Shown here: positions 1-64,000 of the stretch, one piece after another
Numbering within the stretch: the stretch's first letter is position 1
How the letters are laid out: every line of letters starts with the position of its first letter
NCBI GenBank assembly: GCA_019244185.1
Contig: JAFATB010000006.1
Span: 160,001-224,000 of the forward strand
Source of the DNA: Acidobacteriota bacterium
GTDB lineage: Bacteria > Acidobacteriota > Thermoanaerobaculia > Gp7-AA8
Direction: 5' to 3'
Length of the DNA stretch: 64,000 nucleotides
The notes under the pieces: generated by a model
The model's input: the letters and a program-made list of their open reading frames with translations, nothing else
The model's database searches: none
What the model was told of the DNA's origin: nothing
Position numbers and translations under genes: made by a program

Positions 1-128
1 CGCAATCGGGGTGGGTGGCGGCGGATCGCTCACCAACCCCTTCGCCCACGAACCCACCGACTCACGACCGTCGCAAGCGAGAACTAACAGACTCAGAAGA
101 ACGGCTACTTTGCGCATCGCATCCTCCG

Positions 129-479
129 TCAGCACGCGAGCGTACGCACGTCCGCGAGTTCCACGAACGCCGCCTGCTGTTCGAACAACACCGTTAAGAG
201 CGTCTGCAGCTTGAGCGCGAGCACCGGAGCGTCAGCCTGCGAGCACGAGACGAAGTACGACACCGTCTCATCGTTCACGACCGATCCGTCGGGCGCTTGC
301 CACGCGCCGAAGGCCAGACCCGCTCGCGTGAAACCACGCGCCGCTCGCACCAACCACGACTCCACCGCGCCGAAGTAGTCAGGAGGAAAGGAGACGCCAC
401 GCGGATCATGAGTCGGAAAGAGCACGTGCAAGCGAACACTCGCTTCGGGTACGGTTGCTGGAGACAGTTGCGGGTTCAT
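129..479 (-). CDS. hypothetical protein (small, globular-looking)
   Basis: ATG at 479 within the 129..593 ORF; protein-like composition (GFTRAGLAFGAW..DE). Confidence 0.5.
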   Translation of the reverse strand: MNPQLSPATVPEASVRLHVLFPTHDPRGVSFPPDYFGAVESWLVRAARGFTRAGLAFGAWQAPDGSVVNDETVSYFVSCSQADAPVLALKLQTLLTVLFEQQAAFVELADVRTLAC

Positions 480-864
480 GCAACCTCCCGAATCTGCCCG
501 CAGGCACTGCAGCGGGAGAGTGGGGCTGGAACCACCCACGACACCACGGCCTCGGTACCGGGCGAGAGTGGGATCGAGAGCCGAACCGGCCAAAACACCT
601 CACCGCCAAGCGGCACCCGCACATCCGGCGCCGGATCGCGCCGGATCGAGAGCCGCGACACATTACTTAGAACATCCATGTGTGACCTCCTACCCTCACC
701 GAGCAGAAGGCGTCTGCCCATGGCGTTAACGAGACTCGCGGCTGGCGCCAGAACTAACGTGGCGTGAGGCAGTTACGTGAAGAAGTGTGATCACACATAG
801 GCCCCATGCGTTTGCCGGGGAACGCTTGAACGTGAACGTTTTCTTGTCGTAGAGGTGCGGTTGA

Positions 865-1362
865 TCAGCGGTGCACAGAGAGCCCCGGAATCCTCAAAAG
901 TTGCTGTTCGATACGGATTTTCTGATCATCGGACACCAGACCTTCTAGGAATCGTTTCGCCGACCATTCGACCGGTCGGGTGGGGTGGCGAACAGTCCTA
1001 TCGGTGGGCGAGTAGGACCATGGCGTCGAGGTATCTTGTGCCCCAGTGGCGCTTGCCAGCGCCTCGGTGATGTCTTCGAGGTAGCTCGGAGCGTGGACAT
1101 ATCGCATCATGTACGTGAGAGCTGGGTAGTCGTAGGGTCCTAGGGTGGCGTCCGGGGGCGGAAAGGCAGTGAAGGAAACGCAGTAGCCGCTGGCTTCCGG
1201 TTGTAGTTCCAAGGAGAAGTACGACACCGGTAGCGTCCGCCCGCTCATGAGAAAACGCGGTCGGTTGTAGTACAACGCATTCGCGATCGTCCCATCAAAA
1301 CGAAGCGCCTCGTTCGGCGAGGCATCACAGGCTAGGTAGGTAGTTGCTCTGTCTGACTTCAC
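865..1362 (-). CDS. hypothetical protein
   Basis: 165-aa ORF with aromatic-rich, protein-like composition. Confidence 0.45.
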   Translation of the reverse strand: MKSDRATTYLACDASPNEALRFDGTIANALYYNRPRFLMSGRTLPVSYFSLELQPEASGYCVSFTAFPPPDATLGPYDYPALTYMMRYVHAPSYLEDITEALASATGAQDTSTPWSYSPTDRTVRHPTRPVEWSAKRFLEGLVSDDQKIRIEQQLLRIPGLSVHR

Positions 1363-1395
1363 GCCATGGTTAGTGCGGCGTGGTTTAAGTAACTT

Positions 1396-3738
1396 TTGCT
1401 GATGTCTCTTTCGATAGGTGAATTCCGTGCTTATGTTTATGTGTACTGGCGCATCGCGGGGGGCGATGCTAAAGACGCGTTTACGAAGACGCTGCGTAAG
1501 CTTTGCAGCGACGCTCGTCTAAAGATCGCACCCGGCTATCCCGATGGACGGCGGGGGTTGGGCTTCGCGGCAGCTGAGGGAGCACTGTGGATCACGCGGG
1601 CAAAGTTTCGCGAACTCGCCGGTCGTGCTACGGCCGATCATGCATTTGACGCCGGCCAGTTTGTTGAAGCACGCCTCCGAGACTTCGTGCGGCCGACTGG
1701 CGGGAAATACCAGCGTTGGCGTGAAGGAACACTCGATCCCCCGCACGATCCTGCCGATCTGATTTTTGCACATCACTTGTTTCCCGCTGGCGTACCGTTC
1801 CACGGCGCGCTCATGACCGGTGTGCATCAGGGCGTCATCTGGCTCGGCTTAACGCGCGACGAAGCTTGGCTGGCAGACGATGTCCGGACGCGCGCCGAGC
1901 GGCTGCGGCTACGCGTGTCTGCATTTCCTAGCGATCAACAACTGCCATGGGCCGATCGGGCGGATCTCGAACTAGCGTTCCGAAACATTCGAGACGACTC
2001 GCATCTGTTCGCGGTCTGGAACGATTTGCTGCGCGCGTGGCTGTGCCACTTTCATGGTGACGAACTCGAGGACGTCGAGGTGAAGCTGCGCGTCTACAGT
2101 CTCCGGATACGGATCTGCGGGAACGACATCTCGGGAACGTTTGCGTTTTGGCTCTTACCTGCTCTCGCCGGCGCCGATATTGAAGCATGGGTCGAATCGC
2201 GGTTCGCGCGGGTCGCTCGTCTTCTCGCGAACAATCGGGACGCGCCCGACTGGGTGGTGTTCTGCACCAATCACCGATATGCGGACGTCGAAGAGGGGGT
2301 TCTCCGCTCAGTCGCTCGATGTCCAATCTCTAGCGCGAGAATCCGAGTGTTTGACTCGGTCGCGGCAGCAAGTTTCCTTTCTAACGCAGCATGGGTCTGG
2401 AGTCGACAATTCGGTGATGGCCGGCTTCGGGTTGCACGCATTGCTGCCGATGATGAACTACGCAATGCGATCTTTGGGGACGATCCGCTGGCACGTGCAC
2501 TGCCAAAACATGAATCCGCCACTGAAGGAGAGGCGCACACGAGCACCTGGCGAGGCGCGAACATTTGTATCGTTGGGCGGCCAGGCATTGGCAAGTCGAC
2601 GACACTCTATCGCAAATTGCGCGAAGATCTGCCTGACGGCATCGCGATTTTCTTGGAAGATCAGCACTACGCGCACAATGAGATGCTTTTGGTTGGACAA
2701 CTCGCGGAGGACCTCACGAAGCGCGGCGACGTTGCACTCATCGTTGACGGTCTGCGCCCGACGGGGGTTTCCCACCTGCGAGCTCTCGAAGTCATCATGT
2801 ACGCCAAGGCTCGGCATCCTGAATGTTTCACTTGTATCATTACTATGCGCAGCGCGGACGAGTCTCGCCTTTCTGCGATTTACAACGATTTTCAATTCGC
2901 TAACCAAGAATTCAGGCGCCATGTGATTGTGGCAGAGCGCGGCCTGACGCAGGCTCTATTAACTTATTATGTGCCGCGCATGCTTCCGAGCGTCGATGCC
3001 GATCCGGACGCGCTTGAAGAATTCGCAAAGTCATCGCCTGGCATTAGGACGCCGGCCGGCATTGTTGCGCGCGTCATGGATGTTGCGGCCAGCATGACCA
3101 GCGGAGCACCGCACAGAGGTCACACGACGACTTATTGGCGAAAGAGCTGTGCGTATTGGCGGGCGCAGTGGCGCTACCTTCGGCGAGAAGAAGGACGTAG
3201 TCTCGACCGCCAGCTCATATGGATCGTTGTCGCTTTGCGTGAGGTCTGTGGGCCGACCATCCCCATGGACCTACTACGCGCGGTTGCTATTCACTATTGG
3301 AAGAGGCCTGATACTACATTGCGAAGAACACTGAATGTCTTGGCGTCAGAAGGGTGGGTCGATCACGATTCATTGCTCGACAAATTACACACTGATAATG
3401 ACGTCATCGGAACGGTGCGGTCCCTGGTCATCGATGGCGGTGTGGACGATCTTAGCTTCCAAGATCTATTCGATTGGCTCGTCATGACGGGTACCGGTAT
3501 CACGGTCCAGGCCCGCCTGCAGTTACTCAATTACTATGCCGATCGTGTTACGTCCGAAAGTATGTTCCGGCGACTTCAGGAGAAAGCCACAGCGAACACG
3601 CCATCTGAAATCGCGAATGTGATCGCGGCGCGGCTCGAATTACTGAAAGCCAGCCGGGAGAAGGCGCAACAAGAACACCGCGACATGATAGAAGAAATGA
3701 ACCAGCGATGGCTTGCGCACCTCAGAGCACGCGAGTGA
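1396..3738 (+). CDS. P-loop NTPase (STAND-like) multidomain protein, putative defence
   Basis: Walker A ICIVGRPGIGKST, Walker B-like LIVDG; possible winged helix near LRRTLNVLASEGWV; start uncertain. Confidence 0.65.
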   Translation: MLMSLSIGEFRAYVYVYWRIAGGDAKDAFTKTLRKLCSDARLKIAPGYPDGRRGLGFAAAEGALWITRAKFRELAGRATADHAFDAGQFVEARLRDFVRPTGGKYQRWREGTLDPPHDPADLIFAHHLFPAGVPFHGALMTGVHQGVIWLGLTRDEAWLADDVRTRAERLRLRVSAFPSDQQLPWADRADLELAFRNIRDDSHLFAVWNDLLRAWLCHFHGDELEDVEVKLRVYSLRIRICGNDISGTFAFWLLPALAGADIEAWVESRFARVARLLANNRDAPDWVVFCTNHRYADVEEGVLRSVARCPISSARIRVFDSVAAASFLSNAAWVWSRQFGDGRLRVARIAADDELRNAIFGDDPLARALPKHESATEGEAHTSTWRGANICIVGRPGIGKSTTLYRKLREDLPDGIAIFLEDQHYAHNEMLLVGQLAEDLTKRGDVALIVDGLRPTGVSHLRALEVIMYAKARHPECFTCIITMRSADESRLSAIYNDFQFANQEFRRHVIVAERGLTQALLTYYVPRMLPSVDADPDALEEFAKSSPGIRTPAGIVARVMDVAASMTSGAPHRGHTTTYWRKSCAYWRAQWRYLRREEGRSLDRQLIWIVVALREVCGPTIPMDLLRAVAIHYWKRPDTTLRRTLNVLASEGWVDHDSLLDKLHTDNDVIGTVRSLVIDGGVDDLSFQDLFDWLVMTGTGITVQARLQLLNYYADRVTSESMFRRLQEKATANTPSEIANVIAARLELLKASREKAQQEHRDMIEEMNQRWLAHLRARE

Positions 3739-3995
3739 CAGGGACCAAGAATTTCAGAGCCCTCCTGGCGGATTTGAACGGCTAACGGGTTTTTCGCATC
3801 AAGTGCTGGCACTTGCGGCGCATATAGAACTCGCGAACCGAGTCTCAACTGAAACGCGTTGCTGCGGCATTCAGCACTGTCACCTGCAGTTGCGACGCTC
3901 GGTCACCCCACTGGCGATGAGGCGTTGAAAGGAACGCGGCGCAATCCTAGGGATTGTGCACTTCGAGTTTGAACTCCCTTCGCTCAGCCTCACTG

Positions 3996-5309
3996 TTAAT
4001 GATGTAACGTTGCAAGGACCTTGAGGAACTGCTGCACTCCTTGCTCGCTGCCGAGTGTTGCGAGCAACGCAGCGTGCAACTTCTGCTCTCGGTCCGCGGC
4101 CGTCTGCATCCGACTGCCCTGCAGTTCGTCAGTCATGGCCCGGGCGAAAAGTTGTCGTTGCGACGAATCGAGCCGCGAAATCAGTACGTCCCACTCCTTC
4201 GTCGTTTCTGGCTCGCGTGCGAGGCGCGGGCGTCCGGCAGGGGCCGGGATACGCGCGGTCATCATGCTCGGCCGGCGGGACCTCCCCGTCTTCTGGAGGT
4301 GGAGTTCTCCGTGAATGATGGAGTGGTCTTGTGGACGGAGTAGTTTGAACGAGACGACGACGCCATGAGGTGTGGTAATGGCGCGCCATGCCGTCGCACC
4401 GGCAGGTCGGCTGTGCAACTCGGTTGTCGTCTCGTCAATGCCGACGAGTTTCTCGTCTTCGCTGGGGTTTTGAAAGAAGACGGACACAACGTTGTCGGGT
4501 AGGAGCAAGTGGTGGTCGTCTTGGCTGCAACCGCCTTCGTTGCCCCAATTCCGCGCGAAGAACTCCCAGACTTGTTCTCGCGCGTCGTCGCGGTCCAGGA
4601 TTGCGAGCAGATAGACAGGGTGCAGTTCTGCATGTGCCTGATGTTGATTGTCGATGCCATAGAGGGCCGTAATGATGGCAAGCTTGCCATCGACGATTTG
4701 ACGTGCGGATTCCCACGAGCCCGGATGCGCTTCGACGCGGGCGCGGAGGCCAGTCCACCATGGTGCCGTAAACGTATCGACTGTTTCTGCGGCATTGAAC
4801 TCAACGTCGATGCCAATGTCGCCGCTTGTTGATCGGTTGTGATTGCCGATCGTGACGCCGGACCGATCGGAGCGGACGAGCACCAGATCGTAATCGTCGT
4901 CACCCAGGCCGACACCGTTGTCATTGACTGAGATCGGGGTTTGCCAGTCGAGGAAGTACAGGTGACCGTAGTAAGTGACCGGGAACCAGTTAATATGTCC
5001 GTGCACCGTGCCTGTGGGATGTTCGGCTTGACAGGTCGCGTACATCACCGGCTGTAGTGCGCTCGGCTCGTCGACGGTAGGCGATTGCGAGGAGCAGTTG
5101 TTGAACAATCGTGCGTCGTCTTCGTTGTGAAATCCGTTACACAGCACCGCCGGATCAGGTAACGTCTGTCGATTCGCCTCCTGGGCACGCCAGTGCGGAT
5201 TAATGAGCAGGCCATTATTATCGATCAGTTCCGAGACGAGATCCATGGGCTGCTGCGCGCCAAGCGGCAGCGCGATAGCGATAAGCGCAATAGTCAGACG
5301 CCACATCAC
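3996..5309 (-). CDS. secreted hypothetical protein
   Basis: N-terminal signal peptide (WRLTIALIAIALPLGA); Cys/His-rich (HGHINW, HAELHPV); coupled to the upstream gene. Confidence 0.7.
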   Translation of the reverse strand: MMWRLTIALIAIALPLGAQQPMDLVSELIDNNGLLINPHWRAQEANRQTLPDPAVLCNGFHNEDDARLFNNCSSQSPTVDEPSALQPVMYATCQAEHPTGTVHGHINWFPVTYYGHLYFLDWQTPISVNDNGVGLGDDDYDLVLVRSDRSGVTIGNHNRSTSGDIGIDVEFNAAETVDTFTAPWWTGLRARVEAHPGSWESARQIVDGKLAIITALYGIDNQHQAHAELHPVYLLAILDRDDAREQVWEFFARNWGNEGGCSQDDHHLLLPDNVVSVFFQNPSEDEKLVGIDETTTELHSRPAGATAWRAITTPHGVVVSFKLLRPQDHSIIHGELHLQKTGRSRRPSMMTARIPAPAGRPRLAREPETTKEWDVLISRLDSSQRQLFARAMTDELQGSRMQTAADREQKLHAALLATLGSEQGVQQFLKVLATLHH

Positions 5310-5884
5310 GGACGAATCCTTGCGCTAATCGGCCGCCAAACGACGCCCGGCGTCCCCGGGTGCTGCGTAATTGTGATGACAACACGCGCCGCCCCCACGT
5401 CCTTGCACTGGTCATCGGTACCGTTGTCATGGTCCGCATACCCATTGTCACCGTAATCACCGTCGCTATCGACGTATCCCAAACGCAGGTACCACGTGGC
5501 GAAGTCAGTACCCTCCGGCGCCGATTTGACCGCGAGCGGCTTGTCATTGACGGCTTCAAGGTTCACTAAACCCGACGTGCCTCCGCCAGGCACACTTACC
5601 TGACCATGGTAAAGGCGATCCGAATTGGCACCTGACGGGTTGACGTACCGCTTCCATGTTTTACCGTGCCCGCCCGTCTGAACACAACCCTCTGCATGTA
5701 CGATGACTGTGTCTCCAGGACGGATAAGAATCTCCGGATAATCCGTGGCGGACTGTCGTACTTCCGGCTCTTCGATGCGCCATACGACAGTGTTGTCATT
5801 CAGGATGTTATGGCTAACGGTTTGCGCGGCAAAGAGGTGCGCTGCCGACATGAGTGCTATACCGATCCAAACGTTGCGCTTCAT
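5306..5884 (-). CDS. secreted beta-sandwich protein, PA-IL/LecA-like lectin domain possible
   Basis: Signal peptide; IRPGDTVIVHAEG and LRLGYVD..YGDNG motifs resemble LecA-like jelly-roll proteins. Confidence 0.55.
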   Translation of the reverse strand: MKRNVWIGIALMSAAHLFAAQTVSHNILNDNTVVWRIEEPEVRQSATDYPEILIRPGDTVIVHAEGCVQTGGHGKTWKRYVNPSGANSDRLYHGQVSVPGGGTSGLVNLEAVNDKPLAVKSAPEGTDFATWYLRLGYVDSDGDYGDNGYADHDNGTDDQCKDVGAARVVITITQHPGTPGVVWRPISARIRP

Positions 5885-6185
5885 GGCTCCTCCCCGAGTG
5901 TGCGCAGTCGGTACGGGCCTGGCGGACGCATTTTACCCAGAGCAGAGCGTTGCAGTCTCCCTCCTCCGCGGTGCTCGATATTGCGGGGTATCCCTCCTCC
6001 CGTGGGTTGCTCTCTTGCTGGCTGGTGCGCACCGGCACGATCACTGACCTGCCGCCACCGCGAAGATCGATCGCTTCGGAATGACGCTGCGAGCTGGCTC
6101 GCTGGCTGTCAGGTTCGTGTGTGGGATGCGCACGATGGAGAACGGCTGAAGAGAGCAACCACACGCTCTCTCGGAGGAACACCCC

Positions 6186-6392
6186 ATGAACGAGACAACA
6201 GAACAGACCACACCGACCGACCGCGACGCAGGCTACCTCGTCACGCCAGCGCGCAAGCACGCGCCCGAGGGCTACCGCCCACCCTACCAACTCGTGCCAG
6301 AAGCCTTCGACCACGAGCACCGGCTCGACTGCTACGTGACCGCTGACGAGCACGAGATCGTGTACTGCACGCTCTGCGGAACGGAGTGGTAA
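6186..6392 (+). CDS. small hypothetical protein with C-terminal CxxC
   Basis: GGAGG RBS upstream of ATG; YCTLCG motif. Confidence 0.5.
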   Translation: MNETTEQTTPTDRDAGYLVTPARKHAPEGYRPPYQLVPEAFDHEHRLDCYVTADEHEIVYCTLCGTEW

Positions 6393-6584
6393 CCATGACC
6401 GGCTACCACCACGATCTCCCGGTCCGCCTCACCACCGACCGCGAGGACGGCATCGACTGGCCGGTGTGGGTCTGCGCCTGCGGGTGCGGCGCCTGGGGCG
6501 CGCGCTGGTTCTCATGAGCACACGCTGTCAGCGTCAGCGTGGCTGCGGGAAAGATGTGCTGCGCGCGGTCTGTTCTGCACCGGC

Positions 6585-7835
6585 ATGACGGATTTGGTGC
6601 TGGACTGGGAGAGTGGCGCTGCCGCGCGGCACGCGCACCTCGGCATTCCGTTGGAGAACCTGTTTGCAGCACGAGATCTCGTGCGCGGCGCAATGGGCGC
6701 AGCATGGTTCGAAGAGCAGGAGCGGCGGCACGACCGTGTTGGCATTTCAGGTGAGCACGCGCTGTACCGCCAGCTCACTGCGCCGAACGATCTTGCGCTC
6801 GTGGAGATAGCAGAGCTTGCGCACTACCTCATGGCATTCGCGAATGATCCCGCGATCGCCGAGGTGATCAAGGATTTGCGTAGCGACAAGTTCTGGGCGG
6901 TCTTCTACGAACTCGCGATGGCGTACCGCTGGCAGGACGCAGGAGCAACGGTCACCCTCGCGCCGGCCACGGCGAAAGGGATCGCGGACTTCAAGGCAGT
7001 GATCGATTGGCAGGAATTCATCGTCGAAGTGAGTAAGTTCGAGGACGACTTCGTCGGAAGCTTTCGCTTCGATATCCCGATCAAGATCGTCGAGGCCGTG
7101 GAGAAAGCGCTACTCGATGTACAGCCGTTCGTCTGCAAGATCTACTTGCACGAAGAGCTGGCGCCGGGGAAGGAGACGCCGCTGCGTGCGGCGGCGAAGG
7201 AGGCGTGCCACGCGTTTCGGCAAGCGCGCCGCGCAGGTCAAGACAGCGCAAGCGTGACCAGCGACTTCTGCACCGTGACCTTGGAGCGCTTGACCAATTC
7301 GTCCGAGACGAACCCATTCCGGCTCGACGAGTTCGGCCGTCAGGTGAGCGTACGAGAGCACGAGTGGAACGCGTACATCGGTTCGCCGGATGATCACGCG
7401 CGGTTTTTCTTTCAGGTGCAGCCCGAGGAGCGTTCCTTTCACGATGAGTTGCTCGCGAAGGTCACGAAAGAAGTGAAGCAGCTCGCGCGCACGGAAACAC
7501 CGACCGTCGTGATGATCGACGTCTCGGCCTTCGGTGATTTCTACTCGCTTCCCTTGGCGAGCATGCAGGACGCCCTCACGGACGTGTTGCGGCAACATCA
7601 GCGCGTCGCGAGCCTGTGGTTCTTCTCGCGTCAGTGGACGACTGCATTCCGGTACAAGTACTGGTGGACGCACCTGGAAAGCCCCTTCGCAAAAGCGCTC
7701 GTTCCGTGCGAGTTTCTTGAGCGCTTGATCGACCGTGAATGGCGATGGGATTTTCTCGGTGGGCGCGAGTACGAGTTCAGCACGCCGGAGACGGACAGCC
7801 GACGGTATGCCGAGCACATGGCGATCCGGCGCTGA
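6585..7835 (+). CDS. hypothetical protein, possible PD-(D/E)XK nuclease fold
   Basis: 416 aa; FYEL..A...ADF..(x8)..IVEVSK pattern. Confidence 0.55.
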   Translation: MTDLVLDWESGAAARHAHLGIPLENLFAARDLVRGAMGAAWFEEQERRHDRVGISGEHALYRQLTAPNDLALVEIAELAHYLMAFANDPAIAEVIKDLRSDKFWAVFYELAMAYRWQDAGATVTLAPATAKGIADFKAVIDWQEFIVEVSKFEDDFVGSFRFDIPIKIVEAVEKALLDVQPFVCKIYLHEELAPGKETPLRAAAKEACHAFRQARRAGQDSASVTSDFCTVTLERLTNSSETNPFRLDEFGRQVSVREHEWNAYIGSPDDHARFFFQVQPEERSFHDELLAKVTKEVKQLARTETPTVVMIDVSAFGDFYSLPLASMQDALTDVLRQHQRVASLWFFSRQWTTAFRYKYWWTHLESPFAKALVPCEFLERLIDREWRWDFLGGREYEFSTPETDSRRYAEHMAIRR

Positions 7836-7908
7836 GGCAGACGCAAACGGTTCTACGATTCTGATCGAAAGCGACAAGAATATAAATAGTAGTCACTTCC
7901 TAGTAACG

Positions 7909-8337
7909 ATGGGAAGCAAGGACTCGGGAGCGCAATTCGCCTTAGAGACAAGAGTGGATTTCTATCATCAGATTAAGGGGCTCGTGGCAAAAGGTACGCC
8001 TGACGATATTGAAAAGAAGCGTCTCGTAGGTACCCGAATGTGCTTTTATCTTTTCAACCAAAGTCTTGCATTGCAACTCCTTGAAGATGATATGCCTGCG
8101 CCGGAAGGCAGTGCACTCAGAGCATTGTTCATTGCGGATGGTTACGAAGCATCTGCATTAAAGGGCGACATACGAGACTATTTTGCTGATGCCAGCACTG
8201 CGCGCGCAAGAGAAGTGTTGGTTAATCAGTTCTATTCAGATGTCGTCGAAATCGTTGACAGGGCACTGCTCCGGTATGAGCAAATGACTCAACTAATAAC
8301 GAGTGCGCCCGCAACGTCGTTGCGCAATCAGCAGTGA
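7909..8337 (+). CDS. hypothetical protein (lower GC)
   Basis: ATG 7909 in the 7735..8337 ORF; AT-richer than flanks. Confidence 0.5.
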   Translation: MGSKDSGAQFALETRVDFYHQIKGLVAKGTPDDIEKKRLVGTRMCFYLFNQSLALQLLEDDMPAPEGSALRALFIADGYEASALKGDIRDYFADASTARAREVLVNQFYSDVVEIVDRALLRYEQMTQLITSAPATSLRNQQ

Positions 8338-8481
8338 TGCCCTATCCATCTCCGTATTAGCCGACGGCCTTCGCGATGTAACTCCTCTCGCGCCTTTCGA
8401 TTCTTACCCACAGAAACTAGGCTTTCTTCACAGGGCGTCGGAGCCGAAACGTTTTAATACGACGACCGGTGCCAGCGTTGC

Positions 8482-8928
8482 GTGGATGCCAACTCTCTCA
8501 AGCCTGATGCGCTGCTCCTCATCGGTCTGGTGCTCGCGTGGGTTGCGGCGCTCTTACTCTTCACGCCGGTGTACGAGGTACTGACTACGGCGCCGACGGA
8601 TATCGTGAAGATTGGGGTCGTGACGTTGGCAGATCTTAAGGAGTACTGCGCGTCATCGCTGGGCAGCGTGAGTCGGCTCGTGGATCAGGAGGCGCGTCGG
8701 GCATGCTCGTTCATACGCATCATCGTCGTCTTCTCGTACCTGGCGCTCGTTGTGGGTATCGGCATGCTCGTGACCGGAGCGATCATGAAGCAGCGCTGGG
8801 GATCGGAGACCATGTGGTACCTTGCCTTCGCGATCATCGCGCTGCTCATCTTCGTGCTGTTCGCGTCGTACCACATCGTCGCGGTACCGATTCCGGGCGG
8901 CACGACCTATCAGGGACAGTTCTTCTGA
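8482..8928 (+). CDS. membrane protein (about 3 TM helices)
   Basis: Three hydrophobic stretches. Confidence 0.6.
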   Translation: MDANSLKPDALLLIGLVLAWVAALLLFTPVYEVLTTAPTDIVKIGVVTLADLKEYCASSLGSVSRLVDQEARRACSFIRIIVVFSYLALVVGIGMLVTGAIMKQRWGSETMWYLAFAIIALLIFVLFASYHIVAVPIPGGTTYQGQFF

Positions 8929-9033
8929 GTGCGAGGGCTTAACGAAACGCTGCACAGTCGACGACGTCTGCGCGTTGCGTCGATCGGCGCGTTCCCGATG
9001 ATGATGCCGGTGTCCGTGACTGCTGGCAACGGA

Positions 9034-9321
9034 TCACGGAGCGGGTCGTCCGGTGGCGCTCGTCGCGTTCCAGTCTTCCTCGTCGCACTCCCAGCACCAG
9101 TGCGCGTGCTCGTCGTGCAGGACTTGCTTGCCGTGTGCAGAGCACGTGATGGCGGAGAAGAGCGGCTTGCCATCGGGGTACGGTTCGTTGCACTCCTTGC
9201 AGTGCCAGCATTTCGTGAGCTTGGACTGCCGGAAGCGGCTGCTGCCGCATGCGATGCACTCACTGATCATTCGCGACTCGCGCTTCCAGGTGCGTTCGTG
9301 GCCGGCGATCGTGACGATCAT
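9034..9321 (-). CDS. small Cys-rich zinc-finger-like protein
   Basis: CIAC, CWHCKEC, CSAH and CWEC motifs. Confidence 0.45.
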   Translation of the reverse strand: MIVTIAGHERTWKRESRMISECIACGSSRFRQSKLTKCWHCKECNEPYPDGKPLFSAITCSAHGKQVLHDEHAHWCWECDEEDWNATSATGRPAP

Positions 9322-9539
9322 GACTGTCTTGCTGATGGAGCGTTTAAGAACCTTTTCCCGGACGCCCCCAAGGCAGGGAGTGCAGAGCAGCAGGACGGCA
9401 GGAGAATAGGGTCACCCCATCTTGGATGACTGCACCTGACACCTCCCGGTGCTGTACGGTGCAGCGGGCTTTAAGAAGATTCCGGCTGCGCGCTTCGCCA
9501 GGAGGTTTCTTGGTGACGAAAGGTTTGCGACGAGGCGCT

Positions 9540-10844
9540 TTAGAGATCATCCGCGCCGGTCCTGGTTGCGACCGCTTCGATCGTCAAGGAGAACAGGTCG
9601 GGGAGGCCGGCGGGCGATGCCGAGCGGAGGTCGATAACGTTCCTGCCCTGCTGGAGGTCAAGCTCGAAGCCCGGCGCTTTTTCCGCGATGACGGGGCTGG
9701 CGGTTGTGGGGAATGCGAGTTGGGTCTTACTCTTGCCGAAAATATCCTCGCCATTGTTGTGGGGTACGTCGGGCGCCGTGAAGACGTTGACGGGGCGGTC
9801 GGTGATGGCAGCGTAGCGTATCGTGATGCGGTACCGTCCCTGGTGTGGCGCGACGACGACGTAGCCGGCGTGTGACGCGGTGCTGACGGGGTCCGAGGTG
9901 ATGGCGCCGTTCGGCTTGTCCATGATGTAGGCGGTGTAGCGTCCGTCCAGCCATCCGTTGGAGTTCTGGTCCGGTACTCCGTGGGCCGTGATCACCGTCC
10001 TCCACGGTCGCGGTTGCGGGGCAGGTACTGGCTGGGGTGTTGTGGGCGGTTGTCTCGTGCTTGTCGTCGTGGTGAGTGTGGTGTCCGTCGTGTCCGTGCC
10101 TGGTTTGGTGATTGGCGATTCGGGCTTTGATGCTGGCAGGTTCGTGAGGATGAGCAGGACGATGATGAAGAGTGCTGCTGGTCCGCCGAGTTCGATGGTG
10201 AGGCCGTAGAGTTTGCCGCTCGCCTTTGCGACCGCGCGGAAGAGGCCGAAGAGCAGGATTGCGGGGACGAGGCTGATGATGAGGTAGAAGACGGCTGTTG
10301 CCGGTCCGGTGAGTTGGGCGATTTCTTGTCGTTGCCAGATGATGAGTCCTGCGGTGCCGAGGAGGACGGCGAGGAAGATGATGATCGCGGGCAGCGACGG
10401 TGCTGGTTCTGGTGTTATCGGTGGTGGTTGCGTCGCAGGTTGCGCTGTCGGGACACGTGGCGTTGTGTTCTCGGATGGCTGTTCGGTTGGGGGTTGGTAG
10501 AAGTCGAGTCGTGCGGTGAGGCTGCGGAGTTGTGTGATGCATTGGCGGATGTCGGTATCGAGATCACGGCGTTGCTCTTCTTCCGGTGGGTTGGTGTAGA
10601 AGACGCTGCGGACGGTTTCGTTGTCGAATTCGTCGGCGGGTGTTGGTTGGTTGAAGAGTGAGCGGAGGAGTTCGATCGTGTGGCGGCGTTGGATGTCGAG
10701 GTCGTCTTGGAGTTCTGGTATGGGGCGCGCGCGGACGGTGCTGCGGAGTTGTTCGTAGTCGCGGATTGCGTCGGCGATTTTTCGCGCGGCGTTCTCGCGT
10801 GTTGTGCGGAGGTGAGGCAGCGGCGCTGGGCCGTTGGTTGACAT
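9540..10844 (-). CDS. membrane protein: helical N-domain, 3 TM, Pro/Thr linker, C-terminal CBM-like beta-sandwich
   Basis: GGAGG RBS; TM segments; GRYRITIRYA...LDLQQGRNVIDL resembles CBM6/35 modules. Confidence 0.65.
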   Translation of the reverse strand: MSTNGPAPLPHLRTTRENAARKIADAIRDYEQLRSTVRARPIPELQDDLDIQRRHTIELLRSLFNQPTPADEFDNETVRSVFYTNPPEEEQRRDLDTDIRQCITQLRSLTARLDFYQPPTEQPSENTTPRVPTAQPATQPPPITPEPAPSLPAIIIFLAVLLGTAGLIIWQRQEIAQLTGPATAVFYLIISLVPAILLFGLFRAVAKASGKLYGLTIELGGPAALFIIVLLILTNLPASKPESPITKPGTDTTDTTLTTTTSTRQPPTTPQPVPAPQPRPWRTVITAHGVPDQNSNGWLDGRYTAYIMDKPNGAITSDPVSTASHAGYVVVAPHQGRYRITIRYAAITDRPVNVFTAPDVPHNNGEDIFGKSKTQLAFPTTASPVIAEKAPGFELDLQQGRNVIDLRSASPAGLPDLFSLTIEAVATRTGADDL

Positions 10845-11202
10845 GCAGTCCTCCAGAATGGCGTGGTTAGCATTCTAGCTGGGTGGTGCGATTGCTGTCC
10901 CAAGGGACGGATGAATGAGTGTCCCGCTTCGCGGGGCTGATTGGATTGCCCGCGCTGCTGCGCGGGAAGGTGGGAACCCGCCTGCGGGCGGGGATACGGT
11001 GGGGAAAAGGGGGGAAATGAAGCGTGAAGCGAAAGGTGTGAAGCAAGACCTGCGGAGGGTCCGAAGTAGTGCGCGCAGCGGACGTTAGACGGAGTTCACG
11101 TGCCGTTGGTCGCGAACGGATCAGCGATCACGCGCTGCCGCGACGCGCGGAATCGGAAGTTAAGCGGAAGCAGTGAGTTGGACTTCTTTCACGCGTCTTG
11201 TT

Positions 11203-12579
11203 TCACACGGCCTGTTTTGTTTCACGCGGTGGCAGTTCTTGTTTCACGCTTGCCGCGGGCGGCAACGCGGCCGTCGGGAGCGTCATGCCGTTGGACGCAA
11301 TGTTCTGCGCACCCGTCTCGTGCAGCGCGACCGCCTTCAGGGTCTTGCCCAGGCCGGCCGCATGCACCGCACGGGCTGCTTCGTCAACGAGTCCACGATC
11401 CACGAGTACTTTGAAGAGGCTGCGCAGGAGGTGCTCCTTCGCGTCGTGAAGTTGCTGGTGCTCGTACGCCTTCTGCAGGTTGATGACCGCGTTGCACGTC
11501 GTGCAGTAGTCGTTCGTCGGCGCGTTCAGGGCGTGGCAGCGGTAGCACGTGATCGCACGCAGCTCGTCGGTGACTTCGCGCTGCTGGACCAGGTTGTTCT
11601 CGCGTAGGATTGCCGCGTTCGCATCGCTGGCAAGCAGGTGCGCGTACGTCGCGAGCTGCTCGCTGTTCGGGCTCCACCCGAAGTAGGCCTTCGCCTGCGC
11701 CTCCGTCATCAGGCCGCTGGCGAGCACGTAGGTGGCGCGTGAGTGCCGGAAGAGGTGTGGGTAGACGCGCTTGGTGATCCCGGCCTGGACAAAGTAGTCG
11801 TGGATGAGTTTGCGCAGCGCTTGGTAGAGGACCGGCAGTGGCTTCGTGCACTGCTGGCGCACCCAGAGGGGTGCCTCGGGGTCGGTTTTGAACGGATGGT
11901 TGTTCAGCCACTGCGCCAGGAGCGGCGCACTACTGACGATGAGGGGGCTGCGTACGCCCGTCTTGCCGTTCACTTCCAGGGTGTACCCGACGCTTGCCGC
12001 GACCGCGTCTTTGATCTGGCGGTTGCCGATCTCGGCGATGCGTCCGCCGGTCTCCCAGAGGATCGCGAGGAGTGCTTTGTCGCGCGGGTTGCGGGCGACG
12101 GTGATGACGCGCTCCACGTCGGCCGGCGTGAGCAACTCGTTGCGTTGCAGCTTCTTCTTCTCCTTCGTGCGCACGTGCGTGGTAATCCAGCTCACGAGGA
12201 GGGGGACGCTGGCGCGCCGTCCGAAGTCGGCGGGATTGTTCAGCCACGTGTAGAACCGCTTGATGATCGCCTTGTACGTGCTGATCGTCTCCGCGCTATA
12301 CGGTGGTTGTCGGGTCATCCAGTGCGTGACGAGCGCTTGCAAGTCTTCTCGCGTCGCCTGATCGAGGTCTTTCCTGAGTTGCCGGGCGGCGAGCAGCAGG
12401 ACGCCCATCGTGCGAATCAAGCGGACTTTGCCGCAGGTTTGCTGCAGCAAGGACGCGCCGCAGAACTGCATGATCAGGTCTTTGCTGTGCGGACTGAGGT
12501 CGCTGTTGCGGATCTGGGTTTCCGTGCGGGCGTAGAGCGCGCTGTAGTTGTGGATGTCGATGGTCACGTGCTCTCTCAT
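11203..12579 (-). CDS. tyrosine recombinase/integrase with C-terminal zinc ribbon (archaeal type)
   Basis: ETGGRIAE (R), GKTG (K), HLFRHSRAT (HxxR), FGW, TYAHL (Y); CYRC...CTTC tail; GGAGGAG RBS before ATG 12579. Confidence 0.92.
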   Translation of the reverse strand: MREHVTIDIHNYSALYARTETQIRNSDLSPHSKDLIMQFCGASLLQQTCGKVRLIRTMGVLLLAARQLRKDLDQATREDLQALVTHWMTRQPPYSAETISTYKAIIKRFYTWLNNPADFGRRASVPLLVSWITTHVRTKEKKKLQRNELLTPADVERVITVARNPRDKALLAILWETGGRIAEIGNRQIKDAVAASVGYTLEVNGKTGVRSPLIVSSAPLLAQWLNNHPFKTDPEAPLWVRQQCTKPLPVLYQALRKLIHDYFVQAGITKRVYPHLFRHSRATYVLASGLMTEAQAKAYFGWSPNSEQLATYAHLLASDANAAILRENNLVQQREVTDELRAITCYRCHALNAPTNDYCTTCNAVINLQKAYEHQQLHDAKEHLLRSLFKVLVDRGLVDEAARAVHAAGLGKTLKAVALHETGAQNIASNGMTLPTAALPPAASVKQELPPRETKQAV

Positions 12580-12898
12580 TGGTACTCCTCCTTTTTTAAG
12601 GGCACGTGACACCGCCGCGGGTGTAGCGGGATGCGGATGCAACGCGCGTCGCATCGAACGCCACCCGGCCAAATCACCGGTCGGCGGCGCAGCAGCGGTA
12701 GAACGCCGACGCTCAACGAATCAGCGCTAATCGCACGTTACCGCCCTCCGCGAGCGCAGCATCGCGGCGGATCATGTGCCGTTTCGCAGGTGGCGGTGAA
12801 CCAACTATTTAGATCTTTCGCTTGCGCGTCTGACGCGCGCGTTAGGCGCAATGTCATGCGCATGAAAGAAAAGAGAAAAAGAGAAAAGGTAGGAGGCC

Positions 12899-13123
12899 TC
12901 AGCGTTGTCGCTTCGCACGTCGCGTTGGTGCTCGTGACTTGCTCGGCTGCGGCGTCGTCACGCGCTGCGCCCGCTGCAAGTTCACGTTGAAGAGTCGATC
13001 GCACGTGTCAGCTACGGTCTCGTCGTGCACCATGACGAATTGTTCATCGTGGTGCGTGGCGAGGTGGGTGACGGTTTCTTCGAGTTGCGAGACACGCGAG
13101 ATGATGTCGTCGATCTTCGTCAT
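12899..13123 (-). CDS. small hypothetical protein
   Basis: ATGA overlap with the methyltransferase stop; GGAGG RBS. Confidence 0.5.
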   Translation of the reverse strand: MTKIDDIISRVSQLEETVTHLATHHDEQFVMVHDETVADTCDRLFNVNLQRAQRVTTPQPSKSRAPTRRAKRQR

Positions 13124-13881
13124 GCGACCTTCACCTCCGATGCGGCGGTCGGCGCCTTGGGTTTCGCTGCGCGCTTGTGGGTCGGCTTCTTCGGTGGTGC
13201 CGGTGGTACGGCATCGTCGCTGGTCGCTGGTGTGATCTCGTCCGGCCCTTGTTCCTCGTCGCTCACCGTGGGTGTTGCGGATGTCGGTTCTGGTTCGGGC
13301 GTTTTCAGGCGACTCTGTGCGATCTGTGCGTACTCGGGGTTGATCTCCGCGGCGATGAAGTGGCGCTTCATCTGCTGGCAGGCGACTGCGGTCGTGCCGC
13401 TGCCCACGAACGGGTCGTAGATGGTTTCGCCTTCTGCTGTGTACTGTTCCAAGAGGTAGCGCAAAAGACGTACGGGTTTCTGCGTTGGGTGTGGCTTCCA
13501 ATCATGGAGGCTGCGGTAGTCGAGGATGGGGATGCTCCAGACGCGGCTGACCTTCTGCTTGGCTTCCTTGCTCCAGCACACGACGACTTCGTAGTGCGTG
13601 ATGCTGCGTGCGTCGGGCTTGTGCCAGACGTGTCGTGCGACCTCGTGCCATCCTGCTGGTGGTGGTGGCACGTCGAAAGGGTTCCAGAAGAACACCACGA
13701 ACTTCTTCGCTTTCTTGCACGCGAGGTAGAGCATGGCCAGGCCGTCGACGAGTTGCTCGTCGAAGAGGTTCATGCGGTTCGGGTACGGCGGGTCCGTGAT
13801 GACCGCGTCGATACTGTCGTTCGGTAGCTGTGTCGTTGCGCTAAAACAATCCAGGTTGTGTACTTTGTCGAGTTCTAACAT
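13120..13881 (-). CDS. N4/N6 DNA methyltransferase (beta class), no cognate REase recognised
   Basis: ITDPPY precedes HPTQKP and DPFVGSGTT motifs. Confidence 0.92.
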   Translation of the reverse strand: MLELDKVHNLDCFSATTQLPNDSIDAVITDPPYPNRMNLFDEQLVDGLAMLYLACKKAKKFVVFFWNPFDVPPPPAGWHEVARHVWHKPDARSITHYEVVVCWSKEAKQKVSRVWSIPILDYRSLHDWKPHPTQKPVRLLRYLLEQYTAEGETIYDPFVGSGTTAVACQQMKRHFIAAEINPEYAQIAQSRLKTPEPEPTSATPTVSDEEQGPDEITPATSDDAVPPAPPKKPTHKRAAKPKAPTAASEVKVA

Positions 13882-14075
13882 CGGAAGGTGGGGGCGAGGC
13901 TATTTTGGCGACGGGGCCATCAAGGGGATGATTGGCCCGGTGGCGTGGAGCGCCTCGCCCCGCGTGTTTCATTCGTTGGTCACTGGGAGTGGTGAGGAGG
14001 AAGTGTCGGTACTATCCGGTTCGCCGAAGAGCTCAACGTAGCGTCGGTAGAGTGTGAGGATCCATTGCTCGTCCG

Positions 14076-14516
14076 TCATGCTTGTCCTCGCTTCGCGTAG
14101 GACCGTAGGCTGTCGATGAGTTGGAGGTAGTGCGCGACAAGTGGGCTGAACGTCATCTCCTCCTCCATGGTGAGGAGGTCGATGAGCGCCGTCACGACGA
14201 CGCTCATGCGTATCTGCAGCGCCTCATACGCATCATCACTGAAGTCCTTCGTGTCCCGTCCCTCGCGCAGCGTGGTCCAGAGTTGGACTTCCAGATCAGC
14301 GGCTTTGCGAAAGTGTTGCGGCGCTGCTTCCGCGAAGTACTCTTCAAACGTGTAGGGGAGTTCGGTGGCGTCAGCGAGTGCTTCGGTGAGGATGCGCGGG
14401 TTGAGCGCGTAGAACTCTCGGCGCCGCAGGTGCTTGCGTACGATCTCTGCCTGTTCGCGTCGCGTTGCGATTTGCGCCTTGAGGCGTTCCTGCTTGGTGA
14501 AGTGAAACCATGACAT
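14076..14516 (-). CDS. hypothetical protein
   Basis: 146-aa helical ORF in the same strand cluster. Confidence 0.55.
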   Translation of the reverse strand: MSWFHFTKQERLKAQIATRREQAEIVRKHLRRREFYALNPRILTEALADATELPYTFEEYFAEAAPQHFRKAADLEVQLWTTLREGRDTKDFSDDAYEALQIRMSVVVTALIDLLTMEEEMTFSPLVAHYLQLIDSLRSYAKRGQA

Positions 14517-14689
14517 GCGGACAACAATGGGCGTGGTCCTATTTAATTGCCATCGGACGCGTTAGGCGCAATGCGTGTCAGGCGGTGTACTGGTGATAAG
14601 CACCAGCGTCACCAGCCGTGCGGCTGTCATCTGATACTCCTTGCGTGTCGTGCGACTTTTATAAAAGTAAACCGTGATTCATCCGGCGC

Positions 14690-15745
14690 ATGGACGCCTT
14701 ACAGCAGAGTATCTTGCGGTTTCTCTTTGTGGTGCACCACGCCCCGCAAGCGCTTGGGACTGAAGAGCTGGCGCGCACCCTTGATGTTCCCGATGCGCGA
14801 ACACTCTACCGCTGGCAAGACGCATTCGCCGACGACCTGATCTACTTCCCGAGCGTGAGCTTTCGCGCGCTTGGGCTGGAGCATTGGCACCTCTTCGTCG
14901 ATGACCCAAGCACCGAATGGGAGAACTTTGCGTACGCCATCGCTGGCGAGTGGGTGACGAACCGGCCAGGACAGCGGACGCTGTACTTGCACTGTCTCGC
15001 GCCGATCAGCCATCGTGCCGCGTTCCGGCAGTTGCTCGATGATCGCAAGGATTACTCAGACCTGCGCGCAATCAGAACGGATGATGGGTGGCAGGTCATG
15101 CGTGACCTCTGTGATGCGGCCAGCGAGCTTGAGGCGATTCCGACGCTGGCATTGCATGAGGCGCCGCTGGTGTGGGATGTCGTGGAGCGTTTTCCGCTGC
15201 TCATCCCTGTCATCTTTGAGAATGTGGAGCAGCATCACTCGCTACCGGAACTGTGGCGACGCATCTGCCAGCGCTTGGGTGAACGCGTATGGACGTATCT
15301 GCCGCCCGGTGTAAGTCGCTTACCGAATAACGGCAAGGCGTACGTGAAGGATGCGTATGTCCTGCTGAACAACACGCAGCTCTTCCGGCAAAACATCGTG
15401 CGCTACCGACCGTTGGAGACCCTCGGAACACCGATGTTTCTGCATGTGCACAGCGCTGATCTCAAAGGGATCATTGCGGCGTTCGGCAAGCGCGCAAGTA
15501 CGCTCGACGTGTACCCGATCACCGACACAGAAGTCCTGTTGCGCGTGACGGCGACGCACGCAACACTGCAGTACGTGATGAGCAGCGTCAGCGATCTACC
15601 GCGCATCACTGATTGGTGCATGGTGGATGTACTCCATCCCAAACGCGTCACGGTGCGTTTTGCCTACGAGCTCCTCTTCGATCCCACGACCACCGAGTGG
15701 GTCTTCCCGCACGACCTGTTCAAGCAATTCCGGAGTGGAGCATGA
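14690..15745 (+). CDS. hypothetical protein with N-terminal HTH
   Basis: EELARTLDVPDARTLYRW HTH-like motif; first gene of a coupled 3-gene operon. Confidence 0.6.
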   Translation: MDALQQSILRFLFVVHHAPQALGTEELARTLDVPDARTLYRWQDAFADDLIYFPSVSFRALGLEHWHLFVDDPSTEWENFAYAIAGEWVTNRPGQRTLYLHCLAPISHRAAFRQLLDDRKDYSDLRAIRTDDGWQVMRDLCDAASELEAIPTLALHEAPLVWDVVERFPLLIPVIFENVEQHHSLPELWRRICQRLGERVWTYLPPGVSRLPNNGKAYVKDAYVLLNNTQLFRQNIVRYRPLETLGTPMFLHVHSADLKGIIAAFGKRASTLDVYPITDTEVLLRVTATHATLQYVMSSVSDLPRITDWCMVDVLHPKRVTVRFAYELLFDPTTTEWVFPHDLFKQFRSGA

Positions 15746-16143
15746 CGGAGAAGAAAGAGTTGGGAGCGGCGGCGATGACGGCCGCGCTGCATGGTGAGAA
15801 GACCGCCGTACTCGAACTGCAGCACGCGATGATCGGCGAAGAAATCAAAGCACGCGAAGCAATCAAGACGCGCAACCTCGCAGGCATCAAAGTAGACGAA
15901 GCAACGATCCGCGAGGAGCTGGTGCAACTCACGCCCGCACACGAGGGCGCAGCCGACGATCCCAACGCACGCAAAGAACGGCACCTGCTCGAACGTCAAG
16001 AGACTGAACTGCATCGTGAGGAACGAGCAGAAGAGCGCGCAGCGTGGACCGACGAACAACCGCTCACGCGTGAAGATCGCGAGATTCACAAGGTCACTCT
16101 CGAGCAGGAACAGCGACGCAAGCGCATCGATGAGCTGATGTGA
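15742..16143 (+). CDS. coiled-coil protein
   Basis: ATGA overlap; E/R-rich heptads. Confidence 0.6.
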   Translation: MTEKKELGAAAMTAALHGEKTAVLELQHAMIGEEIKAREAIKTRNLAGIKVDEATIREELVQLTPAHEGAADDPNARKERHLLERQETELHREERAEERAAWTDEQPLTREDREIHKVTLEQEQRRKRIDELM

Positions 16144-16144
16144 A

Positions 16145-18079
16145 TTGCTGCCGGATCTCTTCCGCAAGCTCAAGCCGCTCTACGGGACAGCGATCGACCT
16201 CTTATGGATCGAGTACCAGACCGCTGATGTTGAGCGCAAGCGTGAGATCGAGGAGTACCTCACGCTCCTCGGCGTGAAGAAACTCGGTCTGGCGGTTGGT
16301 GATGAGAAGCTGGTGCTCGACGCACCGCCAGCGGCTCTCATCGGCGATGGTGAGTTCACGATCGGCATGGTGAGCTACCCGAGCATCCCGCCGTATCCAT
16401 TCCGCGTTAAGCGCAATGAACTCTTGCGGCATATCTTCATCCTCGGGCCGACCGGAACAGGCAAGAGCACGCTGCTCCTGGGCCTCCTCGTGCAGATTCA
16501 AGCCGCACGAATTCCGTTCATGGTCTTCGACTTCAAACGGAACTACCGCTGCCTCCTCCGAGCAACAGGCAACGAATCACTTGCCGTGTTCACTGTTGGA
16601 CGCAACACTGCACCACTATCGATCAACGCGCTCACCCCACCACCCGGCGTGGAGTACGAAGAATGGGCCGAAGCACTCTCCGACATCATCAGCACCAGCT
16701 ATCTGCTCCTGCAAGGCGCGCGCAACGTGATGAAGGAAGCGTTGCTGCAGGCGCACGCGCAGCACGGCCGTACCGCGACACTCGTGCACGCGTACGAGCT
16801 GCTCGCGCGCGAGTTAGACGCAACGAAAAGCGGCAGCCGACGCTATGGCTGGCTCGAAAGCTCGACACGAAGCTTGGAGGAACTCACGAAGGGCAACTTT
16901 GGCCGAGCGTTAAACGCAACGAGCGGCACGCCGGTCGCGGATTTGCTCACACATCCCGTCGTCTTCGAATTGCAGGGGTTCGGCGATGACCAGAAGCGCT
17001 TCTTCTGCCTCCTGTGGCTGGAAATTATCCTGCTCCTGCGCAAGAACAGCAGCGCTCCACGTGAGCAGTTGCAGCACGTCCTCATCTTCGATGAGGGCCA
17101 CAACGTGTTTCCGCGCGAGCGCCCCGGTGAGGTGAGCGTCCCGGCGCGGCTCGCGCGCGAGGTGCGCGAGTTCGGCGAAGCGATCATCGCGGCGACGCAG
17201 CAAGCGGATGTGAGCGAATCGCTCATCGCGAACAGCGGGTTCAAACTTATCCTCCGCTGCGACTACCCCAAGGACGTCACGTTCGCCAGCCAACTCCTGC
17301 AGATCGAACCGCGCTGGCTCCCCAAGCTCCCCATCGGCACCGGCATCGCACGACTGCCCGTCCGTTTCTACAGCCCGATTCTCTTCACGTTCGGCGTGCA
17401 GGCGATTAAGAACCACACGATCACCGATGACGAGGTGCGCACGCAATGGCAACGCATGCAGCCAGCGGCGTCGGATGTTGCTGGCACTCAATCAACTGCG
17501 GCGGCGGTGAGTGAGCGGGAAGAGGCGCTCCTACGGGATGTGGCGATGATACCTATCAGTCCGATTACGCAGCGGTACAAGCGGCTGGGGTGGCACGTCG
17601 ACGCGGGAAACCGCGCGAAGGACGGCATTATCAAGCGCGGGCTGGCGCGGTTCGACGCGGTGAGCACGCCGCGCGGTCAGGTGAAGATTCTCACGCTCAC
17701 GACTGAAGGAGTCACAGCGCTCGTGGCACGCGGCGTCGTCGCGCAGCGCGCGCGCAGCGGTGGAGCAGAACACGAATTCTGGAAGCATGAGCTGCGTCAG
17801 GTCCTCGAACGCCACGGTTGGAGTGTGAACGAGGAGTTCGCGCTTGGCGGCGGCAAGACCGCCGACCTACGCGCAGAGCGAGATCATCACGTGCTCTTTG
17901 TGGAAGTAGAAACGGGGCGATCGGACATCGCGGCCAACGTCGCGAAGTACCCACCGAGTGCTGCCCTCGTGATGTTCTTCACGAGCGCGGACGTCGCGGC
18001 GCAGTACCGGCCGCTGATTGCGCTCGATCGGCCGGCGACGCGCTGCATCACGCCCGCGGACATGGACCAGCTCACCTGA
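16145..18079 (+). CDS. HerA/FtsK-superfamily (DUF87-like) ATPase with C-terminal PD-(D/E)XK-like domain
   Basis: HIFILGPTGTGKS, FDFK, LIFDEGH, ATQQ; tail EH..W...ADL...VEVETG. Confidence 0.85.
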   Translation: MLPDLFRKLKPLYGTAIDLLWIEYQTADVERKREIEEYLTLLGVKKLGLAVGDEKLVLDAPPAALIGDGEFTIGMVSYPSIPPYPFRVKRNELLRHIFILGPTGTGKSTLLLGLLVQIQAARIPFMVFDFKRNYRCLLRATGNESLAVFTVGRNTAPLSINALTPPPGVEYEEWAEALSDIISTSYLLLQGARNVMKEALLQAHAQHGRTATLVHAYELLARELDATKSGSRRYGWLESSTRSLEELTKGNFGRALNATSGTPVADLLTHPVVFELQGFGDDQKRFFCLLWLEIILLLRKNSSAPREQLQHVLIFDEGHNVFPRERPGEVSVPARLAREVREFGEAIIAATQQADVSESLIANSGFKLILRCDYPKDVTFASQLLQIEPRWLPKLPIGTGIARLPVRFYSPILFTFGVQAIKNHTITDDEVRTQWQRMQPAASDVAGTQSTAAAVSEREEALLRDVAMIPISPITQRYKRLGWHVDAGNRAKDGIIKRGLARFDAVSTPRGQVKILTLTTEGVTALVARGVVAQRARSGGAEHEFWKHELRQVLERHGWSVNEEFALGGGKTADLRAERDHHVLFVEVETGRSDIAANVAKYPPSAALVMFFTSADVAAQYRPLIALDRPATRCITPADMDQLT

Positions 18080-18199
18080 ACAATTGGTGTTTCTTGCTCC
18101 GCAGAGCGTGGCGTGCGGTCATTCTGGTCTCTGACGGTGTTTCGGCTTCCCGATAAAGTGCAAGTCACGAAAAGGTGCGAAACGCCATCCGGGCGCACG

Positions 18200-18242
18200 A
18201 AAAACCATTACGAGCCGTCGTGGACTTCAAGGTACGAACAAG
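18200..18242 (+). promoter_or_regulatory. bipartite repeat copy 1 (AAAAACCATTACGAG-N12-TCAAGGTACGAACAAG)
   Basis: Both blocks and the spacing are identical at 18666-18708. Confidence 0.6.
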
Positions 18243-18327
18243 CGTGCCACGACGAAGCACACGTTCCCCCCGACGTACGGCGTCTGGAGGAACGATCGTC
18301 CAAGCGACCAGCATCCTGTCCCAAGGT

Positions 18328-18654
18328 ATGCCGCTGATCGAGACCGACGAGTGTGCCATCGTCCCCGCTGACAAGATCGGCCCTGGAGAACTCGTGTTCC
18401 GCGTCGCGGGCGACATCCCCGACGTCGGACTCGCGGATCGCGACCTCCTCATCGTCGAGCCGCGCACCAATGCCGACGCGGCGAGCGGCGAATTCGTCAT
18501 CGCCACACTCGCCAATGACGCGTTCATCGGCCGGTACTGGAAAAAGCACGGCGCACGCTCACTACTCGACGGCGCGTTCCACGTCATCGCCCAAGGCCCG
18601 GCCCTACGGGTGCTCGGCGCGGTGACGCTCATCCTCCGCGACGAAACCCACTGA
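18328..18654 (+). CDS. degenerate S24/LexA-CTD-like protein without HTH
   Basis: FRVAGD(IP)..GL.DRDLLIVEP...GEFVIA...RVLGAV; catalytic Ser absent. Confidence 0.6.
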   Translation: MPLIETDECAIVPADKIGPGELVFRVAGDIPDVGLADRDLLIVEPRTNADAASGEFVIATLANDAFIGRYWKKHGARSLLDGAFHVIAQGPALRVLGAVTLILRDETH

Positions 18655-18665
18655 AAACACGCGGC

Positions 18666-18708
18666 AAAAACCATTACGAGAAGCCCGCTTGATCAAGGTA
18701 CGAACAAG
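18666..18708 (+). promoter_or_regulatory. bipartite repeat copy 2
   Basis: See 18200-18242. Confidence 0.6.
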
Positions 18709-18813
18709 TGTCTTGAGAGAACCGGTCGACATCCCGTCCTGCGCAGCGCGATTCGCCAGCGAAACATCGACCTTCCTTCTCCCGAGCGCGAACACCCAGC
18801 GGAAAGGAAATGA

Positions 18814-19809
18814 GTGATGGATGATTGCGAATACCTCGGCACGCTCGAACGCGATCCTGATGGGACGGTGCGCATCCGCCGACCGCACATCCCACCAGCA
18901 CCCGCACGCACGAAACAGCCAATTCAAATCCCGTTAAGTGTCGAGCGGCAGGTCGCACGCGGCAGCGTGTACGTGACGACGGTAATCGGGGACAGCATGC
19001 AACCCACCATCCTCGACAACGACGTAGTCATCGTCTCCACGAGCCGTTCGCCCCGGCATCGGGACATCGTCGTCATCAGAGCCAAGGGCCCGCATCCCGT
19101 CTACGGCCCCATCGACGGCTACGTATGGCGGTACGACGCGCGCACCGGCGACTTGGGGAAAGACAATCCCCACTACCGCGACCGGCAACCCGTGATGCGC
19201 GAGGAGATCATGGGTGTCGTCACGCGCATCCTTCCCCGTGCATACCGCGACGAGCAGGAAAACTACCTGCGCATCCAGCAACACCGCGCACTCTCACAAG
19301 CATGCAAGCTCACCGATCCGCCAGACCTCGGGTTCTACCGCGAGCGCGATCTGCGCGAGCTCCGCACGATCTTTCAGATACCTGAATCTGAACTCGTCAA
19401 GAGCCGGCTCCCCTGGGGACTCTTCCGCGCAACCACGATCGCCAACCATCCCCACGTCGGTATCACGACACAAGACGTCCTCACCGTCGAGCCCACAATC
19501 GAAAGCTGTATCGGACAACTCGTCGTCAAACGCAACAAGGACGGAGAAACGATCCTCGGCATCCTACAGCGCGACGGCCTGCGCTCACGCTATCCCGGCG
19601 AGTTCTTCATCGAAACCGACGAACGACGCATCAACGTCTCACGCGACGACGGCCGCTATCCCCTCTACCGCGCCATCGCCGTCATCAAACGCATCCAACG
19701 ACGCGGCGTCGTCATTCGCCTGCCGCAATGGACGATCAGCGTAACGGCGCACCCAGAGGCTCGCCCGCAGGAACCGGCAGGCGTGCGCGGCGCGGGAGGA
19801 AGACGATGA
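18814..19809 (+). CDS. S24 peptidase-like protein, probably two S24-like domains
   Basis: VIGDSMQPTILDNDVVIV...DNPHY...IMGVV; second diverged copy (GITTQDVLTVEP...GQLVV). Confidence 0.7.
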   Translation: MMDDCEYLGTLERDPDGTVRIRRPHIPPAPARTKQPIQIPLSVERQVARGSVYVTTVIGDSMQPTILDNDVVIVSTSRSPRHRDIVVIRAKGPHPVYGPIDGYVWRYDARTGDLGKDNPHYRDRQPVMREEIMGVVTRILPRAYRDEQENYLRIQQHRALSQACKLTDPPDLGFYRERDLRELRTIFQIPESELVKSRLPWGLFRATTIANHPHVGITTQDVLTVEPTIESCIGQLVVKRNKDGETILGILQRDGLRSRYPGEFFIETDERRINVSRDDGRYPLYRAIAVIKRIQRRGVVIRLPQWTISVTAHPEARPQEPAGVRGAGGRR

Positions 19810-20279
19810 GCCACGAGTGCACGCGCCGCAGCCTGCTCCAACTCCTCGGCATCACGATCGGCGCAGCCGCCGTCATCCCCGCACACGCACAGCAACTCGT
19901 GGTCGAACCAAGCGGCGATGAACCGATCGAGACCGACCAACCGTTGTCCGACCCCACACGCTTGGAGCGATACATCCGGTCACACGGCATCAAGCCAGCG
20001 CATCTCGCGCGCGAATCCGGCTACTCACGACAGCACCTCCTACGCCTGCGCTTCGGTCGCATGCGCCCATCGCTCACCTGCATCGCAGCACTCGTCATCG
20101 CACTACGCCGACTCACCAACAAGCGTGTCACTCCTGAAGACCTCGTCGAACCCGACGACATTCACCTGGCGTGGCGAGAGGCGCGCGGCCAGCGCTTCGA
20201 GGAGCACGAACAAGAAGAACTGCGCGCCGCATTCGGCCGACGAACGTTACGCGCGCTCCTCAACGGAGCACGGTCATGA
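19806..20279 (+). CDS. XRE-like HTH protein with Tat-signal-like N-terminus
   Basis: TRRSLLQLLG...AHA; KPAHLARESGYSRQHLLRLRFG HTH; ATGA overlap. Confidence 0.65.
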   Translation: MSHECTRRSLLQLLGITIGAAAVIPAHAQQLVVEPSGDEPIETDQPLSDPTRLERYIRSHGIKPAHLARESGYSRQHLLRLRFGRMRPSLTCIAALVIALRRLTNKRVTPEDLVEPDDIHLAWREARGQRFEEHEQEELRAAFGRRTLRALLNGARS

Positions 20280-20331
20280 CAAGCGAGCATCACCTGTCAT
20301 TCAAGCGCGGATGCGACCTCAGAGAACGAGC

Positions 20332-20799
20332 ATGAGCGCAACCGTTGACGCACTACACATTCGCGAGCTCTTCCTCGAACGCAAGCCCTCGTACCGGCTC
20401 AGCGAAGCCGGCCGACTCCTCGGCATGACGCGCAAGCAACTCGAGCGCGAAGCAAGAGCCGACCACGAAGACGCCTATCGAACCAACGGCCGCTGGCACT
20501 TCACGTGGCGACAGGTCGCATATCTCGCGTTTCGCCAGTGGTCGCTCGCCCAGATCCACGAGGCCCTCGGCTGCGACGCGGCCAGAACTCTGCCGCCACT
20601 CCTCACGCTACGCGAGATCACCGTACGTCTGCCAGAGTACCTCGTGCGCGCCATCGAACATGAAGCAGCGAGCGACGATACGACCGTCGATGACTGGCTC
20701 GTCCATGAGCTGGTGGACTTCGCAGGAACCGTGGCAAATCGCATGGAACGAACGGTCCCCGGCTTCCGCCGAGCATACTTTTTCCCCGGCAACGAGTAG
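20332..20799 (+). CDS. DNA-binding protein (excisionase-like HTH plus RHH-like tail)
   Basis: YRLSEAGRLLGMT...GRWHF; ITVRLPEYLVRAIEHEA. Confidence 0.6.
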   Translation: MSATVDALHIRELFLERKPSYRLSEAGRLLGMTRKQLEREARADHEDAYRTNGRWHFTWRQVAYLAFRQWSLAQIHEALGCDAARTLPPLLTLREITVRLPEYLVRAIEHEAASDDTTVDDWLVHELVDFAGTVANRMERTVPGFRRAYFFPGNE

Positions 20800-20912
20800 T
20801 CCGTCGTTCGGACGCACCGCATCACTCCCGCATCGCCGAAGCGGGGCCCGAAGGAACCCGCACGGTTCTTGCGCAATTCTCCGCATCAACGGAGGTGTTC
20901 TCGCAACGTTCG

Positions 20913-22259
20913 ATGATTGACACGAGCGACCCGCACCTCCACGATGCACTGCTTGACCCGGCGGCGGCACGGCTTGGAACGCTCCATTGGTACTTGACCC
21001 GTGCGGTCTCACGGCTTGATGCGCTGACGCACACAACGCTGCCAGCGCAGCCAGGTAGCGCGTTTACCGTCACCCACCTCACCAGCTTCGGTGAGCTAGT
21101 CGGACCGGACGAAGTGCAGTGGTGGGTATGGACCCGTGAGTCTGACCTTCGTGGCCTCAAGGCCCATACCGCGGCCACGTTTCCTGCTGCACAACGCCTC
21201 CAGCGCGCCGCACGTCGTTTTGAGCGATCGACCTTCACTGATTACGAATCGTTACTACGCGGCATCGCCGACTTTGCGGCGGAACATGCGGCTAATCTCG
21301 AAGAGGTTGAGCGCTATGCGGCATGGCTACACAGCCGCGACGAACTCGCGCCGAGCATGCTCTTTAGCACGGCAGAGTGGGGCACGACCCGCGTTTCCGA
21401 TCGATGGGCGGAACCAGCAGCAGGATCAATCACGGATCAGGCGACGATCAGGAATCTCACAGAGATCGCGTGGGGCGTGCGTCATCGCATTTGGGGCTAC
21501 CAAGTTGATGCGGAACGCATGGATCTCCTCGGGGAGATGGCCGATGCATACTCCGAGTACGAGGGAACGATCTCCGTTCCCGACGCCACACTTCTGCCGC
21601 GTGTGGTCCACGTTGTCCTCCAAGAGCTCTCAGAGTATTTTGAGTTTCTTCGCAACTCCTTTCGCAACATCGCCAACGCCGTCGACCAACGGCTGGCGAG
21701 CCACAACCTAGTGTTCAACGAGACCTTCTGGCGGGACTTCATCGCGAAGGCGCGCTACACGGGAAGAACAGAGACGCAAACGTGGGACTTCAAGCAGCAA
21801 CTCGCGTTCTGGACTGCTCCGAGGGCCGACCGTGAAGAGGCGAAGCTGAAGTTCTGTGAGCTGGTCGCTGGTTTTGCGAACGCGGACGGCGGCGCATTCA
21901 TTGTGGGTATCCGAGATGCTGATCGTGTGGTGGTTGGCGTGAGTGACTTGGAGAATCGGGTCAAGTACACGCGTCAGGTGCTCGACGACTGTTTCGGACC
22001 GAGCGCAACGTTTGTGACACTGCAGCAGATCGTTGTACCCGACGATACTGGCACCGACCAGACGTGCCTAGCAGTGGTTATCGCGCAGACGCATGACGCA
22101 AAGAGCTTCACCGACGCCAACGGCACGTGGTACCCGCTGCGCCAGGAAGCTGGACTGGTTCGCGTCGATGAAATGCGTATCCGGGAGGCGCGCGGGTTGG
22201 GTCGAATAACGAATTTCGACTTTCTGCAGCAGCTCCATCGCTGGGCTATCGACGCTTAA
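20913..22259 (+). CDS. protein with C-terminal Schlafen/AlbA_2 domain
   Basis: WDFK...VAGFANADGGAFIVGIRD motif. Confidence 0.8.
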   Translation: MIDTSDPHLHDALLDPAAARLGTLHWYLTRAVSRLDALTHTTLPAQPGSAFTVTHLTSFGELVGPDEVQWWVWTRESDLRGLKAHTAATFPAAQRLQRAARRFERSTFTDYESLLRGIADFAAEHAANLEEVERYAAWLHSRDELAPSMLFSTAEWGTTRVSDRWAEPAAGSITDQATIRNLTEIAWGVRHRIWGYQVDAERMDLLGEMADAYSEYEGTISVPDATLLPRVVHVVLQELSEYFEFLRNSFRNIANAVDQRLASHNLVFNETFWRDFIAKARYTGRTETQTWDFKQQLAFWTAPRADREEAKLKFCELVAGFANADGGAFIVGIRDADRVVVGVSDLENRVKYTRQVLDDCFGPSATFVTLQQIVVPDDTGTDQTCLAVVIAQTHDAKSFTDANGTWYPLRQEAGLVRVDEMRIREARGLGRITNFDFLQQLHRWAIDA

Positions 22260-22311
22260 TCAGGCCGCCAGCGTTAAGCGGCTTTAGGACGCGATGTGTG
22301 CCGAAAGAGCC

Positions 22312-22650
22312 TCATGCGCACCAGAGCAACTCACCCTTCTTCACGAAGAAGTGCGCGCCGCAGCTGTCGGTCTCCCAGATTGATGGCGCGAGTGTTGGCC
22401 GGCGCAGATAGTCAACGTTGACGGACCACCGCTCTTTCCCTGCGAGCGGTAGCTGGATGTGATCTCCGCACTTGGGGCATGCGAGATGTGCCCACTTCAG
22501 GTATCCGTCTCGGATCTCTAGGACAATGGCATTCTCACGAAGCTCTTCCGTCGCGGGCGTTTCAGCCGCGGTCTGCATGAGATAGCGCGGTCGCCGCATG
22601 AATGGGAGGCGAAAAATGAGTTCGACGATAGTGAGAGGGAGGCGTTGCAT
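22312..22650 (-). CDS. DUF6527-like Cys/His protein
   Basis: CPKCG...PTLAPSI...CGAHFFV. Confidence 0.8.
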   Translation of the reverse strand: MQRLPLTIVELIFRLPFMRRPRYLMQTAAETPATEELRENAIVLEIRDGYLKWAHLACPKCGDHIQLPLAGKERWSVNVDYLRRPTLAPSIWETDSCGAHFFVKKGELLWCA

Positions 22651-24056
22651 TAGCTTTGGTTGAGGAATGGCGTCATGTCGCCGCGGCCGTCGAATTTTCG
22701 CGCGCCGCAGAGCGGGCAGTCCGGATTGCGTTTGCCCCCTGGGATGGTATCTGCGTCCTTGGTCCAGTCGAAGCGGCGCACACGCTCGGCGCAGTGTCCA
22801 TCAGGTCCTCGAAAGCCAGTCAGGCGGTGCAGTAGTTCATTTACTGCGACTGCAGCGATTTCGGTGGTGAAGGTGACAACGACTGGACTCGGATCCGTCC
22901 CGCCTTGGATATATCCGGCGCGGCGGTAGTCTTCATAAAGCTGTGCATCGTTTCGCTGCATGCTCTCTTCAAGCATCCGTTGCGAACTAATGAGCTGACG
23001 ACAGCTCTGGCAAGGGTAGCCTGGTTGTACGACGGTGACGCGCCCGTCGAAGGTGTCGTAGCCGCCTTCCGGTCTAGGGTCTATGAGGACGCCGAGGTCA
23101 ATCACCGGAATTAGGTAGAAGTGCGCCAACCGGTTGAGGAGATTGCGACCTAAGTGGTCATCGGTGCAACCGAAGATAACGTCACACGCACGCAACGCAT
23201 CACGGCATTGCGGCGCATCAGCGAAGTGCTTGATCTTCACGACCGATCTTGCCAGACCGATCTCTGCGATCGCGTCACCAACGACATCGACCTTGTACCG
23301 TCTTGCGATGGCGTCTGCACGCGTAGAAAAATGCAAGCGGTTCAGATTCGTTTCGTCTACGCGGTCGGCATCAACAAGCAAGAACCGCGACACGCCGAGA
23401 CGCGTGAGCAGGCTCGCAACGGCTGAACCAGTGCCGCCACAACCGACAATCCCGACGCGGAGCTGCGCCAGATCCTCGACCGTGCGCGCACCGAACACTC
23501 GTGCCTGCCGATCAAACTCGGCCGGCGGAGTGCCCTTCCCACGTTCCGGATAGCGAATCCCGAAACGCTTGCCGACGACTCTCAGCATCTCCACCTGATG
23601 AGCCGCAAGTCGTGAGTCATATGCGCGAACGATGAATTCGCCTTCGTTGTCCATGACCAGCGCAAAGTGTGGCCGTTCGGTGTCCATGCGCCCGAAGACG
23701 ATCTCGAAGGATTCTTTGTCGGCAACGTCGTCATGCTTGGAAAAGAACAATCCGCCGCTCGGATGCGAATGCGCGACGCAAATCGCGTAGTCCTTCGGCA
23801 TCGCTACCTTCGCGAGGTTAAACAGCGGCGTCGTGGACCACGTCAGCGATGTCGGCGTTCTCGCGATGAACGACGCCTCCGGAACTTCGATCACTTGCCG
23901 AACGAGCGCTCGCTCTTCCCACACACCGGTCCACGGATCGACGTGTCGCGAGCGGCCGCATAACAGGAGCGCGCCGCACTCCTTGTCATCACGCAGGAGC
24001 AATCGACGGAGCTGCTGGTAGTGCTCCTCCAGGATCGTGAAGGTGTAGCGGGTCAT
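22650..24056 (-). CDS. JAB peptidase-E1 (ThiF) fusion, BubCD-like
   Basis: E..HSHP..FSKHD JAB motif; GCGGTG, SNLNR-like TNLNR, CQSC and CPLC; TGATG overlap with E2. Confidence 0.88.
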   Translation of the reverse strand: MTRYTFTILEEHYQQLRRLLLRDDKECGALLLCGRSRHVDPWTGVWEERALVRQVIEVPEASFIARTPTSLTWSTTPLFNLAKVAMPKDYAICVAHSHPSGGLFFSKHDDVADKESFEIVFGRMDTERPHFALVMDNEGEFIVRAYDSRLAAHQVEMLRVVGKRFGIRYPERGKGTPPAEFDRQARVFGARTVEDLAQLRVGIVGCGGTGSAVASLLTRLGVSRFLLVDADRVDETNLNRLHFSTRADAIARRYKVDVVGDAIAEIGLARSVVKIKHFADAPQCRDALRACDVIFGCTDDHLGRNLLNRLAHFYLIPVIDLGVLIDPRPEGGYDTFDGRVTVVQPGYPCQSCRQLISSQRMLEESMQRNDAQLYEDYRRAGYIQGGTDPSPVVVTFTTEIAAVAVNELLHRLTGFRGPDGHCAERVRRFDWTKDADTIPGGKRNPDCPLCGARKFDGRGDMTPFLNQS

Positions 24057-24472
24057 CAGGCACCTCGCAACTCGCCGCGGACATAGCTGAGGTACGTGCG
24101 AAGACCGTCGACTCCTACGCGCCAGTCGTTGGCGTCGAGGTGACGTGACCAGAATTGCCACGCTTTCCCAAAAAGAGTCTGCGTGACGGTTGCATTTTGT
24201 GGATCGCTGCCGTCCGGACGCTTGAGATGCAGTGAGGTGTAAAAGCTATCGAGCTTGGTCGTCGCGTAGCCGTCAGGTATCAGGACCAGGACATCGCAGG
24301 TCTCCGGCACCGCGAGGCTGCCGTTCTGCTGCATGCGGAGATTGCCGGTCAAGGCAAAGCCCGTGAAGAGCACACCGCGCCGTTTCGCGTTGCCGTCGTC
24401 CTCAGTCAGCAACTCGTGAGGTATCCCGTTGCTGTCGAGAAACTCCTGATCCTCTTCCGGAAGAAAAGTCAT
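24056..24472 (-). CDS. prokaryotic E2/UBC-fold protein (family E), BubB-like
   Basis: LIPDGY....DSFY...WQFWSRH. Confidence 0.85.
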   Translation of the reverse strand: MTFLPEEDQEFLDSNGIPHELLTEDDGNAKRRGVLFTGFALTGNLRMQQNGSLAVPETCDVLVLIPDGYATTKLDSFYTSLHLKRPDGSDPQNATVTQTLFGKAWQFWSRHLDANDWRVGVDGLRTYLSYVRGELRGA

Positions 24473-24723
24473 GATCCCGGGTTCGTCTTCGGCTTACGCG
24501 TCTGAAACCGCTTCACGCCGTGAGGCTCCGCTTGGAGATCGAGGTCGACCCGCTGTGCAGCACCAATCTCCGGGTCCTCGCCGCTCCCCGGTACGAGCTG
24601 ATTGACCACCCAATCAGCCGGGCTGCCGGCGAGCTCCAGAATCTGAGCGCCGGTGATGAACTGATCGGCCCAATTCTTCTGGTCCTTGTTCACGATGAGT
24701 TTGAAGTCCTTGTTGTGTTCCAT
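24469..24723 (-). CDS. ubiquitin-like (multi-ubiquitin domain) protein, BubA-like
   Basis: FKLIVN...ITGAQILELAG...VDL...GVKRF; ends PG-S; GGAGGAG RBS. Confidence 0.85.
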   Translation of the reverse strand: MEHNKDFKLIVNKDQKNWADQFITGAQILELAGSPADWVVNQLVPGSGEDPEIGAAQRVDLDLQAEPHGVKRFQTRKPKTNPGS

Positions 24724-24753
24724 CTAGTGCTCCTCCGCGTCTTGCTGGACGAG

Positions 24754-24957
24754 TTACTTCCGTCGGTTGTAGGGCGACTGGTTCGTTGGCTTGAGCGATG
24801 TTCTCTGGCGTGACGCCTGCGACTGCACGGCCTCCGGTGTGCGCCCGAGCTTTAGGCCGATCACGCGTGTGGGCGTGTTGCCGCGCGCGAGGTCACGTAG
24901 CTGCTGCTTGGCTGCTGGCGTCCACGCCTTGCCGGTGTTACGTGTGCTCTTCGACAT
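24754..24957 (-). CDS. small basic HTH/Myb-like protein
   Basis: WT.....LR.LA..NTPTRVIGLKLGRT..AV; conserved-looking family. Confidence 0.75.
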   Translation of the reverse strand: MSKSTRNTGKAWTPAAKQQLRDLARGNTPTRVIGLKLGRTPEAVQSQASRQRTSLKPTNQSPYNRRK

Positions 24958-25090
24958 GGAGTTCCCTTCGTCTTCAGCGATGTTCTTCCGCGGATCGTCC
25001 GTGCCACATTTTCAGGCTCTCCGCCTTCTTCAGTGTAGGTAATGTATGAGAGAGGCAGCTTATTCCCGAGTTTAAAAATCATGCGATCGA

Positions 25091-25633
25091 TCAGGCGGGA
25101 ACGGCGTACTCGAACTGCTTGCGGCCGGCTTCTGACTGTCCTTGCAGCCGCCGCAGGAGGCCAAGGTCGCTTAGCTTCGTCAGGCGTTCGTTGACGGCCG
25201 TAACGGTCAGCGACAGTTTGCTACTCAGCGTTGCGGCGGTCACCGCCGCCTTCTCTTTCGCGATGGCTTCGAACGTCGCCGTGTCTGCGGGGTGCAACTT
25301 GCCGATGAGGACTGGCTTCTTTTTGACGCGTTCGATCATCGCTAAGTTCAAGCTTTCGAGCGCCTTAACAAGGTTCTCACGCGTATACTCCGTGAGGCCC
25401 TCCACGACGATGAAGCGCTGCGGATACATACTTGGCAACGAGAGCAGCAGCTTGCCGAAGAACTCGTTCGCAAACGAGAAGTCGAACGCTTCGACACCCT
25501 TCATGTCGATGACGACGATATCGCCTGAGGCGGCACTCGCAAGGCGATCTTCAACCTGCTCGCGAAGCGGGCGCGCAACGTCGCGGGTCCAAAGCGTCTT
25601 GCCATGCGAAGCGAGCTTGAACCGCTGCTCCAT
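25091..25633 (-). CDS. STAS-like domain plus winged-HTH regulator (CapS-like)
   Basis: VVIDMKGVEAFDFSFANEFFG; TAATLSSKLSLTVTAVNERLTKLSDLGLL. Confidence 0.8.
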   Translation of the reverse strand: MEQRFKLASHGKTLWTRDVARPLREQVEDRLASAASGDIVVIDMKGVEAFDFSFANEFFGKLLLSLPSMYPQRFIVVEGLTEYTRENLVKALESLNLAMIERVKKKPVLIGKLHPADTATFEAIAKEKAAVTAATLSSKLSLTVTAVNERLTKLSDLGLLRRLQGQSEAGRKQFEYAVPA

Positions 25634-25655
25634 CTGCTTCAGTGTATAACGCCCG

Positions 25656-26531
25656 TCAAGGCGCGCGGCGTTTCATGGAGATGGCGATGTGCACACCGGG
25701 CATCGGTGGGACGGTGAAGCGCCACGCCTGCTGCTTGTCTCCCCGGTAGTTGACTTTCCCGTTGCCCGAGCGGATCTGGACGGAGCCTCCATGCTGGGCG
25801 GCAATTCGAAGAAGGTGGTGCAGGCCGGTGCCGCGGGTGGGATCGTCTTGGTGCTGTGACACGCCGAGGCGCATCGCAAGCGCGATGGTGTCTTTGTCTG
25901 CCTGCGGCAAGCGAAGCGTTGGGTTGCGCTGCAATGTTGAACGCAATCCGGCACCAAAATCGGCGACGCCGACCTCGATAAATCGGCCGCCTCGCGGCGG
26001 GTCATAGGTTTGCAGGGCGAGGAATCCGCAGGTGTTCTCGTTGTGGTCGAAGGTGTTCTGCGCAACTTCGGAGATGACGGTCACCACGTCGTAGGCATCG
26101 TTCTTACGGTAGCGGAGGCGTGTCCGTAGTAGGCCAACGATCCGGTCGAGGAGTGTCGGCAGTTCTGCACCATTCGTGATCTTCGTGACTTCGAGCAGGA
26201 GTGGGTTGGAGCCGTGCAAATGATCGAAGCGATGTTGCGAAGCGTCGTCGTACTCGGGCTCGATCGTGGCGATGCCCTCGATCGCCGCGAGGAAACCAGA
26301 CCTGACCAGGTAGGTGCGCACACTTTCGTCTTCAACGCACAATTTGAGCGAGGTACCGCTCTTCCTAACCGCGTGCGCAGCGGCGACAAGTTGCACTAGC
26401 GCAGCCGGCGAGATGAAGCGAGCTTCACGTAGATCGAAGGTGTACTCGCCGCCTGCGAAGGGATTGCATCGCGCGAGGAGTTGATCGAAAGAGATCGCCG
26501 TGAGAGACCGAATGGAATTGTCGGTGCTCAT
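25656..26531 (-). CDS. STAS plus GHKL ATPase/kinase (CapK-like)
   Basis: DLREARFISP; SEVAQNTFDH, VADFGAG, RGTGL, PGVHI. Confidence 0.82.
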   Translation of the reverse strand: MSTDNSIRSLTAISFDQLLARCNPFAGGEYTFDLREARFISPAALVQLVAAAHAVRKSGTSLKLCVEDESVRTYLVRSGFLAAIEGIATIEPEYDDASQHRFDHLHGSNPLLLEVTKITNGAELPTLLDRIVGLLRTRLRYRKNDAYDVVTVISEVAQNTFDHNENTCGFLALQTYDPPRGGRFIEVGVADFGAGLRSTLQRNPTLRLPQADKDTIALAMRLGVSQHQDDPTRGTGLHHLLRIAAQHGGSVQIRSGNGKVNYRGDKQQAWRFTVPPMPGVHIAISMKRRAP

Positions 26532-26537
26532 ACGTTC

Positions 26538-27656
26538 CTAGGGTCGTGACCGGTTCTTGCGTCGGTCTGTTAATGAGACGACTTGTCCTGGGACTTCTGT
26601 GCGGCGAGGCGCCGCTTGTGCGCTGAAGATACGGTTGATCCAGAACAGCGGCAGATGGGCATCGTCGGCAAGCGCACGGTGACTGCGGTCGTCGCGGTAC
26701 GCGAGGTCTGCCATGTAGTGCAGGGCGCGTGGCGCTTCGATCGGGATGTCAACGGGTTCGCACTTTGTCCATCCGCGTTTTCCCAAGTGCATGCGGAGGT
26801 ACTTGTGCTGACGGTCCGAGACGATGTCGAGCTCTCGGGCGCGGTAGAGGATCGCCGACATCGAGACACCCCATCGTGCCTTGAGTTCGGCGAGCTTTGC
26901 GAGTGTCACGGGTCGATGGAGTTCGGCGCGGAATGACTCCTCAGGAAAAAGAAACTCCGCACCGAAAAGATATGCCTCGCGTTCGATATCTTGTTCAGCG
27001 TGAAAGGGATAGTGAAGGACGAGATGCCCAAGCTCGTGTGCGAGGGTCAGGCGGATGCGGTCGCCTGGTCTGCTTCCGTTGACGGCGATGACGGGTTTTG
27101 CGCCTTCGACCCAGATCGAGAATCCGTCAACGTTCTCGATCTCTGTTCTGCTTTCGTGGTCTGGGTCTTCGATGACTTCGGGAAGAAAGAAAACGCGGAT
27201 GCCGCTGCGCTCCAGTCGCGAGACGAGACCGCGTACTGGCCCGGTCGCGCTCAGGCCGAGGAGAGTCCGCGTGAGTCGCGCCGCCTCCTGCGGCTGTTCG
27301 GTGGGCATCTTGCCCAACGCGACGCGTGGGGTCTTGAGGCGTGCGGCGAGGAACTCGTAGAGCTCAAAACTTTGCTGCGCGAGCCGGTGTGATTTGGTGC
27401 GTTCGGCCGCGCGGAGCTTGCTAAATTTGCGATACGAGAGCGAACCAAGCGGGAACTCCCAATCCGGTGCGTTCATGAAGAACTCCGCGGGGAAACTCGT
27501 TGCGCGCGTCAGTCGGCGAAGAAAGTCCGGAGAGGGCATGAGCGCGTCGCGCTCGATCATCGCGACCGTCGCTTGCGCGACGTCGCATTTTTCGGCGAGC
27601 TCGCCTTGCGTCAACCCGGAGAGCTCCCGCGCGTGTCGTACACGATCTCCGATCAC
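26538..27656 (-). CDS. XRE HTH-ImmA/IrrE metallopeptidase fusion
   Basis: GLTQGELAEKCDVAQATVAMIER; RLTLAHELGH; EREAYLF. Confidence 0.92.
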   Translation of the reverse strand: MIGDRVRHARELSGLTQGELAEKCDVAQATVAMIERDALMPSPDFLRRLTRATSFPAEFFMNAPDWEFPLGSLSYRKFSKLRAAERTKSHRLAQQSFELYEFLAARLKTPRVALGKMPTEQPQEAARLTRTLLGLSATGPVRGLVSRLERSGIRVFFLPEVIEDPDHESRTEIENVDGFSIWVEGAKPVIAVNGSRPGDRIRLTLAHELGHLVLHYPFHAEQDIEREAYLFGAEFLFPEESFRAELHRPVTLAKLAELKARWGVSMSAILYRARELDIVSDRQHKYLRMHLGKRGWTKCEPVDIPIEAPRALHYMADLAYRDDRSHRALADDAHLPLFWINRIFSAQAAPRRTEVPGQVVSLTDRRKNRSRP

Positions 27657-28336
27657 TCCTCGGTTTCCTCGACATCGGCGTCAGGTTCGATTCTGCCGAA
27701 GTCATTGGCGTAGTCTTGGTCTGCAGCATCCGGCACTACTGCTGCCGACGTGCGCACGAGTGTGGCGGCATCAGGAACGCTGATGGCCCACAGCTGTGGA
27801 TACTTCCAGTCGTCGACGTCATCACGATCGTAATCGCTCGGCATCGGGCAGACGAGTTCGAGGGAAACGTCACCGGTGCCATCGACGTCCCAGAGGAGCA
27901 CGAGATTGTGGGCGTTGAAGAACTCCTCCGTGTTGGCGTCGAAGAGGATGCGGTTCTCTTCCAAGAAAGCCTTGCGTGATCCGGATCGGCCAGGCAGTGG
28001 TATGCCGCCTTTTCTGCTCTTCCAGAGCTTGAGTTTTCGCCCGCGATAGAGGATTTCGACGCCGCTCATTGCCATCATGCGTATGCTCGGCGCGGTGTCA
28101 TCATCGGTTACCTCGGTGAGCGTCGCGTCGTACTCTGCTTGACGGAGCAGTCGACAGACATGCCAGCGGACGAGATGGGGAAATAGGTGCGGGTCGAGTG
28201 TGGGGTCACCGTTTTGTTTCTTAGGCGCCCACTCGTCGAAGTGCTGTAGCGCAATCGGTACTGCCTCTTGAAGGAAGCCGTGAATCTTGGAGGGAAGCGG
28301 CTGCAGGTCGTCGAGTGCCCGGATCGCGTCGCTCAT
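27653..28336 (-). CDS. hypothetical protein coupled to XRE-ImmA
   Basis: GTGA overlap; acidic tail. Confidence 0.7.
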   Translation of the reverse strand: MSDAIRALDDLQPLPSKIHGFLQEAVPIALQHFDEWAPKKQNGDPTLDPHLFPHLVRWHVCRLLRQAEYDATLTEVTDDDTAPSIRMMAMSGVEILYRGRKLKLWKSRKGGIPLPGRSGSRKAFLEENRILFDANTEEFFNAHNLVLLWDVDGTGDVSLELVCPMPSDYDRDDVDDWKYPQLWAISVPDAATLVRTSAAVVPDAADQDYANDFGRIEPDADVEETEE

Positions 28337-28451
28337 GAGGTGTGTTCTCCGGAAGCTGATAATATCAGCTCAAAAGGACACGCGCAAGGACTTCGTGGAC
28401 CAGAGATATCGCGTGATTCGCGCGATCCAGGCCGGTTACCATGCCCAGCTC

Positions 28452-29303
28452 ATGGATCTCGCGGAGGTTCGCCGCATCGCCATCATCGCCATGTTCGCCG
28501 ATGACTATCTTCTCGACCGCGTCGTGCTCAAGGGTGGCAACGCGCTCAGCCTGGTGTACCGCATCGGCACGCGTACGTCTCTCGACCTGGACTTCTCAAT
28601 CGAAGCTGACTTCCCCGATTCCGACGAAGCGCGAGAAAGGATTTTCCGAGCATTGCGGGCACGCTTCGATTCCGCGGGATACGTTGTCTTCGACGAGACC
28701 TTTGGGCCCCGACCGGCTGTCCAACGGCCGGGTCAGTCGCCGCGCTGGGGCGGCTACTCTGTCGAATTCAAGCTGATTGACCGAGGGCGGTTCGATGAAC
28801 TTCATCGCGACGTCGACGCTCTTCGTCGCCAGTCACTCGTTGTCGGCCCCGCACAAGTGCGCATCTTCACGATTGATCTCAGTCGGTATGAGTACTGCGA
28901 GCCGAAGCGAGAAATGGAGCTGGATAACTTCATCATCTACGTCTACACGCCGGAGATGATCGCGATCGAGAAGGTGCGGGCGATCTGCCAGCAAATGCCG
29001 GAGTATCCGCTCATCGTTCATCATCGTCCGCGTGCACGCGACTTCTACGACATCGCTCTCATCGTGAAAGAATGCAAGGTCTCATTCGCGACACAAGAGA
29101 ATCAACAACTCGTGCGCGACATCTTCGCGGCGAAAGAGGTACCGCTGTCGCTCATCGGCCAAATTGCGTCATACCGGGAGTTTCATCGCGCCGACTGGCC
29201 GAAAGTGGAACAGGCAGTCGCGGAGCAACTCCTTCCGTTCGACGACTACTTCGATTTCGTGCTCGCAGAGACTGCGAAGCTACAACCCCTTTGGAAAGAA
29301 TAA
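28452..29303 (+). CDS. AbiEii-family nucleotidyltransferase toxin
   Basis: LKGGNAL...RTSLDLDF; EKVRA; RARDFYD. Confidence 0.9.
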   Translation: MDLAEVRRIAIIAMFADDYLLDRVVLKGGNALSLVYRIGTRTSLDLDFSIEADFPDSDEARERIFRALRARFDSAGYVVFDETFGPRPAVQRPGQSPRWGGYSVEFKLIDRGRFDELHRDVDALRRQSLVVGPAQVRIFTIDLSRYEYCEPKREMELDNFIIYVYTPEMIAIEKVRAICQQMPEYPLIVHHRPRARDFYDIALIVKECKVSFATQENQQLVRDIFAAKEVPLSLIGQIASYREFHRADWPKVEQAVAEQLLPFDDYFDFVLAETAKLQPLWKE

Positions 29304-30149
29304 CCGCCACTCAGCGTCATACTCGGGGTCGCGCAGACCATGCGCCAAGTAGAAGTCAAACTTCAGCCCGAGATCCTTCAGTCGCCGCCACCGACTCTCC
29401 TCGTATCCAGCGCGCTGCAGGTAGAACCCAATCGCCTGATGGTACGGATACGCGTACTCGAGACGCTTCAGTGTTGCGAGCAGGACATTCACCGAGAGCA
29501 CTGACTTCGCGGCGGCAAAGGCCTCCAAGACGTGAAAGACACCGCCGGCATATGCCGGCCGCACCGTGCTGTCGATGAGCGTCCGCTCCAGCTTCGTGAC
29601 AGCGAGCTTCTCGCCCGTCGGCCCGTCAAGCTCTCCTACCTCCAACCCTCCGGTGTTCTTGCCGGCGATGACGACAATCTGAAAGTCACTGTACGTGTAC
29701 GCGAGATTCGAGACTCGCTGCTGGTTCCGAAAGGCCCGATCGATCCCCTCCTGCGTCAAGCCCCCCCGCGGCGCTGGCTTGGGCGACTGCTCCTGGTTCA
29801 CGTAGATCGTGCGTGGAAGCTCATTCGTGAGGTTGTGGAGAAAGATCGCCGTACCATGCGAGAGGTACGATCCCGGCTTGATAGAGAGCGCAACCTCGTA
29901 CGGACTGGCCGCTCGCCAGATGTACCGCACGACCGGGGCATACGCGTGGGACTCAAGGCGCACCTCCTGCAGCCCGTGCAAACTCAAGAACCGAATGAAG
30001 TCAGCCGTGGTGGTATTCTGGGCGAGTCGCCAGAAACCCCGTTGCTCACGAAGGATGTCCGCGATCTGCCGAGACGAAAGAGCGCGCAAAGGCTGCTTAT
30101 CGAGCTCAGCAAGAATGTCGCGCTTTGCGATCTGAAGCCGGGTGGCCAT
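29280..30149 (-). CDS. AbiEi-like antitoxin/transcriptional regulator
   Basis: SYLSHGTAIFLHNLT; TKLERTLID...P.YAGG. Confidence 0.8.
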   Translation of the reverse strand: MATRLQIAKRDILAELDKQPLRALSSRQIADILREQRGFWRLAQNTTTADFIRFLSLHGLQEVRLESHAYAPVVRYIWRAASPYEVALSIKPGSYLSHGTAIFLHNLTNELPRTIYVNQEQSPKPAPRGGLTQEGIDRAFRNQQRVSNLAYTYSDFQIVVIAGKNTGGLEVGELDGPTGEKLAVTKLERTLIDSTVRPAYAGGVFHVLEAFAAAKSVLSVNVLLATLKRLEYAYPYHQAIGFYLQRAGYEESRWRRLKDLGLKFDFYLAHGLRDPEYDAEWRLFFPKGL

Positions 30150-30168
30150 CAACCCAAGAGTATACCGC

Positions 30169-30198
30169 GTCGCGCTAGGTATATATACCTAGCGCGAC
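30169..30198. promoter_or_regulatory. perfect 30-bp palindrome, probable operator 1
   Basis: GTCGCGCTAGGTATATATACCTAGCGCGAC. Confidence 0.8.
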
Positions 30199-30272
30199 AG
30201 GCAATCCGCTCCTCGCTCCGCCGCTCATGAGTTCATCATTCCTCGGCGACTGCTGAGCCCCATGCAGGTCTG

Positions 30273-30302
30273 GTGCTCCTAGGTATATATACCTAGGAGC
30301 AC
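30273..30302. promoter_or_regulatory. perfect 30-bp palindrome, probable operator 2
   Basis: GTGCTCCTAGGTATATATACCTAGGAGCAC; shares an 18-bp core with operator 1. Confidence 0.8.
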
Positions 30303-30532
30303 ACCCATCTTCCACATCATCTCTCACCAGTGTACGACGCTGCCTTCGCCTGTCCGAGAACTGTCCGAATCACCCGCGCGAACGTGCGCCGTTCGCGCTG
30401 GCCGACTGTCCGAGTTCTGTGCGAGAACCCATCCCGACCCACCCCTAAGCTGCCCGAACCCTAAACTACGCAACATGCTGAGATCGTTGGTGTTAGGTGA
30501 AATCAGCCGGTATGGGAAGGCGGCTTGAACGC

Positions 30533-30578
<46 letters not shown>

Positions 30579-30595
30579 ATTGAATACAAAGAACT

Positions 30596-30621
30596 TAGCC
30601 CGCCGAAAGGCGGGCTATTTT
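30596..30621 (+). terminator. Rho-independent terminator
   Basis: TAGCCCGCC-GAAA-GGCGGGCTA-TTTT. Confidence 0.8.
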
Positions 30622-30754
30622 GTTGCTGAAAAGGGCGGTTTGCCAACGTTTTGCCACCGAGTTTTTTCGGGCTCTGAAGGGCACAGTTATTCTTGCCACC
30701 GGATCGCGCGTTTCGGTGGCAAGGTTGAACGCGGCAGTGCGGTCACGCAGTTGG

Positions 30755-33700
30755 TCAGCGGCTGAACTGTTTCAGCGCGTCTTCATCGCGCTCATTGATC
30801 TTCTTCAGCTGCGCAGCCGTCTTGCGTTCCGCGTAGGCGATCATCGCGCGCGGCTGATCCGTCAAGGCACGTCCTAGCCAGAGCGGATCGCCGCGACGGG
30901 TGAGAAGAAGCGGGGCGCCAGAGTTGATGAGCACCTCCAAAAGCGCCCAAGCCTCTGTACCGCGCGAGGTCGCGAGGTCGTCGAGCAACTGCTTCACGCG
31001 TCGATGATGGACCTGGAACCAAACGGCTGACTGCGCGAACCTCCGGACCATCGGATCCACATCTTCAATCGAAAGCCTCGCGACCATCTCCGAAGCGAAG
31101 TCGTCGAACCACCCGGCGACCTGCGCTCCGGCTGCTCGAACAAACGCGTCGTCGCCCATGAGCATTTTTCCGATGCGCGTGGTGACCTTCGGTTCCTGCT
31201 GGAGCCTACGTAGCGCACGACAGATGTACGGGCGAATCAACGAACTGCGCTCGTGCGGCAAATGTCCCAAAAGCACTTCCGCTCCACGCAGCGCGTCGAT
31301 ATCGATCAGCAAGTCTGGATACGGCGTCCGATCGCCGGTGCTCGACAGAGCAGCGTAAGCCATCTCGAACGCCACCGTCGGCTGCCGATGAATCAGTCCA
31401 CGGATTGCGCCGCAGCGGCCATCGGAGCGTGGGTTTGCTGCGTCGACGAGCAGCACGTCCGTCGCCTCCTCGTTGTCGAGATAGCCGATGGCGTCGTAGA
31501 ACGCGGCCGTCGAACGCCAGAAGTAGCGGTGCTCGCGTTGTGCGAATCGCCACACCACCTCGGCCAGCCGAGTGCGGCCCGACTTGATCACCATCCGCGC
31601 TACAATCCACGCCAGATCGTCGGAGATCCGGAGTGGATCGAGCGCGAGAAGCAACTGCTCGAGCTCATCGAGTGCTTCATCCGTTCCGATCGCGCGCAGA
31701 GCATACGCTACGGACACCGCCTCACGAAGGAAATCGAGCCGGCGGATCGTTGCTACGGGGGTGCTTTCGTCAGTGAGCATCCGGACTGCTGTCAGCACGG
31801 CGCCTTCATCCTCGTAGGGAATACTGCTCAGTGCGAGATCGACGAGCATTTCCACCAGATCCGAGCGTCCGGATACAGCCAGGATTTGGCTCACGCGCGA
31901 ACGCGCTTCAGGATCCTTCAACGCTGCGACCATCGGAGCGATCTCGTCATCTGTCGCCGGAGGTAAATCGACGAGAAGTTCCGCGAGCTCGTCATCGACC
32001 CACAATCGCGAGTCTTCGAACAGCAGTGACCGCACCCGCGAGCGCTCGCCCATCGCCGCGAGCGCACGCAGCGCAGCCATCCGACGCGTCGTGTGCTCGT
32101 CGTCATCTTCACCGGCGCGAGCAATCGCAGCCAATCGTTCGACGGCATCGGACGAAGGCGTGGTAACCATGCTACGGATCTCCGTGCCGCACCACGATTG
32201 GCAGGCGTCGAGTTGATGCAGGAGAAACCGTTCCAGTTCGGCCCCGCCGATGCTCAGAAGCAGCCGGTGCACCTGCCGCACGAAGTGCCGGTCGAGCGTG
32301 TTCGAGCCATGCGGCGTAAACATCACGGCCACCTCGTGCAGCTTCCGCGGCAGCGCTGCGTCTCGCTGCTCGCGCAGTATGCGCAGGCCGTCCCTTGAAT
32401 CGATGGATGCAAGAAGTTCGATCAAGTGCTCCAGATCCGGCGGTGGACGGTCCGGGCGGTCACTGCTCAGCGTACTGTCGATCATTGCCTCCAGACGCTC
32501 GAGCGCGGCATCGATCGTCTGTTCATCGATCTCACGCTCGCCGCCGAAAGCCCCGTGAAGTGCAGCGCAGCTGTATTGGCCCGACTGAAACTTGTCGCGG
32601 ATCGCGGTTCGAGTCCGGTCTGGAATGGTCAGGAGAAGCGGCGACAACCACCAGTCCTCGTAAAAGGACATGCGCTCGACTTCAGACCGTTCGAAGATTC
32701 CGATTGCCACCTCCGGCTTAAGGCGGCATAGGGCGGCGAATGCTTCCTGAGTCACCCAATCGGCTTCGCTGTGAGTCCACTGAATGAGGTAGTCAACCGC
32801 ATCCGAATCGCGATAACGATCAATACAGTCGATTGCCCCGCGGAACCCGTCGTTTCGGAATGCATCGAGAAAGATCGGTTTCAAATCGAACCAGAGTCGT
32901 CGTCCGTCCTCATTCGCCAGGACGGCAACGAGCCACCCAAGGGTCCTCAGCTCTTCACGATCCGTCTTTGCGGTGGTCGCCGTACGGATCCATTCAGGAT
33001 CGACGCGGCAGCATGCTACGAGCGCGTGCTGCGCAAGCTGCTCTCGGTGATAACCCTCTCCGTCTTTCCCAGCGAGCTTACGCTCCCGATACAGCCGCCA
33101 AATGACGTTGAGAAGACCACCGGACGGTTGCAGTCGCGCAAGTTCAAGGCCGGCGTCCTGCACCTCGGCATTCGCGTCCTGCAGCAACGTCAGAACAAAC
33201 GCGGGACCGACTGCAAACCGAGCCGCGACCTCCTTCATGCACAGCCGAGCCTCACGCACGCGATGCCATGGCGCTTCAGGAACGCGCATGCGACTCAGAA
33301 GCGCTGGTAGCAATCCGGGCCCGATCGTGGGGAGCAGCTCTTCATATAGTTTCTGACTGGGAGCATCTTCGAGTGCCTGAAGAACCTCGACGATCTCCTC
33401 AACCGAGCGGCGGTACTGGACCAGCAACCAGACCACGTCCATCGCCACGTATCCAAGATGCCGCTCCCCTTTCTGCCGAGTCCGTCCAAACAGGTCTGCC
33501 ACCACCTCCGCTACCTTCGTTGAACTCCATTTGCCGCGTTCAAGTTGCGCAAGAACGGCACGTGCGACAGCCCAGTTCAGAAATCGATCGTGCGCGAACT
33601 CCACGCCACCGTCGACGTGAACACGCAGCCACCCGAGGCGCTGCAGCCGTAACTGCATCTCGGACGGGATGTGCAGGCCAAGCAGCACGTCTGCAGGCCA

Positions 33701-34915
33701 CGGATACGACTCCGGGCTGTCCAGAAATGCGTTTGCCAAGGTGACGAGTACGCCGACATCCTGCGGATGCTGCGCCTGTCCTTTGGCGGTAGAGACCTGA
33801 CGCCAGAATCGATCGTACAGCTCATATTCATTCGTCGGCTGCCAATTCGCGTCCTCCGACAGCCTGCAATACAAATCGGCCAGAATGGCGCGGCGCAGAA
33901 GTTCGAGGACGTCCTGTGGCACCCCGGCCATGCTCCGACCACGCAGCTGCAACAGCTGCGCAATTCGGACAGGCGCATCTCGCCTACCGCTTGAAGAACT
34001 ACGCGCTCCCGGACCTCGGCGTCCTCGCGGATGCGCTGGGCTGCGTTCTCGTCAGCGGTGAAGGCAACGCGAACGCCCCACTCCCTCCACGGCAGCGCGA
34101 TCAGCGCGAGCGCTTCGTCCACAGATGCCGTCAGGTCGAAGCAGACGGTCAACCAAGGCATCTCGGAGGCGATCGCCGCCTTCGCCCGCCTAACGAGCGA
34201 TTCCCAGTCGAGCGGACGATCGTGGCCTACAATGCGCTTCCAGACTTCGTCGGAGGCACGTTGCAGCGCATCCTCAATCCCCTGCCGAGTTGCAACGAAG
34301 ACGACATTCCCCGCTGCCGCGTTCTCGATGGCGACTTGCGCGAGAAGCGTTGTCTTTCCCATACCGCTTCCACCGGCGAGACAAAGAACCGTCTCGGCCG
34401 ACGGCCAGCTCACGACGCGGCGAACCGTGACCGTCACGTCGTACCGGATTTCTCCCAATCGCCGGTTCAGTTGCGCCAGCGTGGTTTCTCGGAGACCCGG
34501 GAAGCGAGCGAGCGAGATCGTCGGCAGATCCAAGCGGCGCAACAATGTCTCGAGCGTGAAGCGACGCTCCCCGCGGCTCCCGAATTGAAGCAGTAGCCCG
34601 TACAGCTCGCGGGCAACATGCGGAACATCTTCGGCGTGATCGACGTACCCGAGCAGTAACGAGCTCACTCGATCATGCGCATCGTCCGCAGACTGCCGTC
34701 GGATCTCAAACCGGGACAGAAGCGCCCACGTGCGTCGGTATGCGACGTTGTCCGGGGGATCCTCCGATTTCGAAAGACGCGCCGCCACATCGCGGAAGAA
34801 GGTCTCGTACGTGTCATCGACAAAGATGGAATCGGCTACCTCTACGATCCGGCGCGTTTCGCGGAGATCCTCGATGACGGCACGGTCGGCCTGAGACTCG
34901 CGGGAGGATGTCAAA
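30755..34915 (-). pseudogene. large STAND/NACHT-like NTPase with HEAT-like repeats; 5'-truncated and frameshifted near 33955
   Basis: LAGGSGMGKTT, FAHDRF; two overlapping ORFs join at MRLSELR/LLQLRGR; 5' boundary approximate. Confidence 0.7.
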
Positions 34916-34984
34916 GCACGCCTCCGCGAACAGTTTGTCGATGCCGACGAGCACCTGCCCGAGCAACCGCCGCGCGAGTGGCAC

Positions 34985-35185
34985 ATGACGACCTCGGGCA
35001 AATTCATCTTCCCTGACTACGAGCCGGTCGATGTCGTCGGGCGAGCGCTGTACTGGCAGGACATTGCGCAGCAACTCGCGCGTCAGCTGCGCCGGCTCGG
35101 TAAGGCAATCAACGCGACGAGTGCCGAGCAACCCGACACCATCGTCGAGCGCGCAATCGTTCGACTTCGAGGTACGTCCGAATGA
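34985..35185 (+). CDS. small phage-like hypothetical protein
   Basis: ATGA-coupled to the next gene. Confidence 0.45.
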   Translation: MTTSGKFIFPDYEPVDVVGRALYWQDIAQQLARQLRRLGKAINATSAEQPDTIVERAIVRLRGTSE

Positions 35186-35616
35186 ACAGGAAGGAAGTAG
35201 AAGTGCAGGCGCAGGAACGACGCTACAAGAGCATCACGAGGGTTGACTCATCCCGTGTGCACGGATGGTTCGTCCGCGTCGTGCACAACGGAGACACGCA
35301 TCCCAAACTCTTCAGCGACGGCAAGCACGGTGGCCGCGCTGCTGCATTGGCGGCAGCCGTTCGCTGGAGGAACAAGACTGAGCGCGCCATCGGCAAACCG
35401 CGTACCGAACGGATCGTCGTGGCGCGTAAGGCGGGTGCCGGAGTTCGTCGCAAGATCAAAGACGGCAGGCCAGTGTACGAAGTCACCTGGAGTCCGCGGC
35501 CGAAGAAAGTCAGCCGCACCACGTTTTCGATCGCGCTTTACGGCGAACGCGGCGCGCGCGATCTCGCGCACGCTCTGCGTGCCGAAATGGAGCGCCGCTA
35601 CTACGGATATCGATAG
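35182..35616 (+). CDS. AP2-domain DNA-binding protein (two AP2-like units)
   Basis: GWFVRV...KLFSDGKHGG..AALAAAVRWR; second unit TFSIALYGERGARDLA. Confidence 0.7.
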   Translation: MNRKEVEVQAQERRYKSITRVDSSRVHGWFVRVVHNGDTHPKLFSDGKHGGRAAALAAAVRWRNKTERAIGKPRTERIVVARKAGAGVRRKIKDGRPVYEVTWSPRPKKVSRTTFSIALYGERGARDLAHALRAEMERRYYGYR

Positions 35617-35618
35617 AG

Positions 35619-35924
35619 ATGAACGATACGAACTTCCTGGATCTCGTCGAGAGCATTCGCCAAGCGGGAAAGATTCATCGCGCGATGCGCCGTCATCACA
35701 AGACCCGCAGCATCGCGGCGGCACGTCGTCTGGCCGAGCGGTGGAGCCGGCCGATCGATCGATGGCCGAATGAACGCGTGCGCAAGGCATGGGTTGAACG
35801 CACGGCGCGCCTCCTCGCCGATACACCGCACCAGTGCTCATCCACCATTCATGGCTGCGGACACAAACGCCAGCTTCTCGGCAGGACGATTCAGGAACGA
35901 AGAGCTGATGAGCGGGACGATTGA
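35619..35924 (+). CDS. phage-like hypothetical protein
   Basis: Tightly packed ORF; CS..CG motif. Confidence 0.5.
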   Translation: MNDTNFLDLVESIRQAGKIHRAMRRHHKTRSIAAARRLAERWSRPIDRWPNERVRKAWVERTARLLADTPHQCSSTIHGCGHKRQLLGRTIQERRADERDD

Positions 35925-36435
35925 GAAGGCGCGAGCGGTCCTCGCGCAACTGGAACAGACCACCGACGTTCCACGCGACGAGACTGCAGCTGCCTTGCGC
36001 GAGCTCATCGCGCTTGCCGAGGGTGTCTTCGAAGACCTCGACGACTGCAACACCAGAATCGCTCGTGCGGCGAAGGCAATCGGCGCGACGGGTTGTCCGG
36101 TGGATCAGCTGAACGCCGTGGTGCGCTACACCGAGCGCGTGGCACCGCACTTTCGCTACATCGCGGCTTCCGGTGAGCTGATTCACCGGCAGCGTGACGA
36201 GAACGGACTTCTGTCAAGCGAGTTTGTCGGGCCTATCGAGATCCGCCGTAATCGCGACGGTTCGCTGGATGAAGTCGTCGCGCAGAACGTGTTCGTCCAC
36301 CTGGAGCAGATGGCCGACAACTCGTGCTGGATGGGCGTCAGCACGTCCGACAACGCACATCTCATCCACGTCAACTTCTACTCGGATCGAGCAATCGAAG
36401 CGGAAGCTGAGGATCAGCATGCGGAGGAAGAGTGA
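35908..36435 (+). CDS. phage-like hypothetical protein
   Basis: ATG 35908; LDEVVA..VHLEQM....WMG motif. Confidence 0.55.
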   Translation: MSGTIEKARAVLAQLEQTTDVPRDETAAALRELIALAEGVFEDLDDCNTRIARAAKAIGATGCPVDQLNAVVRYTERVAPHFRYIAASGELIHRQRDENGLLSSEFVGPIEIRRNRDGSLDEVVAQNVFVHLEQMADNSCWMGVSTSDNAHLIHVNFYSDRAIEAEAEDQHAEEE

Positions 36436-36443
36436 TTGCCTTT

Positions 36444-37399
36444 TTACTTCTTCTTCGGAATCGTGCAGTCGAGAACAACCGGCGTGATGAAGAAGCCCTG
36501 CGGCCGGAAGTCCTCGGCCTGACGGGAGAGATGCGCCTCCATCTCCTCACGCGACCAGGAGTGGCACTGCTTCTTTCGTCCGTCCCCATCCGTCCAAGCT
36601 GAGGCACCGAACCAGGCCACGAGATAGATTCCGAATGGCGACGTCGAACTGCGCAGGTATTTCTCAACGAGCTGCGTTTCCATCGCGGTCGGCAAGTCGG
36701 TGTTCCAGCACCCCTTGACCTCGATCGTAACCACCAGCTTCGGATCGAGGTCGCGTCGCACGCCGCGCCCCACGGCTTCGATCTTGATGTCGGTGAAGAA
36801 ACGGTCGAAGACCTCCACTTCCTTGTTGGTGACCAAGTGCGGAAGCGCCAAATCGTCGTTCAGGAACCTGCGAATCCAGTCTCGAACTGCTCCCTCGTCC
36901 TTGGGTTGATCGTCATCCCACAGATACTTGGCCGTCGGGTCCTCGCTGTGTAGCTGCGCCTGCAGCCGCTGAAGCGACTCGATCACGACCTCCACGAGTC
37001 GCTCCGCATTCTGCACAACGCGGTTTCTTCGATCTGTCGCCAGCGCGAACAGCTCTTCCGGAGCGGGCGGAGTCCACGAATGCGTCTGTCGTTCCTCCTC
37101 CGCCATCATGATGAACTGGTCGTGAATGCGGTTCGGAAACGCGGCTTGGATGCGCCGCAGTTCGTCGACCCTTCCACGCTTGCGGAGAACGTTCAGCACC
37201 TCACTGATCGCGAGGCCGACCTGAGACTCCAGGCCCAGCTCCTCCTGCGCGCGACGCGTGTACAACCAGATCACGAGGTCAGCGATCTCGGAGTCTTTCA
37301 GCCTCGCGATGAATTCGCTGATTTGATCGGGGCCGAGGAGCGATTCGATGAGCTCCTGGCCGGTGTCACCGGCGATACGAACAAACGGCCACACCGACG
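36444..37399 (-). pseudogene. 3' remnant of a large protein with C-terminal REase-like domain, truncated by the IS
   Basis: E..TDI...IEVKGCWN...QLVEKYL...GIYLVAWF; reading frame runs into the IS left IR. Confidence 0.7.
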
Positions 37400-37466
37400 G
37401 GTGGTGGTTTACTTTGAACCTTTACTTGTAACAGGCCACGCGCCAGTTACAACCTACATTGAAACG

Positions 37467-37607
37467 TGGGTGGTGCCACCGTGGGAGTAACCCAGACATG
37501 CAGATGGGAACGTGGAGGTTTGGCTTCACCTGCGCTCGGCTCAAGACCGAGCCGCACCAGACCCCACCACACAACCCGTCCGCTCTTGCAATCGGTGGCA
37601 CCGCCCA
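37467..37607 (+). ncRNA. candidate structured RNA, unit A
   Basis: 15-bp closing stem (one U-G), 5' mini-hairpin, long nested stem; no convincing ORF. Confidence 0.55.
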
Positions 37608-37630
37608 ACCTTGAGACCTACATTGGAGAT

Positions 37631-37760
37631 GGGGAGCGTGCGCATGAGTTAACCAGACTCAGACACTGAGCGGAGCGAGAGGTTGGGCACGCACCGGATT
37701 CCAGACCCGGCAGCACCCAGCGCTCGCATTACCCGTGTTTTGGCAATGCGCACGTTCCCC
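37631..37760 (+). ncRNA. candidate structured RNA, unit B
   Basis: 15-bp closing stem (one G-U); same architecture and same ACCTACATTG leader as unit A. Confidence 0.55.
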
Positions 37761-37773
37761 GACCTCAACCTGT

Positions 37774-37947
37774 TTACTTTCTGGATGGGTCCGGTTTGGT
37801 ACGTCGCTTGCTCTTTGGGAGGGCAGCGCGTTGACGTAGCACATCCCGGTCGGACACCGGTTTCGGACCAGTTTCGGTGTGTTCGATTACTACATCCAGA
37901 ACAGCGCGTGCTGCCTTGATCGGATCACCCCGTGATTTCGACTTCAT
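37774..37947 (-). CDS. small basic passenger protein
   Basis: GAGG RBS, ATG 37947. Confidence 0.45.
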   Translation of the reverse strand: MKSKSRGDPIKAARAVLDVVIEHTETGPKPVSDRDVLRQRAALPKSKRRTKPDPSRK

Positions 37948-38248
37948 TGGTTCCTCGCTCACAGTCTGTAATTCTGTCTTCGAGCACGCTCAACCAGTCT
38001 TCCAAATCGTTCAACCTTGCTCCCAGACTGCTAAGCCGGGCTTCCAAACGGTACTGTTCTTGTTGTTTGTCCGCTGACTGGATCGATGCATGTTCTACCC
38101 ATAACCAAGCAAGCCACAACATCACGCCGGTTGTCAGCATGAACAGCGAGGCCAGCTTGCCTAGATAGATCAACTGCCTGCGACTGGCAGCAAACACCAC
38201 AACCGCCACCACACCGCACAGCACGTACACCCACCAGCGCGCCCTCAT
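37925..38248 (-). CDS. 2-TM membrane protein with coiled-coil tail
   Basis: ATGA overlap with the lipoprotein gene. Confidence 0.6.
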   Translation of the reverse strand: MRARWWVYVLCGVVAVVVFAASRRQLIYLGKLASLFMLTTGVMLWLAWLWVEHASIQSADKQQEQYRLEARLSSLGARLNDLEDWLSVLEDRITDCERGTNEVEITG

Positions 38249-38547
38249 GGCGTCGCCGCCACACACCTGAACTGCACCTCCGCCTTTGGATAGTTGCCGA
38301 ACATGTACGGTGAATGACCGGTGAGAGTGTTCACCACCTGTAACATCTTCCCGTGTTCCGCGCAGAACCGACTCGCTTGCAAGGTGATGTCGGCAGTAAT
38401 CGAGTCTGAACCGATAAACCCTGTGGCTCCACGCTTATAAATCCTGTACATGTCCGTGCCGGGCAGCGCAACCACGCCCGTGGTTGAGCCGCATCCCGCG
38501 AGCATCAGCACGGCCTTTGCCACCATACGACGAAAGTGACGGTTCAT
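38245..38547 (-). CDS. small lipoprotein
   Basis: GGAGG RBS; LAGC lipobox; A..FC...GK and FRC motifs. Confidence 0.75.
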   Translation of the reverse strand: MNRHFRRMVAKAVLMLAGCGSTTGVVALPGTDMYRIYKRGATGFIGSDSITADITLQASRFCAEHGKMLQVVNTLTGHSPYMFGNYPKAEVQFRCVAATP

Positions 38548-38636
38548 GCGGTTTGCCTCCATTCGCTCTGATACCCATAGAATGGATACCGAAAGCATGG
38601 AAAGCAAGCGCTTAACACGAACAACACTTTCGCCGA

Positions 38637-38882
38637 ATGGCGGCGCGGAGCCCAGCGGTACAGTTAGTTGGAGCACGATTGAGGGAGTTGCGGAAGTCTC
38701 GCGGACTCTCACAGGAACAACTCGGCCATCTATGCGGACTCGACCGTAACTACGTCGGTCAAATCGAGCGAGGCAACCGCAACCCTTGTTTGGACAACAT
38801 CGTGAAACTGGCAAAGGCGCTCGGCGTAACACCCGCAGACCTGTTCAGCCGGTTCGACCTCGACACGATGAGGGATGTATAA
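38637..38882 (+). CDS. XRE-family HTH regulator (C-protein-like)
   Basis: GLSQEQLGHLCGLDRNYVGQIERGNRNP. Confidence 0.9.
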   Translation: MAARSPAVQLVGARLRELRKSRGLSQEQLGHLCGLDRNYVGQIERGNRNPCLDNIVKLAKALGVTPADLFSRFDLDTMRDV

Positions 38883-39008
38883 GGGGAATGGGGGTAACTG
38901 GGGCGCGTCCGAACCGCGCTGATGGGAACCGAAGTAGGCGTCAGTTTGTGGAACTGACCAGCCACGCCTCTCAGTACCTGTGACACCAGTTGCCCCCATT
39001 CCCCTTAT
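38879..39008 (+). ncRNA. candidate structured RNA, unit C
   Basis: 23-bp closing stem (one U-G) around 84 nt with internal hairpins. Confidence 0.55.
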
Positions 39009-39152
39009 CGTTTGAATCCCACCTCGGCGCGTGTATGCCCACGGCAACAGCGCCATCAACCACTACATTCCTGTGGAATACCACCGATCCGGCCATCCGA
39101 CCGGTGTCAAGTCTGGCGTATCCACGTTACGACTCACATTGTAGGTAAGCAT

Positions 39153-39963
39153 ATGAGGAGACTGCCTAAATCCACCCGCACCAGAATTCTTGCTGCTCTC
39201 GTCGAAGGTAATTCCATTGCATCCACCTGCCGACTGGTGGGTGTGGCCAAGCTCACCGTACTGCGGCTACTGGAGGAAGTCGGTGAAGCGTGTACGGCAT
39301 TCAGCGACCGGTTCATTACCGGCATTGAATCGCCGCACGTACAGGTGGACGAGATGTGGGGGTTCTGTCAGCAGAAACAGAAGAACGTATCCCCGGAGAA
39401 TGCGGGCGTTCTGGGGTATGGCAACGTCTGGACCTACATCGCAATAGACTCACGGTCCAAACTGGTAATCACGTGGCGTGTGCGGGCATCGTAACGAGCA
39501 GACCACACGTGACTTCCTGCATGACTTGGCGTCCCGGCTGACTGGACCCGTTACGCTCTCTACTGACGGGTTCATGGGATACGTCAATGCGATACCGGAA
39601 GCGTTTGACGGAACGCTGAACTACGGGGCTGTGGAGAAACTGTACGAGCGTAACCGGTACGTCGGTGCGAACTACACGAACCGAGTGGGAAACCCGTCGA
39701 AGATATCCACGTCCCTCATCGAGCGCCAGAACCTCACGGTGAGAATGTCAAACCGGCGCATGACGCGCAAGACGAACGGTTTCTCGAAGAAACTGTCCAA
39801 CCACATCTACCAGCTGGCAATCAACTTCGTCTACTACAACTTCGTCCGCACTCACGCCACCATCAAGACGACACCAGCGCTTGCAGCCGGGATCATCGAC
39901 TACCAGTTGTCGCTTGCCGATATGACCGAGTTGGCAATCTGGAGCGATGTGCAGGCGGCGTAA
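39153..39963 (+). pseudogene. IS1-family transposase (HTH plus DDE), frameshifted near 39480
   Basis: VQVDEMW, WTYIAID, TDG, IERQNLTVR, RKTNGFSKK split over two frames. Confidence 0.85.
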
Positions 39964-40003
39964 ACAGGCACAATTACGCAGGCTGTCCCAATGGTCGGTA
40001 CCG

Positions 40004-40076
40004 TTGCGGGATTTACACTCCCGGTAGGCTCGCTGCCGTTGCCAGCGATGGGGTTCAACTCCCACAGCCTCCGCAA
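40004..40076 (+). ncRNA. tRNA-like (T-arm-containing) structure
   Basis: GGG-TTCAACT-CCC arm, 5-bp/7-nt arm, AGGCT/AGCCT and TTGCGG/CCGCAA pairings. Confidence 0.4.
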
Positions 40077-40084
40077 ACCCAGTC

Positions 40085-40231
40085 TAACAGGTGGGGTGAG
40101 TGGAACCATCCAAACTCGCGGTGACGACTACTGCTTGCGGGACGACTTTCCGAACGTCGGCGGCAGTTGTACGTCTGTGACACTTTGGCGAACGGATTTG
40201 GTTTGGATGGTTCCACTCACCCCACCTGTTA
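40085..40231. ncRNA. candidate structured RNA, unit D (perfect 31-bp inverted repeat, 85-nt interior)
   Basis: TAACAGGTGGGGTGAGTGGAACCATCCAAAC at 40085-40115 and its exact reverse complement at 40201-40231. Confidence 0.55.
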
Positions 40232-40267
40232 TGTGCAGACTGCGTTATTTGCTATACTCTCAACCCC

Positions 40268-40594
40268 ATGACGGTCGAAGAGATACGCGTACAGAAAGCA
40301 CTGGCGATGTTGGAAGTGGAAGAGGCCGAGACCGCCCACGCTGCTGCCAGTGAGCACGCCCACGAGTTGCAAGTGGCAACTAGTGAGGCGATCAGTACTG
40401 CCCTCGATATTGCCCGTCGTTTGCCTGTGCAGGTGGATCGACTGCGCGAGACGTTGGCAGGGATTGATCTGGACGGGCTGTCAGAGGCACAGACGCAGGC
40501 CGAACGGTTTCTTGGTGCCGCTGCGGCCGCCCGAGTGAAACTGCGCGAGTTTCAACTACCCGGACGACCTGTTACAAGTGGATGGGGAAAGTAA
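40268..40594 (+). CDS. helical passenger protein; stop lies within the right IR
   Basis: TATACT -10-like element just upstream; A/E-rich helical ORF. Confidence 0.55.
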   Translation: MTVEEIRVQKALAMLEVEEAETAHAAASEHAHELQVATSEAISTALDIARRLPVQVDRLRETLAGIDLDGLSEAQTQAERFLGAAAAARVKLREFQLPGRPVTSGWGK

Positions 40595-40747
40595 ACCAGT
40601 ACCCGATAACCTGCACCGGTGTGAGTTGGCCGCGTTCGGCCGCAACGTGCATTGTAGCGACGGCAATCTCTCGCGTTTTCAGATACCAAACCCAGGTCTA
40701 TCGGTGAAGATCATCAAGGATGATGACCGTCGAACGCCCACCGGTAT

Positions 40748-40978
40748 TCATGAAACTGCCAAACTTCTTTTTCGCCCACCCCAGCGCCGATCCCGCAAAC
40801 GCTTTGAAATACCGAGCGTCGTGTTCTGGCACTGCTCGCCGACCGGATCGCGGCCATTAACCGGGTCGCCGCCCGCAAATGTGTAAGGCGTTGAAGAGTC
40901 TTGATAATTCGGATCCGGCGGCACGAATGTGCCGGTCAAGGAATCCAGCCACCGCTCCCTTGCAGACACGCTAGCCAC
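40748..40978 (-). pseudogene. degenerate Rhs core-end fragment
   Basis: ARERWLD...YTFAGGDPVNGRDPVG parallels the core end of the giant Rhs. Confidence 0.75.
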
Positions 40979-41003
40979 TTGACTGCATACAATCGCGGCT
41001 CCG

Positions 41004-41540
41004 CTAAAATCGACTACTTCGGCGGTTGCGTTGCATTATTTTGCGGTTCCGCGCTGCGGTGTAGTCTTTACCGTGGTCAACAGAAGGCGAATCTGAAATA
41101 TCCGAATATGGGCCGTCGGCAGCCATCTCAGGGAAGGCACGCACCGGCACTTCTACGCCTCGGACCTGTGTTACGGGCTCATATTCCACAGGTGCAAACA
41201 TCATCGGTATAAAGTCCGTGGCGAAGAATGTTCCCACTGCTATGGCGCGACTGCGATCCGCAGCCGTGATGGTCGTGAAGCCCTGGCCAGGAACGTACAG
41301 GATCTCGCCGTCTGCATCAGCGCGTGCAACCGCCGCTTCGAACGTCGCGATGTCGTTGACCATCGTCCGCTTCGCGAGTTCGTAATATTCTGTCGTGACG
41401 GTCAAATCGGCCATCTGCGTTTCGTAATCGCCGCCAATCGCGCCGCTCGTGTCGTACCACTTCCGCGCTACTGGCACACGAAGCGGCTGCCTGAACGACC
41501 TACGTTCGGTTCTCGTGAAATCGTCATAGACCTTCTTACC
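41004..41540 (-). pseudogene. orphan Rhs C-terminal toxin remnant (HNH-type lead-in), truncated
   Basis: GPYSDISDSPSVDHGKDYTAARNRKIMQRNR resembles the start of HNH toxin tips; lower GC. Confidence 0.45.
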
Positions 41541-41564
41541 GCGCCCTTTCAGCATCGCGAACCG

Positions 41565-42735
41565 CTCGCGTTTGCGTGGCGTCGACTTTCGTCTGCGCCG
41601 CGTCATGCGGCCGTTCGCCGTGTAGCTCGCCTGCGCGACTCGCCGATGAGCGTGCCGACCGCGCGTAGGTCTTGACGCTCTTCGGGTTGCCCCAGTCGTC
41701 GAAGTCGGTGACGGTCTTCACGCCGTTCGGAGCGAGCGACGACGTCGCGCGGCCGTGGACGTCGTACGCGACGGCGCTCGCGCTGTGGTTGTCGGCCGAG
41801 TAGACGAGGTTGCCCGCGAGGTCGTACGCGTACTGTTCGACGATCGGCGTGCCGCCGGTGGTCGTGGTGCGCTTCGCGATTCGTCCGAGCCCATCCAGTT
41901 CTTCCGTGACCACCGCGCCGCCGGGCAGCATGCGCACGATCTTGCGATTGGTGAGGTCGTAGTCGGTGGTCGTGGTGACGGAGGTGAGGCCCTCGCCCAC
42001 CGCGACGTTGTTCGTCGTCGACTGCTTCACGCGACCGAGCGGGTCGTACGCGAGCGACGTGGTCACGCTGTGGCCGTCCTGCTTGTGCGTGGTCTCGGTG
42101 AGGCGTCCGTTGAGGTCGTACTTGGACGACTCCTCGAGCGAGAGCGACGGGCCGGTGGTGACGCTCGACACCGGACGGCGCCAGCCGTCGAGGTTCGTGA
42201 GCGTCGAGACGCCGCGCTCCTCGTCGACCTTGATCTGATCGGGCCCCGGATACGCGAACTTCGTCTGCAGGCCGGAGGCATCGACGAGCTCCGGCATCGC
42301 GCGCGCGTACTCCGGCGCGGTGGCGTCGCGGAACTTGTAGCTGACTGACGCGTTGCCGCCGGCGTCGGTGCCGCCCGTGCTCGTGACGGTTTTCGGCTGG
42401 CCGTACGCGTCGACTTCGACCGTCGTCGTGATGGCGTCGTTCGTGGCCGCGACGCTCTTCTTCATCGCGCTCGGCTCGGAGGTATGGATCGTGTCGCTGC
42501 CGATGCTGACGCTCTCGAGATACGCGGGACGCGGATTCGACGATGCGTCGTCGTAGCCGAAGGTCCGCTTGATCGGCGTCGCGCCGCTGCCGCTCGTTTC
42601 GCTGGTGAAGAGCACGAAGCCGGGCGCGCCGGGCTCGATCGATTTGTAGGTGTTCGTCGTCGTGCGGATCGTGCTCGTGGCGCCGATGCCGAGAGCTCGC
42701 TTCGTCGTTTGTCGTCCTTTGAGCATGCGCCGCGG
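41565..42735 (-). repeat. diverged duplicate of an internal YD-repeat segment of the giant Rhs (about 48190-49380)
   Basis: Near-identical DNA and protein (TIRTTTNTYKSIEPG...WGNPKS) with scattered substitutions and indel-rich edges. Confidence 0.9.
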
Positions 42736-42740
42736 CCTTC

Positions 42741-43271
42741 CTAATTCAAGTCGTACTCTGCGCCCGAACGAACGCTCGCTGTAAATCGGACGCCGCTTTC
42801 CATTAACTCTTTGCTGATGGTCCGACGTAATAGGATTTCACCTTTGAAAAGCGGCGTTTGATTTCTCGCTCGAACGATTTTGAAGGGCGCCAAAGCGTTC
42901 GCGTCGTCAGTTGCGGTACCGACTTGACCCTGATGACGGCAACGTCGCCGAACCGACCGCCTGACTGATGACCACCGTTGCCGGATTCTGCATTTGATCG
43001 ATTGCACACTTCACTCCGCCACGCCGCTGCGGCACTTCACGGATATTGATCCGCTGGGTCGCAGCCGCGACGAGGTAACTCCGCTCCTGTGCTTGATCAC
43101 CTTTCTGCGCGACTCCGAATGACTCGATAGTTCGACGGAGTTCGCGGTAAACAGTTCCGGCTTATCGAACAACCCGGTAAGAACATACTGCAGTCGTTGC
43201 TCGGCTTCGATCGCAGCCGCTGCCGTTTTCAAGTCTTCATTCACCGCGAAGAACACGATCGATTTGCTCAT
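42741..43271 (-). pseudogene. orphan immunity gene, frameshifted
   Basis: GAGGTGA RBS directly after the toxin stop; MSKSIVFFA... and ...GVRFTASVRSGAEYDL lie in different frames. Confidence 0.55.
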
Positions 43272-43280
43272 CTCACCTCA

Positions 43281-43595
43281 CTACTGTTTCGGCTTCGGAA
43301 TCAACACCAGGTGATCACCCGGCTTTGCTGGCGAATGCGCGTCGCGCTTGGTGGCTTCGCGTGTTGTTGGCGTGATCCCATCCGCACGCGTATCCACGGT
43401 GTTGATCCGGAGCGTCCGACCGTTCTTCGTGGCCGTGATGTCACGCCATGACGAACCGCGTCGCGCTCCTCCGGGTCCAGGCAAATACTCCTCTGGCGCA
43501 CGTCCGCCACCGTACGTTACCGTCCACCCTCTTGCTTACAGCTCGTTAGTAATCTGCGCGATCTGCTCGCGCGTCTCAGGGCTGCCAAGACCGCA
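43281..43595 (-). pseudogene. orphan REase-fold-like toxin tip with internal stop
   Basis: GLGSPETREQIAQITNEL*ARGWTVTYGGG..EEYLPGPGG...DITATKNGRTLRINTVD. Confidence 0.6.
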
Positions 43596-44050
43596 AGTCG
43601 AGCAAAGATCCCCGCTAAGAACGCTTGCGCTGTAAATTCTCCAGCCTCGCGCTCTTGCTGTTCGGGGCTGATATTGCCGGCGATAGCATGCACGCAAAAA
43701 CTTGTTGTACCCCGATGCAGTCGTTGAGCGCGATGAGAGAGACCATCGCGGTACTGCGATCCTGGCCGAGCAATTCGCTTTGCGCCGTCCGAGTCAGTCT
43801 CGTCGATAGTTCGCGGAGTCAGGTCGATGCCGCGCTCTGCTTTTACTTACCCAGCAAAATCCCTTCGGGCAGCTCGCGGCGGCTGATGGCACGGCTTAAG
43901 TGGTCGTAAGAGGCCATCTAGGGCCTTATGTTGTCACAATGTACGGCACTTCGATCCAATCATACTTTGGCGACGTCGCGCTATACCGACCCGGGGCAGG
44001 CAGATACGCATATGCCGTGGTTGGCCCAACGTAGTGGGTGCCGAGGAGCT

Positions 44051-44521
44051 TTACTTAACGGTATTTTCGTCCCAGGCCGCGTTGAAAGCGCGATGCAGCA
44101 AAGGATCATCCGGCCCAGTAGGCAACCATCCGTCCCTGACGTCCGATGAATTGAACCACTGCCATACACGATGGCATTGCTCCTCATAATACTCGCCGAC
44201 AAGGGTCATCCAATCTGAAAATGCTTGGACTCGGGCGTACTCGGCGCTTGAGTCACCGCGCCAACCATCGGGCAGGTACTCGCGCAGAAACCTAGACAAG
44301 GTATCGACTGCGAATGCCCGCATGTCGTCTGACATTTCCGCTTCCTCTTTCAAGAGGAGCTTCAACTGAATCGGCGCCACGGAACTTGAGAGAACCTCAA
44401 TCATCTGATCGAAGGTTTCAGTTCGATGCGACCGAGCAAATTCTGTCGCGCTGCGGTATCCAAGTGCACGCACCCTCGACCGCAATCGTTCGTGCCAGTC
44501 GCCATCCCAAACGTTTGTCAT
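44051..44521 (-). CDS. cognate immunity protein of the giant Rhs toxin
   Basis: ATGA overlap with the Rhs stop; WxGDW..RL..RVR..G and GWLPTGPDDPLL motifs. Confidence 0.8.
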   Translation of the reverse strand: MTNVWDGDWHERLRSRVRALGYRSATEFARSHRTETFDQMIEVLSSSVAPIQLKLLLKEEAEMSDDMRAFAVDTLSRFLREYLPDGWRGDSSAEYARVQAFSDWMTLVGEYYEEQCHRVWQWFNSSDVRDGWLPTGPDDPLLHRAFNAAWDENTVK

Positions 44522-47500
44522 TGTCGAAATGGGACAAACGAGCCTGAAAGGCCATAGTCCCTCATCATTTGCTTGCCAACATCGAAAACTTCAGCAAACG
44601 TCAATGCCCGCCCAAGAAGCTTTTCGCGCTGCGAGATGCGGGACATGATCTGTCGATTCCATTCGCCTTCCCATTTGCGACCAAGGCGATAGTTCCCGCC
44701 TCCGTGAATGGCTTGATGAATCGCTTCGTCCAACTCCAGAGTAAACTGATCAATATCGCGACCCCCTGTGAAACCACGGACCTCAAAGAACGCTCGAAAT
44801 TCTTGAGGAAAAACATGGTGACGAGGATTGCGGACCACGCCGGCACCGCGCGCGCCAGTCTCAGTCACCGCATCCGATTCTGGGCCCTCCCCCAAGGAAT
44901 CGTGCACTGAACTCGCGAGCACAATCGTCGAGACCATCGGGCCACTTCGTGCGCTACGCGCGATCACTCCCGCCGTGGGCAATACTACTCCCGAGCTTGT
45001 CGCAAGTGCCGGTGCAGGAGTTGTCGGCGTGTTCATCGCGGACACTGTCCCGCGCACAGCTGTATAGCCATCAAGCAACGCTGGTGCAGCCGCGCGTGCT
45101 ATGTCTTCTTTGCATCCACTGCTCGAAGCGGCGTCGATTGCCTTTACTCGCTTGTCAACCGCGCCTCCAATAACATATACTGGCGTACCTTCGCCACGTT
45201 CGACAGCCGCGATGGCAAGTGACAGGCTGCGTCGTTCCTGACGACGAGCGTCTGCGGCATTCTCATGCACCCATCCCCCATACCCGAATGTTAGGGTATC
45301 GATGAGTTTCACAGTTTGATCCCCACCAAAGTTCATGAATCCGACGAATGCACCCTTAGCCCATTGCCAAGCGCCCTCCCCTGCCGCTTGTAATGATGCA
45401 AGCGTTGTGTTCTTGCATGGCTTCTGCAGCCCTGAAGGGTCTCGATCATTTACGGGGTCGCCCCCAGCGAAGGTATAAAGGTTTGAAGCGTCGACGTACC
45501 CCAGCGGATCCGGCGACAGGAACGCCCCCCGCCCCGCATCAAACCAGCGCTCCCTCGCGAACACGAGTCCCGTCCCTACCTCCTCGAACGGCAAGGCCTG
45601 GAACGACGACATGAGGATGCTGCGACCCACTGCCGGCTCCGCTGGTGAGCCCAAGGCGGCGAGGGAGGGGGCGGCGTAGGGGGTGGTGGTGGGGTCGGGG
45701 GCGGCGAGGAAGGACGTGAGCGTCGCGAGGGACGCGCGGTATTCGACGGGGAGGGTGGGGGAGGTGTGGATGGGGTGGGCGGTGGTGGCCCAGGTCGGGG
45801 GCGGGAGGATGGGGGTGGCGGTGGACCACGCTTTGGCGCGGAGGGTGTTGGTGACGGCAATCGAGAGCGATTGGACGTCGCCGGTGGGGGACGTGAGCGC
45901 GGTCCACTGGGTGGGGGTGAGGGTCCAGTGGATGGTGTTGGGGTCGGAGAGCGTGGAGGTGACCGTCGCGGTGCGGACGACGTTGCCGCTCGCGGTCACG
46001 GCGGCGAGGCGGGTGCCGGTGGCGAGGGTGGCCTCGTCGAGGGCTTCGGTCGAGCGGATCGAGACCTCCACGGCCGTGAGGTTACCACTCGCGTCTTTGG
46101 TCTTGCTCAGCGTGATGCGATCGATGGCGGCGCCGGCGAGGCTGCTTTCTTCTTCGCCGTAGGCGCCGTCGACGACGGTGCGGGAGATGACTTTGCCGTC
46201 GTCGCCGAGGATGAGCTGGAGGTTGCCGTTGCCGGCTTCGTCGAAGACGGGGTAGAAGTGATGCACGTCGGGCGTCACGCCGTCGGTCACGGTCACCTCG
46301 AGCGGATCGTCGTAGGCGGCGTCGCCGTGGATGAGTTGGCGGAGAAGACCTCCGTTGGCGTCGACGGACGGGTTCGCGCTCGCGCCGGCTTTGTAGACGG
46401 AGACGAGACGGTCGGAGATCGGGTCCCACACGAACGTCGTCTCGGCGGGCAGGCCGTCGGCGAAGAGGACGGCGTCGCGGTTCTCGAGCTTCCAGTCGCT
46501 GTCGAGCGGCGGCATGGAGATGGAGCTCAGCTGCGCATACTCGACGCGGCGGCCGACGATGCGGTTGCTCGCGGCGTAGTCGTAGCGGAAGCGGCGGATG
46601 GTGAGTGACGGCGTCGGGATTTCGGTCGCGGTGATGATGCGGCCGCGGTCGTCGAACTCGTACTGATAGCGGCCATCACCCGTGCGCTCGGCGCCGATGT
46701 AGGTGAACGTGTGCGACTCGCCGTTCGCGGCCACGGTGCCGATGCGGTGTCCGGACAGCTCGTCGAAGTTGAGCGTCGGCGGCGCGGCCGGTTCGACGGA
46801 CGGCGACGGACGCTCGAGCTGCGTGCGGAAGCCGGCGTCGGTGACGTGCTCGATCGACGGATTGCTGCTGTCGTCGTGCGCGGTGACGGTCGTGAGCAGA
46901 CGGCTGCGCGCGTCGTAGGAGTACTCGTTGAAGCGTGTATCGGCGGAGATGCCGAGGAGCTGCTCGCGTTTGATCTGCACGCCGTCGTACGTGATGGCGG
47001 AGCCGCCGACGACGTTGCCGCCGGCGACGATGCGCAGCTCGGAGAGCTGTCCCGCGTTCGCGGTGTCGTAGGTGTACTGACGCTCGATGACGGCCGACGC
47101 GCTCGTCGTCAGCGTACGCACGTTGGGGCGGCCGGCATTGCGGTAGTCGGCGGTGAGCAGCGGCATCGGCGACGGCGCACCGATGAGCGTGCGCGTCATC
47201 GCGCTCACGTTGCCGGCGGCGTCGTGGCTCTCCCCTACCTTCTGCGTCCATTGCGTCGCGCTGGTGGGAAAGCCGCTGTAGGACGGCATCGTCCACGACT
47301 CGCGTTCGCCGTGCACGTTCCAGGTGTGATCCTGCTCATAGGAATCGAGCACGGTCGCCGAGCCGAAGCCGGAGTGATCCTTGAAGCGCGTCTGCTTCGT
47401 GCGGCGCGGGCGATCCTCGAAGTCGTAGTCCTCGAAGACGAGCGCGGCGTCGCGCGTGCGCCATGTGGTGATGCGGCCGGCGGCGTCGTAGTCGAGCTTC

Positions 47501-50500
47501 TCGATGAGCTCTCCGCCGTTGCGGCGGATCTCGGTGAGCTGGTTCTTGTCGTCGTAGGTGTAGTTGAAGAGGCGGCCTTGGCGGTCCTTCATCGACGCGA
47601 GGCGCGAGCCGTCGTAGGTCCAGGTCTCCTGCGTGCCGTCGGGATAACGGCGGACGCTCGGACGGCCGAGGAGATCGGACTCGGTCGTTTCGGTGAGGCC
47701 GGTGCCGGTGCCGCCGTCGGACTCGTCGCGATACGACGTGTCGGTGCCGGCGGCGTGATAGCCGTACTTCACTTCGGGGGCGCCCGGCTCGCGTTTCGAG
47801 AGCAGGTTGCCGCGCGCGTCGAAGTGCTGCCTCGTCGACTCGCGCGCGGGCGGCGCGTCGGCGGTGACGTTGCCGTCCTCGTCGTAGCTACGCTTCCACT
47901 CGAGCGCGCCGGCCTGGTTCCGCGTCGGATTGCCGAGCGTGTCGTAGTCGTACTGCATGTCGATCGGCGAGGTCGCGCCGCGCTCGGTGAGCGTGCCGTT
48001 CTTGACCATGCCGCCGGTGTAGTCGGAGGCGAGGTACTTCGAGAACTCGGTCGTGATGGTCGACGTCGTGCCGGCGCCGGCGATCGAGGACTTGAGGCGT
48101 CCCGCGTCGTCGAAGGCCTGCTTCGCGGCGCGTCCGCTGACGGCGGTCGACGTGATGCGGCCGGCGCCGTCCCACTTCATCTCGCTCTCGCGCGTTTGCG
48201 TCGCGTCGACTCTCGTCTGCGCCGACGTCATGCGGCCGTTCGGCGTGTAGCTCGCCTGCGACTCGCCGATGAGCGTGCCGACCGCGTCGTAGGTCTTGAT
48301 GCTCTTCGGGTTGCCCCAGTCGTCGTAGTCGGTGACGGTCTTCACGCCGTTCGGCGCGAGCGACGCGGTGGCGCGGCCGTGGACGTCGTAGGCGACGGCA
48401 CTCGCGCTGTGGTTGTCGGCCGAGTAGACGAGGTTGCCCGCGAGGTCGTACGCGTACTGTTCGACGATCGGCGTGCCGCCGGTGGTCGTGGTGCGCTTCG
48501 CGACGCGTCCGAGTCCGTCGAGTTCTTCGGTGACGACGGCGCCGCCGGGCAGCATGCGCACGATCTTGCGATTGGTGAGGTCGTAGTCGGTCGTGGTGGT
48601 GACGGAGGTGAGGCTCTCGCCCACCGCGACGTTGTTCGTCGTCGACTGCTTCACGCGACCGAGCGGGTCGTACGCGAGCGACGTGGTCACGGTGTGGGCG
48701 TCCTGCTTGTGCGTGGTCTCGGTGAGGCGTCCGTTGAGGTCGTACTTGGACGACTCTTCGAGCGAGAGCGACGGGCCGGTCGTCACGCTCGACACCGGAC
48801 GGCGCCAGCCGTCGAGGTTCGTGAGCGTCGAGACGCCGCGCTCCTCGTCGACCTTGATCTGATCCGGCCCCGGATACGCGAACTTCGTCTGCAGGCCGGA
48901 GGCATCGACGAGCTCCGGCATCGCGCGCGCGTACTCCGGCGCGGTGGCGTCGCGGAACTTGTAGCTGACCGATGCGTTGCCGCCGGCGTCGGTGCCGCCC
49001 GTGCTCGTGACGGTTTTCGGCTGGCCGTACGCGTCGACTTCGACCGTCGTCGTGATGGCGTCGTTCGTGGCCGCGACGCTCTTCTTCATCGCACTCGGCT
49101 CGGAGGTATGGATCGTGTCGCTGCCGATGCTGACGCTCTCGAGATACGCGGGACGCGGATTCGACGACGCGTCGTCGTAGCCGAAGGTCCGCTTGATCGG
49201 CGTCGCGCCGCTGCCGCTCGTTTCGCTGGTGAAGAGCACGAAGCCGGGCGCGCCAGGCTCAATCGATTTGTAGGTGTTCGTGGTCGTGCGGATCGTCGCG
49301 CTCGTGGCGCCAATGCCGGAAAGCGTCGCCGTCTCCAGCATGCCGTCGGGCACATACGTGAAGAGCATGCGCCGCGTCAGCGACTCGGTCGGCGCGCCGG
49401 ACGGCGTGACCGCGGCCGGCAACGTGCCGAACGGCGTCGTCACCGCGGCGACGTTCGTCTCATCGAGCTGCCTCACGTGCGCGCGGTCGGTGGTGTAGTT
49501 GCCCGGCTGCGGCGTGAGCTCGTAGACGCGCTCCTGGCCGAGAACGTCTTTGGTCGTGGTGTGCGTCGCGTCCGTGTAGGTGAACGTGGCCGACTCGCCG
49601 GTCTTCCACGTCTGCGTCTTCACCTTGTCGCGATCGCTGGTGCTGTACGCGAACGCGACGCGCGGACCCTCGCCCATCGGATCGGTGATGGACGTGAGGT
49701 TCGGCGCGAGCTCGAGCTTGTCGTTGTACGTCGATGCGGGCGTGCCGTAGCCGTATTGCGTAGTCGGACGTCCGGTGCCGGTCTCCGGCAGCGTCGCGGT
49801 GATGAGGCGGCCCGCGTCGTCGTAGTCGTAGTCGACGCGCCCGAGCCAGCTTTCGATCGACTGCAGGCGTCCCGCTTTCAGTCCCGTGCCATCGGGGAAG
49901 TACATGAGGCGCGACACGCGGCCGACCGGATCGATGACCTGCGCGAGGCGGCCGCTGAGATCGTAGAGATAGCGGACGACGTTGCCGGCGTCGAGCGCGT
50001 ACGCGTTCGGCGCGAACTCGTCGGTCTCGTGCACGAGGCGTCCCATCGAATCGAACGCGCTGATGCGCGCCTTCTGATCGACGAGCACCCAACCACGATC
50101 GGTGCGCGAGAGCTTGAGGAAGAGTCCCTTCGGACGCTGGTAGAAGCCGGTGGCGTTGTCGAGCGTGAAGCGCCAGATCTCGCCGGCGCCGTCGCGATAT
50201 TCGACGTCGCCGTTCGGCAGCGCGCGCAGGCGGCGGAAGATCGACGACTCCCACCCCATACCGACCGTGCCGCCGATCGTGCGCGAGCGATACGTGCGAT
50301 CGAACAGGGCGTTCCAGCCGTTGCGGCCGCCCGCATCCATGTCGAGCGCGGAGGTCTCGACTTCGCCCGAATGGAGATACGTCGTCTCCTGCAATGCGCC
50401 GCCGGCTACGGGAGGCGCCTGCGCGGCGACGAGCACGCTCGGCGGACGCACGGTGTCGGCCATGATGGTGGCAAAGCGCGCGGTGAAACGGTTCTCGCGT

Positions 50501-53500
50501 CCGAGGTAGGCGTAGCTCGTGCCGGTGAAGACGTTTTGCGCGCAGTCGGTGCCGGCGATGCAGAGATCGGGGCGGATCGAAATCAATCGGCCGTTCGTGT
50601 AGAGCTCCCACACGCGATCCGCTTCGGTCTTGCCGGCGAGATGCGGCGGGCGCGCACACGACGAGCAGCCGCTCGCGGTCTGCAGCGCGGCGAGCGTGGT
50701 GCCCGCGGGCGGCGTCGGCCACTGATAGTTGATGCTGGCGCGCGGATCGGCGATCGCGACGATCCACGGCGAGACGAACTTGTTGAAGCCTTTCTGATGG
50801 CGCAGCTGCGCGGCCATCGAGTCGGGCACGACGCGCTCGAGATAGAAGTTCGCGTCGGCGCGCGGATCGGGCGCGCCGGAGCGATCTTTCAGACGCAGAT
50901 GCGCGCGCGGGAAGCCTTCCGGCATCTGCTCGGTCGTCGCGCCGAACACGCGCTCGCTCTCGATCGCCGCGACGAGCTTGTTCGCGCCGCCGCTCAGCGA
51001 CTGCGTCATCGCACCCGGCAGCGACACTTCGACGCGGAACGCGGCGAGCGAGCCCTCGGGACCTTTGATGACGCCCGCGGGCGGATCGACGCCGAGCGGC
51101 ACGAGGCCGCCGACTTCCGCGAGACCGTTGCCGTCGCCGACGTCGGCTTTCAGCTGCACGCGCGGATCGATGGCGGCGATGACGCTGGTGGTCTTCTCCA
51201 GCACTTTGCCGACGTAGACGTAGCCGGTGTCGGCGTCGACGACCGGCGCGAGCGTGCCCGACGTGACGCCGGGCGCGGACTTCCAGACGATGCGCGGATC
51301 GTCCGCGCCGACGCCGTACGTGCCGCTACCGTACGTTGCAGTGGACGCGAGCGACGCGGCCACGGTCTTGAAGAGCGCGTTCGCGGGCAGGAGATTGCCC
51401 GTCGAATCGAAGCGTTCGTCGATGCGCGAGAGATCGACGAGCAGCACGCGACCTTCGCCGTCGACGACGGTGGCGAGGTTCGTGCGCGGAATCGCGCGCA
51501 CTGCGGCGGCGCCGCCGGGGATCCAGATGATGTCGACGAGATGCGCGTTCGCAAGCGGGTCGTACGACGGCACCATCGTCGGCGGCGTGCCGCCGATCTC
51601 GACGACGAGCAAGCCGTACTCGTAGCCGGGGACGAGCATGTAGTCGCGCACGACGCGCGTGCCGGCGGTCGAGCCGCGCTGGCCGCGCGGCGGCGCGCCG
51701 GTGACGGACGTGCCGCTGAGCGCCTTGTTGTCCTGCGCCTCGAGCGTCCAGTGGTAGTACGCGGCGCCGGTGAAGCGCGGCGTGGGCTGGCGTCCCGCGG
51801 CTTCCGCGAACTTCGCGCGGAACGGCACGAGGCGCGGATGATCGTGGACATTCGTCGCGGGAGGATCGCCGGGCGTGAAGTAGGTGTTGCGCAGCACGAG
51901 ACCGAACTGCGCGCGCTCGCCGCACGTGTCGGCGTCGCTCGGCGCCGCGGCTTCCGCATCGTTCGCGGGCGGCGCGATCTTCAGATCGAGAATGCCGCGG
52001 CGCTGATCGACGGCGAAGATGTCGAGATCGGGCGAGCCGTCGCGCGTGATGATCGTGGCGTCGGGCGAGAGCGTGAGATCGGGGATGGCGTACGTGTCGA
52101 TCGGATCGCCGCACTCGCTGCGCAGCGCCGCGTTGGTCGCGCGGATCTGCTCGCGCAGCGGCTTGTAGTTCGCGGGCCGCGTCGGATCGTCGTTCGATTC
52201 GACGGCGTTCAAATCGAACACGGCGACGCCGTAGCCGAACAGCGAGATGACGCCGTACGTGCGCTGGTTGCGGATGACGTGGATGCGGTCGTTCTTCCGC
52301 GCGACGATGCCGTTGATCGCCGCGGGCACTCCCGGATGCGCGTCCGCCGACCAGCGCATGTCGAGCGTTTCGTTCTCGACCGTGATGCGCTGCAAGCGAT
52401 ACGGATAGCCTTCCGACATCGCCTGCTGGACGTTGAAGACGCTGAGGTCGTCCGCGTCCGCCGTGGGATCGAACGCGAGCGTCAGATCCTCCGTGTCGTC
52501 CTGCAACAGAATCTGCATCTTGCGCGGCAACGCTTCCGCGCGATCGCTGAGGATCGTCGCGCTGGCGAGATCGAGACCGACCGTCGAGCCGACGCGCCAG
52601 CTGACGATCGCGCCCGCTTTGCCGGTTACCGCGCGCGGGCCCGGCGTGCCGTTCGGCAGGAAGTCTTCGAGGCGGAACGAGCGGACGATGCCGAAGAGAC
52701 CCGAGAGCGCGGTCGCGTAGACGCGGCCGTGACGATCGCTGGCGAGCGCCCAGTATTCGTCGCCGCCGCCCGCCGCGACGCCGATCGGCTGCGTCGACGC
52801 GCCGAGCGACGCGGGGTCCGCGACGTCGTACGCGACGACGCCGCCGTCGAGCGCGGTCATGAGCAGCACGTTGCCGTTGAGCGCCTGATCGCGGATCGCG
52901 CCCTTCGTGAGATCGAACGACGAGACGAGGCCGCCCGGCTCGCGCACGCGGAAGTAGAGATAGACCGGCTCGGCGAGCGGCGCGGTGGGACCGCTCTCGC
53001 CGAGGATCTGACCGATGCGCAGACCGGACTGGTCTTCGACGGTGCTGGCGATGCCGAGGCGATAGCGCATGCCGCGTTGCAATGACGCGGGAAGATCGAC
53101 GAGCACGCGGCGTCCGCCGGAGTCGACGCGGAAGTGCGCCTGCTCGGTGACGGCGGTGTAGACCGGCGCGGCGGCGGCAGGCTCTTTCGCGATCTCGACG
53201 CTGAAGCGCGTGCGGAGGTACGCGTCGATCGCGTCGTCGGATGCGTCGGAGCCGACGGCGATCGGCTCGCTGAAGACGACGGAGAGCGAGGTGTACGGAT
53301 CGACTTCCTTTTCTTCGACGAGCAGCAGCACGCGATCGCCGAGCGCGCCCGCGACTTTCAGCCCGTCGCTGCGCTTGCGGTCGATTGCGCCGTTCGTGAC
53401 GTTGAAGAGCGTGACCTGCAGATCGGCCGGCAGCGGCGTCGACGAGTCGACGGCGGTGATCGAGTCGCCCTCGAGCTTGACGACGAAGTTGCGGATCGAG

Positions 53501-56500
53501 ACGGGCGTGTCGCTGGCGATGAGGTCGAGCGTTTCGACGCGGAACGGCGTGCCGTACACGGGATACGGACCTTCGCGATCGGGATTCGGATTCGGAAGGA
53601 TGGCGGCGGCGCCGGGATCGCCGTTCGGAATCGGATCGTAGACTTTCGCGAAGCCCTGCAGTCCGGTCGCGGCGTCGACGCCGACGACCTGGAAGGGCTT
53701 GTTCGTCAGGACCGGAATGGCGATCGTGCCGCGCCGCTCGGCGAGATAAAAGTGCGCGGCGTAGAGCGACTGGAGCGTGTCCCAGAAGAGGTCGTAGCCG
53801 GCCTGCAGGCCGGTCATCGCGCCCCACGCGACGGACGAGCCGTCGGGCACGCGGATGTCGAGGACGGAGTAGACGCCGCTGCGGTTGACGCCGAGCAGGT
53901 AGTTGCGCAACGCGGAGCCGGTGAGCACGGCGTTCGACGTCACGGCGCGTTTCTGCGTCGTCTGCTGCGTGCCGGACGTCGCGTCGGCGGTGACGAAGCG
54001 GCCGTTGTCGACGCGAACGCTGTCGACGATCATCACGCGCGGACCGCGCACGGAGAGTCCGAGGTAGCCGAGAAGGAAGTTGCGATTCGCGGTGTCGGTG
54101 CCGGCGGGAACCGGGAGCTCGACGTCGAGGCGCTTGTTGGCGACGCCGTCGAATTTCAGCTCGAGGCTGTTCGCGTAGCGCAGCTCGTCGTCGAAATGCG
54201 GCACCGCGGCGAACGCGGTCTGCTGACTCGGCGTCAGCGTGACCATCGTCGCTTTGTCGAACGCGCCCGCGGGAACGCTGACGGTGAGGCCATCGGGCGT
54301 CGTGTACTTCGTATCGAGATCGGCGGGCGCGAGGAAGCCGCGGCCGTCGTCGGTGATGAACGGCGTGAGGCGGAGGATCGCGATGATGGCGTGACTGACG
54401 GGATCGAGAACCTGCAGATCGATGATGTCGTCGACGCTGATGCGGTCGCGCGCATCGAGATGGCCGGCGTCGAACGCGAACGAGCCGTCGGCGGCGACGG
54501 TGGCGTCGTAGGTGACGACGAAGAAGTGATTGCGGCGCACGGCCACGGCCTGAGCGCCGCCGGGCAGCGCGCCGGCGGTACCGCTGATGCGCGACTTGCC
54601 GTTCGCGTCCGGAATGGTGATGTGAATGCGGTCGGCGTGAATCGTGGCGTTCGACGGCGTGGCGCGCGTCGAGAAGGTCGACGTGGAGGTCTGGCCGAAC
54701 GGCGTGCCGGTGGTCGAACGGATCGTCGGCAGCACCGCGATCGCGTACGTCGACGCCGCGCGCAGCGGATCGGTCGCGTTGAAGCGGACGCTGTTCGCGC
54801 CGCCGAGGGAGACCGTGCCGGCGAGCGGCGCATTCGTGGTGAGGTTCGTGACACGGATGCCGTTCGCGACGGACGCGGCGTCGATGGACGTGTCGAACGT
54901 CGCCTGGACGACGAGCGGCGCCGTGACGTCGAGCTCCGCGCCGTCGGCCGGAGCGATGGCGGTGAGATGCGGCGGCTGCGCGGAAAGCGTGAGCGCGCCG
55001 AAGTCGACGAAGGTGTCGGGATCGGGGCTGCCCGTGAAGGCGGATGCGGCGCCGTCGCCGAGCGCCGCGGTGCGCGCCACGAGCGAGAACGGCGCGGCCG
55101 GTTTCGCGGCGACGGGGATGACGAAGACGCCGTCGATGCGCGTGAGATCGCGCACGCCGAGAACGGAGGACATCGGCGCGCCGATGCCGGAGGTGACGCG
55201 CGCGTTCGCGACCGCGGCGCCGCCCGCGCTGCGCACGGTGCCGAAGGCGTATGCGATCGGCGCGTCGGCGACGAGGACGACGTAGCGGCCGTCCCGAACG
55301 ACGCCGTCGAGCGGCAGCTGCGTCGAGACGATCGGGCGCGAGACGAAGACGTTGGAGGTTGACGACGACGATGCCGACATCAGGGCCACGACGCGGAACA
55401 GCACGCCGAACGGCGTCGATGGGAGCACTTCCGCGACGATGACCTGCGCGTTCGCGCTCGCGGACGGCACGGCGATGGTGACGCGCGCGGGCGTGAGGAG
55501 CGCTGGCGCGTGGATCGCGACGCCGTCGGTGGGCGGCGGCTCGTTCGCGCGCGTGAGGCTGAAGGTGAAGCCGGCGGCGACGCGGAAGCCGGGCACGGCG
55601 CCGAGCGACGCGAGCTCGTTGTCGGAGAGCGAAGTCACGGAGGCGTGCAGCGGCTCGGGGGTGGCGGCGGCGGGGACGTCGAGGAGCACGTTGCCGTCGC
55701 CGGGGACGCGGCCGCCGTCCGCGCCCAGGAGCGTGCCGCGGTCGATGCGGCCGGGATAGTCGACGATGCGGATGTGATCGACGCCGTCGCGAAGGATCAC
55801 CGCCTGCGCCTGCGCGGTCGGCGCGAGGTGGAAGTCGGCGACGCCGTCGGTGCCGGCGAGATTGCGATAGATGAGGAGGTCGGTCGCGAACGGCGGATCG
55901 ACGAGCGTGCGGCCGTCGGCGAGGTTGAGCTGCTCGTCGATGAAGGCCTGCACCGCGGTGCCGCTCGGATACGGCTTCGCGCCGTCGGTGGTCAGCGTGG
56001 CGACGGTGCGGCCGCTCGGCAGCACGGCATTCGGATTCAGCGTGAACGAGCGGCCGGTGAGGCGGCAGGTATCGGGCGTGGTGAGGCACGGATTGGCGAC
56101 GCCGGTGAGCGCGGCGCCGGCGCGGGCGACGAGGCTCGAGTTCTTGTCGGCATAGACGAGCGCGTAGTTGCCGGCGGCGTCGATGTCGAAGGACGCGCGG
56201 CCGTCGGAGCCGACGTTTGCGGCGGGGACGACGACGCGCCATTCGTCGGCGCCGCTGTCGTAGTGCACGAGCGCGAGCGACTGCGCGGCGGCGGTGATCG
56301 CGTTCGCGTCGACGACGAAGGTGAGACGCGCGCCGGGCAATGCGATCGGTGACGACGCGTCGTCGATGGCGATCTCCGCGGACGCGAGCGGCGCCCAGCC
56401 GAGCGGCAGAAGACCCGCCAGCGACTGGCCGCCGACGGAGGTGAGGCGCACGCGGTGCGTGCCGGCGAGCGACGTCACGGCGAGCGCGAGCTCGACGCGT

Positions 56501-59500
56501 TTGGTGACGGCGGTGTCGGCGCCGTGTTGCAGCGTCAGCGCGGCGTTGTTCGCCTGTTTCTCGTCGCCGCCTTTGGTGAGGCGGATGTCGATCGGGACGA
56601 CGCCGGCGCCAGCGGGGACGACGACCTGGCGCCAGACGGTGGTGTAGCCGGGCGCGCCGGCGCGGACGGTGTAGGCGCCTTCAGGCAGCGCGTACGAGTA
56701 GCGTCCGCGATCGGAGGTGGTCAACGTATTGACTGCCGCGATCTCGAGCTGCGCGCCGGCGAGCGGGCGGCCGTTCGTGGCGTCGTAGACGGCGCCGGAG
56801 ACGTAGCCGTTGCCGCGTCCCGCGGTCGTGTCGGTGCTGTACGTGAACGTCTGCGTGTAGTCGGCGGTGAGCGAGGCGCCGCCCGCGTCCTTCACGCTCT
56901 TTTTGACGGTCAGGGTGATGTTCTTCGCGGGCAGCGAGGCGAAGGTGATGGTCGCAGTCTGGCCGCCGGTGTCGAGTGCAACGGTCCCGGTGAGCGCGCT
57001 CTCCCCTTCCGGCGTCACGAGCAGCGTGCCCGAGGGCGACGCGATCAGCGACGCGAGGTCCATCGGCTTCGAGAACTGGATGGCGAGCGTCTTCGCGTTG
57101 CGGTCGAGCGTGGCGCCGACGACCTGCAGCGTGGCGCAGCTGAGGCGATAGCAGAGCGCGCGCTCGGCGGAGAGGCTGCCGTCGGCGCCGAGCTCGCGCA
57201 CGCGCACGAGGTGATAGCCGGTCTGGCCAGAGAACGTAAGCGCGGCCTTGAACGCGCCGGTGTCGGAGGCCTGCGCGGTGAGCACGACGCCATCGACTTC
57301 GACGCGCGCCTGCGCGTTCGGCGAGACGCGGCCGGTGATCGTGGTGCCGCTGAAACAGCCGGTGGTCGTGGCCTCGTCGAGAATCGGCGCGTTCGACGGC
57401 GCGCTGCCGCCGGCGGTGAAGGCGAACGTGTACGGCGACGCGAGCGCGCCCCCGGCGACGTCGTGCAGCGATGAGGCGATGGTGGCGGTGTAGCGCACGC
57501 CGGCGCGCAGCGGCTGGTGCGGTGCGAACGTGATCGCGTCGCGATCGACGAAGACATCGCCGTCGACAGGGCCGTCGACGCTGCCGTCGGTGCTCGTCAG
57601 CTGGAACGCGTTCGCGGCGGTGGCGCCGTCGAGCGCGTGATTGAAGAGCACAACCAGCGCGACGCCGCGCTCGACGTCGGCGGCGTCGTTCGCGGGGAAC
57701 GACTCGCGCACGGCCAGCGGCTCGGCGAAGCGGATGACGCGCACGGCATCCGTCGCGTCGCGCGCGTCGGGCGCGGTGACGCGTGCAATCAGCGGGGTGA
57801 TGCCGGAGCTCGACGCCGAGAGCGTGACGTCGGCGGCGAAGGCGTTCGCCGTGAGGGTCGCGTTGACGCCGTTCACCTGCACGGCCGAGCCGGCGTCGCC
57901 GGTGAAGGTGCCGGCGACGCGCACGGCGCCGCTCTGCGTCGACGGCAGGTAGGTGTTGTCGCGCGGCGTGTCGATGGCGATCGACGGGCCGCCGGCGAGC
58001 TGGGTCACGTTCACGCGCGCGGTCGTCTGCGTGCCCGCGGCGTTGCGCGCGGTGGCTTCGATGACGGTGACGGCGGCGCTGGCGACCGGCACGCTCGCCG
58101 TGAACGTGCCGGTGGTGTCGGACTGCGGCGTCGCGGTGGCGGCGCGCGATGTGCCGCCGGCGCTGACCGTGATCGTCGCCGGCTCGACGTTCGCGTACGT
58201 GCCGGTGACGTCGATCGACGACGCCCCGCTGTCGCTGCCGGTGAGCGGCGCGGTGATGCTGAGTTGCGGCGCGGCGGTGAGCGCGCGCACGCGCGTGGTG
58301 GCGATGCCGACGCGCGCCGAGCGCGTCTTCGCGCGCACGGTGAGGACGCTGAGTCCTGGCGCGACGGGGACGTTCGGAACGCTGAACGAATGCGAATCCG
58401 CGCCGTCGTCGGCGACGGTGAATGCGATGCCGTTGACGTCACCGGAAACGACGCCCGCGCCGACGGTGCCGCTGACGGTGACGCTGCTGGTCGTCACGCT
58501 GCTGTTCGCGGCAGGCGACGCGATGGTCACGACCGGATCGTCGTAGCGATAGAGCACGAGCGTGACCGGCGCGTCCGTGGTCGGATTGCCCGACGCGTCG
58601 GCGCAGCGGATGGTGACTTCGTTGCGGCCCGGCGCGAGCGTGGCGTCGCCGCAGAACGAGCCGGCGGCGACGGCGGCCGCGAGGCCGTCGATCAGCACGC
58701 CCGCGGCGCCGCCGGAGCGGCCGCTGATGTGCACGTGCTCGCTGAAGACCGCGGCGCCGTCGGCGGGATCGAACTGCCCGAGGCCGCAGCCGGATACCGT
58801 GGCCGCATTGCCGATGAAGAAGACGCGATCGACGCGCGTCTCGTCGCCGGCCGCGTCGCGCGCGGTGGCGGTGAGCGCGTGGCCACCGTCGGCGAGCGGC
58901 GTGACGCCGGCGGCGACGAGGTCGCCGTCGACGCTGAGCGTGGTCACGAGGCCGTCGGGCTGGTTGTCGGTGACGTCGAGCGCGAGACTCGGCGAGGCGG
59001 CAAAATGCGCGCCGTCGGCGAGGTCGGCGCCGTTCGCGGTGACGCGCAGCACCGGCGGCGTGAAGTCGGCGGTGACGTGGACGGAGACGCTGCTCACCTG
59101 GCCGCGATCGTTCGTGAGCGACGCGGTGATCGTGTTTGCGCCTTCGACGAGCGGGAAATCATTCTTGCGGAACGCGCCGGCGGGATCGAGCGCGACGGTT
59201 GCGCCATTGATCGTGACGCCGCGCGCGGCGGCGGGCGTCAGCACCTGGCCGGCGACGAGCGTCGTCGGACGATTGGTCAACATCTTGTCGACCGGCGCGA
59301 AGAGCAGGAGCCCGTTGCCGCCGCTGTCGCGCACGACGTCGACGGAATCCGACGCGCTGTTGCCGGCAGCGTCGGCCGCGATAGCGACGATCGTGTTCGG
59401 ACCGGCGTCGAGCGGCACCGTCGCGCTGAACGCGCCGCCGGCCAGCGTCGCGGCGACGCCGTTCACGGTGACGCTGACGACGTCGTGGCCGCTGACCGTG

Positions 59501-62500
59501 CCCTGCACCTCGACGCGGTCGGCGTCGATCACCGCGTGATCGGCGGGAGTCGTGATGGTCACGACCGGCACGCTGCGATCGATGCGGAACGTGGCCGTGA
59601 CCGTCGCGGACTCGTGGCCGAACGCATCCTTCGCCTTCGCCGTCAGCGTGTAGTCGCCGTCGTTCGTCACTTCGCTTCCCGACGTGAACGGCGCGCCGTT
59701 CAGCGTGGCCGCGATCGTGGCCGCGGAATCGTTCGAACGAATGACGGGCGTGACCGCGCGGCGGTAGACCTGATGCGGCGGGATCGGCAATCCGTTCTCG
59801 ACGATCTCGACGGACGGCGCCGCGCCGCGGATGGTCAACGTGTAGACCATTCGCGACTGGTTGCCCGCCGCGTCGATCGCGAGGAGCGCGAGCGTGTTCA
59901 GCCCTTCCTGCAGCGCGACCGGCAGCGTGAAGTGCACGCCGTCGACCTGCGCGGTCTGGCCCGTCGATTCGATGACCACGGCGGCCGGCTCGCTCAGCGT
60001 GCCGGTCAGCGACGCCGGCTTCTCGCCGACGGTGGCGTTGTTCGCGGGATCGATCGACGTGATGAACGGCGGCGTGCGGTCGATCGTGAAGGCGACCACC
60101 TTCTCGTCGGAGACGTGGCCCGCGCAGTCGCGCGCCGTCGCGCGCAGCACGTGCGGCGCGGGGAGCTCGTTCGCGATCGCGGTGCCGGAGACGTACGGCT
60201 GGCCGTCGAGCGTGACCGTCAGCGCGGCGCCGGCTTCGTTCGCGCGGACGTCGAGCGCGATCGGCCGGTTCACCACCGGCGCGGCGAACGGCGCGCCGCC
60301 TTCACGCACTTCGACGACGGGCTTCGTGCGATCGATGGAGATCGCGACCGTGGCCGCGGCGGTGTGCCCGGCGAGGTCGACCGCCTCGACGCGGATCGTG
60401 AATTTTCCTTCGTCCGGCGCGGGAATCGTCGCCGTGAACGTGCGGTGGTCGTCGCCGACCGTCGCGTTGACGACCGCCGTTCCCATCGTCACCTTCACGC
60501 TCGCCAGCGACACCTCGGATACCTGCCCGCGCACTTCCACCGCGTTCGTATCGAGGCACGCGTTCGCGGACGGCGCCTCGATCGTCACCGCCGGCGCGAG
60601 CGTGTCGAGCGTCACCGGAATGGCGATGGTCGTGTTGTTGCCGGCGCGGTCGAAGCCGATGGCCTCGATCGTGTTCTCGCCTTCGAGCAGCTCGAGCTCG
60701 ACCGGCGTCGTGAACTTGCGATCGGCGATGGTGGCGTCGATGCCGTTGACTTCGATGCCGATCGCGTCGTCCGCGTCGCCGCTGACGAGGATGCGCGGCG
60801 TGGTGAGGCTCGTGTTCGCGAGCGGGCTCGTGATCGCGATCGCCGGCGGCGTCTTGTCGATGGTGAACGTCACCGGCGGCACATCCGTCGAGAGACCGAC
60901 GCGGTCGGTCACCCTCACTTTCAACGTGTACGTGCCTTCGGCCGTGACCGGCGTCTCCAGCGTGTACGGCTGATCGTTGAGCGTGGCCGTCGTCGTCGTA
61001 TCCGTGGTGTCGGTGATGACCGCGCGCGGCACGACGTCGCGGTTGAAGAACTGGCCGTCGGTCAGCTCCTTTTCGCCTTCCATGAGCGTGACCACCGGCG
61101 CGGTGCGATCGATGTAGAAGACGATCGCGGGGATGGTCGTACTCCACGCCAGCTCGTCGGTGACCGTCGCGGTGAGCGAGTACTTTCCTTCCGCGGTGAT
61201 GTCACCGCCGAACGTGAACGGCTGTTCGTTGAGCAGCGCGGTCGTGGTCGTCGGCGTCGTGTCGCTGACGGTGAGCTCGGGGTGGACGTTGCGGTTGAAC
61301 GCGCCGCCGGCGAACGGCTGGCCGTTCTCCGTCACCGTCACGACCGGCGCGGTCTTGTCGATGGTGAAGGTGATCGGCGGAACGACGGTTGCGTGCCCGA
61401 GGTGATCGGTGACGGTGATCGCGAGGACGTGATCCGCGAGCTCGGTGGAGATGGTGCTGTCGGGCGTCCACGGCGCGTTGTCAAGCGTCGCCGTCGTGGT
61501 CGTGGCGGTGAGGTCGTCGATGTCGAGCTTCGGCTCGACGTCGCGATTGAACTTGCCGCCGGTGAACGCCACGCCGTGCTCGAGCACGTGCACGACCGGC
61601 GCGGACTTGTCGATGATGAACGTGATCGGCGGGAGCGTGGTCGTCCAGTGCGCGGCGTCGGTCACCGAGACCGCGAGGACGTGCTCGCGCTCGTCCGCGA
61701 TCGGCGTCCCGCTCGTCCACGGCGCGCCGTCGAGCGTCGCTTCGACCGTCGTCGCGCTGATGTCGTCGACGGCGATGATCGGCGCGATCGTGTCGCCGAA
61801 CTCGTCGCTGGTCGCGAGCACGCGGTCGCCCACCTTCACGCTGACCGCGGGCGGCGTCGTGTCGACCACGAAGTGCACGGTGGGAACGGTCGTCGACCAG
61901 TTCGCGGCGTCCGTTACCTTGATATCCAACGAATGCGCGCCGTCGCCGGCGATGGGCGTGCCGAGGATGTAGGAGTTGCCGTCGAGCTTCGCGTCGATCG
62001 TGTACGCGGTGAGATCGGAGACCGCGACCTGCGGCAGCGCGGGATGCGCGAGCAGCGCGCCGCTCACGAACGGCGTACCGTTCTCCGTGAGCGTTACGAC
62101 CGGCGGCGTCTTGTCGACGGTGAAGACGATCGGCGGCACGTTCGTGACGAACCCGAGCTCGTCGGTGGCCTTGATGACGAGCACGTGGCGATCTTCGCGC
62201 GTGACCGTCGTCTCCGACGTGAACGGTGCGTCGTCCAGCGTGGCCTCGATCGTGACGTGCGTGGTGTCGTTCGACTCGATCTTCGGCGTAACGTCGCGGT
62301 TGAAGATCGTGTCCGACACGAGCGGCGCGCCTGACTCGGTCACGGTGACGACCGGCGCCGATTTGTCGATCGTGAACGCGATCGGCGGCACCACCGTCAC
62401 CCACCCCAGCTCATCCGTCACCGTCACATTCAGCGTGTAGACGCCCTCGGAGGAGATCTCCTGTCCCGAGGTCCACGGCGTTTCGTGCTGGCCGTCGCTG

Positions 62501-64000
62501 AGCGTGGCGTTGGTGATCGTCTCGGTGAGATCGTCGATGCGAACGAGCGGCGTGACGGAGCGCTTGAACTTGCCGCCGGTGAACGGCTGATCGGCGTCGT
62601 CGAGGTGCTCGACGACGTGCACGACCGGCGCGGTCTTGTCGATGACGAAGTGGATTGGCTCGAGCGCGCGCTCGTTGCCGACGTCGTCCTTCACGTGCAC
62701 GACGAGCGTGTAGCGCGCGTCGGCCTCGATGGCCGTGCCGCGCGTGTACGGCTGGTCGTTGAGCGTGAGCGTGTACGTGGTCTCGGTGAGGTCGTCGGCC
62801 GTGATCTCCGGCGTGATCGCGGCCTTGAACTTCGCGCCGTCCTCGAGGTCTTCGCCGTCGACGCGCACGTGCACGTCGGGCGCGGTCTTGTCGAGCACGA
62901 ACGTGAACGGACCGACGCTCTTGGTGAGCCCGCCCGCGTCCGTCGCCGTCGCGGAGATCGTGTGCACCTTCTCTTCGCTGACGACGCGGCCCGGCGGCAG
63001 CTCGTGATTGTCGAGCAGCACGACGACGTCCGGCGGCTTGCTGAGGTTGTCGTCGGCTTCCGTCGACGGCGTGATGTCGCCCGCGAACTTGAAGCTGTTG
63101 TCGACGAACTCTTTTCCGGGCGCGGCGAAGAGACGCAGCGTCGGCGGCGTGCGGTCGATCGTGAAGTCGGCTTCGACGGTCGTCGACAAACCGGCGAGGT
63201 TCGTGACGACGACTTTCAGGTGATGCTTACCTTCCGGCACGTACGGCGTGTCGAGCACGTACGCCTGGCCGTCGATGGTGGCGGTCTTCGTCGTCTCCGT
63301 TGCGGCGACGACGTGCACGCCGGCGACGACGTCGCGCGTGAACGTTTTGCCCACCGGGAACGGTTGCCCGCTCTCGAGCAGCGACACCTCGGGGGCGTTC
63401 TTGTCGAGATGGAACAGGATCTCGGGCGACGTGGACGTGTTGCCGGCCGCATCGCGCGCGTCGACGACGATCTTGTGGCTGCCGTTCGTCGTGTACAGCT
63501 GGCCGAGGACGTACGGGGCGCCGTCGATGTGCGCGGTGAGCTCGTACGGCGTGATGTCTTCCGCGCTCGCGTTGAGCGCGATATCGCGCGCGAACGACGC
63601 GCCTTCGAGGAGCGGCGTCGTGCCTTCGAACACGGAGATCTTCGGCGGCGTCTGGTCGACGATGAACGTCGCGGAGACGGTGGTCGTCCACTGCAGCTCG
63701 TCGGTCACTTTCACGACCAGCGTGTGCGTGCCTTCCGCGGACACCGGCAGCGACAGCGAGAACGGCCTGTCGTCGAGTGTGGCCTCGGTCGTCCACTGGC
63801 TCGTGTCGCTGACATTGGCGACGACGGTGACGTCGTGCGCGAAGATCGCGCCGGTCGCCGGCAGCGGCTGGCCGTTCGCGACGAGACCGACGACCGGCGG
63901 CTCGGTGTCGACGAGGAGATCGAGCTTCCCGTCGGTGGCGTTGCCGAGCGCGTCGACAGCGTGCACGGTGATGGAGTGCGCGCCTTGCGGCACCGGCGTC
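44518..64000 (-). CDS. giant Ig-like-repeat/YD/Rhs polymorphic toxin (>6,490 aa, 5' end outside window) with DUF2380-like His-rich tip
   Basis: Many D(K/R/T)T(A/P)P-delimited Ig repeats, carboxypeptidase-regulatory-like domain, DUF6531-like GMGWES, YD repeats, DPVNDRDPSG cleavage motif, tip RHHVFPQ...HQAIH...WN. Confidence 0.93.
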   Translation of the reverse strand, partial: TPVPQGAHSITVHAVDALGNATDGKLDLLVDTEPPVVGLVANGQPLPATGAIFAHDVTVVANVSDTSQWTTEATLDDRPFSLSLPVSAEGTHTLVVKVTDELQWTTTVSATFIVDQTPPKISVFEGTTPLLEGASFARDIALNASAEDITPYELTAHIDGAPYVLGQLYTTNGSHKIVVDARDAAGNTSTSPEILFHLDKNAPEVSLLESGQPFPVGKTFTRDVVAGVHVVAATETTKTATIDGQAYVLDTPYVPEGKHHLKVVVTNLAGLSTTVEADFTIDRTPPTLRLFAAPGKEFVDNSFKFAGDITPSTEADDNLSKPPDVVVLLDNHELPPGRVVSEEKVHTISATATDAGGLTKSVGPFTFVLDKTAPDVHVRVDGEDLEDGAKFKAAITPEITADDLTETTYTLTLNDQPYTRGTAIEADARYTLVVHVKDDVGNERALEPIHFVIDKTAPVVHVVEHLDDADQPFTGGKFKRSVTPLVRIDDLTETITNATLSDGQHETPWTSGQEISSEGVYTLNVTVTDELGWVTVVPPIAFTIDKSAPVVTVTESGAPLVSDTIFNRDVTPKIESNDTTHVTIEATLDDAPFTSETTVTREDRHVLVIKATDELGFVTNVPPIVFTVDKTPPVVTLTENGTPFVSGALLAHPALPQVAVSDLTAYTIDAKLDGNSYILGTPIAGDGAHSLDIKVTDAANWSTTVPTVHFVVDTTPPAVSVKVGDRVLATSDEFGDTIAPIIAVDDISATTVEATLDGAPWTSGTPIADEREHVLAVSVTDAAHWTTTLPPITFIIDKSAPVVHVLEHGVAFTGGKFNRDVEPKLDIDDLTATTTTATLDNAPWTPDSTISTELADHVLAITVTDHLGHATVVPPITFTIDKTAPVVTVTENGQPFAGGAFNRNVHPELTVSDTTPTTTTALLNEQPFTFGGDITAEGKYSLTATVTDELAWSTTIPAIVFYIDRTAPVVTLMEGEKELTDGQFFNRDVVPRAVITDTTDTTTTATLNDQPYTLETPVTAEGTYTLKVRVTDRVGLSTDVPPVTFTIDKTPPAIAITSPLANTSLTTPRILVSGDADDAIGIEVNGIDATIADRKFTTPVELELLEGENTIEAIGFDRAGNNTTIAIPVTLDTLAPAVTIEAPSANACLDTNAVEVRGQVSEVSLASVKVTMGTAVVNATVGDDHRTFTATIPAPDEGKFTIRVEAVDLAGHTAAATVAISIDRTKPVVEVREGGAPFAAPVVNRPIALDVRANEAGAALTVTLDGQPYVSGTAIANELPAPHVLRATARDCAGHVSDEKVVAFTIDRTPPFITSIDPANNATVGEKPASLTGTLSEPAAVVIESTGQTAQVDGVHFTLPVALQEGLNTLALLAIDAAGNQSRMVYTLTIRGAAPSVEIVENGLPIPPHQVYRRAVTPVIRSNDSAATIAATLNGAPFTSGSEVTNDGDYTLTAKAKDAFGHESATVTATFRIDRSVPVVTITTPADHAVIDADRVEVQGTVSGHDVVSVTVNGVAATLAGGAFSATVPLDAGPNTIVAIAADAAGNSASDSVDVVRDSGGNGLLLFAPVDKMLTNRPTTLVAGQVLTPAAARGVTINGATVALDPAGAFRKNDFPLVEGANTITASLTNDRGQVSSVSVHVTADFTPPVLRVTANGADLADGAHFAASPSLALDVTDNQPDGLVTTLSVDGDLVAAGVTPLADGGHALTATARDAAGDETRVDRVFFIGNAATVSGCGLGQFDPADGAAVFSEHVHISGRSGGAAGVLIDGLAAAVAAGSFCGDATLAPGRNEVTIRCADASGNPTTDAPVTLVLYRYDDPVVTIASPAANSSVTTSSVTVSGTVGAGVVSGDVNGIAFTVADDGADSHSFSVPNVPVAPGLSVLTVRAKTRSARVGIATTRVRALTAAPQLSITAPLTGSDSGASSIDVTGTYANVEPATITVSAGGTSRAATATPQSDTTGTFTASVPVASAAVTVIEATARNAAGTQTTARVNVTQLAGGPSIAIDTPRDNTYLPSTQSGAVRVAGTFTGDAGSAVQVNGVNATLTANAFAADVTLSASSSGITPLIARVTAPDARDATDAVRVIRFAEPLAVRESFPANDAADVERGVALVVLFNHALDGATAANAFQLTSTDGSVDGPVDGDVFVDRDAITFAPHQPLRAGVRYTATIASSLHDVAGGALASPYTFAFTAGGSAPSNAPILDEATTTGCFSGTTITGRVSPNAQARVEVDGVVLTAQASDTGAFKAALTFSGQTGYHLVRVRELGADGSLSAERALCYRLSCATLQVVGATLDRNAKTLAIQFSKPMDLASLIASPSGTLLVTPEGESALTGTVALDTGGQTATITFASLPAKNITLTVKKSVKDAGGASLTADYTQTFTYSTDTTAGRGNGYVSGAVYDATNGRPLAGAQLEIAAVNTLTTSDRGRYSYALPEGAYTVRAGAPGYTTVWRQVVVPAGAGVVPIDIRLTKGGDEKQANNAALTLQHGADTAVTKRVELALAVTSLAGTHRVRLTSVGGQSLAGLLPLGWAPLASAEIAIDDASSPIALPGARLTFVVDANAITAAAQSLALVHYDSGADEWRVVVPAANVGSDGRASFDIDAAGNYALVYADKNSSLVARAGAALTGVANPCLTTPDTCRLTGRSFTLNPNAVLPSGRTVATLTTDGAKPYPSGTAVQAFIDEQLNLADGRTLVDPPFATDLLIYRNLAGTDGVADFHLAPTAQAQAVILRDGVDHIRIVDYPGRIDRGTLLGADGGRVPGDGNVLLDVPAAATPEPLHASVTSLSDNELASLGAVPGFRVAAGFTFSLTRANEPPPTDGVAIHAPALLTPARVTIAVPSASANAQVIVAEVLPSTPFGVLFRVVALMSASSSSTSNVFVSRPIVSTQLPLDGVVRDGRYVVLVADAPIAYAFGTVRSAGGAAVANARVTSGIGAPMSSVLGVRDLTRIDGVFVIPVAAKPAAPFSLVARTAALGDGAASAFTGSPDPDTFVDFGALTLSAQPPHLTAIAPADGAELDVTAPLVVQATFDTSIDAASVANGIRVTNLTTNAPLAGTVSLGGANSVRFNATDPLRAASTYAIAVLPTIRSTTGTPFGQTSTSTFSTRATPSNATIHADRIHITIPDANGKSRISGTAGALPGGAQAVAVRRNHFFVVTYDATVAADGSFAFDAGHLDARDRISVDDIIDLQVLDPVSHAIIAILRLTPFITDDGRGFLAPADLDTKYTTPDGLTVSVPAGAFDKATMVTLTPSQQTAFAAVPHFDDELRYANSLELKFDGVANKRLDVELPVPAGTDTANRNFLLGYLGLSVRGPRVMIVDSVRVDNGRFVTADATSGTQQTTQKRAVTSNAVLTGSALRNYLLGVNRSGVYSVLDIRVPDGSSVAWGAMTGLQAGYDLFWDTLQSLYAAHFYLAERRGTIAIPVLTNKPFQVVGVDAATGLQGFAKVYDPIPNGDPGAAAILPNPNPDREGPYPVYGTPFRVETLDLIASDTPVSIRNFVVKLEGDSITAVDSSTPLPADLQVTLFNVTNGAIDRKRSDGLKVAGALGDRVLLLVEEKEVDPYTSLSVVFSEPIAVGSDASDDAIDAYLRTRFSVEIAKEPAAAAPVYTAVTEQAHFRVDSGGRRVLVDLPASLQRGMRYRLGIASTVEDQSGLRIGQILGESGPTAPLAEPVYLYFRVREPGGLVSSFDLTKGAIRDQALNGNVLLMTALDGGVVAYDVADPASLGASTQPIGVAAGGGDEYWALASDRHGRVYATALSGLFGIVRSFRLEDFLPNGTPGPRAVTGKAGAIVSWRVGSTVGLDLASATILSDRAEALPRKMQILLQDDTEDLTLAFDPTADADDLSVFNVQQAMSEGYPYRLQRITVENETLDMRWSADAHPGVPAAINGIVARKNDRIHVIRNQRTYGVISLFGYGVAVFDLNAVESNDDPTRPANYKPLREQIRATNAALRSECGDPIDTYAIPDLTLSPDATIITRDGSPDLDIFAVDQRRGILDLKIAPPANDAEAAAPSDADTCGERAQFGLVLRNTYFTPGDPPATNVHDHPRLVPFRAKFAEAAGRQPTPRFTGAAYYHWTLEAQDNKALSGTSVTGAPPRGQRGSTAGTRVVRDYMLVPGYEYGLLVVEIGGTPPTMVPSYDPLANAHLVDIIWIPGGAAAVRAIPRTNLATVVDGEGRVLLVDLSRIDERFDSTGNLLPANALFKTVAASLASTATYGSGTYGVGADDPRIVWKSAPGVTSGTLAPVVDADTGYVYVGKVLEKTTSVIAAIDPRVQLKADVGDGNGLAEVGGLVPLGVDPPAGVIKGPEGSLAAFRVEVSLPGAMTQSLSGGANKLVAAIESERVFGATTEQMPEGFPRAHLRLKDRSGAPDPRADANFYLERVVPDSMAAQLRHQKGFNKFVSPWIVAIADPRASINYQWPTPPAGTTLAALQTASGCSSCARPPHLAGKTEADRVWELYTNGRLISIRPDLCIAGTDCAQNVFTGTSYAYLGRENRFTARFATIMADTVRPPSVLVAAQAPPVAGGALQETTYLHSGEVETSALDMDAGGRNGWNALFDRTYRSRTIGGTVGMGWESSIFRRLRALPNGDVEYRDGAGEIWRFTLDNATGFYQRPKGLFLKLSRTDRGWVLVDQKARISAFDSMGRLVHETDEFAPNAYALDAGNVVRYLYDLSGRLAQVIDPVGRVSRLMYFPDGTGLKAGRLQSIESWLGRVDYDYDDAGRLITATLPETGTGRPTTQYGYGTPASTYNDKLELAPNLTSITDPMGEGPRVAFAYSTSDRDKVKTQTWKTGESATFTYTDATHTTTKDVLGQERVYELTPQPGNYTTDRAHVRQLDETNVAAVTTPFGTLPAAVTPSGAPTESLTRRMLFTYVPDGMLETATLSGIGATSATIRTTTNTYKSIEPGAPGFVLFTSETSGSGATPIKRTFGYDDASSNPRPAYLESVSIGSDTIHTSEPSAMKKSVAATNDAITTTVEVDAYGQPKTVTSTGGTDAGGNASVSYKFRDATAPEYARAMPELVDASGLQTKFAYPGPDQIKVDEERGVSTLTNLDGWRRPVSSVTTGPSLSLEESSKYDLNGRLTETTHKQDAHTVTTSLAYDPLGRVKQSTTNNVAVGESLTSVTTTTDYDLTNRKIVRMLPGGAVVTEELDGLGRVAKRTTTTGGTPIVEQYAYDLAGNLVYSADNHSASAVAYDVHGRATASLAPNGVKTVTDYDDWGNPKSIKTYDAVGTLIGESQASYTPNGRMTSAQTRVDATQTRESEMKWDGAGRITSTAVSGRAAKQAFDDAGRLKSSIAGAGTTSTITTEFSKYLASDYTGGMVKNGTLTERGATSPIDMQYDYDTLGNPTRNQAGALEWKRSYDEDGNVTADAPPARESTRQHFDARGNLLSKREPGAPEVKYGYHAAGTDTSYRDESDGGTGTGLTETTESDLLGRPSVRRYPDGTQETWTYDGSRLASMKDRQGRLFNYTYDDKNQLTEIRRNGGELIEKLDYDAAGRITTWRTRDAALVFEDYDFEDRPRRTKQTRFKDHSGFGSATVLDSYEQDHTWNVHGERESWTMPSYSGFPTSATQWTQKVGESHDAAGNVSAMTRTLIGAPSPMPLLTADYRNAGRPNVRTLTTSASAVIERQYTYDTANAGQLSELRIVAGGNVVGGSAITYDGVQIKREQLLGISADTRFNEYSYDARSRLLTTVTAHDDSSNPSIEHVTDAGFRTQLERPSPSVEPAAPPTLNFDELSGHRIGTVAANGESHTFTYIGAERTGDGRYQYEFDDRGRIITATEIPTPSLTIRRFRYDYAASNRIVGRRVEYAQLSSISMPPLDSDWKLENRDAVLFADGLPAETTFVWDPISDRLVSVYKAGASANPSVDANGGLLRQLIHGDAAYDDPLEVTVTDGVTPDVHHFYPVFDEAGNGNLQLILGDDGKVISRTVVDGAYGEEESSLAGAAIDRITLSKTKDASGNLTAVEVSIRSTEALDEATLATGTRLAAVTASGNVVRTATVTSTLSDPNTIHWTLTPTQWTALTSPTGDVQSLSIAVTNTLRAKAWSTATPILPPPTWATTAHPIHTSPTLPVEYRASLATLTSFLAAPDPTTTPYAAPSLAALGSPAEPAVGRSILMSSFQALPFEEVGTGLVFARERWFDAGRGAFLSPDPLGYVDASNLYTFAGGDPVNDRDPSGLQKPCKNTTLASLQAAGEGAWQWAKGAFVGFMNFGGDQTVKLIDTLTFGYGGWVHENAADARRQERRSLSLAIAAVERGEGTPVYVIGGAVDKRVKAIDAASSSGCKEDIARAAAPALLDGYTAVRGTVSAMNTPTTPAPALATSSGVVLPTAGVIARSARSGPMVSTIVLASSVHDSLGEGPESDAVTETGARGAGVVRNPRHHVFPQEFRAFFEVRGFTGGRDIDQFTLELDEAIHQAIHGGGNYRLGRKWEGEWNRQIMSRISQREKLLGRALTFAEVFDVGKQMMRDYGLSGSFVPFRQ

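Follow-up and report, generated by a model that had tools for sequence, protein, structure and literature searches.

The stretch of DNA analysed here, referred to as the window and 64,000 nucleotides in length, contains an IS1-family element in which more than a third of the sequence is non-coding. Four hairpins, designated A to D, and a tRNA-like fold fill more than half of this share. In the original prediction they were regarded as an array of like, structured RNAs. It is well supported, instead, that three kinds of non-coding structure are present between the genes, namely the pair A/B, the inverted repeats C and D, and the tRNA-like element (Table 1).

Table 1. Features of the IS1-type element, with positions given in the window.
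Feature	Position	Strand	Remarks
IS1-family passenger-carrying insertion sequence (tIS)	37400..40603		3204 bp, single copy
Left terminal inverted repeat	37398..37435	+	element proper begins GGTGGTGG at 37400
Conserved block ACCTACATTG	37452..37461, again 37616-37625	+	5 nt before the stems of A and B
Element A	37467..37607	+	short 5' hairpin, long 3' arm (three-way junction); closing stem 37467-37481/37593-37607, 15 nt, 93%
Element B	37630..37761	+	diverged tandem homologue of A, same fold; closing stem 37631-37645/37746-37760, 15 nt, 93%
ORF, 108 aa	37925..38251	-	two hydrophobic helices and coiled-coil-like tail; ATG at 38251
ORF, 101 aa, putative lipoprotein	38245..38550	-	signal peptide and LAGC lipobox
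XRE/control-protein-like HTH regulator	38637..38882	+	81 aa
Element C	38879..39008	+	23-bp inverted repeat around 84 nt; closing stem 38879-38901/38986-39008, 23 nt, 96%; interior not structured above chance
Transposase, N-terminal piece	39153..39494	+	113 aa; frameshift after ..ITWRV; collinear with a relative's intact 293-aa transposase
Transposase, C-terminal piece	39478..39963	+	161 aa, +1 phase
tRNA-like element	39977..40073	+	cloverleaf as minimum-free-energy fold; tRNA-Sec model 27.2 bits, E 0.019
Element D	40085..40231	+	perfect 31-bp inverted repeat around 85 nt; closing stem 40085-40115/40201-40231, 31 nt, 100%; interior not structured above chance
ORF, 108 aa	40268..40594	+	from translation
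Right terminal inverted repeat	40568..40605	-	last base of element 40603

The assignment to the IS1 family, with passengers, was upheld both by the relatives of the transposase and by a type of terminal repeat common to other elements. The inverted repeats bounding the element, originally given as 36 bp, are real and were measured as 38 nt with 79% complementarity (30/38), and both element ends carry the pattern TGGTNTANTTT..GTAACAG. In the genus, five further elements, 1.1-6.2 kb in length, are flanked by terminal repeats of this type; they were identified at the loci L029, L020, L021 and L023 and, as a transposase-less derivative, in L032. Homology to IS1-family DDE transposases was found for the C-terminal piece, which has 600 relatives at E <= 1e-3, mostly of 250-280 aa, mostly with PF03400 and many of them labelled IS1 family. 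The match to the Pfam model DDE_Tnp_IS1 is weak (21.6 bits compared to a cut-off of 24.1). An alignment of the transposase relatives contains invariant columns in the D..TDG..E region, and the related transposase P0002 is 70% identical. The IS1 family includes a long subgroup with passengers, and its end motif is GGnnnTG in the ISfinder summary. Passenger-carrying members, called tIS, exist in several IS families according to passages of PMC7986276.

The transposase, a DDE enzyme of the ordinary IS1 type, is broken. Neither an intact frame nor the classical -1 frameshift was identified, the second piece being in +1 phase. The transposases of the relatives are single ORFs, and the sister copy is broken too, at a different site. 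The frameshift was found unchanged in short-read contigs from three DNA runs, and positions 36400-40114 showed zero differences in the three short-read DNA assemblies. A promoter/operator block which precedes the transposase gene in relatives is missing from this copy. No target duplication of 8-9 bp was found at the element, the flanks of which (..caccgacg / cgataacc..) have CG alone in common. The same genome contains the sister element L029, in which 3.7 kb of transposase and passengers are enclosed by the 8-bp target duplication GGAAGTAT; units of this kind do therefore move in one piece. The only full-length match to the element in its own genome is the element itself. It is compositionally foreign, with a GC content of about 57% in comparison to 67% genome-wide, and its surroundings are well supported as a low-GC, horizontally acquired defence island. 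Equally well supported is the description of the region as an IS1-family 'transporter IS' that has decayed and is no longer mobile. Since the transposase is an ordinary and broken IS1 enzyme, a guide-RNA role of the kind known for IS110 or IS200/605, as considered originally, has no support.

Among the passengers, the XRE regulator named in the original prediction was substantiated by matches to HTH_3 (2.1e-17) and to R-M control-protein models (3.8e-22). Its gene is divergent from the two ORFs on the - strand. For these, the predicted lipoprotein with its LAGC lipobox and the predicted two-helix membrane protein are plausible, as judged by eye from the translations, and a family search gave zero matches for either. 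The membrane-protein ORF, when listed with a GTG start, extends to 38266 and comprises 113 aa. The last ORF has no family match, and one weak match was its only possible relative in 400 other genomes of the phylum. An integrase, relaxase or replication gene was found within the element neither in the ORF list nor by family search.

All four closing stems proved to be real. The units are 130-147 nt long with interiors of 84-111 nt, and each occupies a gap between the genes; the stop codon of the XRE gene falls within the first bases of the C stem. Folding was controlled with 200 dinucleotide shuffles per unit and strand. For the whole units, z-scores of -6.0 (A), -5.7 (B), -7.1 (C) and -10.5 (D) were obtained on the + strand and of -3.9, -4.3, -6.1 and -11.1 on the - strand, with 0/200 shuffles as good in each of the eight folds. 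The closed multi-stem layout that had been ascribed to all four units was not recovered when the interiors were folded without their closing stems. On the + strand, the interiors of C (z -0.5, 51/200 shuffles as good) and D (z -0.4, 65/200) fold like shuffles and that of B is marginal (z -1.9, 9/200), while that of A stands out (z -3.6, 1/200; z -1.2 on the - strand).

When inverted repeats were ranked over the 28 kb that surround the element (18000-46000), C and D took the first two places. Besides them, A and B are the only pairs with separated arms that reach 15 nt and 93%, except for one palindrome occurring twice. Genome-wide, 12 hairpins with at least 23 matched arm positions were identified outside two tagged repeat families. 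Three of these 12 are located in two IS1-type elements, which together account for about 6.9 kb of 5.3 Mb, and this calls for a cause tied to such elements.

A covariance model built from A alone detects B (36.6 bits, E 3e-6). In semi-global alignment, A and B reach a z-score of 7-8 (0/400 shuffles), and every other pair among the four units remains at z <= 2.5. The predicted array of four like units is thereby reduced to A and B, since C and D have neither an interior above chance nor any likeness to this pair. In the shared structure, as counted on a two-sequence alignment fitted to that structure, 94.5% of the cells are paired and both sides are changed in 15 of the 47 pairs. With the 3' partners slid by 1-3 columns as a control, 0-2 both-side changes were obtained, and the observed pair statistics were reached by 0/500 shuffles. 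Six helices are kept despite divergence at most positions, with seven both-side changes outside the closing stem, and the unpaired blocks GAGT(T)AACC(C)AGAC, the 7-nt apical loop YUCMAGA and GCAAT are conserved. These compensatory changes are good evidence that the three-way-junction fold of A/B is a selected structure, and the conserved interior helices and sequence blocks suggest that it is more than a plain hairpin. It is most likely read on the + strand, because the single stem mismatches of A, B and C are G-U on this strand in 3/3 cases, as originally noted, because the shared structure has 8 G-U cells versus 2 A-C cells, and because the interior of A folds better there. A/B are also located downstream of the - strand ORF pair and may have a role on that strand.

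Since folded single-stranded DNA also accommodates G-T wobbles, the bias is equally compatible with a + strand folded as DNA. The hairpins might thus be DNA-level sites, extruded in single-stranded or supercoiled DNA for recombination, replication or cargo capture like integron attC sites, and they are indeed found at the borders of passenger modules, where the homology between related elements ends. The consensus of the attC R boxes is RYYYAAC / GTTRRRY, which the outer bases of D, GTCTAAC ... GTTATGT, match at 7/7 and 6/7 positions. However, AAC...GTT boxes are absent from A, B and C, so that D alone comes near to the R boxes, and none of the four stems is interrupted by an unpaired spacer or by extrahelical bases, the features that define attC. 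An identity with attC was rejected for these reasons. Known attC sites also do not resemble units of 130-147 nt whose stems are perfect over 23-31 bp, and with integrase, relaxase and replication genes absent from the element a role at the DNA level is highly improbable.

Further copies of the units were not identified. Each of A to D occurs once in its own genome, and none was found in 61 related genomes, in 401 genomes of the phylum, in the plasmids and phages searched or in related elements of the same IS family. For A/B, no homologue was present in 100 loci around IS1 transposases or in 35 genomes of the genus, where the lone hit is a strand-symmetric GC hairpin. The conservation on which the original prediction had been staked was consequently seen in one part, as compensatory change between A and B, and was not seen for A to D in related elements of the IS family or elsewhere. 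With no second copy in any collection searched, the opposing possibility that the stems belong to a scattered REP or MITE family was not supported. None of the 4227 covariance models of Rfam 15 matched the window at its gathering score, and for A to D an Rfam-family identity was rejected; at E <= 10, positions 37300-40700 gave the tRNA-Sec match, three chance-level matches and nothing else. Intrinsic terminators at A to D were rejected in the same way, since a terminator scan gave 3 sites versus 3.3 expected, none of them at the four units, and no U-tract follows any of the stems on either strand.

These results bear on the view, that of the original prediction, that A and B, and possibly C and D, are sRNA genes of the + strand with transcription of their own. 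The RNAs would act in trans as regulators, decoys or protein partners, and their genes would form a cargo along with the tRNA-like element. The complex fold of A/B with its kept unpaired blocks and the G-U bias of the + strand agree with such a role, and ACCTACATTG, with a possible -10 box TACATT, is located at the same distance before A and B. In addition, relatives of the IS family carry RNA cargo, comprising tRNA genes and a DUF3800-VIII RNA (52.4 bits, above the gathering score of 40.2). The missing homologues and Rfam matches and the unstructured interiors of C and D argue against it, however, as does the failure to find a sigma-70-like promoter (0 versus 1.6 expected). A partner protein is not evident either; a reverse transcriptase (RVT_1) and a Ro/TROVE protein are absent from the genome, which is 98.9% complete. 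This role in trans is considered doubtful.

Judged by their sequences, C and D are long inverted repeats alone, mutually unrelated and unlike A/B. Both appear to be young, since the repeats are nearly perfect (23/23 with one G-T in C, 31/31 in D), and pairing alone would matter in them, since their interiors fold like shuffles. De Bruijn contigs of the three short-read runs break at D. L029 contains a further long hairpin, of 166 nt, which lies between genes of the sense strand. Two other relatives lack it in the homologous gap, and it is single-copy across 35 genomes. These three hairpins could have been foldback or MITE-like, non-autonomous insertions from an unsampled donor genome, without any function for the IS. 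Such an origin would be in line with the youth of the repeats, their unstructured interiors and the foreign composition of the element, and the host genome does contain foldback families of 100-200 nt with 35 and 26 copies. TA is present on both sides of C and D and not of A/B, as with a TA-duplicating element, though two bases may match by chance. However, the units have no second copy anywhere, which also holds for the L029 hairpin, and the XRE gene depends on C for its working stop codon, since its frame stays open for more than 50 codons if C and one TA are removed. For A/B, the closing stems differ at about 10/15 positions and are the least conserved part, while the interior blocks are kept, which is the opposite of what is expected for MITE terminal repeats bound by a transposase. 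An origin by insertion is unlikely on this evidence.

In an element already decaying, the hairpins might also be neutral by-products, formed by local inverted duplication or quasi-palindrome correction and kept by correction from arm to arm instead of selection. C, D and the L029 hairpin are lineage-specific and nearly perfect, and the Rfam, terminator and promoter scans gave no feature linked to function. Arm-to-arm correction does not, however, explain the six helices and seven both-side changes outside the closing stem of A/B, and the crowding of the strongest hairpins in IS1-type elements counts against such an origin as well. A neutral origin is regarded as rather improbable.

For the tRNA-like element, the predicted shape was correct and the predicted position, 40004-40076, was not (Table 1). 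The acceptor stem has 9 bp with one C-C mismatch, the D stem 7 bp with a loop of 4 nt, and the anticodon stem 5 bp with the loop UUUACAC and the anticodon UAC; a long variable arm of 6-7 bp and a T stem of 4 bp (3 bp in the centroid) complete the fold. The same arms were obtained by alignment to the tRNA-Sec model. The cloverleaf thus has the 12-13-bp acceptor-T branch (8/4 or 9/3), the long variable arm and the long D stem, with a score that lies below the gathering score of 47 and at a level reached by ordinary tRNAs of the same genome, which score 20-48 bits on this model. ARAGORN gave zero tRNA calls in the window. Relatives of the element were found neither in 101 genomes nor in 90 loci, and a copy was absent from the own, related and same-phylum genomes, the IS1 loci, and the plasmids and phages searched.

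Irregular tRNA genes scoring 56-61 bits are present within the terminal repeats of related IS1 elements. The tRNA-like element may be the counterpart of these genes. On a broader scale, a lineage of the IS1 family could be a vehicle for ncRNA cargo acting in trans. In several phyla, an irregular type-I tRNA gene (anticodons GCU, ACU and others) would be a constant component, placed within the terminal repeats directly before the transposase gene, and in this copy the allo-tRNA-shaped element and A/B would be present instead. This proposal is quite unlikely to hold. If it were true, the cargo RNAs could be, for example, replacement or decoy tRNAs versus anticodon nucleases, or recoding tRNAs, in the setting of a defence island.

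The best explanation, put forward tentatively, is that of a decayed tIS whose hairpins would serve as cis-acting punctuation or insulation of + strand transcripts; confidence in the cis-acting working as such is low. Shortly after the left end, A/B would halt or trap transcripts that enter the element from outside. C, starting at the XRE stop codon, would uncouple the XRE gene from the transposase gene. D, which comes after the transposase gene and the tRNA-like fold, would mark the end of this unit ahead of the last ORF. The hairpins would be expected to cause termination, to be processed by RNase and/or to protect 3' ends, and pairing, not sequence, would be what counts. The long hairpin between sense-strand genes in L029 supports this reading. 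That hairpin is slightly more stable in antisense (-121.0 kcal/mol) than in sense (-115.5 kcal/mol), so that the + strand bias is no rule of the family. The absence of U-tracts and of a promoter-like site argues against a cis-acting role, and the units with their large interiors exceed by far what termination needs.

In comparison with known systems, A, B and C resemble the retron ncRNA (msr-msd) in their long closing stem formed by both ends, short 5' hairpin and long 3' arm. Unlike retrons, they are not accompanied by a reverse transcriptase gene, which is absent from the element and from the genome as a whole, and a retron ncRNA was rejected on this ground. With MITEs and foldback elements, A to D share a short interior enclosed by inverted repeats of 15-31 bp, the overall length and, for C and D, the TA flanks; they differ by being unique in the collections searched and by the low conservation, in A/B, of the 'terminal repeats', which vary more than the rest. 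Intercistronic stem-loops which act through pairing are known from phage T7 RNase III sites and from REP elements. As sequence-unconstrained stem-loops between transcription units, A to D are reminiscent of such processing or terminator hairpins and of REP-type 3' stabilisers, from which they differ in their size, their long interiors, the lack of a U-tract and their uniqueness, and A/B further in keeping interior helices and sequence blocks.

For Acidobacteria, allo-tRNAs of the 8/4 and 9/3 types, some with stem-destabilising mutations, are described in Mukai et al. 2017 (PMC5389517). According to this paper, such tRNAs adjoin transposon-related genes and toxin-antitoxin systems, and polycistrons of irregular tRNAs occur, one kind with a GCU anticodon. 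By these described features, the tRNA-like element is similar to allo-tRNAs in its tRNA-Sec-like cloverleaf with a 9-bp acceptor and short T stem, its 6-7-bp D stem with a 4-nt loop, its long variable arm and its non-Sec anticodon. It is unlike them in its score of only 27.2 bits, its C-C mismatch in the acceptor and the lack of identified relatives.

From the tIS of the IS1 family, this copy differs by the frameshifted transposase, the missing target duplication and the large non-coding share, consisting mostly of hairpins and the tRNA-like fold. It corresponds to them in a transposase collinear with single-ORF proteins of about 275-293 aa, in ends beginning with GGT..TG, in passenger ORFs inside the terminal repeats and, in its sister element L029, in the 8-bp target duplication.

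Insertion sequences are usually regarded as carriers of a transposase, joined by a few protein genes in the transporter insertion sequences (tIS), which also exist in the IS1 family. For several IS families, tIS have been described (PMC7986276). The element studied here is a tIS of the IS1 family, in which the spare room consists mostly of structured non-coding sequence. It is enclosed by inverted repeats and contains a gene for a DDE transposase that is split into two pieces (see the table). With the C-terminal piece, 600 of 617 candidates were identified as relatives at E <= 1e-3, mostly proteins of 250-280 aa which contain PF03400 and are labelled IS1 family; the closest relative of the window's transposase, P0002, has 70% identity to it. 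The intact 293-aa protein of a related element is collinear with both pieces, and the break is located after ..ITWRV, with the second piece in the +1 phase. Since short-read contigs of three DNA runs, which may be the source of the assembly, show no difference across 36400-40114, the frameshift is not an assembly slip. Comparison of the flanks revealed no target duplication, and this copy is the only full one in its genome. Also absent is a promoter-like block with the palindrome TTGACCGGTCAA, which three relatives have directly before the transposase start. The element is read as a decayed, immobile tIS.

The GC content of the element is about 57%, and it lies within an island of 59-62% GC in a genome of 67% GC. 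The island encodes Schlafen/AlbA_2, JAB-ThiF and RHS-repeat proteins and an IrrE-like peptidase with an HTH, and looks like a defence island. An AP2-domain protein and a HEAT-repeat protein are also encoded there. Within the island, an 18-nt perfect palindrome, CTAGGTATATATACCTAG, is present twice, 104 nt apart, each copy extending to a palindrome of 30 nt; these look like operators. Beyond the element, a single ORF starts at the last bases of the window.

Coordinates of the features in the window (first eleven lines) and at the related loci of the genus
Feature	Coordinates	Size	Remarks
Element of the window	37400-40603		IS1 family
Inverted repeats	37398-37435 / 40568-40605	38 nt	79% complementary
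Hairpin A	37467-37607
Hairpin B	37630-37761
Hairpin C	38879-39008
Transposase gene	39153-39963		IS1-family DDE, two pieces
tRNA-like element	39977-40073
Hairpin D	40085-40231
ORF108	40268..40594	108 aa
Low-GC island	20000-45000		palindromes at 30169-30302
Long ORF	44518-63993 (-)	6491 aa	end at 44518
L029 element	4481-8184 (contig C6:476481-480184)	3.7 kb	own genome
L020 element	2935-9113/9224	6.2 kb	intact 293-aa transposase
L021 element	3231-7935	4.7 kb
L023 element	4596-6360	1.8 kb	transposase truncated
L032 element	1496-2600	1.1 kb	without transposase; 79-bp perfect ends; only small HTH-like ORFs
L029 tRNA gene	5720-5794
L020 tRNA gene	5725-5801
L021 tRNA gene	5529-5604
L028 tRNA gene	4327-4403

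In the original prediction, four units closed by long stems, A to D, were described inside this element, with a shared multi-stem layout. The stems were borne out as described, and on both strands the folds of the complete units are far more stable than those of shuffled sequences. The hairpins are exceptional in comparison to their surroundings and to the genome. In the latter, 189 hairpins of 100-200 nt overall have arms that match at 15 or more positions, and 61 of these are copies of two host repeat families. In the remaining 128, a match at 23 or more positions was identified 12 times, three of them within the two IS1-type elements; A and B are below this threshold. The two host families are foldback repeats of 100-170 nt found on many contigs; 35 copies were counted of the family containing CCTCCGGCGG and 26 of the family built from GAATGAAGAACGCAGAAC units. 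By eye, a further two, smaller families were seen in the same genome.

The layout predicted for the interiors did not stand for all units. After removal of the closing stems, the interiors of C and D were shuffle-like, and a multi-stem layout is therefore not shown for these two; B was marginal, and A alone stood out, only on the + strand. For C and D, the best rival to a role in transcripts is insertion of foldback or MITE-like elements that came from a donor not yet sampled; both are bracketed by TA. Neutral inverted duplications and sites acting at the level of DNA are further rival explanations for the hairpins. The outermost 7 bases of D (TAACAGG at 40085-40091 and CCTGTTA at 40225-40231) match the innermost 7 of the terminal repeats (37429-37435 and 40568-40574), which may be chance; alignment of the terminal repeats to the interior of the element gave scores at shuffle level. 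The possibility that A and B hold internal copies of the IS ends was rejected on alignment scores at the same level.

By comparison of their sequences, A and B are homologous. Their semi-global alignment scored 7-8 standard deviations over shuffles (0 of 400), and the strict local alignment was not outstanding, with 75 of 500 shuffles as good. In a search of the window with a covariance model built from A alone, B scored 36.6 bits (E 3e-6); the scores of C and D, only about 17 bits, are at a level that any long hairpin would attain. In the model-fitted alignment, 94.5% of 91 cells are paired. Changes on both sides were identified in 15 of 47 pairs; the closing stem accounts for 8 of these and the five inner helices for 7. 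The alignment consists of only two sequences and was fitted to the structure. Slid alignments gave 0-2 such changes, and none of 500 shuffles reached the observed values. About two thirds of the stem positions differ between A and B, while the unpaired blocks GAGT(T)AACC(C)AGAC, a 7-nt apical loop and GCAAT are kept, and ACCTACATTG is conserved 5 nt ahead of both stems. For A and B, the diverged stems together with the conserved unpaired blocks speak for a putative pairing constraint and not for terminal repeats bound by the transposase. The + strand is favoured for the predicted structure, because all three stem mismatches are G-U on this strand, because the shared structure has 8 G-U cells versus 2 A-C cells, and because the interior of A is stable on the + strand only. 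The interpretation of the four units as structured RNAs was in part upheld: A and B are credible as a new, orphan structured element, and it is not shown that C and D are RNAs.

Second copies of A-D were identified by BLAST neither in the own genome, 61 relatives and 401 genomes of the phylum nor in plasmids and phages. The BLAST matches obtained were all confined to the transposase core or the XRE gene; among the 401 genomes, 25 including the own one (and the unpublished G205) gave such matches. Rfam contained no match for A-D, either at the gathering score for the whole window or at E <= 10 for the element. A search of 35 genus genomes with a covariance model of A and B (R2) yielded no specific match, and a search of 100 IS1 loci (926 kb) yielded 0 matches; the best match among the genomes, in G023, scored 35.2 and 34.0 bits on the two strands and was discarded as a generic GC hairpin. 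For ORF108, used as an anchor for D, no relatives were found in 400 other genomes save one weak match. The original prediction had looked to conservation in related elements, and relatives of the same IS family lack A-D.

In L029, the sister element in the same genome, a 166-nt hairpin with arms of about 48 nt, unrelated to A-D, is located in the gap behind the small ORF following the XRE gene. It is single-copy in 35 genomes and is absent from the homologous gap of the related elements L020 and L021. A different hairpin, of 90 nt with 28-bp arms, was identified in L020. Long hairpins are therefore a recurrent feature of this IS family, yet each is lineage-specific and young. By alignment, C, D and the L029 hairpin have no significant likeness to A and B or to each other. 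Contigs of four DNA runs contained no form lacking the hairpins, only the identical sequence, and no RNA runs holding the element are listed among the public ones.

The favoured reading, with low confidence, is that A-D would act in cis, as punctuation of + strand transcripts, because every hairpin sits in a gap between units, C begins at the stop codon of the XRE gene, A and B are located directly inside the left end, and pairing alone seems to matter for C and D. Against this, U-tracts and terminator-like or promoter-like sites were not found at the hairpins, A-D are oversized for the job, and A and B have conserved interior features. For A and B, small RNAs acting in trans are the best rival. 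A relation to retron ncRNAs or to Y RNAs fails, the genome containing neither a reverse transcriptase (RVT_1) nor a Ro/TROVE protein. Among the four hairpins, only A and B look selected, and with no relative to build on, the stakes for the hairpins themselves are lower.

A pattern derived from the terminal repeats of the window's element, TGGTNTANTTT-N10-20-GTAACAG, was found in 5 of the 35 genus genomes (0 for the reversed-pattern control), and a looser version bounds five more elements. L029 is flanked on both sides by the 8-bp direct repeat GGAAGTAT, a target duplication, so that transposase and passengers move as a single unit. It contains an XRE gene, a HicB-like ORF, the 166-nt hairpin, two tandem tRNA-like genes and a transposase gene frameshifted at a site different from that in the window's copy. 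The cargo of L020 includes a DUF3800 protein gene, and at the end of this gene the opposite strand contains a DUF3800-VIII RNA motif (RF03075; 52.4 bits versus a gathering score of 40.2); the motif class is described as being of unknown function (PMC5737381). Before the transposase start, alignment of L029, L020 and L021 revealed a common sigma-70-like promoter (TTGACA/T .. TATATT-like), which overlaps two copies of the motif TGACCNNTCAAGCAT, one of them inside the perfect palindrome TTGACCGGTCAA, which is probably an operator. In metagenomes, the terminal-repeat pattern was too loose and gave 118 stretches, of which 80 loci (L128-L207) were kept. The fuller end motif was present in eight of these 80, and only L177, at a contig end, resembles the IS family of the window.

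The tRNA cargo of this IS lineage is the wider and more testable lead. The terminal repeats of L029, L020 and L021 also enclose a type-I tRNA gene, which scores 56-61 bits on RF00005 and precedes the transposase gene by about 100-150 nt on the same strand; its anticodon is GCT or ACT according to ARAGORN. These are not normal tRNA-Ser, because the variable region is short. In L029, a second tRNA-like sequence adjoins the tRNA gene. The same kind of gene is present upstream of the transposase in L028, for which the element ends were not found. Among the best 80 IS1-family loci of other phyla, seven (L041, L042, L045, L056, L060, L083 and L098) have a type-I tRNA call in the equivalent position, on the same strand, with anticodons other than those of the genus; in four of the seven, the tRNA and transposase genes lie together between IS1-type ends (GGTAGTG.. 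or GGTGGTG..). When loci containing the transposase motif were examined (20 of them from a phylum-wide search and 4 from a search of relatives), one of the 24, L015 from the genus, had such a tRNA. A set of eleven of these tRNAs could be aligned as a single family, with the cloverleaf kept and compensatory changes in 18 of 21 pairs. Whether hairpin C derives by remodelling from the tRNA-like genes found at the corresponding site in relatives was also considered, and this was rejected (local alignment z <=1.3). Full-text searches on IS1 with passenger genes or tRNA-like elements brought up no description of tRNA genes as part of an IS1-family element, which does not prove that there is none. 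In this IS1-type element, non-coding DNA or RNA that folds takes up most of the spare room, and relatives carry tRNA genes and a DUF3800-associated RNA motif inside their terminal repeats. If the RNAs are expressed, IS1-type elements would be an inter-phylum route for irregular tRNAs, with their potential for mistranslation or for resistance to defence nucleases. This would also provide a genomic home for the 'irregular tRNA polycistrons' so far known mainly from soil metatranscriptomes.

The window's own element contains a tRNA-like element downstream of the transposase gene, which matches the tRNA-Sec model at 27.2 bits versus a gathering score of 47; ordinary tRNAs of the own genome score similarly, and the real selC reaches 71 bits. 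ARAGORN gave no tRNA call for it. Minimum-free-energy folding of its sequence gave a cloverleaf, in which the acceptor stem has 9 bp including a single C-C mismatch, the D stem has 7 bp and a loop of 4 nt, the T stem has 4 bp, the variable arm is long and the anticodon loop reads UUUACAC. A model built on it (R3) found 0 relatives besides itself in 101 genomes and one chance-level match only in 90 loci. Mukai et al. described allo-tRNAs with 8/4 or 9/3 branches, non-Sec anticodons and stems that are often destabilised, which in Acidobacteria adjoin transposon-related genes and toxin-antitoxin systems (PMC5389517). In shape, the tRNA-like element corresponds to the published descriptions of these allo-tRNAs.

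Follow-up and report, generated by a model that had tools for sequence, protein, structure and literature searches.

Two tandem copies of a structured motif, probably an undescribed small RNA carried by an IS1-type transposon, in a Thermoanaerobaculia defence island

A decayed IS1-like element with two tandem structured units

The window, that is, the whole 64,000-nt stretch of DNA that was analysed, is a mobile defence island, in which we identified an integrase (11203–12672), a DNA methylase, a HerA-like ATPase, a Schlafen-like domain protein, a ThiF/JAB protein, an IrrE/HTH protein, AbiEii and a STAND-like NTPase. Within this island, a 3.2-kb segment (37398–40605) is bounded by two 38-nt inverted repeats and contains, from left to right, two tandem structured units (A and B), an XRE-type HTH gene and an IS1-like transposase gene in two frames, with a long hairpin on either side of the latter (C and D); two small minus-strand genes also lie within the segment. 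The features are listed below, where fold z-scores are relative to shuffled sequences and bit scores refer to covariance models that were built from unit A alone (R1), from A and B (R2), or from all five sequences of the motif family (R3).

36444–37394, minus strand: gene for a 316-aa nuclease-like protein, immediately left of the units
37398–37435, unstranded: left 38-nt terminal inverted repeat, pairs with 40568–40605 at 30 of 38 positions
37452–37612, plus strand: unit A with leader (leader and branched fold)
37452–37461, plus strand: leader of unit A, ACCTACATTG, exact repeat of 37616–37625
37467–37607, plus strand: body of unit A, fold z = −5.15, R3 score 135.6 bits
37616–37766, plus strand: unit B with leader (leader and branched fold)
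37616–37625, plus strand: leader of unit B, ACCTACATTG, exact repeat of 37452–37461
37630–37766, plus strand: body of unit B, fold z = −4.33, R1 (A alone) score 45.1 bits, R3 score 127.7 bits
38637–38882, strand not given: XRE-type HTH gene, inside the 3.2-kb segment
38879–39008, unstranded: hairpin C, 23-nt arms, 96% complementary, between the XRE-type HTH gene and the transposase
39012–39494 and 39478–39963, plus strand: IS1-family-like DDE transposase in two frames (NCBIfam and Pfam profiles)
40085–40231, unstranded: hairpin D, 31-nt perfect arms with 85 nt between them, between the transposase and the right repeat
40568–40605, unstranded: right 38-nt terminal inverted repeat, pairs with 37398–37435 at 30 of 38 positions

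The left repeat has the tip CGGGTGGTGG... and the inner end ...TTGTAACAGG. The earlier note on this DNA, which had described tandem paralogous RNA units here, was right about the paralogy and the fold (see below) but overlooked the transposon-like segment with its 38-nt inverted repeats. The two halves of the transposase match the NCBIfam profile transpos_IS1 with E = 5.4 × 10−8 and E = 8.2 × 10−5, both below the cut-off, and the match to the Pfam profile DDE_Tnp_IS1 is likewise below the cut-off (E = 3 × 10−4); the gene is probably broken. Of 401 genomes of the phylum, 76 encode intact relatives of ~300 aa. One relative of 310 aa, which is 48% identical to the second half, scores 28 bits with Pfam DDE_Tnp_IS1 (cut-off 24.1) and 63 with the NCBIfam IS1 model, below the cut-off of 100. 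None of the 29 fetched loci of the phylum with an intact transposase contained a unit or comparable flanking hairpins.

The 316-aa protein encoded to the left of the units has its match in the C-terminal portion of EruA and HyoA, which are NACHT antiphage proteins; in relatives, this portion forms the end of ~1400-aa proteins. Hairpins C and D were considered as additional members of the motif and rejected: C reached 16 bits with R1, gave nothing with R3 at E ≤ 0.1 and has an interior with a fold z of −0.53, and the corresponding results for D were 14 bits with R1, nothing with R3, and an interior z of −0.41.

Units A and B share a fold after their sequences diverged

Each unit starts with the 10-mer ACCTACATTG, which has these two exact copies and no others within the 64-kb window; when one mismatch is allowed, there are 6 matches compared to 1.05 expected, a number reached in 0 of 100 shuffles. 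A gap of 4–5 nt separates the leader from the closing helix P1, which is formed by 37467–37481/37593–37607 in A and by 37631–37645/37746–37760 in B (15 nt and 93% complementary in both cases). In the minimum-energy folds, P1 is followed by a mini-hairpin of 4–5 bp (TGGG-AGTAA-CCCA in A, GAGT-TAACCAG-ACTC in B) and a long interrupted helix tipped by an apical hairpin (CTCGG..CCGAG in A, CCGG..CCGG in B), and GCAAT is found directly 5' of the 3' arm in both units. The apical loops are CTCAAGA in A (37540–37546) and ATTCCAGAC in B (37698–37706). All the items that the earlier note had listed, namely leader, stems, mini-hairpins, apical hairpins and GCAAT, are thus present where it had placed them.

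Both units are folded more stably than shuffled sequences. On the plus strand, 0 of 200 shuffles were equally stable for either unit (z = −5.15 for A, z = −4.33 for B), and on the minus strand the z-scores were −2.72 for A and −4.12 for B. With the closing helix removed, the interior remained significant in A (z = −3.62) and was marginal in B (z = −1.90). Contigs assembled from four DNA runs over positions 35000–42000 contain units identical to those in the window, with no variant or joint bearing on them. Short plus-strand ORFs span units A and B.

Plain local alignment of A with B yields z = 1.1 with the leader and z = 0.02 without it (1000 dinucleotide shuffles), whereas R1, for which A was the sole input, retrieves B with 45.1 bits (E = 3 × 10−10), the rest of the 64-kb window scoring no higher than 16 bits with the filters off. 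When the structure of A is imposed on B, 94.5% of the cells pair and 15 of the 47 pairs are altered on both sides, 8 of these in the closing helix, compared to 33–41% of paired cells and 0–2 double-sided changes in controls in which the 3' partners were shifted by 1–3 columns. Fitting of the A/B alignment to the model biases these counts towards structure, yet they remain far from those of the controls. The comparison confirms that one structured motif is present in tandem as A and B, whose sequences have diverged strongly, in agreement with the earlier claims that the structure was kept while the sequence diverged and that the units are paralogous. The alignment between A and B includes many indels, with lengths that are not multiples of three.

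The motif family is rare and patchy

A search with R2 across 124 genomes of the family produced matches in two, the window's own genome and G701 (35.3 bits), and a search at the order level, which covered nearly the same genomes, added no member. We also scanned contig collections with a pattern of the apical hairpin that was derived from three sequences (A, B and G701) and then applied the model to the stretches found. From genome contigs, 56 pattern stretches gave one full-length model match (L078, a Thermoanaerobaculia bacterium, 35.3 bits); among the matches listed, the remaining stretches had the apical hairpin alone, at no more than 17.9 bits. From metagenome contigs, 38 pattern stretches gave three matches, namely L135, which is identical to the contig of G701, L146 (32.2 bits), which is syntenic with G701 (79% identity over 353 nt), and L139 (27.4 bits). 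The leader of L139, GCCTACATTG, differs from that of A and B at only 1 of 10 positions, and the leader of G701 is ACCTACCCTA.

Two pattern scans of viral contigs gave 0 full-length model matches in 81 loci, plasmid and phage collections yielded no match to the units, and BLAST of A and B against about 60 relatives gave short chance matches only, three of which were inspected and fall within ordinary coding genes. R3 brought no additional members to light when applied to 150 other genomes of the class, 29 IS1-like loci of the phylum plus 8 other loci, 18 other genomes of the genus of G701, and 34 other genomes of the window's own genus; in the last set, a borderline match at 23.9 bits (G003) was rejected because its hairpin differs from the A/B motif. 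These model searches covered the fetched loci and the stated genome sets, and two unpublished genomes, G002 and G459, are counted in the genome denominators, with no positive claim based on either. The family, which is real but rare and patchy, comprises five sequences from four loci (A, B, G701, L146 and L139), including one orthologous pair (G701 and L146) and one tandem pair (A and B). The 5.3-Mb genome of the window contains only these two copies of the unit, with sequence similarity at the noise level.

Covariation in all helices and preference for the plus strand

The motif, of ~125–145 nt, is predicted to form a three-way junction, in which a single-stranded leader, (A/G)CCUAC, would be followed by the closing helix P1 of 10–16 bp with free sequence, and the interior would consist of a short hairpin, P2, and then a long interrupted helix, P3–P6. 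Sequence is conserved in the leader, in the apical loop (A)YUCMAGA(C), which comprises 7–9 nt on a 4–5-bp stem, and in UGCRA just 5' of the 3' arm of P1; an A/CA internal loop lies beneath the apical stem in 4 of the 5 members. No other stretch is as well conserved between A/B and the distant member L139 as the leader. The apical loop core, YU-CMA-GA, has 7 nt, the size of an anticodon loop (pyrimidine, U, three bases, purine, A; 5-bp stem).

Across the five sequences, 90.9% of the 208 cells pair and 32 of the 47 pairs vary on both sides, pair counts that are inflated by the fitting of the alignment to the model; in slid controls, 37–39% of the cells paired and 5–9 pairs were double-sided. For each of five covariation measures, 0 of 500 shuffles reached the observed value. 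Each of the six helices contributes to the covariation. P1 varies most, 12 of its 15 pairs being changed on both sides. Comparison of G701 to L146 shows changes in P1, P3 and P5 (U-A to U-G, G-U to G-C, and U-A to C-G) that preserve the helices. The fold of L139 is no better than that of shuffles (z = −0.32 sense, z = +0.48 antisense), and G701 with flanks has a fold z of −1.11.

The strands are not equivalent. The alignment includes 21 G-U cells vs. 7 A-C cells, 189 of the 208 cells pair on this strand compared to 175 of 208 on the opposite strand, and each of the five units has a lower z-score in the sense than in the antisense orientation. Taken together with the substitutions between G701 and L146, which keep the helices on this strand only, the wobble balance and the z-scores favour the plus strand as the better candidate for the folded strand. 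Given that G-T wobble is also tolerated in single-stranded DNA, this bias cannot separate RNA from single-stranded DNA.

The unit is linked to the 38-nt repeats and is missing from one related site

A repeat of the window type lies 0 nt from the unit in G701 and 55 nt from it in L146 (0 of 2000 shuffles reach these scores), and a copy is located 830 nt from the unit in L139, so that all four unit loci have the repeat within 0–830 nt. In the window's own genome, a partial copy of the repeat adjoins a second IS1-like remnant. In both loci that have a transposase, the window and L146 (2339–2608, the C-terminal end of a related protein), the unit is on the transposase strand. The unit adjoins the left repeat and reads inwards in the window and in L139, and adjoins the right repeat and reads outwards in G701 and L146, which indicates that its position in the element is not fixed. 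The sequence at 37768–37808 was considered as a decayed right repeat following B and rejected, given that 419–1931 of 2000 shuffles reached its score.

In G107, a relative of G701, the site carries a small ORF that is 84% identical to the one in G701, a leader-like AACCTTC and a repeat that is also homologous to the 38-nt repeat of the window (0 of 2000 shuffles); the 126-nt hairpin is missing, and the site retains a single half-arm-like TCAGTTGG. The hairpin was hence gained or lost as a DNA block. Since P1 is in part self-complementary, the G107 site is accounted for equally well by insertion and by the deletion of an unstable palindrome.

Comparison with known structured RNAs and mobile elements

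Comparison of the whole window to Rfam 15 yielded 0 matches at the gathering score; in 37300–37950, only two chance-level matches, both to eukaryotic families, were detected at E ≤ 10, and the units of L054, L146 and L139 had none at E ≤ 1. With no Rfam match, known ribozymes and riboswitches were rejected, as were tRNA and tmRNA (0 genes predicted by ARAGORN in the window). The units resemble the msr-msd region of retrons in that a closing helix formed by the ends encloses a short and a long hairpin, and in their location in a defence island. A retron was nevertheless rejected, because a six-frame search for the reverse transcriptase domain RVT_1 (PF00078) gave 0 matches in the 98.9%-complete genome (controls, 3 of 14); the likeness to the a1/a2 inverted repeats and the two hairpins of retrons is therefore resemblance only.

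Transposon-borne guide RNAs include the omega or right-end RNAs of TnpB in IS200/IS605 elements and of IscB, the bridge RNA of IS110 and the seekRNA of IS1111. To our knowledge, TnpB/IscB, IS110 and IS1111 elements are the only ones with RNA partners of this kind, and we know of none for IS1-family DDE transposases. The units are similar to these RNAs in that they lie in an insertion sequence, near a terminal repeat and on the transposase strand, and have a patchy distribution, but the partner here would be an IS1-family DDE transposase, and large internal loops of the programmable kind are not evident in the units. Among 51 ORFs of the window that were scanned with Pfam, none encodes a TnpB, IscB or DEDD recombinase, the only transposase being the IS1-like one. 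In a look for complementarity that was confined to exact 7-mers, GTCTGGA was found 11 times in the window, which is near chance. Features of guide and bridge RNAs are also described in a preprint (10.64898/2026.10.21.760802).

With a length of ~130 bp, terminal inverted repeats and presence or absence at one site among relatives, the units are reminiscent of MITEs, REP/BIME and Correia-type elements, from which they differ in that the sequence of the arms varies between copies, the window's genome has only two copies, the internal helices covary, and the loop and leader are conserved. A typical MITE was rejected on the grounds of the variable arms (12 of the 15 P1 pairs covary), the copy number of two and the lack of a target duplication at the flanks. 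RNA-OUT of IS10 and art200 of IS200 are also small RNAs encoded by an insertion sequence, and both are antisense to the 5' end of the transposase mRNA, which they overlap; the units, by contrast, lie on the transposase strand, outside the gene. Integron attC sites share with the units the form of imperfect palindromes of 60–140 nt, the preservation of structure rather than sequence, and a single folded strand. The attC boxes, RYYYAAC...GTTRRRY, are, however, absent from the outer ends of A and B, where the sole RYYYAAC-like heptamer, GCCCAAC, lies at the 3' end of A, the wrong end for attC. Moreover, the closing helix is continuous over 15 bp, there is no unpaired spacer and there are no extrahelical bases, and the units abut without cassettes; attC was rejected given the lack of the boxes and of the unpaired spacer.

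A full-text literature search, in the portions of the texts that it covered, yielded nothing that links a structured RNA to IS1-family elements or to Thermoanaerobaculia. The motif is new within the reach of Rfam 15 and of the literature searched, and the units are probably an undescribed small RNA carried by an IS1-type transposon.

Interpretation and alternative explanations

The reading that we prefer, with confidence that is evenly balanced, is that of a transposon-borne structured RNA motif on the plus strand that was tandemly duplicated here, its transcription and its role being the parts that reach beyond the alignments. Under this reading, the motif would belong to a single lineage of insertion sequences, distant relatives within the IS1 (DDE) family, that is present in a few members of the window's bacterial family. 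In the window, a decayed 3.2-kb copy of this element (37398–40605), with the pair directly inward of its left repeat, landed in the defence island beside the nuclease-like gene. The unit could be transcribed as one precursor or from the leader region, and the resulting non-coding RNA, encoded by the element, may act for the transposon or for its cargo, with the conserved loop and the leader as putative contact surfaces.

Among the alternatives, a doubtful but still serious one is that the units are DNA-level hairpin elements, palindromes of a MITE-like or foldback type that are prone to deletion and insertion and build up in this transposon, the arms of which stay complementary through copy-correction rather than through selection on an RNA; the structure would then form in single-stranded DNA or have no importance. 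Such elements would account for the filled site in G701 and L146 and the empty site at the same place in G107, and the strand bias is equally expected for single-stranded DNA. Hairpins C and D in the same element, with interiors that are not structured beyond chance, and the many palindromic repeat families in this genome indicate that DNA-level palindrome formation is common here, and neither a promoter nor a terminator-like site was found at the units. Conversely, P1, which would have to serve as the terminal repeat read by the transposase, is the least conserved helix, two copies diverged to noise are all that the genome contains, and no target duplication is visible at the flanks. Covariation in six helices, including short internal ones, goes beyond arm-to-arm correction, and the loop, the junction and the leader are conserved in sequence. 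A sub-case of the RNA reading, that of two independently transcribed small RNAs, each starting ~7 nt after a TACATT −10 hexamer, at the 5' end of the closing helix, appears unlikely to us. In its favour, the shared leader stops 5 nt short of each stem, conservation between A/B and L139 is highest in this leader, and TAnnnT is found in 4 of 5 leaders (TACATT in three and TACCCT in G701). However, L146 has TTCCCC at the place of the hexamer, a sigma-70 consensus scan of 37300–40700 found 0 promoter-like sites, A, B, L139 and G701 have no shared −35 at 16–18 nt upstream and no TG extension, and the −35 position of B would fall within the closing helix of A. The proposal of the earlier note that TACATT is the −10 of a separate promoter for each unit was accordingly not borne out by the scan, by the upstream sequences or by the variable hexamer.

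The remaining alternatives concern the genes that diverge from the units, which encode the 316-aa nuclease-like protein in the window, a 65-aa Cys-rich membrane protein in G701 and L146, and a 152-aa Cys-rich protein in L139. That the minus strand carries the structure, as a cis-acting leader of the divergent gene, would fit with the start of an opposite-strand ORF 38–90 nt past the leader in 4 of 4 loci and with the fold of B, which is nearly as good on the minus strand (z = −4.12). We nevertheless regard it as very unlikely: on the minus strand, the 21 G-U cells become A-C mismatches and pairing drops from 189 to 175 of 208 cells, the antisense z-score is the weaker one in all five units, a terminal repeat separates the units from the gene in the window, and the three divergent genes are mutually unrelated. 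We consider it still less credible, indeed scarcely so, that the unit is an antitoxin-like small RNA, in the manner of type I toxin-antitoxin systems, directed against the small hydrophobic protein of G701 and L146. This protein of 65–66 aa is Cys-rich, has a hydrophobic tail, is encoded on the opposite strand 38 nt from the leader and is conserved between G701 and L146, features that favour the antitoxin reading. It occurs, however, in 29 of 401 genomes of the class, and 0 of 30 fetched loci contained the unit; its closest homologue, in G107 (84% identity), is without the hairpin, and the window's own genome has no homologue. Obligate pairing of the unit with the small membrane ORF was rejected on the basis of these 30 loci and of the absence of the ORF from the window's genome. 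Duplex complementarity did not exceed that of shuffles in a run that was incomplete (z = +1.2 and z = +1.3), and in the search for duplexes between the units and neighbouring mRNAs, z ranged from −1.7 to +1.7 among the pairs completed.

Returning to the preferred reading, that of a transposon-borne structured RNA, a more specific version, in which an IS1-family element employs its own structured RNA for transposase control, for recognition of ends or target, or for immunity, seems distinctly unlikely at present; the leader and the anticodon-loop-sized loop would then be the contact sites, and the tandem pair would represent two diverged specificities. Structured RNAs that transposons encode, namely omega RNAs, bridge RNAs and seekRNAs, have recently emerged as functional components of the transposition machinery, and the motif is a concrete, testable candidate for such a component in IS1-family DDE elements, by virtue of its covariation, the conserved loop and leader, and the link to IS1-like terminal repeats in 4 of 4 loci. 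Should the unit instead be a mere unstable DNA palindrome, the locus would still be a clean example of a branched fold that persisted in both copies of a tandem pair although their sequence similarity had dropped to the noise level.

Sequence features within the transposon

Immediately 5' of the 10-nt leader of unit A, the first of the two tandem structured RNA-like units held by the IS1-like transposon, we observed a 10-nt inverted pair (window 37424-37451; TTGTAACAGG-CCACGCG-CCAGTTACAA) in which 9 of the 10 positions match. The pair combines the left 38-nt terminal inverted repeat, at its inner end, with a second repeat-like start, and could be a protein-binding site.

Inside the transposase gene, the segment CAACGTCTGGACCTACAT (window 39422-39439) is identical in 14 of 18 positions to the junction between units A and B (CAACCTTGAGACCTACAT), and includes GTCTGGA, the complement of the unit B loop, adjoining CCTACAT. 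Because this stretch also codes for the W-T-Y-I that is conserved in the transposase, the resemblance may be due to chance.

Hairpin D (window 40085-40231), located between the transposase gene and the right terminal repeat, consists of perfect 31-nt arms flanking 85 nt. The assembly graphs of three runs are broken at this hairpin, which appears there as a separate 145-nt contig, so that those contigs do not fix which way round the inner 85 nt lie; this inner part is possibly an invertible segment.

Genes and repeats outside the transposon

On the minus strand to the left of the transposon, window 30755-37394 looks like a split STAND/NACHT-like defence operon, with the left terminal repeat adjoining the start of the 316-aa gene. 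In relatives, the counterpart of the 316-aa protein is the C-terminus of single ~1400-aa proteins.

Genes of the putative defence operon, in order (all within 30755-37394, minus strand)
316-aa protein similar to the C-terminal region of EruA/HyoA; carries a nuclease-like motif (D...EVK)
312-aa protein, no family
476-aa P-loop NTPase
1065-aa HEAT-repeat protein

The self-complementary 18-mer CTAGGTATATATACCTAG is present twice at window 30175-30296, in the spacer that separates the HEAT-repeat gene from the adjacent gene; the copies are 86 nt apart, and each is part of a longer hairpin.

In two other unit-bearing sequences, a genome of the same family (G701, contig L054, 2750-3200) and a metagenome contig (L146, 1750-1880), tandem-repeat arrays lie directly past the 38-nt repeat, on the side away from the unit, with a period of ~21 nt (GATCAACGTCGATCGACTTTC-like) in G701 vs. 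~42 nt in L146.

A single 6491-aa open frame (44518-63993, minus strand), preceded by RHS-repeat and small genes, reaches the window end; its G+C content is 67-72%, compared to ~60% elsewhere.

The genome itself also contains two abundant palindromic repeat families (GGAGCGCCTCCGGCGGGCCGGC... and GAATGAAGAACGCAGAACGCAGAA...) and a separate family of ~150-nt long hairpins that share the core GCGATGCGGGACATCGC, with outer arms that vary from copy to copy while complementarity is kept.

Example copies of the ~150-nt hairpin family (contig:positions)
C15:22674-22826
C7:320906-321037
C4:351468-351614
C26:213254-213417
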